This document shows, in pieces, positions 1 through 64,000 of a stretch of 64,000 nucleotides of DNA. Position numbers and translations under genes: made by a program. Location: contig JBHGNT010000004.1 of assembly GCA_043228905.1 (NCBI GenBank), positions 4,154,001 through 4,218,000 of the forward strand. Reading direction: 5' to 3'. The stretch is from Azolla caroliniana (taxonomy: Eukaryota > Plantae > Polypodiophyta). How positions within the stretch are numbered: the first letter of the stretch is position 1; each line of letters begins with the position of its first letter. Under the pieces are notes generated by a model. It did no database searches. It had not been told where the DNA came from and saw nothing but the letters and a program-made list of their open reading frames with translations.

Positions 1-440
1 CATGCACACATGTGCCCACCCTTCTTGGTGGAGATTTGAGTATGACTCTTAAATTATCATATCCCTCTAACAAGTTATCATCCTTATGGTGAATTACCTT
101 ATATGTTGGGCATGTGAGAAGTGATATCCATCCACCACTAGCTTTTCATTGCATACCTTGCATATCTTCTTACTTTGGTGATGATGCCATGATGCAACGC
201 GCTCAAAGAAGTGTTAAAGGATTTTCAGGAGCAAGGCTCATGGGAGTAGTAAGATGTGGTTGCATACATTCTATAACTTTTACCTTGTATTTGGGCCAAC
301 GTTGGGGGTTAACATTTGCAATGTAAAATTCCAATTTTGACATTTTAGCATCTTGTCACTTCATCCTTAATGCATGTAGTAATCTATCCTTAATGATCGC
401 ATAGTTCATAGCATCGCCTGAGAGCTCCAATCTATACTCC

Positions 441-1035
441 TTGGATCAGTTCCATTATGGGCTACAATGATCTGAAGAATTCACTTTCCAAGAAAATCCA
501 AATCATTGATGGAGGTTATTAGTCGAGCAATATGATGTATGAATTCCAAGCAAGCTTTGGGGATATAGATAGTGTTAGAACACTCAACAAGATAAAGTTT
601 GAGATGTTGCCTCGACTTGGCTTATGCAACATATTTTCACCTCCTTGCATATGACATTTCCTTTTGGTGAAGAGGCATTAGTGAATCAATTTCACTATGG
701 GCTAAACAATGATCTAAATAATTTATTCTCTCACTTTCCAAGAAACTCCAAAATCATTGACGAGGGCTATTAGTCGAGCAATACAATGTACGAATTCCAA
801 GCAAACTTTGGGGATATGGATAGTCTTAGAACGATAGTCAACAAGATTCAAAGATTGTAAAAAGGAGATTGCCCCAATTCAGTTTATGCAACATATTTTC
901 GCCTCCTTACATTTGGCATTCCTTGGTATGAAGAGACATTAGTGGATCAGTTCCTTTATGGGCTACACAATGATATGAAGAATACTTTTCCTCACTTCCC
1001 AAGAAAATCCAAAATCCTTGACGAGGGCTATTAGT
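441..1035 (+). mobile_element. Degenerate Ty3/gypsy gag (Retrotrans_gag) fragment, present as about 2.3 tandem copies of a ~240-260 bp unit
   Basis: Unit starts recur at ~441 (tggatcagttcc), ~681 (gtgaatcaatttc) and ~942 (gtggatcagttcc). Broken translation gives EFQANFGDMDSLRTIVNKIQRL...AT.F.LL...IPW.EE.LVDQF.YGL.ND...PKSL.EAISRAI.C, typical of Tf2/Tcn1-like gag. Confidence 0.7.
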
Positions 1036-1238
1036 ATTATAGAAGGTATGTACATGGATGTGATAACTTAGAAAATGTATGTACATAGAATGTTTAAAAT
1101 TGTAGTATGTTGCTTTGTGCAATAAAGAAAAAGTAAGTTGCTAAAGTTGGAATGCCATGTGAAATCATGCAACCACACAATACAAGTACATTAAGTTTCT
1201 TCACTAATAGATTGAGATACCTTTAATCCCAACTTTTG

Positions 1239-1239
<1 letters not shown>

Positions 1240-1276
<37 letters not shown>
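1240..1276. repeat. (CT)n microsatellite at the 5' junction of LINE-A
   Basis: Pure ct run directly abutting LINE RT sequence. Confidence 0.95.
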
Positions 1277-1280
<4 letters not shown>

Positions 1281-3138
1281 GTCTCTATATAGATGAGGTA
1301 TCACATTACATTGAGAGATTCAAGGGTTCCGGAGCACGCCTAGCAGGTATAGCTATACAAATATTACTATATGCTGATGACATTGTGCTGATTTCTGACT
1401 CTCCTGAGGGACTACAAAGACATCTAAATGCCTGAAAACTATTTTGTACGGACAAAGGTTTGTCAACAACATGGACAAAACTAAAGTGATGGTGTTTAAC
1501 ACCACTCAAGCATGGGTAACAAGATCAGAACCAGAATTCTTCTTGGGAGAGGAAAAGGTAGAATACACACGCTCCTACACATACCTAGGAGTAACATTTA
1601 CAGGACCTAGGTTCTCCTTACAGGAAGCTGCTTGTGCCCAACTTTCTCGTGGATATGCAGCCCTTGGTGCTCTCGAGAGACAATGTGCACATCTGCAGTT
1701 CCAAGAGCCACGGACTAAGCTATGGTTATTTGATACACTTGTCACACCAACTCTTCTCTATGGAATAGAAACATGGGGACCGAGTCTTAACAAGGCAAAT
1801 CATTGGAAAGATTTAGAGAGACCTTTAGTGTCAATGATTGCTTGCATGATAAGGAGCAAAGCATTGGTGCCCCACGATATAATCCGGGCAGAGATGGGAG
1901 CAGCACCTATAATAACCGAGGCATTGTTCTGATCAGTGACATTTATCCAATGTCTTTGGGAGCTACCTAAACGAAGGTACCCAAGGTTGGCACTTATGTC
2001 ATCAAGACAACTGGCTGAAAATGGAGACACTCATCGTTGGTATGCTGAAATGCAGCAATGGTTTGAGTCACATGGCATGAGTATAAATGCACTACCGCCG
2101 TTCCAATATAGCTTGGATTGTCCCCACCTAAATATGACCAAAGTGGAAAAGAATAGAGTGATCCAAACTGATATTATTAACTTGGAAAACAAGATAACAT
2201 GGATCAGCCCCAAAATACCACTTGGTACAAAGATGGCCCACTATAAGACGCACTTCTTACATACATCGGAGGATGGATTTGTCATCAGGCCACCTTATAT
2301 GGACATACATCTATCCTATGTGCTGTGTGGTGTGATAGGGCAGCTAAGAACTTCATCACATCAACTACAGATTGAGGTAGGCAGATATACACGACTACCT
2401 CTAGAAGAGAGAATTTGCCAATTGTGTCATCAAGGAGTGGAATCTGAGGAACAGTATGTTTGTCATTGTAGTGTCTTTTATGAAATCAGAGGGAGATACC
2501 ATTGCCTTTTTAAACAAGGCTTTGGTCCACTACGCAAGGTAATGGAATATGAGGACCAACGATGCCTAGGACTTTTCTTGCTAGAGCTCAAGAGACATCG
2601 GGAAAAGTTGTTGAAGAATACAGCCACACAAGCTCATCCACAAAGAACAATCACAACTTTCTTTAGCCCCATCACTCCTACTAATCCTACTAGTCCATCA
2701 CGGGATACACAAATGGGCTCCAGACCAGGGCATAACAAAGGGGTTGCAATTGATCGGGCAATAGCAATTTGCCGTGCACGTAGGCCCCGCCCCCATGGAC
2801 CACGCCTTCGACACCCTTGTCATCGACAGATAAAAGCCATTATCTCCCGCCATCGTAGATGCTTCCCTCGCTTCGGAGACATTTCCATTCTGGATCGACC
2901 TATGCTAGAGATCTTTAGAAGACAAAAGCTACAATATACCTAACTTGAGAATCTCACATGTGCCAAAAACCAGATTCCCTCGTTTATTCTCTTTCATCTT
3001 ATTTACTTTTATATTTACTGTGTAGTATTTATTTTATTTTGATTTGTTCTCAAAGAAGAGACAACACTCAAGATGTAATCTCTTATTTGGTCTTATAGGC
3101 CATTTTGGCCTCTTAAAAGACGTTAATATATCTTTCTT

Positions 3139-3143
<5 letters not shown>
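1277..3143 (+). mobile_element. 5'-truncated non-LTR retrotransposon (LINE-A, RTE-X-like); RT C-half plus C-terminal CCHC-type region, 3' UTR and (TTTC)n tail
   Basis: Reads LFGLYIDE...QILLYADDIVLISDSPEGLQRHLNA*, then NMDKTKVMVF, YTYLGVTF (ORF 1444-1932), and LRTSSHQLQIEVGRY...RICQLC...ESEEQYVCHC (ORF 1936-2943). It has a few stops and a frameshift and ends in ttaatata(tctt)n running into (TC)n. Clade assignment rests on the C-terminal motif from memory. Confidence 0.9.

Positions 3144-3183
<40 letters not shown>
3143..3183. repeat. (TC)n microsatellite at the 3' end of LINE-A
   Basis: Direct reading. Confidence 0.95.
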
Positions 3184-3190
<7 letters not shown>

Positions 3191-3329
3191 GTATGTTGTC
3201 ACTACCATCTATTGCCGCTACCTATCTCTTTCATACATAGCTTGATTTCTTCTCCAACTTGCATGTTCCATTCATCACACACTCAATCTATCAAGCTCTA
3301 GTCTTCAACAATCAATCAAGTGGTATGAT

Positions 3330-4490
3330 GTGATAACCGACTATTTGAGCAACGTTTTGAACATCAACAAATATGATGTTCTGAAAAAACATACCTTGTC
3401 TTGCATCTATCACAATTATAGATGTCTTCCTACTACATTTGGAGAATTAATTGAAGTGATGAAGTTAGTTTGTGTGATTTCATTCAATATAATCCACATT
3501 CTAGAGCATCCGATTGCCTTTAGTCTATCTTAGTTCGAGCTTCACAATCTACAGCTTTGATTGGAGAAAATGAGCAATCATGGATCCTAGAAAAACACAC
3601 ATTTGACTTGTTCTGAACTCAAGTTCATTGTATCATTGAATGTCAACTATCTTTGTACAAAGGTTGTGCAAAGAGGAACAAAAAGACATAATGTTTGGAT
3701 ATGTGGTGGTAACAATGCTATTCCCCCACTCCACATAAGCCAAAACCTTACTTCCAATCAAGTATTAAGATTTTACAAATGTCTTCAATAAGGAGAAGGT
3801 CGGTAAGGTCGTGCAACATTGACCTTGGTTTTGCCCTATCATTCTTCAACCAGGGAACCAATTTATAACCTATCTCCATCAAAGCTCAATGCTTCTTCGA
3901 GAATATATTGATGAGAATTTGGCAAGTGGATTCATTTGGCATTCAAGTTCTCCTATTGGTGCACCAATCTTCTTTGTTCTGAAGAAAGATGGGCCACTTT
4001 GTTTGGTCATGGATTATCTAGGTTTAAACAAAGTCACGGTTCGAAACAAGTAGGCTTTACTTCTGATTTTAAGTCTTCTGTAGCATCTTTGTAGAGCCAA
4101 ATGCTTCACAAAGCTAGATCTTCAGGGTGTTTATAATCTTGTTTGGATTCGTCCAAGCAATGAGTGGAAGAACGTGTTTTGTACTCCCTATGGAAATTTA
4201 GCATAAAGTTATTCCTTTCGGTTTCACAATTTTGGAATATTCACTATTTTCTATTTGAATGACATTATGATATTTTTAAAACTTAAGAGGAGCATGATGT
4301 GCATGCTCGATAGGTTCTATGATGATTGCCAGAATATGTATGCCAAACTTGAGAAGTGTAGTTTTGATCACAATCAAGTGGAATTCTTGGGGTATATAGA
4401 CTCACCAGAAGGTATCTCTATAGGTATCTCTATACTAGATTGGCAAACACCATGATCCATGTGTGATGTTAAATGCTTCTTGGAATCCAA
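3330..4490 (+). mobile_element. Degraded Ty3/gypsy pol (protease-RT) remnant, Tf2/Tcn1-chromovirus-like
   Basis: Broken translations: ISFNIIH.LEHPIA..LS*FELHN...DWRK (post-protease), PIYNLSP...[100 protein letters not shown]...ILDWQTP. Confidence 0.85.
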
Positions 4491-4717
4491 AAACCCAAAT
4501 TGAACCCTATTCATACATGGGCCCTGAATATGATCGGTGATCATTGTTTTTGTCTTTCGAACTGTGAATCCCAAAGTGCCAAATAGTTGTGTAGTATACA
4601 AGTCCAAAAGTGATATGAGAATAAAGAGTTGTAAAGTTTTTATGAAACATAAAAATGTTAAGGCTTTCTTCCTTTTCTAGTTTGTTTCTTATGTGTTCTT
4701 TTCTATGGATATTGCAG

Positions 4718-7700
4718 TATAGTTTCACATGCAGAGGAAATTGCATTCAATGATCCTCCGGGTGGTGACACTGAACGTGTAATTCTAAATGATCATTTGC
4801 ACAAGCTAATGCGTCATTCTTTTCTTTCAGCAATTCAAAGGTTTCTTCAGCAGGTACCTTCTAGACTCTATAATCTCATCATTTGCATGTTTCCTAGCTC
4901 TTTCTATAACATCAGTTTCTGGAATCTATAACTTTTACCAATTAATTCATATTTCGCATTTTCATTACGTATATGTGTGCTTGGTCATATGTGTGAATTG
5001 CAAAAGCTCATTCAATATGTGAAGATGTTTCAAAAGCAAGGATTCCTTGGGAAAGAAAGTAGACATTTGATGAAATTTTGACATTATGAAAGCATTGCAT
5101 AGTATATGGTTAACAGTGACCAGAAGATGTAGAGAAAGATTATTTATATAATCTGTGTCAATTCCATAAGCATATAAACCTTAGATTCTATTACAAACTT
5201 CTGAGGAGAAGGTTCCACTGTCCAATACTTTTTTCCCATGACATATTGTGGGGTCGTAATCTGCCTCTTACAATTTGAATGACAGCATTGTGCATGTATC
5301 AGCTTTGACGTTCTTTCTCTCTCATAGTGTAGTTTTGTTTCCTTCATTTACCAATGTCTGTGACTGTTAGAAAGCAAAGGCAAACTAGCTTTAAGTGCAT
5401 TGCAATGCTAAAGTTAGGCAAATTTTACTATTTAAAATTTACCTGGTCTTCATCTACTGACATTTTTTTTTCAGGTGGCAGATGGTTACCTTGTCAAATA
5501 TACTGCTTCTATTGTAGGACTCAGTGTATTTGCAGCACCATTCTATTTCAGTAATGAGGTATGAATGGCTTCTTTTCAGGTTATTATATGTTTACTTTCT
5601 CATAGTTTTCTCTTATAAGCATATCTGCATTGATCTATACAGAGAGACAATCTATTATCAACTGGAGAATATATACGTGCGATGCGTTTAATGATGGTAA
5701 TGTTTTGGTTGACACATGAGGGGGAAATTTTGAATATGGAGAATATTTTGTTAATTATCCAGTAATTACATATTTTCAAACTCCAGAATACATCAAAAGC
5801 TATTGGTCAGCTTGTCTTAATCTACAAAAGAGTAACTTCACTAGCTGCATTCACATCCCGCGTTTCAGAAATTTTGGAGTCTGTAAGTTTAAGTTCTAGC
5901 ATTATAATTTATATGCATCCTGTCCGTATTTTCCTTTTAATATGAGAGGCTAAATTGCTGTAGGAATTTTAATTGCAGTTCATCTTCATCTTGTGCTTGT
6001 GTAGGTTAAGAAACTTAGCATAGGACCCAAAATGAACGCAAGGTACCCAGTAAAGCGTCCGCTCCTAAGCTCAACCAAGCATTACTTCACACATACACCA
6101 CCCATGATTATTGATAGTGATATTATAGCGTATGTATTTTTTGGTCTTAATATGTATGAATCTGCATTTTCTAATCAATCCATGGAGTTAATTCATGTAT
6201 GAATTGCAGGTTTGAAAATGTAACAGTATATACACCAGATGGAATGCTGTTGGTACGAGAACTTAGCTTTGAGGTTGTTCCTGGTCATTCAGTCATCATC
6301 ATGGGGCCTAATGGAAGGTGATGGAGTTTCCAAACTCATTTATTTCTAGTATTTGATCAAGTGAATGAGGAGATCTCAATTCTTGTAATGCCACATGGAC
6401 CGCTTGTTCAAAAATTACCTCCTAGCCTTGGAGGACTTTTGTTGTACACTACAGCAATGCTTTACACACATATAGTCTAACTCTGTCAACCTTCTGCTTT
6501 TTTCGGATTATATAACATGTGAGACAAATGTTTAGGGATATGTTTTCCAATCATTTCAATCGGATTTAAGACAATCTTAGTCAATGGATGTATTGCCTTT
6601 TTCTTGTGCTGTAGTGGTAAATCATCCTTGTTTCGAGTTCTAGCTGAACTATGGCCTTTACAAAGTGGGATCATACAAAGACCACCACGCCAGAACATAT
6701 TTTATCTTTCTCAGGTTTGTGGGCGTCGTTAAGAGGAATGAGCATTGACAGCTTATTTTCAAGTCTGATGTTATCGTGCTACAGAAACCTTACGTCATAC
6801 AAGGTACGTTGAGAGATCAAGTTCGTTATCCAGCAGTTCCAGCAAGGTTATCCACAGACAACCAGATTAGCTTAGATTCCACCCTTCACAGTAGCACATC
6901 AAATGATGAACAAGTTATGGAGGCGCTTCATGCTACCGATCTGGGATATTTAGCTCATCGTGGTGATGGTCTTGATCAAATCCAGGTCAAACGTCCAACT
7001 CCCGTTTTTTTGCAATATTATAAGTTACCCTACTGTGCAAATCTATCTTATTATTGATGTTGTGATATGATATAAGGCAGAACTGGGAGGAGACTTTATC
7101 AGGTGGGGAGAAACAGCGCTTGGCAGTATCTCGGTTGTTATACAATAATCCCAGGTTGTCCTCTGCTTTATATCATTTGGAAATAATGTTTACATTTGCA
7201 AATCTGAGTCGAAGAGGATTTATGATTTCCGTGAAGATTTGCTATATTGGACGAGTGCACATCAGCTGTTAACGCAGATGGGGAGGAAAAACTGTATAAA
7301 CAGCTTTACATGCGTGGCATTACGATGCTTTCAATAGCACATCGACCAGCTTTGAAAAGGTAACTAGAAGTATCCTAGTAACAGAAGTATATGTTTTGTG
7401 ACCTAATACTGGAGTTTATTGATATATGTACAAGTGAAAAGCTTGATAAATACTAGAAAAGTGGGAATTCATTTATGTATCTGTAATTCTGTTAATGAGC
7501 GAAATGCTGTGGTGTAATGAAGATATTGAGAATGGCAAGATGCTACTTGATTCAACATTTCAATTAATCTACTAAATCTAAAAACAAATCCCAATTTCTT
7601 TTGAGATATACATCAGTATATGATACTGGGCCATTTGCATAACCACCTCAATCACTGAAGAAGCTAAACTAATAGGAGAATGTGGACCTATGCTCAAGAA

Positions 7701-8428
7701 TCAGAGTTTATGAATAATAAATCTTCTCTTCCTCTCTGTAGAATTGCATTGCAGAAGCTGTCTTAAATTGTTTCACCTATCCCTGTTGTACTATTATTCC
7801 TTTGGAAACCCTTTGTGCAGCTGAAACTTATTATTCCCCCTAACTTTGTCTATCCTCCCATCTCTATCACCTTTTAAAGAATCCAATCTCTGTTATTAGT
7901 GTGAGTAAGTATCAGCATAAAATATTGATTTTATCTCTTCATTGGGATTCCATGTTTCCAGCATGATTTTCCTCCTGCATATCTTAGCTGCTCATGCTGA
8001 CATAATTTTAAGTATTTTTATCATCACATTGTCCGTCTACACTCTGCCCACTGCCCACTTTAAACTGCGTTGCTGAAGTCTTGTGTTGAATATACATTTT
8101 GTGCAAGGTTCATTTATCTATGTTGTATATTCTCATGCTTTACCTTCTGCAGAGTTTTTCTTTTGCCTTTCCAATGTACTACAAAAGAATTGTAATTGAT
8201 TAATGTTCTTCTATATTTTCTGTCTATTAAATCTATCGTGGTTGTGCAATGACATTTCCATTCTTTATTTATAAAAGAATTTCACTTAAGATATTACTCG
8301 CTTAATACAATTTCAAGTGAAAATACTTTGCAATCTTCAGGTATCACAAGGTGGTCTTACATGTTGGTGATGGGCAATCAAGTGGCGCATGGAGACTTGA
8401 AAAGCTGGAACATGGAGATGCATTATAA
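4718..8428 (+). CDS. ABC transporter subfamily D (peroxisomal ALDP/PMP70-like), 3' part; 5' exons lie upstream of the window
   Basis: GT-AG exons 4718-4853, 5475-5558, 5643-5696, 5787-5882, 6005-6129, 6210-6317, 6615-6714, 6785-6985, 7081-7154, 7237-7359 and 8341-8428 join in frame. They give the EAA motif SHAEEIAF, Walker [24 protein letters not shown], signature LSGGEKQRL, Walker [13 protein letters not shown]-loop SIAHRP and a TAA stop at 8426-8428. Confidence 0.93.
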
Positions 8429-8657
8429 GTACAATCTTCTTGACATAACATCTATCAAACAAATAGAAATTCCGATCTTGTTTTTAAGAGACTTGTATAG
8501 TGGTTATACTGATTAATGTACACAACTTTCATTCTTTACTTGAAGGAAAAATGTACAAGAAGCAACACTTCTAAATGTATAGATTGATTTTCACACCCAA
8601 GTCAATATTGATCACAAGGACATACATATACATCAAATAAAAAATGTTGATGTAAAC

Positions 8658-8903
8658 TGTCTATAAGAATTTTATAAAGCAAAAGCTCATGTAAAAAAAC
8701 ATGATGCTACATTACTCTACATCCAATATGGATGTTTCAGGGGTACGTTCTAGATGTAGACCATTTTTCAATTGTCTATAATAATTTTATAAAGCAAAAG
8801 CTCATGTAAAACATGATGCTACATGGAAGACACCTCTACATTACTCTATATCCAATATGGATGTTTCAGGTTTATGTTCTAGATGTAGACCGTTTTTCAA
8901 TTG
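8658..8903. repeat. Tandem duplication of ~115-130 bp downstream of the ABCD stop
   Basis: tgtctataa...aaagcaaaagctcatgtaaa...ccaatatggatgtttcagg...ctagatgtagacc.tttttcaattg occurs twice back to back. Confidence 0.85.
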
Positions 8904-10488
8904 TTCATGGTTACCTTGATGCTGTAATTAAGAAAATAAGTTAGTATCTTTTTACATGTCACAGTATTCATAGTTATAATCTACAATTTGGATCATGATT
9001 TGGATTTTTTTACAATTTCATTTGTCAACTTTTAAATTGGTTTGGCTACTTCGCAAATTGATGCCAAAAACAGAATCCATACATTTTCTGTGTTTTTTTG
9101 TGTGCTACTTTTGCAAATCAAGATTCATTTGCACTGATGTCCTTTAAAATGTCCATTGTATGCCGTATGGGCTGTTTTGGGGTTGATGTGAATCTCATTT
9201 AGAGGGGTACCATGAGAAGCCTTTGGTGTAGCATGGAAAAAATGTTCTCAGTGCTTCTATTATAATCATGAATGGTAACAAGATCTTCAAGCAACCAGTT
9301 TGTTTTCTACTATGCAAAGGGTTTCCTTTTTTATACCATTTATTATGGTTTGACCACTTTTTCTTTAGATGCACCTTTCTTTGTTGACAAAACTATAGAA
9401 GTGCCATTATAAAAAAGGTTGAGACCAATTATTCGTGTGATAGTATCCCCAAGAGGATTGATGAGAGATTATGGATGTTGTGAACATTCAATTTGTCTAG
9501 TTTGAAAGAAATTTTTGAAAATGTTGTTGAACTTGATAAGATGCCACATATAGGATTATGTGAAAAATGTTGTAGAACATGGTAAGATGTTAGGAACACA
9601 AGGATCTTAAGAAAATATACAAATAGATCTAGAAGTTTATGGAATGTTCTGGAACATTGACCATGATTGAGATGTCATAAACAAAAAACTTTAGACTTGT
9701 CTATGGGATATGTGGAAAGATCTAGAAAAGTGTCTATAATATTCTAGAATATTAGTGACTTGTACACCTTCTTGTACACCTTCTGGAAACAATATATAGT
9801 ATAGCATGGCAATTCATTGGGAGTACATGATAAAGATATGTATATGTATAAGAAACATTTATGTCATGCGTATTTTATCTTTTTAATGCTCTAACTTCTT
9901 TTTGACAGCTTTTTATGTATCTTCATGTTACAACCTTACCTCGACCGTCAAGAGCATTTCGAATAAAACCTTCTAATGGTAAACATTTTCAAACTTTCAG
10001 CCCTAAATGAAGTAGGATGTGATTGTATAGTTAGAAACAACTATGTATATGATGCAATCTTAGAATTTCCATCTATCAATGTCTTAGCATATATATGATG
10101 CAAAAATCACTTTACTCTCTTCTTTTCAACAATTGAGGAACGCGATTTCTCACATAAAGAGACACCCACATTTTCGTAGAATAGTAAAACTTTATATGTA
10201 TTCAAATAACATAGCAACCACAAATGAGAGGATTTCAATTTTAATGCAGATTTGAAACTCCTGACAAATCCAACAAACAGTGATTCTATTTATGAAGATA
10301 ACCAAGTTTTTTTTCTTTCCTTCCTTTTTACAATGAAAAGCATCATCATCATCAAGAGTCAACTAAAGAAAGATAAGTAGAAGTCTTAGCATCTGTCCTT
10401 CACACGCTAAAAGAACATGACAATAGAAAGATAAAAGAAGAAGGATAAGAAAGAGAGACATTAATGCTACACGTGTCATTGTTGCCAT

Positions 10489-11258
10489 CATAGATTGAAA
10501 TATTCGCATTCGTGGGGCCTACCCCACGAATCCATACGAATAGGACTACGAATACATATAAATATATTCGTTTTCTCTTTTTTTTTGAATTTTTTAAATA
10601 AAAAAATAAAAAACAGTTTTTCTTCGTCTGAGCGAGGAAGCCTCAACCTACTCCCTATCCACCCTCGCTTTCCTCTGCATCTTGTTCTCGGCTAGAAAAT
10701 TAGGGTTTCGGTTGAAAACCCTAATTTCTGTCATAAACCTAATTTAGACAGTAGTACTTTCTTTTGAGCCCGCGTCCTCAACTCCCTCTCATGCTCTATT
10801 TTAATCCTACATCCTGTTCTCACTGAAACCCTACGTCCTCAACTCAGGCTCTCAATGAAACCCTAAGTTTAGTAGAAGCCCTAATTAATTGATTATTAAT
10901 TAATTAACTTAATAACTCATATTTTTGAATGAATTAAGATATGTATTAGTAAATTAATTAATGTATTAGTGAATCAATTAATGTATTATTGAATCAATTA
11001 ATGCATTAGTAAATTAATGTATTAGTGAACTAATTAATTATTATATTAGTCAGTTAATTAATTATTGATGTATTTGTGTATATACATATATGAGTGATAT
11101 GTGTGTATACACATATATGTATATATCATATATGTATGTATATATGTATACATCTAAACGAATGGTTTTATAATATTCTTGGGGTCGTTTTATATTCTCG
11201 AATATAGCGAATATTGCGGATGTAGAATACCACGAATATTACGCAGGATCAATCTATG
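10489..11258. mobile_element. Non-autonomous hAT-type DNA transposon / MITE (family 1, copy a)
   Basis: TIRs catagattga...tcaatctatg; perfect 8-bp TSD gttgccat at 10481-10488 and 11259-11266; subterminal cgaata repeats; no ORF. Confidence 0.88.
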
Positions 11259-13013
11259 GTTGCCATGATTGTGTCAATTGTATAGGATGCAACCAGGTTG
11301 TTACTTTGATACACTAATGTGGCATACACTTTAGGAGGATCGATACTTGGTGTAGCAAAGATGTATGGAAGTAAGGATTTGAACTCATGACCTTTTGTGA
11401 TAGTCTAATAGCTTGCCCTACTTTTACTATTACTACAAATTGAAGTGCAAGGTTGGAGCCACTCTAAAGAGCCAATACGATGGCCTTAAGGGTGGCTCTA
11501 ATGGAGTTGAAAGACAATAACTAGCCTTCATCTAACAATTGTTGTCCTCTCCCTTTCTTGAGTCAGTGGACATCCACATAAGATGGAACTATCGCGTCCC
11601 TACAGGGAATTTGTATATAACACCGTCATCTGTAAAATTTATAACTAATGGAAGGAGTTTTTTTAGAAAAAAGAAAGAATAATTTACTACGTTCCCATTG
11701 CTTGATGAAAGTGAATTTCCCCTAATATTTAATGCTACATTCAATTATTTCCATTATTCGATGTATGTTCTTAATAATATAAGGTGCTTATTCTTTTTCT
11801 TAAATTTATGGTTCTGTTTCTGTCATGTGTTTAGGACTCAAGGAGCCTCAACTTTGACGTATTGAATACTCATATGTATAAAAATCTTCATTTTCTCATC
11901 TGAAAATTACTTGAATTGCATAATTGTAGTTACGAATACTCTCTCTAACCTAATGAAGTAGTATTATTGCACAATGTGTTTTGATGCAATGAATAGAGTC
12001 CAACTTCACCTTTATTTGAGACAACAAGATCCTTTTACTATATGGATAACACGCATTGACCACTTGCTACGATTAGGATAAACTAGCCATCAAACAACCT
12101 TGTCTTTGTCCAAAATGGAGCTTGCACATATGATTCCCAGGTATTCTCGTATTTAGATGATGAGGCATGGCATTGTGATATCATCTTGAATTGATATAAT
12201 TGGTTCTTATGTCATGTATTCCCCTAATCCAACACTAACCCTCCTAGTATTTTAGAGAAAAGTATCACTATGACTACTTGGGCTTGATGGTTATGGATAG
12301 TTTGAAGTCTTGATTTAAAAATCTCATGTGGCATTCATGATTGTCTAGTTTATTATCAACTCGTTGAGGTAGTTCTAGGTATTGTTATGTAATACAACAT
12401 TATCTCATTATGTCTTGTAATGTAAAAGTCCTTGTATTTAATGTCAAGCTGCAAGGCTTGTAATCACTTTTGGCAATCAAATTCATGATCAAGTTATTGT
12501 AATCCATATTAGAGCACTTCACTACTTATAATAAGAGAAGTTTAACAATAAATTGATTGAAGAGCTAATTTCCACTACTATGTTCACATGGTGGTGTAAT
12601 GATAAAGCAAGTTGAGGGTTCAACCCCCACTAGGTGCACTATGGATGTTTATGGATCAAATTCTCCTCATAAATTGTGGGTCAATCTAGAAGGTGCAATG
12701 AAGGGAAACACTCAACATTTAGGTCTTTGCTTTTTTTTCGGAGACCCAAGTTAGTTTTAATGCACATAATAAATGTAGGGTGTTTGATATAAGTACATAC
12801 ATGTTAATCAAAAAGTGGATGGATCCTTGTGCAAATGTTCAATATGAAACCCTATGTTCACAATGAACCTTGATATAGTATGATTCTTCCATGGATGAAT
12901 GCAACATGTTCCCACAATCTGAAAGCCACTAAATGAATGTTCTATTATCACAAATGGATGATTGCAATGTATATGTTTTTACTACTCATGTCAGAAGTTA
13001 CCAAACTAATAGT

Positions 13014-13297
13014 TAGGAATCGGCAACGTCTTAGTTCAAGCATGAACTGAACCATTAAACCGTTTTAACAGTTTGGTTCAGTTTAGGCTTGACCCTCCTT
13101 AACCGGTTTGGGATAGCTCAAGATGAACTGAACCAATTTGGGCCAAACCGGTTAAGGCTTAATCGGCTTGGCTAAGCCGGTTTAGATTTACAGGTTCGGT
13201 TCAAGTTTGGAAACTCCCAAACTAGTTTAGTCTTAACGGGTTTGGTTTGGACACGACCAAATTGGTCAAGTTGGATACGAACAGTTGCCAATTCCTA
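13014..13297. mobile_element. MITE, hAT-like (family 2, copy a)
   Basis: TIRs taggaatcggcaac / gttgccaattccta; internal aaccg/cggtt repeats; TSD not recognisable. Confidence 0.7.
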
Positions 13298-13774
13298 CCA
13301 AATACAACTGCTCTAAGAGAATCATTAGATTATTGCAATAATTATGGTTAAAGAAGGTTGCCCAACATATTAGGTCTAGAGTTCAAACAACATATGGTTT
13401 TGTATAATGAAATGTACTCCTTGATGTTTGTGACTCGGTATAGGAGGAATCCATGAAAATACATAAGACTGACCCAACCTCATAATACATTTGATAAGAT
13501 AAAGTCTTGAGTTAAACCTCGAATGCAGTTCATATTTTAGCATGAATGGACAAGGGCTCCAACTCCTGTCCAACAAATTTGATGTAAGAATGTTGCCGAG
13601 CATTTCTGATAGACTAGCATATTGATTGAAGAGGAACCAACAGAGGCATGTGATCCCAACAAACAACACTACATGTGATAAAAAGATGATATATTCGAAG
13701 CAAAACGCGAACCCGATTCATAGCCCGACATACAATAGATCAGTGCAATTGCGGCGCTGTCCAATGATTTTGTG

Positions 13775-13905
13775 GAGGAATCTAACAACGGTTCGGTTTC
13801 GGCATAACTGGTTTGGCCTTGTCCAAACCGAACCGAACCACCGAACCGTTTAAAAACGTTTGAGGGTTCAGTTTAGGCTTGAGCCGAGCTGTTGCCCGAT
13901 TCCTA
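13775..13905. mobile_element. Short MITE, hAT-like (family 2, copy b)
   Basis: Ends gaggaatctaacaac / gttgcccgattccta; 8-bp flanks attttgtg and gttttgtg (1 mismatch); aaccg/cggtt repeats. Confidence 0.7.
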
Positions 13906-14327
13906 GTTTTGTGCACAAGGTCTTGCTTCAGGATAGCACAAAGCTGACTAGGGTTAGGATTGGTATTAGTCAAGGAATTAGGGTTTAAGCTGGCTAGTTT
14001 AGGGTTTTAGATGAATTCATGTGAAACAATACATTTCCATTTCCATCTGTCTCTGTCTCTGTCTCTGTCTGTCTCTCTCTTTTCTCTCCGACAGTAGTAA
14101 AAAAAAAACAATACAATAACAAAAAGGAAAAAGCTCACTCAGAGAAGAAGGCGCAATTGAAGAAGCTTTAGATTTGGGGGAGAACTAAAAGGAAATCTCT
14201 ATCTCTCTCTCTGTCTTTTCTATCTGTCTCTTTGCCTTCTAAATTCTCATTATCGCCATAGCTCAGATTTGGGCCCTGAAAAGGAAGAAACTAATATTAA
14301 CAAGTAAAGTTTATCCTCCTTCACTTC

Positions 14328-14331
<4 letters not shown>

Positions 14332-14380
<49 letters not shown>
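14332..14380. repeat. (TC)n microsatellite in the probable 5' leader of the RLK gene
   Basis: Direct reading. Confidence 0.95.
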
Positions 14381-14385
<5 letters not shown>

Positions 14386-15278
14386 ATGTTCTTCTACCCC
14401 CCATCGCCATAGCTCTCTGTTTCTTTATCTCTCTCTCTATCTCTTGTTTTCCTTTCTGATAGTTAGGGTTTGCTTTAGTTTTCTTATTCTTATGCTGTTA
14501 GAGAAAAGGTGGTTATCTCATCTTCATCTTCATCTTCGCCATCATATCCTCTTCGCTTTTCTGCTGCCAGAACTACTACTACTCCCCTTTCTTTTTGCCC
14601 TTTTTGTCTTTTATATATTCTCGTTCGCTTTATACCTATAACAGAGGAGAAAAAAAATAATAAGCGAAGAAAGGTGGGTCACTGTTTTTGCCCCACATTT
14701 CAGACAGCTATCATCGCTCTGTAAATTTATCGTGTTAATGGGCGAAGCAAATAAAAAGAGGAACGAAGCATAATAGATATAATTGAAAGATTAACTATTT
14801 TGTAGTTAGCATTTCTGAAACTCTGTTCTTCTTGCAAGGGGAAGAGATCAGCATATATTAGAGAGACCCACTTCAGCTATTTACGTATAGTTTCAAATCA
14901 TTCATGCGGGTGGTTAAGTAGTAGAAAAATGTGCAGTCTTTTTTGCTGAAGAATCGATCATTCTAGCTTATTTTCCTGAACCTTCGTGATTAATTGGTCC
15001 TATTTTCAGTGGAAGATATCTGTATATATCGGTATATATCAGAGAGAGACCCACATTATCTATGTAAAAAAATATTCAAATTATGCACGCTGGCAATTAT
15101 GTGGTGAAATATCTAGTCTGTGTTATTGACGCTTAAGAGATTTCAGTACTTACATTTGTTAAGAGGAAACAGTTAGTTCTTATGATAGAAAGCTTTAGTA
15201 CTTGTTAAGAGGAGACATCCAGGTCTTCTGATTCTCTTTGCAGTGCAAAGAGAGAGAGAGATAAAGAAAGAGAAAGAA

Positions 15279-16077
15279 ATGGGTTTGATTTCCGATCAGC
15301 TGAACATGAAGGTCATCCTACAGGTTAGAACTTTTTCTTGCTACCAATGTTTCATTTTCCGTTCTAGTAGATCCAATTGTTCTTACCGTTTTGTGTCTGA
15401 TTGTTGCTCAACATTTGACTATTGAATGATTTAATTTTGGTTGATCTGAAGGCTTTATTATTTCATATCTGATTATGAGCTTCAGAGTTCACTTATTGTT
15501 CTCAAACTGCCAGATATATCAAGAGTTTCTTGAATTTAATTCTAGCAGATCTAAAAGGCTTTGTGATCCATATTTGCTTGAATTTGGCAAACATGTGGAG
15601 AATATTTGAACTTGGAGCTTTATGAAACATTTGAATGTAGTATATAGCTAATGGAGTTATATGGCATTTGAATGAATTACATAGTTGGGAGGAGCTATAT
15701 GGCATTTGAATGGATTGCATAGCTAGAGGTGCTAAATTAAACATGAATAGAATACAGAGCTAAAGGATCCAATGTCTTTTGAATGGAATACAAATGTAGA
15801 GGAGCTATATGCCACTTTGAATGGAATATGAACCCAGAGGAACTATATGTATTTTGAGTTTATTAAATGCCTTCCATAGAGATGGAACTCATTAGCATGA
15901 GCTTATGTGGATACCTGCACTTCCTCTTTCCAGATGTATGCTTGTGTGACTGTATCTTCTGAATGCTAACATTTGTGATCAGACTGATATGAGTAAATGA
16001 TTATCTGCTAGCATTATGCTGTTAAATCTTGTTAATCTGTTACACTATCCTGTTTTTTTTAGGATATTGCTCTATGA
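15279..16077 (+). promoter_or_regulatory. Putative intron-split 19-codon uORF (MGLISDQLNMKVILQ/DIAL*) overlapping the RLK start codon
   Basis: ATG at 15279, donor cag|gttag at 15323/15324, acceptor tttttag|gat at 16062/16063; TGA 16075-16077 overlaps main ATG 16074-16076. The splicing is inferred. Confidence 0.5.
15612..15858. repeat. Degenerate ~37-bp minisatellite (ggagctatatggcatttgaatg core), about 6-7 copies, in the leader intron
   Basis: The core recurs at roughly 37-bp spacing. Confidence 0.7.
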
Positions 16078-19000
16078 AGACGATGAGAGCAAAAGGATTT
16101 TTCTTATTGTACCTCATAATCCTTGGATTATTCAGTATCTCATGCTTTTCTCTAAGTCCTGATGGTATGTCGTTGTTTGTTACATACGTTTAAGCAATAT
16201 TGTAGATTGCTTTCTTTTAGGCTCGTTTTTGTTTTGGATGTAATCTCATGTTTGTTGTTATATGCATAATCAGGAGAATCATTACTTGCGTTTAAAATGA
16301 ATTTGAGAAATTGGGAGGAAGTGTTGCCTCAATGGAAGGACGATGGCCTAAGCCCATGTAATTGGCATGGAGTTACTTGTGACAGCCAAACAGGCCGTGT
16401 GGTTTCCCTGTAAGTTAGTGGATGCTCAAGGTTTTTCAAGTGATCAATTATGAATTGAAACTATCTAACAGAATTCTGTTAAACAGAAATCTTGCCTCTT
16501 CCAAGCTGTGGGGAAATATTGCAACGAATCTTGGAAATCTTGATCAACTGCAGAGATTGTAAGTTGAGAAAGTTTTAATGGTCAATTTGATATGCCTATC
16601 ATGAGGTATCTGTTTGTCTTTTTATGATCTTCTGATTGGACTGGTCTGTCTCAGGGCTCTTTATCAAAACAGTCTTTATGGTCCTATTCCTGCAACTATT
16701 GGCAACTGCTCTCACCTGAAAGCTTTGTGAGTTTTGTTGTCAATCTTTTCTTTTCTATTTCTAAATTTCGTAGTGTCTATGTTTTAAAGGTAAATTTGCT
16801 AACTTTCCTGTGGAAATGACCTCTTGGAGACCTATATTTAGTACTACAAGTCATAATGCCAAAACCTAGGCACCCTATAGATAATGAATAATTCAGACCA
16901 CATAATTGAGAATTCACATGGTAAAGCCATTTGTAAGAATAGATCATAAGCTCTTAGAAATGTGCAATCTATCAACGTTTATATATGCTACATTTCTTGA
17001 GGACATGAAAAGCCATAATAGTTGCATGGTTTAAGAAAGTTGGGGAAATCTCTATACAAATGAACACCTTAGAAAGGCCTGGAATGATATTTGAGAAATA
17101 GCGTTTGATACCAGTCAAGGATTTCAAATTTCATCTTAATGTCGTCCCATTGATTTTCTCAGAGCAGTTATTATTAATTTTCAACATTTCATGTAGAAGA
17201 TTCTTCAAGAAAATCCAGTAGTTTGATCCAAATATTTATGTTCATAAGCCAAGCATGCTATGTGCTCACTTATTGGATACTAAGTTCCCTTCATCTCTAC
17301 ATGAATGACTCAGCTGGAGCTGGATATTATGATTAACCTGATTCTGAGCTAATTCCTTGTCTCATGGGGTTGATATTTCTGTAGTAAAAAGATGAGCCGT
17401 TTAATAAAATTGCTTCTGCTAAGAAGGATGCAATTTCACACTTCTGAACATTTTCCTTCACAGACTTTTGCAGGACAATTATATAAGCGGAAAAATTCCT
17501 CTGGAGCTAGGTCAATTGATGGAGCTCAATATTTTGTAAGTGCATGCAGTGAAAACATTCAATTCCTTTGCATGAAGCAATTTATTGCTAGTTTAGTATT
17601 TATGAACTTCCTTTTTATCAGGGATATTTCAAGCAACTCACTGAGTGGAACAATTCCAGAATCTTTTGGAAATCTCCAGAATTTGACAAGTTTGTAAGAA
17701 CACCTTTCTCTTTTCAGGACTTAAGATATGTTGGAAATGTGAATTGTAAGCACACTATTTTGTAAGCATCAAGTACATTTGCTAAAAAATCAGATTGATT
17801 TACCACAGGACATAATCTGACCTTTAGGCATAGGGCCCATGATTTCTTCTAATGTTGCTTATCTGATTTTCAGCAATGTCTCAACAAACTTTTTGCAAGG
17901 TGAAATTCCTGAAAATGTAGTTATGAGAAAATTTGGACAAGATTCGTAAGTGTTTTTTCATCAACAAAGTAGAAATTTCTTTTATTTCATTAGTGGAGCA
18001 AACTCTAGAAAATTATGATCTAAATTACATGAAAAATATACAGGTTTATTGGAAATATGGCCCTCTGTGGTCAGCAAGTGGATGAAATTTGCAAAAGTTC
18101 TCTAGAAGGTCCTTCTATTACCTCCAATTCTTCATCCTCTCCATTAGGGGATCTTCCAAGGCCCCCATTTGGTAATGAGTTCCGCCCCATCTCTTTTCTA
18201 TCTAATGATTTGCTTTTTCTCTCCTCAAATTTTCTAGAATGCCCATTAATGAATCCTCACTTTGAACAGGTTTGATGAAGAAGCCATCCAAATTATCAAC
18301 AGAGTTATTGATTGGGGCTGTAGTTACAGTTGGTTTAATACTTTTCATTGCATTGATGTGTTTTTGGGGCTGTTTATTGTACCATAAATATGGGAAGAAG
18401 CAAAACTCCTATGACGGAAATGGAGAGGATGGTATGTATAGGTTTTTTCTTGGACCTTGTACTAGAATCTGTTGTTTGTTTAAGCTGCATAAGTGAGGTT
18501 TGGATAGTGAAAATTTTGAAGTGTTGCATTATTACACCAATGGCCATTACTGCTCTCAATTAATAATGAGGGAGGTCTGCACAGGGCACATAAATGAACT
18601 GTTTTGCTTCTCCTATTATATGTTGCCATGTCAATAACCCCTTGTTATCAATGGGTGAATGTAAACTTACACTAGTAAAAGACCCAAGGTCTTACGTATT
18701 ACTGACCACAGGGGGATGACTATATCTGATTGATCCTCCGTATTCACGTGTTTCTATTATTTAACATTGATCAATTACCAGATTTGGGATAATAGTGTAA
18801 TACAACATCCACCCAATATATGGTCTTGAAATGAATGGATTTAGGAAGGCCTGTCATTATTTTCCTATAACACGTGGAAAGGGATTTTTAGTTATGTGCA
18901 ATGATACAGTCTATGTATTGACGATGTTATTAGCATGTTTTTCTATCATTTGAAAGTACTTTTTATAGGATTCAAAGTCATTTCTATTTTGCCAGCCTAC

Positions 19001-22000
19001 TTCCACCATGCTGCGCTATTTGAAACCACCATTTCTATTTCTACTCCTTTGGCTCTACAAGGATGCAAATCAACATAACTAGGGAGTTTCTTGATGAATG
19101 TCCATATGTAGGACAATATTCTTACAAATCGAAAACACTTATATAGTGGTTTTTGCAGAATTACTAGCTGATGGACATTTTTGTACTTATAATATTTAAT
19201 TTTCTGATTCAGCAATATGGATTGCCTTCTTTTTATGCTATTTGAAGAACTCCACTGAGCTTTCTTCTCGTTTTCAATTCTATTTTTATGTTTTCAAAGT
19301 AGCACCATGTTCTGGATGTAGATACCTATGAATTTGTTATTATGCTTTCAGTTTGTTTTTTGTTTCCACGCGAAGATGTAGTATAATAGTTATCCTGTGG
19401 TGCTAGGAAATGTTAACATATCATATCATCACTAATCTTGTATTTCTGTAGGTGCTGCAATGGTAGTTATATTTCATGGTGACATACCCTACACATCAAA
19501 AGAAATAATCAGGAGGATTGACCAACTTAATGAGGCACATATAATTGGCCATGGAGGGTTTGGGACAGTTTACAAGCTTGCAATGGATGATGGGAGTGCA
19601 TTTGCTGTAAAAAAGATCGACAAAAGTCGTCTAAGTTTTGACCTCCTTTTTGAAAGAGAATTGGAGGTCTTAGGAAGCATCAAACACCGAAATCTGGTTA
19701 ATCTCAGAGGATATTGTAATTCTCCATCAGCCAAGTTGCTGATCTATGACTACCTACAGAATGGAAGCCTTGATGAAGTCTTGCATGGTAATCCAAAGCT
19801 TTTTCAAATTATTTGTTTACTCAAGTCCCAAATCAGGGTTTTGGTCCTGGGAGAAACTTATGCCATTCTTAGAAAAATAAACTTTCGAGGCTGTCTTATT
19901 TTTTCAGGTCATGACCCAAACAACTTAACACTAAACTGGGGAGCCCGTTTGAAAATCGCTCTAGGGGCTGCTCGAGGGCTAGCTTATTTGCATCATGACT
20001 GCTCTCCACGAATCATACATCGCGATGTGAAGTCTAGCAATATTCTGATTGGAGAAAATTTTGAGCCACATGTGTCAGATTTTGGTCTTGCAAAATTGTT
20101 AGAAGACAACATCTCCCATGTGACAACTGTCATCGCTGGAACGTTTGGGTATTTGGCACCAGGTATGTACATGTTTCACTGTACTAATATATAAAATTTT
20201 ATATGTAATTGAACCCAACTATTCTTCTGTATTGTCATGGACAAAGAAATATGCATATTCTGGTATAACTATGCTTGTAGATGGCAGACTATGTTTCTTT
20301 CTCTAAGCTTTTGAGCCATGCAAAAAGGGACTCTGTGAAGCTGCACTTCACTGGGTCGTCATTTTCACAACCCATATAAAGGATGACTCACTGAACTTGC
20401 AGTTTGATGAGTCATGCAGGCTTGTTGAATTGAGTGATACAAAAGATGACTTGTCAAAGTCAAAAATAGACTAACCAAGTGGTCTAGACAATCAACATTG
20501 AGGAAATGAGAATTTTCTGAGTTTTTACCATTGTTTTGTAGTTGCATTGCCAGTTTTCTTATCCTTTAAGCTCTGATCCGTTATTCAATATGCTTTATAA
20601 TATGTGTGTACAATATATCTGTATGTATGAATGTGTGTCTGTATGTTATAGTACATATACATCTGTGTGTGTGTGTATATATTTCAACTTTCTACATGCC
20701 ATTCCCGCTGCCTTTTTTTGTTGTCTGTCAGTTCATCTATTCATCCATGCTCTTGTCCCTGTCTCCATTTGTTAATTGTGTCCCTCGTCCATTGTCCCTT
20801 CTGTATTGTGTTTTCTTTGTGACTTGAATTTGCTGGTGGAAGTGGGTTTTTGAGTTCGTTGTTGTTGAGTTCTGTAACTGTGAGGTGCTAGAGGCCATGA
20901 TTCTCAGTCGATCTATTGTGGTGGAGCTTCATCTGATGGAATTTTGAGTGAGAAGTCCGCATTGGCATTCAAAGCTCAAAATAGGTGATTTGACTTTGTT
21001 TCTAGAATGATGCTATAAAGCAGAGGGAATAGTTTTTGGCAATGCAATTTTAGAAAGAAGAGACAGTTGAATTAAAATTGTTCATATTCTTTGCATATAA
21101 AAGTGTTAAACTGAAGCTCTTTCCATAGAAGCAATTGCTGAGAACACAAGAGAAGAGTTTAAAGCAGCAAAGATGAACCAATTAGAAAAGCAAAATGGAG
21201 AATCAGTAATTTCAAAATTTCATAACGTGTCTAGTCCACGTGTATACTAGTATATATAAAATAATGGGATTAACTATACCAGAAGGATGTCTATTTTTTT
21301 ATTACCATGGGATAAGTTGCTGAAACATAATTGAGAATTGGGCAAACAATGTTTTCTTCACATAGACGGAGAGGCCTCAAGAGATGGAGAGGAAAATCTT
21401 ATTATGTTAGGATTATGGATTTGCATTCTTGGTATTGATTGAAACAGCTTGGTATCTATCTATCTATACATCTATATATATAAATATAAATAAATAAATA
21501 CAAATAATATTGAATGCATGTATATATATTGTATGTATCCATAAATAAAAATCCCAAACAATTTGTATAACTAAATCTAGTATTAGGAATGTGTATTTAG
21601 AAACATTTTCAAAGTGTTGAGACTTGGTCTTCTCTCTATTCTGTAGAGTATCTTCAAAGTGGAAGAGCAACAGAGAAAACCGATGTTTACAGCTATGGAG
21701 TTGTTCTTCTTGAACTGATTAGCGGCAAGCGACCAAGTGATGCATCTTTTGTTCGGAAGGGGTTGAACATTGCTGGATGGGTACAATGAAAATAATCTCA
21801 TTTATCTACTAATTTCAAGGTCATTTGATGCCCTTCATTAAATTTGCTCTTTTATATCTGAATAAAAATAGGCAAACTTACTCAAAAGGGAGAAGAATCT
21901 ATGGGGGATTCTGGATCCTATGTGTGAAGGAGCTTTCATGGAAAGCTTGGAAGCATTGGTGCATATATCTACACTATGCTTAAGTTCAATGCCAGACAAT

Positions 22001-22084
22001 AGACCCACCATGCATGATGTTGTGAAGATGCTAGAAGCTGAGATTCTATCACCTTGCCCAAGTGATTTCGGTGATTCCGAATGA
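16074..22084 (+). CDS. FEI: LRR receptor-like Ser/Thr kinase, FEI1/FEI2-like (LRR-XIIIa)
   Basis: Exons 16074-16164 (signal peptide, LSPDG), 16274-16409 ([14 protein letters not shown]), five 72-bp LRR exons (16487-16558, 16655-16726, 17464-17535, 17622-17693, 17874-17945), 18044-18171, 18270-18431 ([12 protein letters not shown]), 19452-19787, 19908-20162, 21647-21780, 21872-22084. Motifs [43 protein letters not shown] and C-terminal SPCPSDF..S* match FEI. Confidence 0.93.
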
Positions 22085-23037
22085 AAATTGTTCATATTTA
22101 AAACATGGTAAAAACTTGTCCATATTTATTCATCATTCTTTTGAGTATTATGTGACCCCTGCAAGACCCGACATCCGGAAAGAGAATATGGCAGAGTACT
22201 TGGTCGAGGAAAAGTGTAACCACCCTCACCAATGCATGAGAGTGGCTTTTACTTGTATATGTATATGCATCATGTACATAGTAATTCTAGAGGAGAGTCT
22301 CCTCCATCTGAAAGTTATTTCATGTATACCCTCCATTAGGGATCAAAATCAGTTGGCATATAATTCCACTACTGAGTCCCCATTTATGACCTGGCTAAAA
22401 TGTGGCATAACTATTCGAAGAATATGTTGTCCCTTCTTGAATAATTGAAGTTGTGGTGTCCAGTGCAACTATTTCAAATGTTTTTTTTTATGTAGTCTTA
22501 GCTTTGGATTAGGTCGAGTTCACAAGAAATGGAAGGATACCAAACTAAAATTTCATGAAAGTGATGCAGTGAGGGTGCAGTATCAAAGTGAAATGTTTTG
22601 GAGTTTGATTTTATGATGGTATCTCGTTGAGGTTTCAAAGATAAAGGCAGTGAATGATAGTAACCAATGGTGTGTTTAGATTAATGTTGCTGCTTTCAAT
22701 GTGTAATTAATTACCAGCCAGTAATTGTGTGCACGGATAGTTTTTAAATATAGTTGTTTTCCTCTGAAATTTTTGAGGTCAAATTTGATGTTTGTAGTGG
22801 AAGCATTTTGAGTTCTAGCTGAAATCAATGTGCCCCTACATTTGAACAAAAATGTATCATATGGAAATATGTGGCTGTAAGTTTTGAGAAATATTTTGCT
22901 TGTACTCTGTGTTTTAATCTATTATCAAGTGACAACCATGTTCAAAAGTCATGGCTGTTATTTGGCCCTACATATGGCAAAAGATTATAGGCAAGCATGA
23001 ATATGTCTTACACACACATTTCTCATATGTAACCCCC

Positions 23038-23235
23038 GTGTGGCTCCATTCATTGAAGAGTTAATAACCAATCAAAAGGAAAACCATATAAAGGAATTTT
23101 GCTTCATCCACCCTCAATAGTAGTGGGCACACAATGCTGAAGTGGAAGCTTGAGGCATTCTGTGGCCCCATTCATTGAAGAGTTACTAGCCAAGCAAAAG
23201 AAAAACTATATGAAAGAATTTTGCTTTGCCAAACC
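23038..23235. repeat. Diverged direct repeat (~120 bp period)
   Basis: gtggc.ccattcattgaagagtta...aaaa..aaaac.atat..a.gaattttgct occurs twice (~23040 and ~23162). Confidence 0.7.
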
Positions 23236-25098
23236 ATGGTACTAATGGTTCACAATGGATACGTGGTAAAAAGGCCTCATGTGTAGAGCATGAACATTTC
23301 TTGGGATCACCAACTTGGAATGGTAAAAATATGATTGATGTAGCACAAGTGGGTTGGGCCATCAAGTAGTTCCTTGTTCAAAGTATTTGGTAGTAACCCA
23401 ATAGAGAAATGAGATGATTGTGAAAAGAGAATTTCCCATTGAATTTGTGAATATTTTGGGTTATCATCAAGTGTCTTGTAATATGAAGTTTGAGATTGTT
23501 GACATAACATGTCTACATCACCCACAACATAAATTGTATATAGGTAAAATCAAATGCAATGCATCAAACCCATGCATGTGACTCAAACTGAGAAAATAGT
23601 GACAAAAATGTAGTGAGTGAAACGTATCTGCTTAATCTTGAACCTTTTACTAATCAATCTCACATCAAATGTGTTGGCTAATCCCTTCATGTTATGAGTG
23701 GAATGAATTGTCATTTTACTTGGAGAATGCTTAAAGAGAAACCTCAATTGATTCAATTGTGATTAGACATAAAGAAGTGTATTGAGATACTACATATAAA
23801 TAAATAAATGTGAGTAGGAAGGGGCAAAGCATAAGGTGTAACTTGTTTGAAGTAAAGGTTTGAGCCATACAAAGATCGTATATACCATACCAATTGTATC
23901 TTGCATTTTTTACCCATGCTTGCAATTGATCTAATGTTCTAATGGATGTACCTCAATTTTTACTATTCTTATATTATATTTGAATGTTCACGATGCCATA
24001 AGCTTTCATGTGATTTTTTATGTACACATTTTGTTTCTAGTGTCAAAATCACCACATATGGTTAAAGCCTAAAGGTTGTATACCCATTACAAAGATGCCA
24101 TTATACTCTTTAGAAAACATAATAATGCATTCAAAATTTATAGATTTATGAGTTAGAAGAACATAAACTATATACCTTATGAGACATTATTTATATACAT
24201 AACCTTAAGTGGTATACATAAATTGGTCCTTCAGTTCAATGACTATGTCGTACTTTACATTTAGTAGTTATGGATAAAGATGATTCATACTTTTTCCAAT
24301 ACCAATTCTTTCTTTCAATCTCTAACTGATTCCCAATATTAGCTTATGTATTTGGCAAAAGGAAGACTTGTCTTCTACGCCCTTACAACAATATCTACCA
24401 CACAAGATGAAGGATTAATTACGAACATACTCCTATTAAGAAGCTGAAGTAAGACCAATTCTAGAGAAGTGCATGACTTGGGTAGCTCATGGTTGAAAAC
24501 AAATCTAGGTATATATTACTCATATTGTTCTCTAAGTATAAAAAAAGATGGTGATGTCCACAATGAGTACATTGGCCTATCCCCAATTCAACATTAAAGC
24601 CAAGGCTCTGTATTGGGCTCGTATATTCCTCATATTATTCTCTATGTATCAAAGAAGATGGCAATGTCCTCAACTAGCCTATCCCCTTTCAACAATAAGG
24701 CCCGGGCTCCGCATTGGGCCCAAATGCGAGGACATGATGGAGAAGGTAATGGAAATGGGCGGCAAAGCAACAAGTTGTTCCGAGTTCTTGTCTAATAAAA
24801 CAAATGTGTGTGTGTGTGTATGTTGGCATGATGGGCAGCCAACTTATTTGTGTGCATTGAGTGTCCAAACAAGAACACTTTTGTGATACATATAGATTTG
24901 CCCAAGAGATATATGTCAAAAAAAAAAAGGAGTCACGGGTGAGCTACCCAGTGAGAGAGAGAGAGAGAGAGACAAAGAAAGAGATCAAGAGGTAACTAAA
25001 TGTTAGCAACTTCTAGTCTCTTGCAGAGTAAGGAGAGAAGGAGAGACAGAGACAGAGGAATATATAATAATTCTGGTAAATTGTAATAATAGCCCATA

Positions 25099-28000
25099 AT
25101 GGCTTCTTCCACTCACATGGTGCACCTTCTTATGATCATGGCCTACATGTATTCCACCATTACCCTATCATCCTTGGTATGGTGTGGCGGCCCGAGCCCG
25201 CAAGCATCCGGCATTGTCCGAGAGAATGATGATGATGATGACACTAGTCTTGGTACCAACAACATCCCCGCGCTCTTCCTCTTCGGAGACTCGATCGCCG
25301 ACACCGGTAACAACAACTGGCTTTTCACACTCGCCCGCGCCGACTTCTACCCTTACGGCAAGAACTTTGTCGACCGCGTCCCCACCGGACGCTTCTGCGA
25401 TGGCCTCCTTGCGGTCGATTATCTCGGTAAATACAAAAAAGAAGAAGATAAGCCATCGTGTCTCATGGGGTCGTGCATCGTTCCTTCCGTCCAATCAGTT
25501 CCCCTCCCCCCGATGAATTTGTTACAACTTTATTACAATTACAATTTTGTGTTTTAACAATTGAGCTAGACTAGGCACATTAGCTATTGTTGTTACTAGG
25601 GGGCTACTTGGAAGGCAAAAGTAGGGGTTAATTAGGGCTACAATCCCCTTTAGGGGTTAATTAACGCGAGTATAGACCCGTTTGTTGTTAGTAAAGGTTA
25701 ACTAAGGCTAGAGTAGCACATTAGCTACGTTTCATTATTAAACAAGGGCCTATTAGGGATATGGTAGATGAATTAGCTACCTTTCGTCGATAAACAAGGG
25801 CCCTCTAGGGATATAGTAGATGAATTAGCTACCTTTCGTCGTTAAACAAAGGCCTATTAGAGAGGTAATGGACTAGAGTGCCCATGAAAAACTTCCTTTC
25901 CAACCTAGCAAAATGTGTGTGGCTCGGTTTATGTGCATGCAAATTTCATGAACATCTAGTTTTATGTGGAGATATGTTAAAAAACAATTGCCGGAAGATT
26001 TTAGAATGTTTGTTTTCCGTATACACTATAAATATAGCATTGGGTTCTCAGAGATATTCTAATAGATGCATGGTTATCATTTCCCATGCAGCTATCTTCT
26101 TAGGGCTCCCTTTTGTGCCCCCTTACCTTTATTGTGGAGACAACATTTTACATGGAGTATGCTTTGCGTCGGCTGGTTCGGGAATTCTAGATACTACTGG
26201 AGCATTTTATGTAAGACCCCAAGAGTAAACATAAGAAGGAAACAAAATATTAGCCTTGTTTTCCATTTACATGTATGATGTGTGAAATATTAATTGTATA
26301 AGTTCATTGAACATGGATTCATCTCAAGATGGTTCAAGTGAGGAATATAGTTTAGCCATATTTTGTTAAACATGAAATGTTTCTCGATTTCCCTAATAGT
26401 GCCTTTATTGGAATTGCTGCCTAGGGACAACGCATACCATTATCGAAGCAAATTGACAATTTTAAAGACGTGAAGCAAAGACTTGTCACCAAGATTGGGC
26501 AAGAGCAAGCTTCCCTCCTAATTTCGAAGTCCCTTCATCTAATTGTCACTGGAAGCAATGATTTCTTTAGTTACTATGACGCAAGCTCCATTTTATCTCC
26601 TCACGATGTTGGATTTCCACCCACATTCCAAACGAACTTGTTGAGTCAATTCGTGTCCCAATTACAGGTATTGACCATTCAAATATACCTGTCAAATTTG
26701 CACAACAATTTAACCCAAGGATTTCTCTAGTTCAATTAAGTCGTTTTGTAAACACAATTTCTTCATGTTTCATGTCACATTTATTGTTCTATTAAGGCTT
26801 TATTATCATCAATGTACCTTATTCTTTTCCAGTGGAGTTCAAAACTCATATTTTCTAACCATATGACGTGATCATGGATGTTTAATGTCTCATGTGTAGA
26901 ACTTATATAAATTGGGAGCAAGAAAGATGTTGGTGGTATCTGTGCCACCTTTGGGGTGTGTGCCATCAATGCTATATAAGTCACACGGTCAATGCGCTAA
27001 TCCCCTCAACAATGCCATCCAATCCTACAATGTTGCCCTTCTCAATGCAATCACATCTCTTCAAGCAAGCAATTTCTCAGATGCCCACATTTTATATGCC
27101 AATGCTTATGATCTCGCTGTCAAGATCCTTAGCAATCCAATGTCCTTTGGTATGTATTACAAGTACTCATGTGTCTCTTCATACATGCCTACATGCACAC
27201 TTACATATAAACATGTGCATGCATATAAATCCTTGCACATCATCAACCAACTACTCTATAAGAATATCACAATTGCATTGAGTTAGAATCATACATTTCA
27301 ACATCTTGTATTAAATGAGCAAATTGTCAAGAGGAAAGTACGAAACCACAAGGGTTTCTCTTTACTCTCGTCATCTTAGTTCCCCATCCTAATAACATGC
27401 ACACTTACATATAAACATGTGCATGCATATAAATCCTTGCACATCATTAACCAACTACTTTATAAGAATATCACAATTGCATTGCGTTAGAATCATACAT
27501 TTCAACATCATGTATTAAATGAGCAAATTGTCGAGAGGAAAGTACGAAACCACAAGGGTTTCTCTTTACCCTTGTCATCTTAGTTCCCCATCCTTATAAG
27601 TTAAAAAAGAGAGTATAAACACAAGATGTCCATATTTCCGAAGGAAACAAAGACTTTGTGAATTTGGATCTTTATAAGCTTTCGAGAGAAATGTGGACAA
27701 AGGCAGGTCTTCACCTCTTTTGGGGAGAGAATAAAGTGGAGTTATGCTCCACCAAGGTGGCATTTTCCGCCCTCCATCACGTGCATGCATATAAATCCTT
27801 GCACATCATCTACCAACTACTTTATAAGAATATCACAATTGCATTGCGTTAGAATCATATATTTCAACATCCTATATGAATTGAGCAAATTGTCAAGAGG
27901 AAAGTATGAAACCACAAAGGTTTCTCTTTACTCCCGCTGTCTTGGTTCCCCATGCTAATAAGTTAAAAAAAAAGAGTATAAACACAAGGTGTCCATATTT

Positions 28001-28612
28001 CCAAAGGAAACAAAGACATTGTGATTTTGGATCTTTCTAAGCTTATGTCTCTCGTAAAAACATATATGTTTTTACAAGAGAAATGTGGACAAAGGTAGAG
28101 GGTCTTCACCTCTTTTGGTGAGAGAATAAAGTGGTGATATGCTCCACCAAGATGACTTTTTCGGCCCTCCATTATGAAAGGATCCCGATTTTAGATGTGT
28201 AAATGTTGTTTCTAAGGTAGCTACGTGAGAGCTTTTGCTATTTGACATTTTGGTTGATGTGGTATGATGGTTGTGTTTTCATGTATGAGTTTTGTAGCGT
28301 TTGGGCATATTTCCATCAAAATCGTTCTAAACAAAGCCAATTTGTGTGATTTTGATAATTCTTTGTGGTTTTTTGTGTGTCTAAGGGTTTAATGATTCGA
28401 GGACAGCATGTTGCGGATTAGGAGAATTTGGAGGGGCAGCAAGTTGCTTTCCTCTCATAGATTCCCTTTGTTCAAACGCGTCAAACCATGTATTTTGGGA
28501 TTATGTCCACCCAACTAGTGCGGCATACCACATGATCGCACGTCGACTTTGGGATGGCTCTGTCGATGATATTCTCCCTTTCAACCTTCGACAACTCTCC
28601 CTCCTTGTCTAA
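25099..28612 (+). CDS. GDSL-type esterase/lipase (SGNH hydrolase), secreted
   Basis: Five exons 25099-25426, 26092-26210, 26425-26667, 26900-27149, 28386-28612. Motifs: signal peptide, LFLFGDSIADTGNN, PTGRFCDG, GVCFASAGSGI, GSND, GARKMLVVSVPPLGCVP, FWDYVHPT (DxxH), TAA stop. Confidence 0.93.
27190..28172. repeat. Segmental tandem duplications inside GDSL intron 4 (module A x3, module B x2)
   Basis: Module A (gtgcatgcatataaatccttgcacatcat...aaaccacaagggtttctcttta...gttccccat) at ~27190, ~27395 and ~27780. Module B (taagttaaaaaa..gagtataaacacaag...gctccaccaag) at ~27597 and ~27959. Confidence 0.9.
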
Positions 28613-31481
28613 ACCTTGTCCTCTCCTACACCATCAATCTACCTCACTTGTATTTTAAACGTTTTGTGCATCCAATGACACTCAAGGATTGTTGCAACTC
28701 AATAAAAAGGATCTATTATTAAACTCATTCATGTATGTATATTGGCAAGTACTCATAAAGTAACATTTATGGCTTTCATAAAACTACACAATAATTATGC
28801 ATGAGCATATTTTAAGTTGGATTAACTCTTGAATCGTTGATAGTTGTCTAATGACTGAAAAATAACATGCGTAGCTCATGTGAAACTACATGTTGCAACA
28901 ATGGTAGGCATAACCAAGTCCATTTGATTCTTCGACCTGCAATATTGCTTACGGACTTAACAACAATTTTATGGACAAAAATGTAAATTATTTAACCAAT
29001 TCAATTTGATACTTAAATCCCTGAAATTTGCTCAGTGAATCACAACAATTCAATGTAGTGCATTGTAAATGGCAATAATACCACCTTCACTAGTGTTTTG
29101 GATAGAATGTTAATTTCAATGTTGTAAAAGACTTTATAGTGCTCCTTAATGTTGTGGAAAACTTGGAAGTTGGAAATGCCAATGATGTATACAATCTGCA
29201 TAGCCAAACCCGTTGTTCCATACCATTCCCTATTACCTCTTTGGGTAATGAAATCATAGCTAAAGTAAAACATCTCATGAAATGTGTTTATTTGGTGTTC
29301 AACCAACGGAACTTGGGAATTCTTATTCTTGTATATCAATAGTAAGTGTTTTTCATTTCAATTTGATTATTAAGCATTTGAGTGTTGTGCGAGTTATTAT
29401 GTTGATTGTCCATGTCTTTGTGCCCGCAAGATGTGGTCAACACATGTTAAAATTGTTGAATGGTTGTGCTAATGTAGTTTATCATATTGATGATGATCGC
29501 CCAAATCATATTAGGATAAGCAAAAAAGCAATGTTATAATATAATTGCATATTGGATTTGTGCCTAGACATCAATTGTTCACACACATGTTTAAATAATA
29601 ACTTTATTAACATTATCTTTTTAATGCAATGGTGTTGTTTTAACATTATCTTTTTAATGCAATAGTGTTGTTCGTCGATGCTGCAGATAATGGATGGTAA
29701 AGTGAAGTGGAATTATCAACCACCACGGCGGCTGTTCCCTCCAAGTGTACCTAACATCTACATGGGTGCTGCCATGAGGAGTGAATGGAGGACATCTATG
29801 CTGAATTCTGCTTGTATGAGGCTCATGTGGAGAATATGCGTTCAAGTAATGCTATACACATCGAATGATGTGGTGCTTTGGAGTTGTTTTTTTTTGTTGT
29901 TTCATCTACACATATTGTTTTCCTTCGACATGCAAGATGTCCTGTAAGATATGAGTTGTAAATTATCCTTTGTACATTGCTTAACTAATGGAAGTAGTTT
30001 TTTTTTTGGAAAAAAAAAAACTCTTCCTATTGGAAAGTGCAATAGCGTTGTTTTCACCATGAGCTATTTATACTTGACATTTTCAGTCCATTGTTTTGAC
30101 GTTGTGAATCTATAAGCAATAACTTTGTGAACGAGAGCAATCATTGGAAGGAGGGTATAGAGTGACATTTATCAAACAATGGATAAATGGTTTTTATTGA
30201 AATTTGATCCATGTCCACTACCTTTGATTCTTGAATTTTAGAATCTTATTGCCTTTTAATCTAATGAACGAGACACAATATTCCGATGTATCTTCTTGGT
30301 TATGATAGACCTTTTCGGTGAGGATAATTGCATTTGATAATAATAAACAATTTTATTTGAGGATACCATCCTATTGTAAGAGAATATGTCTATGCATCTC
30401 GAGGTGGCTTACATTATATTTACATATTCTCATATGCCTTGTGGATCCCTTGATAGAGAGATATTCCAAAAGTGATCGACATGACTTTAAACTCAAAAAA
30501 GCCACTTGATGAGGTACATGTAAATAGGTATATATACTTATATGAATTGTAGCAAACATCCTTCTCTGTTGGGATGTGGCGAAGTCAAGATTTCATGTTT
30601 TTGGTGTTAATAGGTAAGAACCCTTATAAATAAAGACTAGAATGATGTCTTCGCTTTGTCATTAGTAATTATTACACACTCAATTTTATAGAATATCAAT
30701 TCTGCGATGATTAGCATTGCATTTTAAATGGAAAATTTAAATTGTGGAAAATGTGTTGACGTCAATTGTTTTTGTGTGTATCAATGTGCATTGTCTTGCA
30801 AATATGCATATATGTTCTCTAAACATGGGTAGCATATTTCAAGTTGTTATAGGCGTGTAATAATTTAATGAAAGTATGAAAAAAAAACACATGTATGCCT
30901 ATTTTGCATTTTTTTGACATGATAATTTTTCTCAAGCTATATGTACCCACATTCACACACTTTTTTTTTTTTGCATTTTACAATTAGTGTGAATACATTC
31001 TAAGTCATTCATTTTGGAGACATGTTCTAAATTTATTGTGTGCTTAATATTATTATGTCAAACTAACATTTGATTGTATATAAGCATGTCAATGGCTATT
31101 CATATGTTTAATTAAGAATGCCAATGCATTAACTTGGTATGATTACATATAAGCATGTAACAATTAGTGGATGATTGCTTATGTCTTAAGTGTGTAAAAG
31201 ATGTAATGGATTGTTGGTATGTAATGGGCATTAGGATATTAGCATTATCATTAATATAGCATTCTAGTTCAAATTTTGGTTAGGATAAATTAACCTTCTA
31301 TCGAGGTTGTAACTTATAATTACAATGGCTGATTTGAATGACAAAATGATAAGAATATCAAATGCAAACAATGTGGTTTGAGAATGGCAACATTTTCACT
31401 ATCTTTTTGTAATTATACGAATTACACTTACATTAATTGTGGTATATTAATTACAAAAATTATGGTTGAGTTGGATGACAG

Positions 31482-33545
31482 GATCAATGACAAGATTAGT
31501 AAATGCAAATCACATGGAAATGGTGGGGATTAATTATGGTATGGTAGCAGACAACTTGCCACCACCAAATAAAGCAAGGGACTTGATGGTAGGGATGGGT
31601 GTCACAAAGGCCAAGATCTACAATGTGAACACAACTGTCCTCAAGGATTTCATGGGTAAAGGCATATCTTTCATTGTGGGGGTTGGCAATGAAGAATTAC
31701 ATGGGTTGGCCAATGATGTTGAAGTGGCAATGATATGGGTTAAACAAAACATAGAACCTTGGGCACCAATGATTAAGGCCATTGCAGTTGGAAATGAGGT
31801 GCTTACAACCGGGGATGCTCGCCTTATTGCTGACTTGATGCCTGCCATAATGAATGTTCATGCAGCACTTGGGCCACTAGCAACACATATAGTTGTATCA
31901 ACACCACATGCAATGTCAGTTCTTGCAACACCATCTTTCCCACCTTCAACTGCAACATTTGAACCTAGTATAAGAGATGTTGTCATGCGACCACTTGCAT
32001 TGTACTTAGCACAAACAGGGGCACCATTCATGATTAATGCATACCCCTTCTTTGCCTATAGGGCACAACCCGTCTCTATCCCATTGGCGTATGTTCTCTT
32101 TCAACCCAATCAAGGGCTTCCTGACCCTGTCACTGGCCATCTTTATTATAACATGCTTGACGCTCAGGTATTCACTCCATATTATGTCATGCCGGTAGAA
32201 ACTTATGGAAATAGCCCCATTTTTACATTAATAGTAAATGATGCACATCATAGTGAATAACCTTAAAAGAGATTCTAGAGAGGGATTTAAAATAAGTCTC
32301 ACATGTTTACTCATCCATAGATATTCCAAATATCTAAATTAGAATATATAAACATAATGGTGTAGTGGTAAAGTTGTTTACAATGTAGCATTCATGCTAT
32401 GTTGGATTATAGGGAAAACAAACATGTACTACGAAGATCATGCATACTAGCATTTGCCCATATTCATAATTTTGGTATGAGATCTTGCACCTAAAGAGTC
32501 TCCTTTGGAAATAGGATAGCATTACCCTTTAAAAGCGGTAAAATGAAAGGATCACTTATTTCTAGTGAAAATGCTCAACTATTTTTATGCAACTATATCC
32601 CATTAGTTTTAATTGAAAAGCTTGACTATTTTTAGAATTCATACTATTATATTCTAATAACAAGAGCTCGACTATTTTTCATACTTGTACAAAAACTTTT
32701 GTTCTCTAAACAATTTAGAAAGGCAAGTCGCAAAATTGATGAGGTCCTCGTTACATATCCTATACTAGTATGCACGTGTGTGAACAACAAGACATACACA
32801 CATTATGGGTTCCCAATGCCCAAATGCTCATATTGTATGTGCATTGCAAGAGATTGTGTGAATACATGTATCATCTCTTAGGTCATTTGATAGTAAGCAT
32901 GTATTTTTCAATGAGAGGGTTCCATATGATTGTGTTTGTAACACTTTCTTACTAATCAAACATTATGCATTTCACCATCGCTTCTAAGTTTACAAATTGT
33001 CTTTCAACGATTGTTTTTTTACAAACATGATCATTTGGCCCATTTTTGCTCAGGTGGATGCAGTATACTCCGCAATCAAGGCATGCTCAGGTGTCACAAA
33101 TGTCCCTGTAATTGTTACTGAAACTGGGTGGCCATCATTTGGTGATCCTAATGAGCCTGGTGCTCAACAACTAAATGCACAAACCTATAATTCGAATCTC
33201 ATAAAGCACTTGGTGTCGCGTTTAGGTACTCCACTGCAACCTCATCTCCCCCTTGAGGTGTATATATTTGCATTATTCAATGAGAACTCCAAGCCGGGCC
33301 CTTCATCAGAACGGAATTATGGCCTCTTTAAACCGGATGGAAGTAGGGCTTATGACCTTGGGTTAGTTCAAGATGACATACATTCTTCTCCTTCTACTCA
33401 AAATCCACATCCATCATCTCCTAGTAACATTCACCAAATACATCCGAATAACTTGCATAGCTCTTCTAGTGTCACCAAAACCTCAAATTTATTCATTGGA
33501 AGTACCACCATTGTTTTTATAACTTTATTATCATTGCCTCGATAA
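31482..33545 (+). CDS. Glucan endo-1,3-beta-glucosidase (GH17), probably GPI-anchored, no X8 domain
   Basis: Exons ~31482-32167 and 33054-33545. Motifs VGINYGMVADNLPPP, AVGNEVL (acid/base Glu), APFMINAYPFFAY, VTETGWPS (nucleophile), YIFALFNEN.KPGP.SERNYGLF, then a S/P/H-rich linker and hydrophobic C-terminus. The start codon and first exon are unresolved. Confidence 0.9.
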
Positions 33546-34029
33546 AGAGGCAACCTATTGTAATACAATGGTGATATTTGGAAAGTTTTTCAAGAAGCAA
33601 AGAAAGCAACGCGAAATATAGGAGGGGATCATTTTCGATTCGCCTCTTTAATTATGTTTGAGAAATTTTATTAACGTGAGGAATGTGAATTAAAAGTAGA
33701 GGGCAATAGTGTTGGTGCTTTTATTATTAACCAAGCATGATAAAACTATGTGTGTGTATTTATGGCTTGTGTCTATCCGCTACCAAATCATAAATAGGGT
33801 TGGTGAAGGAATCATGGTCACAGATGGTGAAGATCCCTCGGCTGATGGCAAGTGTGATCTGCACTGTCTGATTTGGATAAATAAGAACACACAAAAAAAA
33901 AGGTTGTCAGAGGTATCCCAACTTTGACACCTCGGTCGCCCAACCACATTTGGTCGCCCAACTCTGACCGTTGCAAGTTGGGCGACCACCGTAACAGGTT
34001 GGGCGACCTGATTAAAAAACAGTTTGAGA

Positions 34030-34280
34030 TCCAACGAAAACTTGAGTACTACTTGACATCAAAAACATGAGATGAACAACAAAAACTCGAGACAACACTT
34101 GACCTCAAAAACTTGAGATCGAACAAAAACTTGAGTACTACTTGACATCCAAAAACTTGAGATAAACAACCAAAACTTGAGATCCAACAAAAACTTGAGT
34201 ACTACTTGACATCAAAAACTTGAGACAACACTTGACATCAAAAACTTGAGACAACACTTGACATAAAAACCTTGAGACAT
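34030..34280. repeat. Minisatellite (aaaacttgag.caacacttgacatc-type units)
   Basis: About 10 recurrences of aaaacttgag / cttgacatc. Confidence 0.85.
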
Positions 34281-34871
34281 CCATTTGCAATCACACTTAC
34301 AAAATCTGGAGATATCCATCCTCGTAAAATCTCCTCGATCAACATCTGTATAGTCTTCATCAAATAAAAGCCACAATCCGAACCATTTGGTTGAGTTGGG
34401 ATATGCATTATGTGATGTCTACCCTCCAACACAATGCGGTGGTCTCCTGTTGCACTAGAAATTGTTTGAATCACGATATCGACAAGACTCCACATAGTGT
34501 CTGTCACCTCGTTGTTCAGTGGATCACAGAAGACTATTGTGTTGGTTAGCATAGAAACTTTCTGCCACATCTTTGTCCACAACACCCAATGGCCCGATAC
34601 CACAATCAGAATGAAGATGAAATCACGCTCGGCCACACGTTCGAGGATCTCTTGCACCTTCACCATTTTCTTGTGTAGCTGCACCCAAAGGGGTCGACTA
34701 TGGTGAACCGTTCTAACACCTCATGGGGCAGCGAGTACTCCATCCACATGGTGAATAATGACATGGTCCATGTGGATGCCATTTCTCCATCCTTGCACAT
34801 TATCTGAAGATTTGACCCCACAATGTCAAAGGTGAGATTGATCCTTCGGCATGCAAGCTGGTACTTGTTTC

Positions 34872-35258
34872 TGAAAAAGATTATGTGCGGAAGCAATAGA
34901 AAACGAACACAGAAAACACGTAGGTTTAATGGAAAGCTTTACAGTACGCGGGAGAGACAGAGAAAGAGCAGAACAACATAATTATATTACAAAACAATAA
35001 TAGTTCTTTGTACATGAAACGTGCTCAACAACACTATTTATACAAGTCCTGAGAAGACTGACAGAAGTACCGCGTACTTCAATGCTCACTTGAGCGTCTG
35101 GCACTGACTATGAGACTATTAACTCCCTAGTAGTCTAGCTGCTACTAGGCTTCCGGTTACTGATGGATCCAGCTAACCGGCTCCCCAGCTCACCGGCTCG
35201 CCGATCCGACTCAGGCTTGTTCAACCGATCCGGATCTGGTTGAGCTTGTCGCTCAACT
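34872..35258 (-). repeat. Copia 3' LTR
   Basis: Near-identical to 40273-40673. Confidence 0.92.
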
Positions 35259-35437
35259 CTCCCCCTCAAGCTCAACTTGAGGTCGGATCGTAGTGTCAGT
35301 CTCCATGGCAGCCGGTCCTTCCACCTGGCTCCTTTTGGCATCACTCCGCCTTGCTCGCGCTCCTTGTCCAGTCCGGTCTCGTTTGCCACGACCCTTCTGT
35401 TTCTGCGCATCTCGACCTCCTCGGTCACCTTGTCTGC

Positions 35438-38400
35438 TCAATAGGTCCAAATCAGCTCCCTTGCTGTTGTGACTTTGGCGCTTGTCGACCCACCGATTCC
35501 TTCTTGTTGGCGTCGACTTTTGCTGCCATCTCGTCCTTTGGCCTTGAATTGATCCGATTCTTCCAAATCCGTTTGTCGAACCGAATCGGTTGTCTTCAAT
35601 TCGTTCCAGCTCTTGTCCGAATCGGTTGCTCCCGATTCGTCTTCCGGTTCCAGGCCCTTCACCACATCGGACCATGTCCGGGTCTTGGCCTTCTTCTTCC
35701 GGTCGGCTCTGTCCTTCTTGACTCTACCGCCGCTGCCACTTGTTCCGACTTGTTCGGATGTGTAAACTTCCTTTGCCAACTCGACTCCTTTCTTCTTCTT
35801 GTCTCCCCCTTTGTCGGTTCTTCCCTCATCGGCGCAAGCGCAATATGCAGTTTCTTTGCCTTTGCCCATTCCAGTGTCTTTGCCTGTTCTCCCCCTCAAG
35901 TGTGGCACGTCGAGATGCTGAACACCAAGCATTTCGGTGAAGTGTTGCAAGTTGTCCGATCCGAGAGGTTTGGTGAAGATGTCGGCAACTTGTCGATCCG
36001 TATGAACATACGGAAGTTCGACTTCACCGCTCAGGACACGCTCACGCACGAAGTGGTAGTGCACTTCGATGTGCTTTGTGCGAGCATGGAATACAAGGTT
36101 CTTGGCGAGCTGCATGCTGCTTATGTTGTCGCAATAGATCAGGATCGGGGTCGGCACCTCGATCTGCAGGTCTTGCAGCAGTCGCCGGAGCCAAATGGCT
36201 TCACAGGTGGCAACGGTAGCGCCCCGGTATTCAGCCTCAATGCTCGACAGAGCCACTGTTGGCTGCTTTTTGCTGCTCCACGCAACAGCCGCGCTACCAA
36301 GGGAAAACATATAGCCGGAAGTTGAACGGCGATCTGATGCATCGTCGGCCCAGTCGGCATCCGTGTAATCGACTAGCTCTTTGGTCATACCTCGCCGGTA
36401 TAACAGTCCTCGGTCCTTCGTGCTGCTCACATACCGCAGTATTCGGTGCGCGCACTGAAGATGCTCTACGGTCAGCTTCTGCATGAATTGGCTAATCACA
36501 CCGACTGGATAGCTGATGTCGGGTCGGGTGATGGTCAAATATATAAGGCTTCCGACAATTTGTCGGAACCATTTCTCATCGCAGGCCGGTCCGGAGTTGG
36601 GACAGAGCTTCTGGTTCCGGTCCAGGGTTGTAGAAATAGGTCGGCATTCTGTCATGCCGAACTTGTACAACATATTCAACACATAGTGTCTCTGTGAGAG
36701 CAATATGTCGTCGAGGGTTCAAATCACCTCGATCCCAAGGAAGTAGTGAAGGTCCCCTAGGTCCTTCATCTCAAATGCATTCGACAGATGGGACTTAACT
36801 CGGCTGATTTCATCGAGTCCGGGTCCGATGATGACTAGATCATCAACATACAACAAGATGCATATCGGACCGTCCGAACCTTGCCGAATGAACAACGAAG
36901 AGTCAGACTTGGAGGCCAAAAACCCCATCTTACGCAACCGATGCGTGATCTTCGCATTCCAAGCTCGGGGGGCTTGCTTTAGGCCATAAAGTGACTTCTT
37001 CAGCCGACATACCATCAACTTGTTCATCCCTAACTGGAAACCAGGGGATTGGGTCATAAAGACCTCTTCTTCAAGATCGCCTTGAAGAAATGCATTCTTC
37101 ACGTCCATTTGGTGAAGATGCCACCCCCTTGCCGCAGCAACCGCTAGCACCACACGAACCATCACCATCTTCGCTACCGGAGCGAAGGTCTCGTCGTAGT
37201 CGATTCCGTGGGTCTGCGCATATCCCTTTGCTAGTAACCGGGCCTTGTACCGGTTAACTGAACCGTCGGCGTTGTACTTTACCTTGTACACCCACTTGCA
37301 TCCGATCGGTTTACAGTTACGAGGAGGGTCAACCAGGTTCCATGTATCGTTGGCATCAAGTGCCCGCATCTCTTCCTCCATAGCGGCACGCTAATTTGTG
37401 TCCCTTGCCGCTTCTACGTAGGTCTCTGGCTCACGCACTTCCACCACCTTGGTCATGTACGCATAGTGATGCACCATGTACTCATTGTATCCATACCCGG
37501 TGTAAACCACCGTTACCCGGTTTGAGGCCCTTCTTGGCCGGCTCGGTCTTTGTTGCCGAAGATCCACCTTCTTTCATACCGGAGTCAGATCCGCTCCGAT
37601 CCTACTCATTATTACTCATTTCATAATCTGGCATCTTCTTCTTCCCCTTTTCTTTGCGCGTGAACCGTCTCCTTGGTTCCTTGTGTGGGGAGAGCACGAC
37701 AGAGTCTTCACTACTCGCCGGTTCCTCATCCGATTGGTCATCTCGACTCAGCCACTCATTCGGTCCACTTAACCGAAATGAGATCGGACTCTCTTCTAGA
37801 GTGTCGACGTCCTCATCTTCTAACTGGACCGGTTCAGGCTCACTAGCCTCATCCTCTGGTATCGGGTCGGGGTCGGAAGTCGGAATCGGTAAGGCATACC
37901 ATGATGCCATCTCATCAAACTCAACATCCCGGCTAACCCGGACCTGCTTCGTCCAGGGGTTGTAACATTTATACCCCTTTTGCTCATGCGAGTAACCGAT
38001 TAGTATGCATTTCTCCGACTTTGCATCCAACTTCCTCCGCTTTTCATCTGGTACATGCACATATGCAATGCTACCGAATATCCGAAGGTGTCGCAAATTC
38101 GTCTTGCGCCCGAAAAATAGCTCATGCGCGAACACCTTGTCACCGATCCGGTTTTGGATGTAGATGGCCGTCTGGACCGCCTCCGCCCAGTAGAAATGGG
38201 GCATGCTCTTCTCCTCCAGCATCGCCCTTGCCGCGTCGAAAAGCAACCGATTCTTCCTCTCGGCTACACCATTATGTTCCGGTGTGTATCTACAGCTGAA
38301 CTCTCGCCGAATTCCTATTTGCTGCAGATAACTGTTGAATTGGCCGGAAAAATATTCTTTTCCGCCGTCCGACCACATGCACTTGATCTTCCTCTCCGAT

Positions 38401-40166
38401 TCCCTCTCCACCATGCTTTGGAGGTTCCGGAAACAGTCAAAGACTTCGCTCTTCCACTCAATGAGGTAGATCCATGTGTGCCAGTTGTAGTCGTCGATGA
38501 AGGAGACGAAATATCGACTCCAGCCAAGACTCACGTTCTATGTCGGTCCCCATACATCCGAATGAATAAGGTCGAGCTTGTTATGGCTACGATTTCGTTC
38601 GGTGGGGAATGGAAGCCGGTGTTGCTTCCCGAGTTGGCAGGCTTCACATACTTGGGCCTTCCGGCCACCGAACTTCGGCAAACCGAAAACAACTTGTTTC
38701 ATTTGCAAGTCTTGAAGCCTCCGATAATTGACGTGGCCGATCCGCTTGTGCCACAGGTCGATGTCCGATTCGACCTTCTGTCCTTTGGCGAACAAAGCGG
38801 TGCCAACGTCATTGGTGTTAAGGATGAACATCCTCCCGTCTCTGCGCCCTTGCGCAATGATTTGGCCCTCTTCCTGGATGAAGCACCCAAGGTGCGTAAA
38901 CTGTACCTGCATCCCATGGTCAACGATCTGACCGACTGACACCAGGTTCTTAGTGATAGTCGAAATGTGTAATACGTTCATCAACTTCCCCCTCTGTCCA
39001 ACGTGGCTCAAAGGGACTTCTCCGACATGCACGATTGGGTGAGGAGTGTCGTCTCCGATTTCGATAACTCTCGGTTGTTCCGGTTTCTCCAGGAAGGAGA
39101 ACCACTCTTTGTGGCTTGTCATGTGATTCGACGCACCAGAATCAACATACCATACTTCCTTTGATTTGGAAGTGGTCTTTTTCATTGAATTTGCCTCGTG
39201 CTTCATCACCAAGGCTGACCCCTTATCGGTCTTCCTGGTTCCGGATCCTTTCGATCATTGCGCGTAGTGCGAGCTTTGTCGGTTTTCCCGACCGGTTTTG
39301 CCGGATCCAGATCTGTCTGAATCGGCGCGCTTCTTCCAACACTCGCTTTCTCGGTGGCCCTTTTTACCACAATACCAGCATTCTGTGGCGGGTTTATCTT
39401 GTCGGCATCCGGTGCCGCCTTGACTCCCCCTGCTTGTGGAAGTCCCAGAACTGTTGTCGGCACGTTCTCTGTGCCTTCTTTCCTGCTCTTGTCGGCCGCC
39501 TCCAGTGCGTGCCGACCCACCTCATCCCCCACGCCCACGGGGCTTATCCGCCTCCGTGTACATCATCCGGTTGTCCGATTGAGTGGTCCTAGACCCACTC
39601 GCGTGGTTTTCTTCGACCATCAGCATCGATTGCAAGTCAAAGAAGGTCAGTGGTTTCTCCCGGGTGTAGATTGTTGTCCGGATTGGCCCTTGCCTTTGCG
39701 CTAGACCACCAAGGCATATTTGTACCATTTCGTCTTCGTCCACCATCACGTTGATGGACCCGAGTGCGTCGCAAATCTCCTTTATTTTGGTGTAGTCCAT
39801 AACCGACATATCTCTTTGTCGGATGTTGTTCAACTCTTGTTGGAGCTGCAACTTACGGGTTGTGGTACTTGCGGCGAAAATCTTACGCAGATTTTCCCAG
39901 GCCTCCTTTGGCGTCTTTGCATCCCTGATGTAGCCGAGCATCTGGTCGTGCACACAGGACGCGAGGCAGTATAATACTTGGCTCGCCCCTTGCTCCCATA
40001 CCGGGAAGTCCTTGTGTCCAGGCTCTGGTGCTACCTCATTCGTTCCTTCCACGAAACTCCAATACCCATGCCTCAGTAGGTACTGGTGCATTTTGTATGA
40101 CCAGGACGCATAGTTGCTCTGGTTGAGCTTCTCTATAGGAAGTGAACTTGCCATACCTCTGTCCAT
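35438..40166 (-). pseudogene. Copia gag-pol polyprotein, broken into several frames
   Basis: gag (KLNQSNYASW, zinc knuckle CWYCGKKGHRESEC), protease WYVDSGASNHM, GAG-pre-integrase/integrase (LWHKRIGH, CEAC, SDGGKEY, TPEHNGVAERKNR), RT (YKARLLAKGYAQ, QMDVKNAFL, LYVDDL), RNase H (YTDADWA, SSIEAEY, CDNISS, ADIFTK). Confidence 0.95.
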
Positions 40167-40272
40167 TTTATTTTATTTTTCGTCTATTGTTCTATTCTCA
40201 CAACTTGTAGGGTTTTTCTTGAGAAAGCAAATGTCAGTTGTAGAGGTCTTCAACCCTCACGCTCTGATACCA

Positions 40273-40673
40273 TGAAAAAGATTATGTGTGGAAGCAATAG
40301 AAAACAAACACAGAAAACACGCAAGTTTAATGGAAAGTTTTACATACGCGGGAGAGACAGAGAAAGAGCAGAACAACATAATTATATTACAAAACAATAA
40401 TAGTTCTCTGTACATGAAACATGCTCAACATCACTATTTATACAAGTCCTGAGAGGAATGACAGAAGTACCGCGTACTTCAATGCTCACTCGAGCATCTG
40501 GCACTGACTACGAGACTATTAACTTCCTAGTAGTCTAACTGCTACTAGGCTTCCGGTTACTGATGGATCCAGCTAACCGGCTCCCCAACTCACCGGCTCG
40601 CCAATCCGTCTCACCGATCCGGTTTCATCCTTCCGGATGCCGATCCGGATCCGGTTGAGCTTGCCGCTCAATA
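40273..40673 (-). repeat. Copia 5' LTR
   Basis: Adjacent to the PBS; near-identical to 34872-35258. Confidence 0.92.
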
Positions 40674-41825
40674 GTTTCAAAGAAACATGCATGCAATTTG
40701 ACTCAAGCCACCCTTAAATCTGAAAGTTTACAAATTGTATTCCACAAATAAAAAACTTGGCAAACTATTTGCTCAGTGTTTGGATCCACGATCTGATGGC
40801 ATTGGTGCTTCCATATTTACCGTGGCCACATTCGGTGATGTGTTATCTGAATATGATGTTAATGGGAGAGTATCTATCACCAACTCCACCTCCTTCCGCC
40901 TAACTTGCATTTTGGGTTGTCTCTGTCTAGGTGGTGTGGATACATCTGATGGATGTTATGCCTCTTGTGTATTGGTTGACACACCACCCTCTTTGGTGGA
41001 TAAGCCCGCTTTTTTACACTACTTCACCAAATATGACATAATCCAAAGATTTAACCCTCCAACACTAAAAAAGCATGAAAGGTTCATACTTACATAAGAA
41101 TCCAATCTGGATGCAATATTCTTCTTCAACATTTCCATCTGTTCATCCTTTTTGGAGTTGTAGATGGCCATCTCATGCTACATAAATCTCGTAGTGAACT
41201 TTGCATCGGTGATCCGTCAGAGTTCAACGGGAATGGAGTTGAACCTCAAAAACGGCCCTAACCTTCAACTTCTGGATGTATGATTGCCGATTTTTGTGGT
41301 ACTTGATTTCAGGGTCCATGAAATGTTTTAGCGATCTCTGGTGCTCATAGTTGTTGAAGCACACCCCTAGGGTATCCTCCTCTATCCTCATCCCTGGTGG
41401 TAGCACTATGTCAATGCCATGTGTCTTGCGTAAGTGTGTTTCCATGTCGCATTTCTTGAGATACCATTTTTATGGCAAGACTTAGCCATGATACATGCAC
41501 GGGCCTTGTTCCATCGTGCATCTCGCCCAACCCTATACAACAAGTTCGGAACCTCTCAATGATCAATGATCAACCAAAACCCTAAATAATCAATAATCAA
41601 TTAACCCTAAACCCTTGACATGAAAAATATGATCTACACCAAAAACAATTTGCAAAAAAAGTAGAAACATTGGGCAGATGGGAAATAAATGGGTGACGAT
41701 AGCAAAAGTGGCAAATGGATGTAGTTGATGACAGGCTGCTTGAAACCATTATCGGCAAAAAACCCTAACAATCTCGTTTGAAAAAATGTGAGAAAATGAT
41801 AGCCGATTTCAAGGTTTTATACACA

Positions 41826-42275
41826 TCGGTTGGGCGACCAAACTTGGTTGGGCAACCTGAATTGCTTGGTTGGGCGACCACAATACTTAATGGGTTGGGC
41901 GACCAAACTTGGTTGGGGATACATGTGGTTGGGCGACCTGAATTGCTTGGTTGGGCGACCAAACTTGGTTGGGGATACATGCGGGTGGGCGACTTGAATT
42001 GCTTGGTTGGGCGACCAAACTTGGTTGGGGATACATGTAGTTGGGTGACTTGAATTGCTTGGTTGGGCAACCATAATACTTATGGGTTGGGTGACCACAC
42101 GTCGGTTGGGTGACCACAATTAAACTTGGTTGGGCAACCAAACTTGGTTGGTAGGTTGGGCGACCACATTAGGTAGGTTGGGTGACCACAATAGGAAGGT
42201 TGGGCGACCACAATAGGTAGGTTGGGCGATCACAATAGGCAGTTGGGCGACTACTAACAGGGTTGGCCGACCAAG
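41826..42275. repeat. Subterminal array of ggttgggcgacc repeats of the TIR element
   Basis: About 20 copies of ggttgggcgacc and variants, with higher-order units (aaacttggttggggatacatg, tgaattgcttggttg). Confidence 0.9.
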
Positions 42276-42459
42276 GATCAAATTTGGATGACCTCTGACA
42301 ACTTTTTTTATCGCATATTTTTTTTTCCAAATGGGACGATGCAGATCGGACGCTCTATCAATTGAGTTACCTGCATTGTCCGTGGCCATGATTCCATCGC
42401 TAGCCCTATTTATGATTTGGTAGCTAATAGACACATCAATATGTGTGTATGTATCTATG

Positions 42460-43161
42460 CATTGATTGACATATTCACATTCGTGGGGCCTCCCCAACGA
42501 ATGCATACGAATGCGAACACAAATATAGATAACGGGCAACAGTATTCGTTTTTTTCTTTTTTTAACTTTTTTATGAAAAAGAAATCGCTTTTTTTAATGC
42601 TAGCTACTGTAAGCGAGCAACACAGAACAATCAGCGAAGAGGCCGCACCCTGCATCTTGTCCGTGATGCTTACACCCTCGCCTCCCCTTGCATCTTGTTC
42701 TCTGCCTAAAAATTAGGGTTTCGGGCAAAAACCCTAATTCCAGTCGAAACCCTAATTTTGACCATATTTCTTCTTCTCAGCCTGCATCCTCGCCTCCCCC
42801 TCATCCTCTGAGTGACACCTACATATTGTTCTCGGCCTCCAAACCTACGGTTTTGCTAAAACCCTAAATTTGTCTGAAATTAATTAATGTTTTAGTAATT
42901 TAATTCATTATTAGTGGGTTAATTAATATTTTAATTCCTAAAACCCTAATTTTGGCTGGAATTAGGAACTTTAATTAATTAATTAATACTTTTAGTAAAT
43001 TAGTTCATGAGTAGTGAATTAATTAATATTTTAGTGAATTAATTCTTTTTGTAGTAAATTAAATCATTTTTATTAAGTAAATATAATAAAAACGAATGGT
43101 TCAATGTAATATTCCTGGGGTCATTTTGTATTGTCGAATATCACGCATCCGTCAATCTATG
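42460..43161. mobile_element. Non-autonomous hAT-type MITE (family 1, copy b)
   Basis: Ends cattgattgac...gtcaatctatg. Colinear with 10489-11258 (cattcgtggggcct.cccc.acgaat, aaaattagggtttcgg..aaaaccctaatt, aaacgaatggtt...ggggtc). Flanks tatctatg/tatatgtg look like a decayed TSD. Confidence 0.82.
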
Positions 43162-43335
43162 TATATGTGTGTGTGTATGTATGTGTCATGTATGTATGTA
43201 TGAATGTATGTATGAATGTATATGTGTGTATGTATGTATGTATGTATGTATGTATGTATGTATGTATGAATGTATATGTGTGTATGTATGTATGTATGTA
43301 TGTATGTATGTATGTGTCAATGTATGTATGAATGC
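43162..43335. repeat. (TATG)n compound microsatellite
   Basis: Direct reading. Confidence 0.95.
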
Positions 43336-43482
43336 ATGTTATTGATTTTGCCGTCCGACCAAAGACACATAAATATAAATAAATGTAATTTAAATAAATA
43401 AATTTCTAAAATCCTGCCACGTGGAATAAGAGCCCAATGCGGGTTTTGCCACGTCATCGTCTCTCTGTTTCTCTGATTCTGC

Positions 43483-43524
<42 letters not shown>

Positions 43525-43701
43525 CACCGCTCCTCCCGACATTTCTCTTCCTGCCACATCTCAGAATTAGGGTTAGGGTTTCCTTCTCCATCTCAGAATT
43601 AGGGTTTTACTTCTCCATCTCAGAATCAGATTCCTTCTTTTTTTTTTGGGCTCTTTCTCCTCCTTCTTTGCGTGACTGTTTTTTCTAGCTTCCTTCCTTC
43701 C

Positions 43702-46700
43702 ATGGATCCTCCACTCACATACCCTTCTCTCACCCCTTCTGGACCTCAGCTTCCCACCACTCTCGATCCTCGATCTCTTCTACAGTACCCCGATCCTGTC
43801 TCGGTAGATGCCATAGCGGAAGATCTATCCAAAGCTCCTCTTCTCTCCCCTGTTGAAGCATCAGAGACCATCCTTGTAAACATTCCCGACGCCATAGCTC
43901 ATCTCATCGATAGAGACAACAGTCTCCTTCTCTCCACGGGCGATTTCTCTCTTGTTCGCCTAACCCAGGGTGGCAATGGGATCGCAGTCTTTGCCCGAGT
44001 GGGGAAAGACCTCCAATGGCCTCTAACGAAAGACCAATCTTCAGTTAAACTAGATCCTTTGCATTACTTTTTCTCTATATTAGTCCCACCTGAGGTTGAA
44101 GCGGCGTGCAGAACATCTTCTTCAGAGGAGGAATCTGGAAATAGGATATCAGGTAAGGTATCTAATTTAGAGGAATTCAGAAATGACTTATCGGAGGAGG
44201 TTCTGCACTATGGTATTACTTTCAGGCCTAGCTCTGATACCGCCTCTTTGGTCCTCTTGGACGACATGCTTATTCAATATAGCCATTTCAGCGCCCCACA
44301 AGTTACTCTGGGCAATGGTGAGATTTCTGTGGAAAGCAACGGAGAAGAAGGAGAGGAGAAAGGAAGAGAGAGAAAAGAGCAAGATTTAGGTGAAAAGCTA
44401 TCTTTAGGGTTTCGTGGGTACCCGTTGGAAGATGGGTCAGCCGAGTATTGGACATTGTTAGCTCCCAATGTTGAGGATTACAGCTCTGGTATAGCTAGGG
44501 CTATTGCTTCTGGTGCTGGCCATGTTATCAGGGGCATATTTTGGTGTAGTGATGCAACTGTTGCACAGCTAGAGAAAGGAAATCTCTATATGAAAGGAAG
44601 GGTGAAGGCCAAAGATTCTCCAACCCAAGTTAGCCCAGCCACAATGGAAAGAATGAAAAGGTTGGTTTATTTTGCTCATTGAAAAATTGCTTGCTGTTTT
44701 CAATTTAAAATGTCGATCAAATGAAAAAGAATTAACATTAATTAATATATAGAATTATGATGAGTGGTATTAAGTCTAAGGTTTTTAATTAACCCTCACA
44801 ATATGCTGTTTATATAATGAACTGTATTATTGTCATAATGTAACCATCAGAATACTGCTCATAGTAACCTGATTGTAAGGGTTGGTATAGAGCTCATAAT
44901 ACTGTTCATAATAATCCGATTATGAGTGTTGTTCGTCAGAAATAAAGTAGGGATAATTTGGTAATGAAAAAAATAGAAGTATGTGGAACATTAAAAATGT
45001 ATGGGGTATTCCTGTCAATTTGTGTTGAAGTTATATTTATTTTAATGTTTTCCCCTAAATAATGCTGGCATGAACTTGAGCGTGGTTTTTGAGCGGTTCA
45101 TTTCTGGTCATATGTGTAACAAATGGGTATTTTGGTATTTTCCCCTTGATAATATCAGCATAAAGTTGATTGAGAATGGTGTTTGATGGATTTGTTAACG
45201 GCACAACTGTATATGTTAGATCCTAAATGTGTTCATTGGAAAGAGCATAATTGTGGTGAAGAAGGCCACAATACTGACTAGAACCAATTGGTATGTTATT
45301 GTGGGTTGTGATTGTAGATGCCAATCACAGGAGTCCCCTTTGGCTGACCATAGGGACCACATTTTGGGGCAACAGTACTTCCTCTTGGGAAGATTGTGGT
45401 AGACCGATAACTGTTATACTCAGACTGCTAGCGGGGCTAGCACTGGGCAAAGATGGAAGGCACTTTATAACCACTTATGAAGCTAGCCTGTAATTATCGA
45501 TGAAACTTATTTAATTAATGATTAGGTGATCACATAATTAACAGTAAGGGACAACAGAGAGTAAGAGCTTCAACAATACGTTAGAAATGCTAACTTACTT
45601 ATATTCCTCTCCTCCTTGGGGATCGTTTTACATGGGTTTTATATAAACAAGGATGATGGAGAGGAGATAATGTGTTCATCACCCTATCTGTACTTCCATT
45701 CCATTACAGATTTGTTTCCCATAAAACTTTTGGTCACACAACATTACAGTTGTTCACCCCCTTGGCCACACAATATTACAGTTGTGTGTTCATACCCACC
45801 CCTAGGGACAGCTTGGAATGTTTCCCATGAAACTTTTGGTCATGACATTCCATCCTCCTGAAGGATTTGTCATTGTTGTCGATGACCAATTTTGGAAATG
45901 CTAACATATGTTATGACATTCCATCCTCCTGAAGGATTTGTCATTGTTGTCGATGACCAATTTTGGAAATGCTAACATATTTTACAAGTATTCTACACGT
46001 ATTCTAAGTATTTAACGTATTTAACGTACTTTTATCTATAAAATACGTATTCTAAGTATTTTTTTTAAAAAGTTAGAATACTTAGAATACGTATTGTACG
46101 CGTATTTTATGCTATGTATTTTACAACATTGGTTAGTGCCAAGCAAGAAATGAAGGTGCTCTAGAGTACCACTTATGTAATTAAATCACTAGATTAGTTC
46201 ACAGATGGCGGCTTTTCACTCAGGCAGTTGAGTCATAATTGCCGCTAAAAGTTATTTAATGAACGATTAACTAATCACTCATCAACACAAAAACACAGTG
46301 GAGGGGTAGGGCTTCAAGCAATCTATCAGAAATTCCAACTTAATTATATTCCTTTACTATTGTCAGAAAGTAAAGGATTACTATGGAGAATATAATCATA
46401 CAATTGAATTTTTTAACAGTTGTACAATTCACAATATTATGATGCCACGATTTTGAAACACAGTTATGATGGAAAATACCTTAATAAAATTGAATTTGTA
46501 ACTATGGCTTGACCCAAGCACTAATATCAATGTTAATAATTGGGTATAGTTCACACAACACTACAATTGTGATGGGAATAATAGCAGGATTCTATTGGAT
46601 TTTTTGCAATGTTTTGACCCAAAAAAAAATTCAATGTTATTAGTTGGTATATTCTGATAATACAACTATGGTTTTGAAAAAACAATGATTGTGAGTAGCA

Positions 46701-47534
46701 TGATCCTATTTGATGTGTGACATTGTCTTGGCTTAGCCATGCAATATCATGAACTGTTTCAAGGGGAGCCACCACATGGCTTTTTGTCTTTGATTTCTTT
46801 GCTCTGAGGTATCCATCTATTTCAGGGCAAAAAAGATATCAGCAATGTGTGAGCAAGTTTCTGCTGGTGTACTCTCTGGATTTTTGAAAGCTGCAGCATT
46901 CATAGCAAGACCACTTGTCACATCAAAGGTTGGACAGAAGCTTTTCAATCTTCTTCCTGGTCAGATTGCAATAGCTTCATTGGATAGTTTTGGTAAGAAC
47001 TCTTCTTTTGCTCTCTTTTAACCCTTTTTTTATTTCACTTTGTCTTTCCAACTGTTGTTGGCATGAAGCTTCTAAACTAGAGATGAATTCTTTGCAGGGA
47101 AAATATTTGATGCTTTAGAGATAGCGGGAAAGAATGTATTAACCACGACATCTGTTGCTACCACCGGATTAGTTTCACAAAGGTAACAACTTAAATCAAT
47201 CTCTGGGACCCCTGTTAGTTTCTATGCAAGGAAATTCTTAGGTTACAAATGCTATTGAATGGTTCACAAGTGTTTTCTATATGTGAACTATTCCCTCATG
47301 TTTTATGTTTTTATGGTTTGAAGGTATGGAAATGAGGCAGGGCAGTTGACACAGGAGGGATTGAGCACTGCTGGAGGATTCTTGACCACGGCGTGGTCAA
47401 TTTCAAAACTACGAAAAGTGTTATATCCAAGCACTCTTATGAAAGCTGCTGTGAAGGTTGCGGGTAACGAGAAAAAGACCAGAGAAAATGGCAATAAAGA
47501 TACAAAGGATCCTTCAACCCAAAACTCGAAATAA
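43702..47534 (+). CDS. Senescence/dehydration-associated protein, ERD7 / spartin senescence-domain family
   Basis: Exons 43702-44660, 46826-46992, 47098-47182, 47324-47534. Motifs ETILVNIPDAIAHLID, GDFSLVRLTQG, LQWPLTKD..VKLDPLHYFF, YWTLLAPNVEDY, IASGAGHVIRGIFWC, LLPGQIAIASLDSFGKIFDALE.AGKNV, RYGNEAG. Confidence 0.9.
45842..45980. repeat. Near-perfect ~71-bp tandem duplication in ERD7 intron 1
   Basis: atgacattccatcctcctgaagg...ggaaatgctaacatat occurs twice. Confidence 0.9.
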
Positions 47535-49076
47535 GTGTTTTATTCTAGGGATCGATGGTACAGTATGATATCAAATGTCAAATGAACTTTGGAATAATCT
47601 TCTCTTGACAGAGGATTAATCCTGTGTGCATAATACAGCTCAGAGCTTTTACCACATGTTCAAAATAAAGTGGTTTTGCAATTGGTATGGTTGAGACTTT
47701 TTTGACTAAGACTATTGAAGTGAGTTGGTGAGAGAAATAGATCGTGTTTGTACAGTTAAGAAGCAGCATGTTGTGGGTAAAGTACATATACATCCAGATG
47801 GAATTGTATGGTTTTGCAGATTGTTGCAGTGCATGTGTCATCAGTAAGAGGTGAGCTAAAAGAATTATCCAAATTAGACTTGATTCGAGTGGGGATATTG
47901 TGGACCAAGTGCAATGGGAAGATTATCAGTGTCCCGAAATGCAATTATATAGCAGGACTCTTATCATTGACATCCCTTTATGCTCTATGGCATATATTAA
48001 TCATAGACATGTATGGAAAGAAATGAATTAACCAATAGATATTCCATGAATCACCTCCACCTTGAATTTTTTTGAAAGACATAGATTATCAAGCTGCAAT
48101 GATCCACAAGACGATGTGTTCATGATTGAAATAGAAATGTCATTTTTTCCCAGGTTAGCTTTTCATGGAAGTGTAGCACGTTGTATAATGCTCCAAGAAA
48201 CCATATCATTGGTCTATAGCCTTAATAAGCTAACCAAATCATCAGTAACCATTTTTCTGAATACAAATACTTAGCAGTCTTCATTTCCTAGTGTGCTATC
48301 TAAATCTTGGGAAATACCTTCACAGCACTGAAGCTCAAATCCAGCCTGAAAATGATGGAAGCTACAGTGATATAATATCTTAAGATTAAAAACATTGCAT
48401 ATATGACATCAAAGATGGGGATAGTTTTATAGGACATGTACCCACATGCAATGAGGTGTGGTATGGTGGTGTAGGAAATGCAACTTCTCATTTGTGGAAT
48501 TTTAATGTCACCAGAGTCTTGTACATTTAATGGCATTAACATATAGAGAACTAGCAATACACTATTTTTCAATGTGAGATTCTGTCATTGTTTTATGATA
48601 GACTCACACATTGAAAGGTTATGGATGAAAGGTTGCCATTGTAATCGGATAATTATGATGGGAATTAGTTTAAAATCTAGAATGGCTTATTGCCACACTT
48701 CAAAGGTTGATGATTTTCAATTTTAATTTTATGCAAATTATTATCTAAATGGTTTAAACAATTTCATTTGAAATACAATTCATTTATAAAGGATTTATGG
48801 GTTAAAATTTTCAGTTCTATACGTTTTGTAGTTTGATTTGGTTTTCAATTTTTTTAAATGAGTTTGAGATTCCAAACTGAACCATTGCCAATTGCTTATG
48901 AAACCCACAAGTTGTAATCTTGATCCAAGTCTTTAAGAAAGCTAACTATATTGCTTATAGCATATCATTTGTTTGGCTAATATATAATTAAGCTATTAGT
49001 CGTGAACCGTAAAGAATCTAACTCTAGTAGAGTTTAGTATTTAGAAGCGTAGTGTGTGTGAGAGAGAGAGAGTGAA

Positions 49077-49385
49077 TGTATAAGCAAGAGAAGGAATTAC
49101 AGAGAATAACCAGAAAAATAAGAAAACACACAGTAGGGGGATGACAGTTTATGCACTTAAGAGAGCTATATTAATTATCTAAAGATCATCGACAAAACAG
49201 AATGGGCAAAGGGGGTTTTATATACAAGTCCTCAAGAGACTGCCATATTAAATGTGTTGGTGGAATCTAACCAAGATATCCACTTGAACACGATTTTGTC
49301 ATAAGAATATCTAATATTCTTTGACTACATTAACACTCGACAACTACACGGACTACAATAAAGTGTTTTCACACACTTTTTAACA
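49077..49385 (-). mobile_element. Possible decayed copia-type LTR remnant
   Basis: TG...CA ends and a tatatacaagtcct segment resembling the copia LTR; no TSD found. Confidence 0.3.
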
Positions 49386-50093
49386 CATCGTCCTTTTCTT
49401 CATAAGCACATGTTCACACAAGTTGAGCTTGATTCTCAACATGAACCATACACGAGTGGCTTATGATTCAAGACATTACTCTTCAAAACTACTATGAAAA
49501 GCAAAAGAACGTTATTTATAAATGAAGTCAATTGACTTTCCTTTGCTCTCTTTTATATTTTTATTACTAATGTGCAAGGTGTTGTTCCTTGTTAATGCTA
49601 ATATTCTTCAAAAGCCCATATATCTCATCCATTAATGATCAATAAGGTGTTCTTAAACATCCATTAATGATCAATACATTACCAGCAATCCAAGATTTAT
49701 CTGTGGTTATATATATCCTAGAGATAAAGTCAATATGCATCACAATAGACCCTAATGCCAATCATCAAGAACATTCATTGAACAATAATACTTGGTCTAA
49801 AAATGAAAACTGGAAACAACACTTTGATAATGAAGAAAAAAGGAAAGAACATTATTTTACAAATGCTTAAACAATAAGCACATAAATATGATTATAACTC
49901 ATGCATAAATTGTTTGCCGTTGCATATGTATAGTTATAATGTGAGTAATGAAGGATGGTTAACAAAATATTATATCTATACAAAAAGACTGAAAAGTATA
50001 TAATGGGATCTCCTATAGTGTAATGCCTCCAATATCTCTTAATGGTGTTCTTCTCCATCAAAGTATGAGATTTGTTCAAACTTTTAGAAAGTA

Positions 50094-53000
50094 TTAAACA
50101 GGAGCTGAGCTCAACGTGTTCTTTGGTGCACTTATCCAAGGAGTTCCAGATATCGCAAATCGCCATTGTGCTGCAACATCTTCTGGATTTGCATAATCTA
50201 TTCCAACTCTGGGTCCGATTAGAATGTTGTCAGCTCTTTGGCCATCCAGAACCTCCAGCCCGCCTATGGAACCACTCTTAATACATTAACATCATTAAGC
50301 ATGAAAATGTCAAATATTTCCGAAGAATTTGCATGGTTAGACAGTCAAGTACAAGTTCATGATTTGTAAGTGATTCATCTGAAAAAGGAAGTAAACATGT
50401 ATCTATAGCAATTTCAGTGGACCATCTCACATGAGGGAAATAATATGTCCATACTTTGCACTATCTTTTACAATATTGGTTGGTCCACCACCTGCTACTA
50501 TGTAACAAGGTACAACATTTCCAATTTCCAATAGACAATAGAACAGTTGAGATCTGTGTTTTCATAGCACTAGTAGAGCTCATGAATAAAATATCTAAAA
50601 TTAGTGAAATATCAATGAGTGAAGAGAGAGGAGAGAGATAATCCAAGTTTAATAAAAGCATAAAACTAGACAAATATAAGTGTGAATAGAAGTTCAACTC
50701 AATGCCCGACTTAAGGACCCAAACAATGAAGAAGTCTCGAACTAAGTAAGAGAAATTTGAGTTAAATACATATGTACGCACATATACACATGCACGTACG
50801 CAAAAAATGAAGTATATTGTTAAAATTATTAATGAATGGTTCAAAATTTGACAATCAATCTATTTAAACTCCCCATTTCTAAATTGTATAATCCAACAAT
50901 TAAGATCTCATAACGATAATATTTCTATAATCAGAAAACCAATAATATTTCTATAATAAGAAAATGTTGAAATCACATTATACTTGGAGCAAAACAGAAT
51001 TGCAAATATGACTCAGTATTATATATGAACGTATGGGATGTGGCTCACAAACTAACCATTTGAAGATATTTCTTATGATAGGAGAGTCTACGATATGGAG
51101 TACATGTATATTCTGATTGGAAATTCAAACCTGGCATATATAAAGGATGGTTGGACCACTCTGTTGTCAAACCAAGTGCCTGACCAATCTGCACAATTAG
51201 AGTAACTTCAATGACTCTATTGCATTTGTTTTAGGTCAATCGTAATATTAAAGATAAATCCATTTACTCATTGATGTCGTCAGAAACTTAACTACTCATT
51301 TAATTACTTTACTTAATCACTTAAACACATTATACACAAAACACAATGAATACCAATAAGAACCTCTTATATTTACATACTTATATAGATTTCAAAAACA
51401 GAAATTCAACAGTTACATCTGTTCATATCATAATCTTCATGTGACCCTTCAGATCATAACTACTATATTTACATTATTATACATTTACATCTTTATATTC
51501 ATTGGATATTAACACTAGGTCATTTTCTGGGCTAACAATCATCAGTGCAAACTACAAATCCAAATAATCTCAACTTTATGAAGAAAAATCCCAAGAAACA
51601 ATTAATAACCAAGGACTCATAATCTGAACTTGGATATGTATCCCCCTGGGAGATACTTGCAGGATGAGGGACCTCTATAAGGTCATGTGCCGATACTATG
51701 ATGCAGGCTGCATCTTCAAGAATTTCATATTAAAGACAACTCATTTTGTGCAAAACATGATGTCACAATATCTGCACAAGAAGCTTTAACAATCCAAACT
51801 TCTTGTTTGATTAGTGTTGACTCAAAACTCAAACTATGTGCACTGAGAAATGCAAAAAAATGGAGCAGTATTCAGATGAATGCCTAGATCTGTCATCTAT
51901 CTCCCATTACCATTCCACTTTTTTCTTCGTGAATATGATAAGTATAAGATAGTCAGACTTGTAGAAATCCTCCACATATCTCAAACTCTAGTGAGTTCAC
52001 TACATATTCATGCCCTAATACAGCTATGAGCTAAACAATTGGACATTCCAACTTGTCTCTGTTATCATATAGAAGTTTAAAGTTTAACCAAATGCAAGAG
52101 CTAGTACCTTCCCTGGACCATTAAGCAACTCTGGTTTCACTGACATCATACCTCTTCGAGATTGGATGGTCTCAATTCCTACATAAAGCATTGCATTACA
52201 TACTGTTCAGTGGAGTGGATGAACAAAGAAAACAAAATGCCAGAATAAATTACAAGAAAAGAAAAACCTGCAACAGGTGCACAAGACCGAATTAACACAG
52301 CTGCCCCAACACCCTCGAGGTCTGCAACAATATTTAACATAATGTGCAGCCCATAGCAGAGGTAAACATATGCATGACCACCCGGTCCAAACTAACGTCC
52401 AAGAATTGGTAAATCCCAAGTTACAATATTTTTGCATGTATCAGCATATTGCCTCTGACCATATGCTAGAGAGAAGCATTACAGAATGGATCAATACTGA
52501 CCACTGGAGCAGTTCGTGAAGTAATGCCAAATCGTCCATGGCATGCAGAGTCATTGGGTCGATAAGCTTCCACCTAGAATTAAGAAATCATATTCATATA
52601 TTCATATGTTATATAAGCTATAAATGACTGCCTCTTTGAATGAAGGTGAAAAAGGAAATTTACTAAAATATCCCTAAGGTTTCAGCTCAGAATAGTGCCC
52701 TTAAGTTTCCAAAAACTATCAGAACACCACCTCTCTGTAGTACACAACTACGTATGGGTATTCTGCTAACTTTTGAAAACCTTGGGGTACTCTAGTAAAT
52801 ATCCAGAAAGTTAAGAGGTAGTTTTGCCATTTTTTTCCCAAAAACCCCACCTCTGTTATCTGCAAAACCACGTCGTCTCTCCGAAGAAGCTTCCCAAGAA
52901 GCTTGGGAGCAAGTTCCAATGCATCACACTGAAAAAAATCTGCACTTAAGAGTGCAGGAAGCTTTCCACAGACAAAAGTTGCAGGAGTAGGGATCTCCCT

Positions 53001-53650
53001 TCCAATAGTGGTCTTATTTAGACCTCTTCGTGGAGCCGGAAAAATCCCTATCAACAAACGTTTTACCACCATCGTTATTGAAATGCAGCATCAACCTACT
53101 TATGGAAGTAGACATATTAAGGTTGGTGTGGAAATTTGTCACCTCCCGACCCAACCAATTCCCTGACCTGATGCCAACCATCCTACAAGAAGGTTTATGC
53201 ACATGCTGTAATATGCATACATGTGTCTGGCATGTTTTATGGGGAAATTTGTACATACAATACATATACATGTCCAAAAAGGATTCATATTTTGTTGCAT
53301 GTTCTAATACATACACTCTCTAAAGCACTCTAAGAGCGAGACATAAGAATATATATATATATATACAACTAGATAGTTAGCTCTATGTAAACCAATCAAA
53401 CACTAGTATTCACAGATTTTGACTTACCTTTTGCATGACGGATTTTGCTGTTGGCCGCTTTCTTCTTCTTCATCATCATCTTGTCTGCTGAGGATTCATC
53501 ACTATTTCCGTGAGTTCCATGCGCCTCGTCGTTTTCTCTTTCTCGGAGTTGGGAGACTTGAGGGAGGTGCTGGCTATGGCGGAGTCTGCAGGTGCGCAGA
53601 GCGGCCCGACGGGAGGATTTCGCGAGAGCAAATGAAGTTTGCCAGTCCAT
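50094..53650 (-). CDS. MAG: DNA-3-methyladenine glycosylase (AAG/MPG family)
   Basis: Minus-strand exons 53428-53650, 52851-53047, 52502-52573, 52268-52391, 52109-52179, 51131-51188, 50094-50263. Motifs [79 protein letters not shown]...WRF. The first exon is the least certain. Confidence 0.92.
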
Positions 53651-53949
53651 GAGATCCTTCCGTTTGTGTGGGGGGATTTTTCTGGTTTTTCTGGTTTTGG
53701 GCGTTTGTTTGGGCGGTCCATCCTCTCATGTCCGTCTCTCCAAGTGTGAAACCGGACAACAAATTGTGGCCCATCGAGATAGAAGCAGAACATGTGTTGT
53801 CACATCGACTCTAATTACATGTGTGATGTTTCCTTGCCCATTCAGGATTGCGTGCTATTGATGGTCACAACTCAGGGCTAAGTGAGTGACCCTGCGTAAT
53901 TCAGATTGCAAATCAAAGGGTCTATTCATAACATGATTCTGAATCCCAA

Positions 53950-55420
53950 TTAGAGCTACGCAACATCTTGTCTTCACGCTAAGATGTCTTCGCTTAGTCA
54001 TATGAATACAGACAAGGTTTGGACTCTTGGTCTACCATCACGAGCTCGAGTCGGAATTGATGTCAACATAGTTTTAGCATTGTCGACTACGGCGCTCGAG
54101 TCAAACAGAGGGAAATTGATAACCAAGCTCCTCCAAGTGGGGATTAATTTGATCAATGAAAAACATCGTATGATGCAATCCCATTGTGGGGGTGCCTATT
54201 AAGAAGAATTGCAATATTTGGGTCTTACGTGCATTATTGGGAATTCAATGCCGCCACGAGCAACAAACCCTTACCTCTATCCCTTTCGCTAACTCCATCT
54301 TGATACAATCATTTGCCATGACACACACATTTTCTTGATGGCTTCAGATAGTACAACCAAGTGTATATGGTGTTTGAGGATCAAGTGAAAAAAGTATTTA
54401 ATGGGATGATTTCAAAGCGATGATCCTAATTTTTTATGAAAAGACCATGGCTATTCATATGATGTTCATGCAAGTTTTTGTTGACAACTTTTGTTATTCT
54501 AAAGTGGATGCATGAACCCTTGTGACATATCCTAATGTTTGGCTAAATGTCAAAAAGTTCACCTCAACCTTAGTCAATCCAAATGCACGTTTGTGGTCTC
54601 ACGCGACATGTTGATTGTGAACATGATCAAAGATGGCATTGCCCTCAACCCCCATAAAGCCATGACCATAATCAAAGCCTTAGTATGGAGTAACCAAGGC
54701 TTTCACTTACGTTCTATGGGAAAATTTCATGGCATAGTTGCACTTCTGGTACCCCATTGATATTGCAACAACCCTGCACATTGCTTTCTATTGCACTTCA
54801 TTCAATTGGATGACCACGAAGGTTCTCCTTTCTCAAGCATTGGGCCTACAACCACCCAATTGAATTTGGGAACTCCGCATGTCCATTGATGCTTTTGAGA
54901 TTGCAATTAGTAGCATACCTACACAACTTCTACGAATACAAACAATATCAAATTGTTAAATTTGATACAATCTTTGCTGACATTGCAACTCTCCTCCATG
55001 TTGGGGTCTATTGCACTTGATTCAATTGGATGATCGTGGATGATATTAGCATTTAATCCCTCGAGGTTCTTCTTTCTAAAGCATTGGGCATACAACAACC
55101 CAATTGGGTTTGGGAACTCCACATGTTTGTTGAAGCTTATGACATCACAACCGATAACATACTTATGCAATTGCACAGACCCAAATGGTATCATTTGTTA
55201 TTTTATGCAAATTTCCTTGTTTCCCAGGCAAAAAAAGGACTACTCCATGATGGACTAGGAGGCATTCAACAGGAAATACAATACGATCAAGTTCCCCTGC
55301 TATTTATTGGGTTGAAGATCCATGTTTCTCTACTCTTCTCTACTTCCTTGCGGAGGTGGCACTGGTGGCGACACATCCGTCAAAAGATTTTGGTTTTGTC
55401 ATCGTCCATATGATTGAATC
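53950..55420 (+). mobile_element. Heavily degraded Ty3/gypsy pol remnant (non-chromovirus, Athila/Tat-like RT)
   Basis: FLDGFR*YNQVYMVFEDQVK at ~54330, LNLSQSKCTF.V, LGLQPPN...F...DA.EIAI.S pieces. Confidence 0.6.
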
Positions 55421-55544
55421 AAAAGATCTAGAGAGGTCTAGGCTTTAGTGCTTCCTGGCTGGATGATGGTAGAGTCAAGAGTTCACGAGAGTACACGAGT
55501 CAAATCAAGTCAAGTCAAGTCAAGGAAGAAGAAGAAGGAAAGAA

Positions 55545-55547
<3 letters not shown>

Positions 55548-55574
<27 letters not shown>
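55548..55574. repeat. (GA)n tract at the 3' end of LINE-B
   Basis: Direct reading; continues into the (GAAA)n tail. Confidence 0.95.
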
Positions 55575-55578
<4 letters not shown>

Positions 55579-56380
55579 AAGAAAGAAAGAAATATTAATG
55601 TCTTCTAAGGCCAAAGTTTGGCCCATGAGACAATTGGTGTACAATAAAATAGGGTGTCTACCCAATCATCAAAAATAAAAATGAAAATAAAAATAGAACT
55701 TAAGCTAAAAGAGTTATAGTATTTGTACAAAACGTGTTATGGTGTAACATACTTGATAAGGAAATGACTTTGTACTAGGCCTCATATCCTTTCCATCCAA
55801 GCCTCATCGAAAAGAAGTGGGAGGTCAAAGGGTTTCGGTGTGGGTGTGACCTGTGGTCCCGATGTAGAAGGTATCCCAACCATGGCTTCCAAGCGGTGTA
55901 CCTCATGTTCCCTTTTTTTCTTAATTGTTTATGCACCACGTCGTGTTGCTTTAAAACCCAACATCCGAGGGCGTTTGGTTGTTCTTTGGTTTTTTGCTTC
56001 ATCAAGGAAGAGGCCGAGTGGTGCAGGTGTGTCCATATTCGTCGTTCCCCCTGTCCCTGAAATACTTCATTTGTTACATGTTGGTGATATTAGAAACGTT
56101 ATTGTCAACATTTTGTAGTATATTCTCTCTATGTTGTTTTCGCCTTAAGATATATCTGTCAAGATTTGAACTCTTGACATGACCATGTTATAATGGAGTG
56201 TTATTTGTTAACCACACATCTAGCATATAATCATGTATATACTTCCTCATTGTAGGTTTTAGCTAGCATCATGTGCATAATTCCTCCCTTGTATTATTTA
56301 CACTTGTCACATGTATGCGTACCTACTACCTACATGCTCTATTGTATCACATGCGTGCAATAGGTATGCATGCCACTTAG

Positions 56381-56388
56381 TATAAATA
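56381..56388 (+). promoter_or_regulatory. TATA box of the 5' LTR
   Basis: tataaata in mid-LTR; the 3' LTR copy reads gataaata. Confidence 0.6.
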
Positions 56389-56819
56389 GTTGAGTTCACC
56401 TTGAAGGAATTCAAGGTGAACAACGCCAGTCATGGACATATCAATCTAGTATTCCCATTTCGCCCATCCTCTCTCCTTGATCTTCATCTCTATCTTTATG
56501 CTCTTGTGTCATTCCCTATCTTAAGTTCCTCGCGTCGTTGCTCCGTCATAGCCTCATCATCCGTGCTCCGTCTTAATCCGCGCTTGGTGTGTCTGTGACA
56601 ATTTGTTCACCTTCCAACTAGAAGCATCACCCGTCTCTGTCATCGCCCTTGCTTCTAGAGTTACCATCATCAACATCGCTTCATTTCCTATCTTCCTCGC
56701 CATTTCTATCTCCTAGTTTCTTCTCATCTTTTTCATTGGCTTTATATTTCTCCTCATCATGGTCTCTATTTTTTAGTTTCTTTCCCGTTCCCGTTCCCGT
56801 TGGTGTTTGTGTTCCAGTT

Positions 56820-58335
56820 CTTGGTGAGGGACGCACAAGGCCACTCACTCCCGTTGGTGTTCGTGTTCCAGTTCCCAATGAGGGCCGCATGGTCGCTCAC
56901 GCCTATTCGTGTTTGAGTTCCCAGTGAGGTCGCACGGTCGCTCACTCCCATTCGTGTTCGAGTTCCCGGTGAGGGCCGCATGGTCGCTCACTCCCGTTCG
57001 TGTTCCAGTCTCCGGCGAGGACCGCACATGGTCGCGCACTCCAGTTCCACATCCCTGCGAGGACTGACATGGTCGCTCATGCCCATTGGGGTTCATGTTC
57101 CAGTTCTCGGTGAGGACCACACATGGTCGTTGACTCCCGTTCGTGTTCTAGTCTTCGGTGAGGACCCACATGGTCTCTCATTCCAGTTATTTTTCATGTT
57201 CCACATCCCGGCGATGACCGACATGGTTGCTCATGCCCATTACGGTTCATGTTCCAATTCTCGGTGAGGACCACACATGGTCGCTCACTTGGTCGTTGAC
57301 TCCCGTTCGTGTTCTAGTCTTCGGTGAGGACCCACATGGTCTCTCATTCCAGTTATTTTTCATGTTCCACATCCCGGCGATGACCGACATGGTCGCTCAT
57401 GCCCATTACGGTTCATGTTCCAATTCTCGGTGAGGACCACACATGGTCGCTCACTTGGTCGTTGACTCCCGTTCGTGTTCTAGTCTTCGGTGAGGACCCA
57501 CATGGTCTCTCATTCCAGTTATTTTTCATGTTCCACATCCCGGCGATGACCGACATGGTCGCTCATGCCCATTACGGTTCATGTTCCAATTCTCGGTGAG
57601 GACCACACATGGTCGCTCACTGTTACCCGGCCGACAAAGGATTAAAGACCAGAATGTGAAAGGGATGGTTATTCAGAATATATTTTAATTAAGTAAAGTA
57701 GATTATAATTATGTAGTGAACGGACGGACCGGAATCGGTATGCCGATCCGGATCCGGACCGGTTCCGAACAGGTGCCGGTTGGCACCGTTTTGTATGCAA
57801 CACCGGTGACCTATATAAAGGCCCGGTTACAATGTAAAACTTTGACGGAGAATTAATATAAGCTTCTTGTTTTATTTTCACGTATTGATTACCGTTCTGT
57901 ATTAATTGTTATATCTTACGCGTGTATTAAGTGAATGCCTTATTGCTAAGTAGCCAATTAAGTCGGATTAATCGTTGTGTCTTAAGTTATCTCGTCGTAA
58001 CACCCCTTTGGTGAAGTGTCTTCCGGAGACACCCTGTGTTAGGCCATTGTCCGGCCCTAAGGATTAACACTCACGCCCGTTGGTGTTCATGTTCCAGTTC
58101 TCGGTGAGGACCACGCATGGTCTCTCATGCCTGTTGGTGTTCGTGTTCTCTGTGAGGACCGCACATGGTCACTCACACCTGTTTGTATTCGTATTCCAGG
58201 TCCTGGCAAGGACCACACATGGTCACTCATGCCCCTTGGTGTTCATGCTCCCCGTGAGGACCGCACATGGTCGCTCACACCTATCAATATTTGTGTTCTA
58301 GTCCTAGGCAAGGATCACACATGGTCGCTCAAGCC
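56820..58335 (+). repeat. Tandem array of about 21 hairpin units (gtgag-gacca-caca-tggtc-g-ctcac consensus), 42-60 bp period, with a 166-bp higher-order repeat
   Basis: Units visible from ~56824 to ~57620 and ~58104 to ~58332. Identical ORF ends at 57267, 57433 and 57599 show the 166-bp period. Confidence 0.92.
57621..58069 (+). mobile_element. Solo LTR of an unrelated family inserted in the hairpin array
   Basis: tgtta...taaca termini; 5-bp TSD ctcac at 57616-57620 and 58070-58074; internal ctatataaa. Confidence 0.88.
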
Positions 58336-60886
58336 CATTGGTGTTGAATACCTTGTCTTGTGGAAGGGTTACTCCTTGTCTAGGATTTACAAAATACTTT
58401 GGAGGTGATCTAAGATTTTCATCAACAATATCCCCTTAAGCCGACAAACTATTTGGGAAGGCATCGTTGGAGGGGGGATAATGTCAAGATTTGAACTCTT
58501 GACATGACCATGTTATAATGGAGTGTCATTTGTTAACCACGCATCTAATATACAATCATGTATATACTTCCTCATTGTAGGTTTTAGCTAGCATCATGTG
58601 CATAATTTCTCCCTTGTATTATTTACACTTGTCACATGTATGCGTACCTATTGCCTACATGCTCTATTGTATCACATGCGTGCAATAGGTATGCATGCCA
58701 CTTAGGATAAATAGTTGAGTTCACCTTGAAGGAATTCAAGGTGAACAACGCCAGTCATGGACATATCAATCTAGTATTCCCATTTCGCCCATCCTCTCTC
58801 CTTGATCTTCATCTCTATCTTTATGCTCTTGTGACATTCCCTGTCTTAAGTTCCTCGCGTCATCACTCCATCATAGCCTCATCATCCGTGCTCCGTCTTA
58901 ATCCGTGCTTGGTGTGTCCGTGAGAATATCTACCTAATTTCTTTATATCTAGTCTCTAGAGTATCTAATAGTTTGGGGAGGGTGGGAGAGGTACCAAGTA
59001 TGTCTTGGTATTTTGCCCTTATCTCGGCGTAAGTTGGACACTTGCATGTAAAGTGGTACTCATCTTCTATCTCTATGTGACATAATCTACATATCCTTTC
59101 CTCTCTAGGGACTCCATTAGTATGACCATTCTCAATCTCAAGCAGGTGAGATGATATTCTAAGTTGTCCAATGGCAACCCTTAGTGCATTTGGTAAGAAT
59201 GCATCTAGATATTTTGGTCGTGTAATAAAACCTAACTTATAGAAGTGCATGAAGTGTTTCTTATAGTACAACATTTTAGATGGCAGTGGCTCTAATGGGG
59301 TGGTCCATTTATACCGAGTGTAAATTTGTCATATTTCTTGGCATATTACTTTATTACGGTCCTCACGAGATATTAAAGTGTTATCAATCTCGTGGTTGTA
59401 CCTAAGGGGAGGTAGATTGTTAATGTCTATACCATTTGTAAGAAGCCAACTCACCATCATGCCATACCATGAGCTAGTATAACCAAACTCGTAGAGAGAT
59501 TGAGATGCCTCAAAAGCTTGATGAGATATCCTATCATGTGGTTGGCTATGTATCCTATGAATAAAGACAACACGTTGAAAAAGTGCTTCTACTAACATCG
59601 AGGGTAAGGTGAACTCAACTCTAATAATGTCATGTCATGTGGTATCGTCGATTTGCTTCGGAGTTGGCGTGATAACATCATCTCCAATGGTCTCTCTAAT
59701 TGCATCCACATGAAAGATGGTAACCCTGGAGCCCAAACGATTGATGCATACATGAGGGAGGGGGTCACTAATGAGTCAAAGAGACACCTCTTAGTCCGTG
59801 GCTCTTGAAAGTATGCTTGGTGGCATTGCCTCTCTAAGAGTGAGAGGGATGCATGTCCTCTTGTAAGTCTATCCTTCCCTACCCATGTCATAGAAAAATT
59901 ACCTGAGCGGGCACTGAAAGTGACTCCAAGATATACATATGATCCAACTACCTCAACTTGGCTATGGGAGATGGTTAGGTGACACTTGGTTCTAACTTGA
60001 GCCGATGTGTGGAAGATAAGGACTTTAGTTTTCCCTAGGTTCACTACCAAATCTCGTTGTGTGCAAAAGTAATCTAAGGCATTAAGTTGCCTTTGTAGGT
60101 CATGTTCAGACTCTGAGAGCAAAACTATGTCGTCTGCATAGAGCAAGATACAAACCTGTGTACCCCCAAGGACTACTCCGTTGCCTCCCTTACGAGCAAT
60201 AAAGTCCGTGATCTCATCAATGTAGATCCCAAAAAGAGTCGATGATAGGGGACAACCTTGTTTTACACCGATAGTGCTAGTGAAGTAGTGGGATAGGCCA
60301 CCTAGGCATCGTACGTGCCCGGAGACTTGCTCATATAGTGCGTAGATGGCCCAAATCACGTCATCTGGTATCTTCGAGCTTTTGAGCCTATCAAACAACC
60401 GCTCTCTAGGGACACTGCCCAAAGGCTTTGCAGGAGTCCACAGAACAACAATATAATATCTTCGTGCGAGCCATTAACATCTAAGCGTGAAGATACGATC
60501 AACAGTAGAGAAGGCGCGTCGAAAGCCAACCGATTCAGGTGGTCGAAGATTTTAAGGTCTCCATATAATCGCGAAGCTCAACAACTTCCATTGCTGCACC
60601 ATATAATTTAGCGAGCATACGACCTATCATAATTGTAAATGGTCCTATATGTATGTAACTGGGTCCATGGGGTCTTCTCTGTTATGTATGGGGGCCACTC
60701 TGTTGAGAGTCCATTGTGGTCAGAGTCCATAGTGTTGAGAGTCCATATGGTGTTCATAGTCCATAGAGAGAGAGAGAATAGAGTGAAGTGTGTGTGCGAG
60801 AGGAGAGGGTAACGTTTGTCTCTGCTGGTTTTTGGTTTTGTGGTGTTTTTCTTCTGTTGTCTGCGAGACACAGAAGAGTGAGACAG

Positions 60887-60890
<4 letters not shown>

Positions 60891-60926
<36 letters not shown>
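60891..60926. repeat. (AG)n tract in the SERRATE 5' leader
   Basis: Direct reading. Confidence 0.95.
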
Positions 60927-60928
<2 letters not shown>

Positions 60929-60933
60929 CTGCC

Positions 60934-63547
60934 ATGGATTCTCCCCCTCCCCCCCTCCCCCCACCTGCCAGGGATCGTCGCGCTGCAGACAACGAACGCA
61001 GACGAGGTCGAGACAGAGAGCCCCGCCGAGAGCCTCGCTTCGATGAAGACCGGCTCGATTACAAGAGGCGGAGAAGCCCCCCTTCCCCCCCTCCCCCTCC
61101 CCCTCCATCTCAGTACAGAGGTAGAGACAGAAGACCTTCCCCTCCTTACAAGCGTTCTCGAAGAGACGATCGGAGGTAAGTCCCCGTCTCTCCCTCTTTT
61201 CGTTTTCTCTTCTCTGCAGAATCTTTCCTTTCTCTGTATCGGTAGAGGAAACAGAAACAAAGTAACTTTCTCGACTTCCCTCGTCTCCTCTACTGTTTCT
61301 GATTGTCAGTACTTCTGCATTTTTGGATTCTCTGTTAGGTTTGTTGTTCTATCGCAAGAAAAATGGACCTTTCAGATTAGTCTGATTTCCTGCCCTTTTC
61401 CATTTCCCCTTCACTTCGATACTCATCTAGAAGAGAACTGTTCAAATATTTACCACATTTTCTGTAGGTTTTGTAGCAAGAAAACGGATTCCTAGAGTTT
61501 TCCATTTCCCTTTTGTATGTTGTCTTATTTTTTTGTTATAGTAGTTTTCAACAGCAAGAAAATGGAGAAATGCTCTGATTCATCCCTGTTTTCACTCTCT
61601 CTCCTTCACAGAATTTTCCTGCCAGATAATAAATAAGCTATTTGGTTAGAAATATATTCTCTGTAATTCCAATAAATCTGGTATCCAGGAGTTCCCTTTA
61701 CTAGTTATTGTGTTAGAATCAGGCCTGTATTCTTTCCCTTCTTCCTCTGTTGTTTTCTATATGTTTTGTAGCAAGAAAATGGAAAATTTCTATCTTGTCC
61801 TCCACTTGTATATCTGAATATCAGATAAGTCTGATGTGTAGACTCTTCTGTATTTTCTCTGCTAAATTAGAGATTGCATGTTTCTTGTAGGGTATTTGGT
61901 CAGAAAATGCATATGCTTTTCCTTTTCTGAGTTAGACCAATCATCCTTTTTTCTTTAAGATTTGTGGCAAGAAGATATAAAGAATGCTATATTGACTTGC
62001 TTTTCAGTGATACAAGGCGTGTCACTTTTTTTAAAAGTTTTGTGGCAAGAAATTGGAAATGATTTTATGTTGGATTACGTTTCAGTAACATAAGTTTGCT
62101 GACAGGCATCTTGTTTACTCAACTCGGGGAAATCAAGGCCCTTCTATTATCGCTATTTTTCTGTTGATCACTGCTATTGTTTTTTTCAAATCTGTAAGTT
62201 TAATAATAGGAATATGGGCAAAATCATAATAAATTCTTCTCAGTGGTAGAGGTCTTCTTAAAATGAAGATGGAAGAATAGAATGTATGCTTCTATCTGAG
62301 CAATCGTCAACAATATGCTCTGTAATAGAAATTAGTAATCCATTATTTTGTCTATGTTGAATTGGCATATGGTGATTTCATGACAACCTTCTTTGCCAAG
62401 CTGAAGAAGAAATTTCTTGCAGTTGCATTGATATATACAAATTACATACTTCATTGGTTAGATTGATTTTATTTCCCGACTATATTGTTGTGGCATGTAT
62501 TTTGATGATAGTTGATAGACCTTATTTCTCTTTAGAAAATTGATACTTTAAACTAACATGTTGATGTTGACACAGGCGATATTTATCGAGCTGATTCTTT
62601 GTGCAAGAAATTTGCAATGAGTGTTAAAGTTGGGGGGGAGTGAGGAAATCTGTTTAGAGTTATCTCCTTTTTCTATGATATATCTCAAAAAAATTTCTTG
62701 TGAGCGGAATGTAGGGAGTGTTTTCTTCCAACTGATTGATAAGATCAGATAAGGTTAGGGGAATTTGGGTTGTGCATATGAGAGTGACAAGGCCAAGCAT
62801 ATGACATACTATGCTGTTCCTCTTCGTGTGCAAGTGAGTCGAAAGATCTCAAGGTGTATGATAGTTCCTCTCTGAGTTACGTCGCACCACAAAAAATTGC
62901 AAGTAAGAGCATCTAAATAAATAGTGGAGATTGTTGTACTTCATTGTGTTGGTGCTCTTGAGATTTTATGATGGGTTAAAAATAGGCTTATTGAGGCATG
63001 TTTCTATAAATTTTTCTTTTTCTTTGATTACCTTTGTTTGTATGGATTTATAGCAAGCGTGAAAAACTTGAGCGCACCTTCCCTTTTCTTACTACAGGAT
63101 AGGAACTCATGGTGGACGAAGTGGCAGTTACAGTGGGGATGAAAGAAGCACTGGACGAAGACAAGGTAGTTTGTTCTCTTTAATTTTTAGAAAAACATGG
63201 TGGTTTTTGTTTCATTTTTCTTGAATCTCTTTAAATCTAATCTTGATTTTAATCTTGTTTTTTTAATGTTTACCTATAATTATATTCTTAATTTCTTTAC
63301 TCAAGGTCTCTCTCTCTCTCTCACAGATATGTATGTATAATATGATTTTCGAGTTGGTGAGTTAGTCACTTTTACTCTTCCTCTCTCTCTCATACACACC
63401 ACATTCGCATGTATGTATAATATTATTTTCAGAGTTGGTGATTTAGTTACTTTCTTGTTTGCATAAATAATCTTTCTTATGTAATGCGCCCAAATCTAAT
63501 TCTTTTAATATCTACTTGTACATGTATTCTTAATTGCTTTAATCAAG

Positions 63548-63583
<36 letters not shown>

Positions 63584-64000
63584 TGTGTAATATGATTTTA
63601 GAGTTGGTGGATTTAGTCATTTTCACTCTCACTCTTTCTCTCTCACATGCAGCACACACATGTATATATAATAATCTTTATCTTTTGTAATGCGCTATAA
63701 ACTTAAATTGGTTTATGAAGGCTACTTTTAAGGTGTTCATCAAACCTTTATTTGTGCCAGATTATATGGGGCAGATTCTTCCATTTATTAACGGACTGTT
63801 GCTTTTGTGCAGAATATGGAAGGGGAGGAAGTAGAGATGGGCTATTATCTAGTCGCAAGTAAGTGCTTTCTGGTTTTTGGGTAATAATTGAATTTTTTTT
63901 ATACTGTTATAAATTCCTCAAATTTTCTGATTTGTTATTGGTCTTATATGTACAGGGAAGGGTTGATGACATACAAGCAATTCATTTCTGAGTTGGAAGA
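60934..64000 (+). CDS. SE: SERRATE RNA effector (Ars2 homologue), 5' part; runs off the window
   Basis: Exons 60934-61175, 63098-63165, 63813-63858 and 63956->64000 join in frame. They give an R/D/P-rich disordered N-terminus (YKRRRSPPSPPP, RRPSPPYKRSRRDD), then KEGLMTYKQFISELE, matching the start of the SERRATE conserved core (GLMSYKQFIQELEDD). Confidence 0.88.
63300..63690. repeat. Degenerate intronic tandem repeats with (TC)n/(CA)n heads
   Basis: (ct)n(ca)n-atgt.t.taatat.atttt..gagttggtg.tttagt recurs about 3-4 times. Confidence 0.7.

Follow-up and report, generated by a model that had tools for sequence, protein, structure and literature searches.

The LTR retrotransposon Tf1 of Schizosaccharomyces pombe and its relatives in the Tf1/sushi group prime reverse transcription with the first ~11 nt of their own RNA. 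TRIM and LARD elements are non-autonomous LTR elements that have lost coding sequence and retain long terminal repeats (LTRs), a primer-binding site (PBS), a polypurine tract (PPT) and a target-site duplication (TSD). Tf1 requires a three-duplex "pretzel" (bioRxiv 2022.12.06.519325), about half of its cDNA keeps a single-stranded PBS tail that is reported to drive tandem, integrase-independent insertion (PMC11042837), and the self-primer of Tf2 is controlled by the choice of transcription start site (TSS) (PMC5341516). Among plant elements, Neumann 2019 (PMC6317226) gives a prediction of self-priming for 12% overall, for 83% of 1500 Tcn1 elements, which come from moss and club-moss, and for the TAR copia lineage. 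The PCR survey of Novikova 2010 (PMC2864245) recorded Tcn1 in mosses and Selaginella and none among clones of 26 ferns and horsetails, and describes SM-Tcn1 as being without a self-primer. In these sources self-priming in plants is predicted from complementarity alone.

Our window, meaning the whole stretch of 64,000 nucleotides that was analysed, contains a non-coding LTR element. Our main reading, to which we assign a probability of about 0.8, is that this element is copied in trans by a Tf1/sushi-type chromovirus, is primed by nt 1–11 of its own RNA and carries a hairpin in U3 that masks a second copy of the primer. The self-priming mechanism is already known from Tf1 and predicted for plant Tcn1. 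Beyond it, the features that our literature search did not return are the probable fern host, the conserved and recurrent, likely primer-masking hairpin and the TSD-flanked insertions attributed to snap-back; older Tf1 papers may describe such U3 structures or aberrant cDNA ends, and the per-species lineage tables of PMC8282616 may list Tcn1 elements from ferns.

Anatomy of the element and its predicted primer

The element occupies positions 56157–58925 of the plus strand and is bounded by the 5-bp TSD ATATC (56152–56156 and 58926–58930). Its 444-bp 5′ LTR (56157–56600, TG...CA) differs from the equally long 3′ LTR (58482–58925) by 18 substitutions and no indels, corresponding to a JC distance of 0.042. 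The 3′ LTR has a mutated TATA box, holds a second hairpin and primer copy at 58719–58748 and ends in TGAGA, one change from the TGACA of other copies. The internal region (56781–58345) is composed of non-coding sequence with short tandem repeats, in which the longest stop-to-stop frame reaches 116 aa and which is interrupted by a nested solo LTR, 449 bp long and from an unrelated family (57621–58069, no strand assigned; TGTTA...TAACA, TSD CTCAC); minus this insertion, the element measures about 2.0–2.5 kb. A relic of the last 44 pol codons (58384–58515, plus strand) was recovered by tblastn, and the PPT (58469–58478, plus strand) is identical to that of the coding partner described below. This architecture, with zero coding capacity and 84 junction copies genome-wide, bears out the first-pass annotation, which had described a non-autonomous LTR element. 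The family resembles TRIM and LARD elements in combining LTRs, PBS, PPT and TSD without coding sequence, and differs from them in having a self-complementary PBS instead of a tRNA-type one. An Rfam scan of the element gave no match, ARAGORN found no tRNA in the 64-kb window, and comparison with a protein atlas returned only generic RT/RNase H clusters. Separately, an 8-bp hairpin shared with the coding family opens the LTR (56157–56179; TGTCAAGA / TCTTGACA), and the inner arm of this hairpin is similar to an LTR end in inverted orientation.

The 5′ LTR is not followed by the TGG of a tRNA-type PBS. Instead, the PBS TTGTTCACCTT (56603–56613, plus strand) starts 2 nt past the LTR end at 56600 and is the exact reverse complement of AAGGTGAACAA at 56413–56423 within the LTR. 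The latter tract is the predicted self-primer, nt 1–11 of the predicted RNA, and its placement is consistent with an RNA 5′ end, because it begins at a C|A initiator step and 32 nt after the TATA box TATAAATA (56381–56388, plus strand), a spacing that is equal in other families. All positions previously given for the TATA box, hairpin arms, primer tract and PBS were exact. No match between the LTR and the region behind it is longer than these 11 nt; the rough chance probability of such a match is 444 × 6 / 4^11, or about 6e-4, with the TATA+32 position left uncounted. In the minimum-free-energy fold of the predicted RNA from 56413, the primer:PBS duplex forms with a mean pair probability of 0.94 (z −3.9; 0 of 200 shuffles as good), and the value is 0.64–0.96 in eight other copies. 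Stacked inside this duplex is a predicted 15-bp, G-U-rich duplex between R (56429–56443) and the end of U5 (56585–56599), both on the plus strand (p 0.003 versus shuffles), which recurs with altered sequence in seven of seven copies (p 0.003–0.06). The third duplex of the "pretzel", taken here as pairing between the region downstream of the PBS and the LTR, was unsupported in the window element (p 0.80) and reached about 0.03 in only two of seven copies. The window element is like Tf1 and Tf2 in that 11 nt of its LTR can pair with a PBS immediately behind the LTR and in the flanking R:U5 duplex, and unlike them in being non-autonomous, in its plant host and possibly in the third duplex. The Tf1 and Tf2 accounts consulted mention neither a U3 arm over the primer nor snap-back insertions with inverted U3. 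The predicted RNA also has a 9-bp stem just 3′ of the PBS (56618–56658), and the coding family has a counterpart in a similar place, a 7-bp stem that differs in sequence.

We also compared primer and PBS across a set of 82 related contigs. All 11 relatives in which both LTR ends were resolved have an 8–13-nt complement of the LTR located 0–3 nt past the LTR and no TGG; this is the unbiased count, because the wider scan of relatives selects for complementarity, and matches of that scan at contig ends or in low-complexity sequence were disregarded as artefacts. About 15 different primer/PBS sequences occur among the relatives, most with a TATA-like box 22–38 nt upstream. Within the host genome the two tracts are essentially invariant and the mismatched rows are single-sided changes, so that genome contributes no covariation. 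The compensatory changes between PBS and R start that the first-pass annotation had proposed to look for are therefore seen across the relatives, in about 15 unrelated sequences, but not among host-genome copies. Since the PBS is not of tRNA type and is complementary to the predicted RNA start, the element likely self-primes as Tf1 does. The complementarity, the junctions genome-wide, the folding and the relatives with different primers all support the Tf1-type geometry claimed for it, and we consider it very probable that reverse transcription is primed by the element's own RNA 5′ end at the predicted TSS. If so, this non-autonomous family displays the minimal cis set needed. In five relatives (L161, L163, L169, L182 and L205) the LTR complement is just 8 nt long, lies about 90 nt away from the LTR end and has no TATA box before it, possibly reflecting another promoter or primer arrangement. 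One metagenome contig (L168:800–1050) has a long inverted repeat upstream of its LTR.

A probable coding partner of Tf1/sushi type

The pattern of LTR end, 2 nt and PBS occurs 473 times in the genome, and its reversed control does not occur. Based on the sequence following the PBS, 84 junctions belong to the non-coding family of the window element, 151 to a coding family (family A), at least 72 to a group B and 26 are rearranged, with 140 left without family assignment. Several LTR families with differing U3, R and U5 retain the TATA box, primer, PBS and hairpin. We fetched 20 long stretches and located the second LTR in 12 of these. Family-A copies with both LTRs are 4.6–5.3 kb long with LTR identities of 97–100%, and they code for gag and an overlapping PR-RT-RH-IN-chromodomain frame. 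Family A and the window element have the LTR start, PPT, PBS, primer and hairpin in common; identity is 81% in U3 and 66% over the final 44 pol codons, and R and U5 differ. The window element is likely copied in trans by this co-resident chromovirus.

The first-pass annotation had postulated a Tcn1/Tf2-like autonomous partner with remnants at 441–1035 and 3330–4490. A genome search for autonomous elements with this LTR did recover such a partner in family A, with an RT of Tf1/sushi type, but not in the window: the remnants are genuine gypsy sequence (gag at 786–1067, 37%; pol at 3748–4482, 40%), and we rejected them as the partner because of this low identity and because no matching LTR adjoins them. 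Another candidate, L031, was also rejected: the two LTRs of this copy of the family enclose an uninterrupted copia frame of 1361 aa (L031:2031–6116), which we interpret as a nested insertion.

The partner RT-RH shares 67% identity with a Cunninghamella (Mucoromycota) protein, 59% with a Ustilago protein, 59–62% with the two top-scoring amphibian proteins and 42–53% with angiosperm elements. In a FastTree phylogeny of 53 sequences rooted on the angiosperm elements, it groups with fungal, vertebrate and unnamed elements and is separated from the angiosperm chromoviruses, and the group of fungal, vertebrate and own sequences has a support of 0.94. Based on these sequence comparisons, the placement supports membership of the Tf1/sushi group, with which family A also shares a chromodomain integrase. 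The partner chromodomain (PF00385, E 6e-16) is of Group I, as in Tcn1, and its Y, W and Y residues are presumably those of the aromatic cage. The 5-bp TSD and overlapping gag and pol frames of Tcn1 are present as well. No named Tcn1 is among the 120 listed RT matches, and the nearest named tree branches are weakly supported. Compared with plant Tcn1, family A is alike in its predicted self-priming, TSD, overlapping frames, aromatic-cage chromodomain and grouping with non-plant Tf1/sushi elements. It differs in length, the 5.29-kb partner lying just below the 5.47–9.44 kb listed for plant Tcn1 (PMC6317226), and in host, since plant Tcn1 comes from mosses and club-mosses and the host genes of family A are closest to those of ferns. 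The TAR copia lineage (Houba, Osr-1) is likewise predicted to self-prime in plants (PMC6317226); membership of it is ruled out by the Ty3/gypsy domain order PR-RT-RH-IN-CHD of the partner. A Tf1/sushi-type lineage in a fern bears on the question of a fungus–plant transfer of Tcn1-like elements and, if the assignment is true, extends Tf1/sushi elements into ferns.

Junction copies flanked by TSDs are found on chromosome-scale contigs, and the window copy is adjacent to host genes, which argues that these are elements of the host and not contaminants. The host gene exons in the window (19436–20194, 25093–25557, 31451–33545 and 43603–44682) encode a receptor kinase and a GDSL lipase (both assigned by eye), a GH17 glucanase and a senescence-domain protein. 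The senescence-domain exon matches Adiantum at 51–53% and Ceratopteris at 48% over 98% of the query, with seed plants at 46% or below, and the glucanase exon matches Adiantum at 53–55% in a search of longer proteins only. For both exons ferns are the best named matches by identity and no bryophyte is near the top; on this basis we regard the host as a fern and reject a moss, which had been considered. The window also contains a disrupted minus-strand Ty1/copia element (34945–40613) between 269-bp repeats of 95% identity, and LINE-like remnants at 1408–2943 and 59592–60473, the second with an RVT_1 match and the first resembling its C-terminal part by eye.

The U3 hairpin over the predicted primer

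The hairpin pairs a U3 arm (56394–56405, plus strand) upstream of the predicted TSS with a right arm (56410–56421, plus strand) that covers primer nt 1–9. The arms are exact reverse complements around a GGAA loop, as the first reading had it. Across 68 distinct TATA-primer segments, 67 keep 10–12 of the 12 pairs, and the mean of 10.9 compares with 5.3 in shuffled sequence. The top pair (pair 12) is A-T in 37 of the 68, T-A in 24 and C-G in 5. One group has a fixed G-A mismatch (22/68) and another a G-T (G-U) pair at position 11 (6/68). Beyond the host genome, U3 masks the primer significantly in four of 18 relatives, one with the same primer (L133) and three with unrelated primers (L178, L185 and L212); stems in L135 and L213 were seen by eye and fall short of significance, and the remaining relatives have none. 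The 14 non-significant relatives include the whole AGT-starting group, so the hairpin is not needed for self-priming.

In predicted stability the hairpin equals or beats the primer:PBS duplex (−18.6 versus −14.1 kcal/mol as RNA and −12.7 versus −12.2 as DNA), whereas the G-A variant, at −13.2 and −9.1 kcal/mol, is weaker than that duplex. When the U3-R-U5-PBS strand of the window element is folded as DNA, the probability that the PBS snaps back onto the primer is 0.00 with the U3 arm and 0.55 with the arm shuffled. Five of eight other copies behave alike, and in L072, L079 and L081 arm shuffling hardly mattered. Since the predicted RNA starts downstream of the arm, the copy of the primer that does the priming would be free of it; and because the hairpin is bound to form both at the 3′ end of the RNA and in plus-strand DNA, its likely role is to mask the second copy of the primer and not only to act on read-through RNA. 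On the strength of these folding models, we lean slightly towards selection of the hairpin for masking the second copy. It suggests how elements with two primer copies per RNA may avoid mispairing, and it represents a short, testable RNA/DNA switch.

Inverted-U3 insertions and the proposed mechanism

The 26 rearranged junctions (about 5% of 473), all with GA or GG after the PBS, continue without exception as the reverse complement of U3. Among these fold-backs, 21 are on chromosome-scale contigs and five on small contigs that duplicate four of the 21. Read in the opposite sense, they run from TG through U3 and primer into 2 nt and inverted U5 and then jump, usually into sense gag or pol. The far end was located for eight of the 21, and for 13 none was found in about 6.5 kb. 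An exact 5-bp TSD flanks five of the located insertions (L088, L112, L126, L128 and L131), L122 has one mismatch, and L113 and L124 have no TSD. L131 is a member of the window element's non-coding family; L126 is a 3′ LTR with a PBS tail and inverted U3; and L088 has no internal region and consists solely of U3-R-U5-PBS-inverted U3, 616 bp in all, with arms 98.8% alike. As the TSDs flank the aberrant ends, the fold-backs would have formed before integration. Of the truncated joints, 10 of 19 fall at R nt 12–24 against 2.4 expected (P 3e-5), the joint of L121 having been set by eye at nt 16 where the alignment ran to nt 3 through a look-alike. Clustering behind nt 11 fits strong-stop DNA that ends at nt 12, and a nick at the edge of the snap-back stem fits too.

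Fold-backs are rarer in the families with a perfect hairpin (family A and the window family, 4/239 or 1.7%) than in the others (17/229 or 7.4%; Fisher p 0.003), a difference that we treat as a hint because the families are few, related and unequal in age, 140 junctions are unassigned and the fold-backs were put into families by eye. Group B, in which 26 of 30 checked arms have the G-A mismatch, contributes 12 fold-backs (p 0.04 at the least favourable denominator), and one family with an RNA-perfect hairpin contributes four of the 21.

Based on these observations, we propose the following route. Pol II would initiate at 56413, 32 nt past the TATA box, and RNA nt 1–11 would lie on the PBS, stacked on the R:U5 duplex in the conserved predicted fold. 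By analogy with Tf1, and consistent with joints at nt 12–24, the partner RNase H would cleave past nt 11 and RT would extend the 11-mer. With the 5′ primer copy consumed, nt 1–11 of the daughter LTR would be taken from the 3′ R, and every RNA and plus-strand DNA would thus have a second primer copy behind U3, over which the U3 arm is predicted to fold. Where masking fails, the single-stranded 3′ tail of the PBS could anneal to this second copy and copy U3 backwards, and integrase would insert the snap-back product. The tailed cDNA described for Tf1 is the substrate that such a snap-back requires. Judging from the junction sequences, the inverted copies probably arise in this way. We more tentatively suggest that self-priming has an inherent flaw, in that PBS-tail snap-back gives integrase-competent inverted-U3 elements, that several lineages may independently have evolved a suppressing U3 "primer cap", and that traces of the flaw, at about 5% of junctions, and of its remedy, with about fourfold fewer fold-backs in perfect-hairpin families, may be preserved in the genome.

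Priming by a host tRNA or tRNA fragment, with an incidental complement in the LTR, is very improbable. Although our comparison spans just 71 tRNA genes of 13 isotypes, within that set the best 3′-end match to the PBS is 2 nt and the best internal match, of 8 nt, is located downstream of the PBS; together with the missing TGG and the wholesale replacement of the PBS across relatives, with the LTR tract changing along, this speaks against tRNA priming. A weightier alternative to snap-back, still unlikely, is that the inverted-U3 copies are assembly artefacts or arose after integration, by inversion or replication template switching between the 11-bp inverted repeats. L130 does resemble an inversion with a deletion, 15 of the 21 are without a demonstrated TSD, and none of the contigs listed from four independent runs bridges a junction, contigs being prone to drop rare variants. 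Against this, the five exact TSDs surround aberrant ends in unique flanks, L088 combines near-identical arms with the lack of an internal region, and the PBS is where a simple inversion would be expected to rejoin, whereas most joints are deep in gag or pol.

The hairpin itself could accompany self-priming as a promoter element or a neutral by-product, template switching having copied the primer into U3 and repaired the palindrome. Its lack of significance in most relatives and the second, 8-bp hairpin at the LTR start suit this account, as does the 5′ LTR of L002, where both arms have matching changes over an unchanged PBS, a state that template switching alone could yield (L015, L021 and L027 have a left-arm change only). 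Such repair would, however, erase the fixed G-A and G-T positions; loops differ across families while the stem is retained, and similar stems stand over unrelated primers in distant lineages, all of which makes neutrality doubtful. A shade less probable is the role given to the hairpin by the first-pass annotation, the control of read-through or upstream-started RNA such that the primer is accessible only in transcripts with the correct start. With 30 nt of U3 added to the RNA, primer:PBS pairing falls from 0.94 to 0.16 in the window element and to 0.015 or less in five other copies; the RNA stability of the hairpin and the position-11 G-U pair also suit an RNA role, and TSS choice governs the Tf2 self-primer (PMC5341516). 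In three of the nine copies, one of them the family-A copy that was the most intact of those tested, pairing nevertheless stays at 0.77–0.89, so the predicted effect holds for six copies and fails for three. Judging from Tf1, an upstream-started RNA would be without a free primer 5′ end anyway, and this role would not account for why fold-back rate varies with hairpin strength. Read-through control and masking of the second primer copy are not mutually exclusive.

If snap-back is indeed the source, the fold-backs are genomic traces of the self-priming reaction itself, marked by a PBS 3′ end that was free over no more than 11 nt and by joints from nt 12. Inverted-U3 junctions, for which a single pattern suffices to search any assembly, would then allow self-priming to be diagnosed in any genome from sequence alone. 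In three of the fold-backs (L114, L115 and L121) the joints lie in one short stretch of gag (AWFAP codons) that resembles the PBS and is a possible cryptic annealing site.
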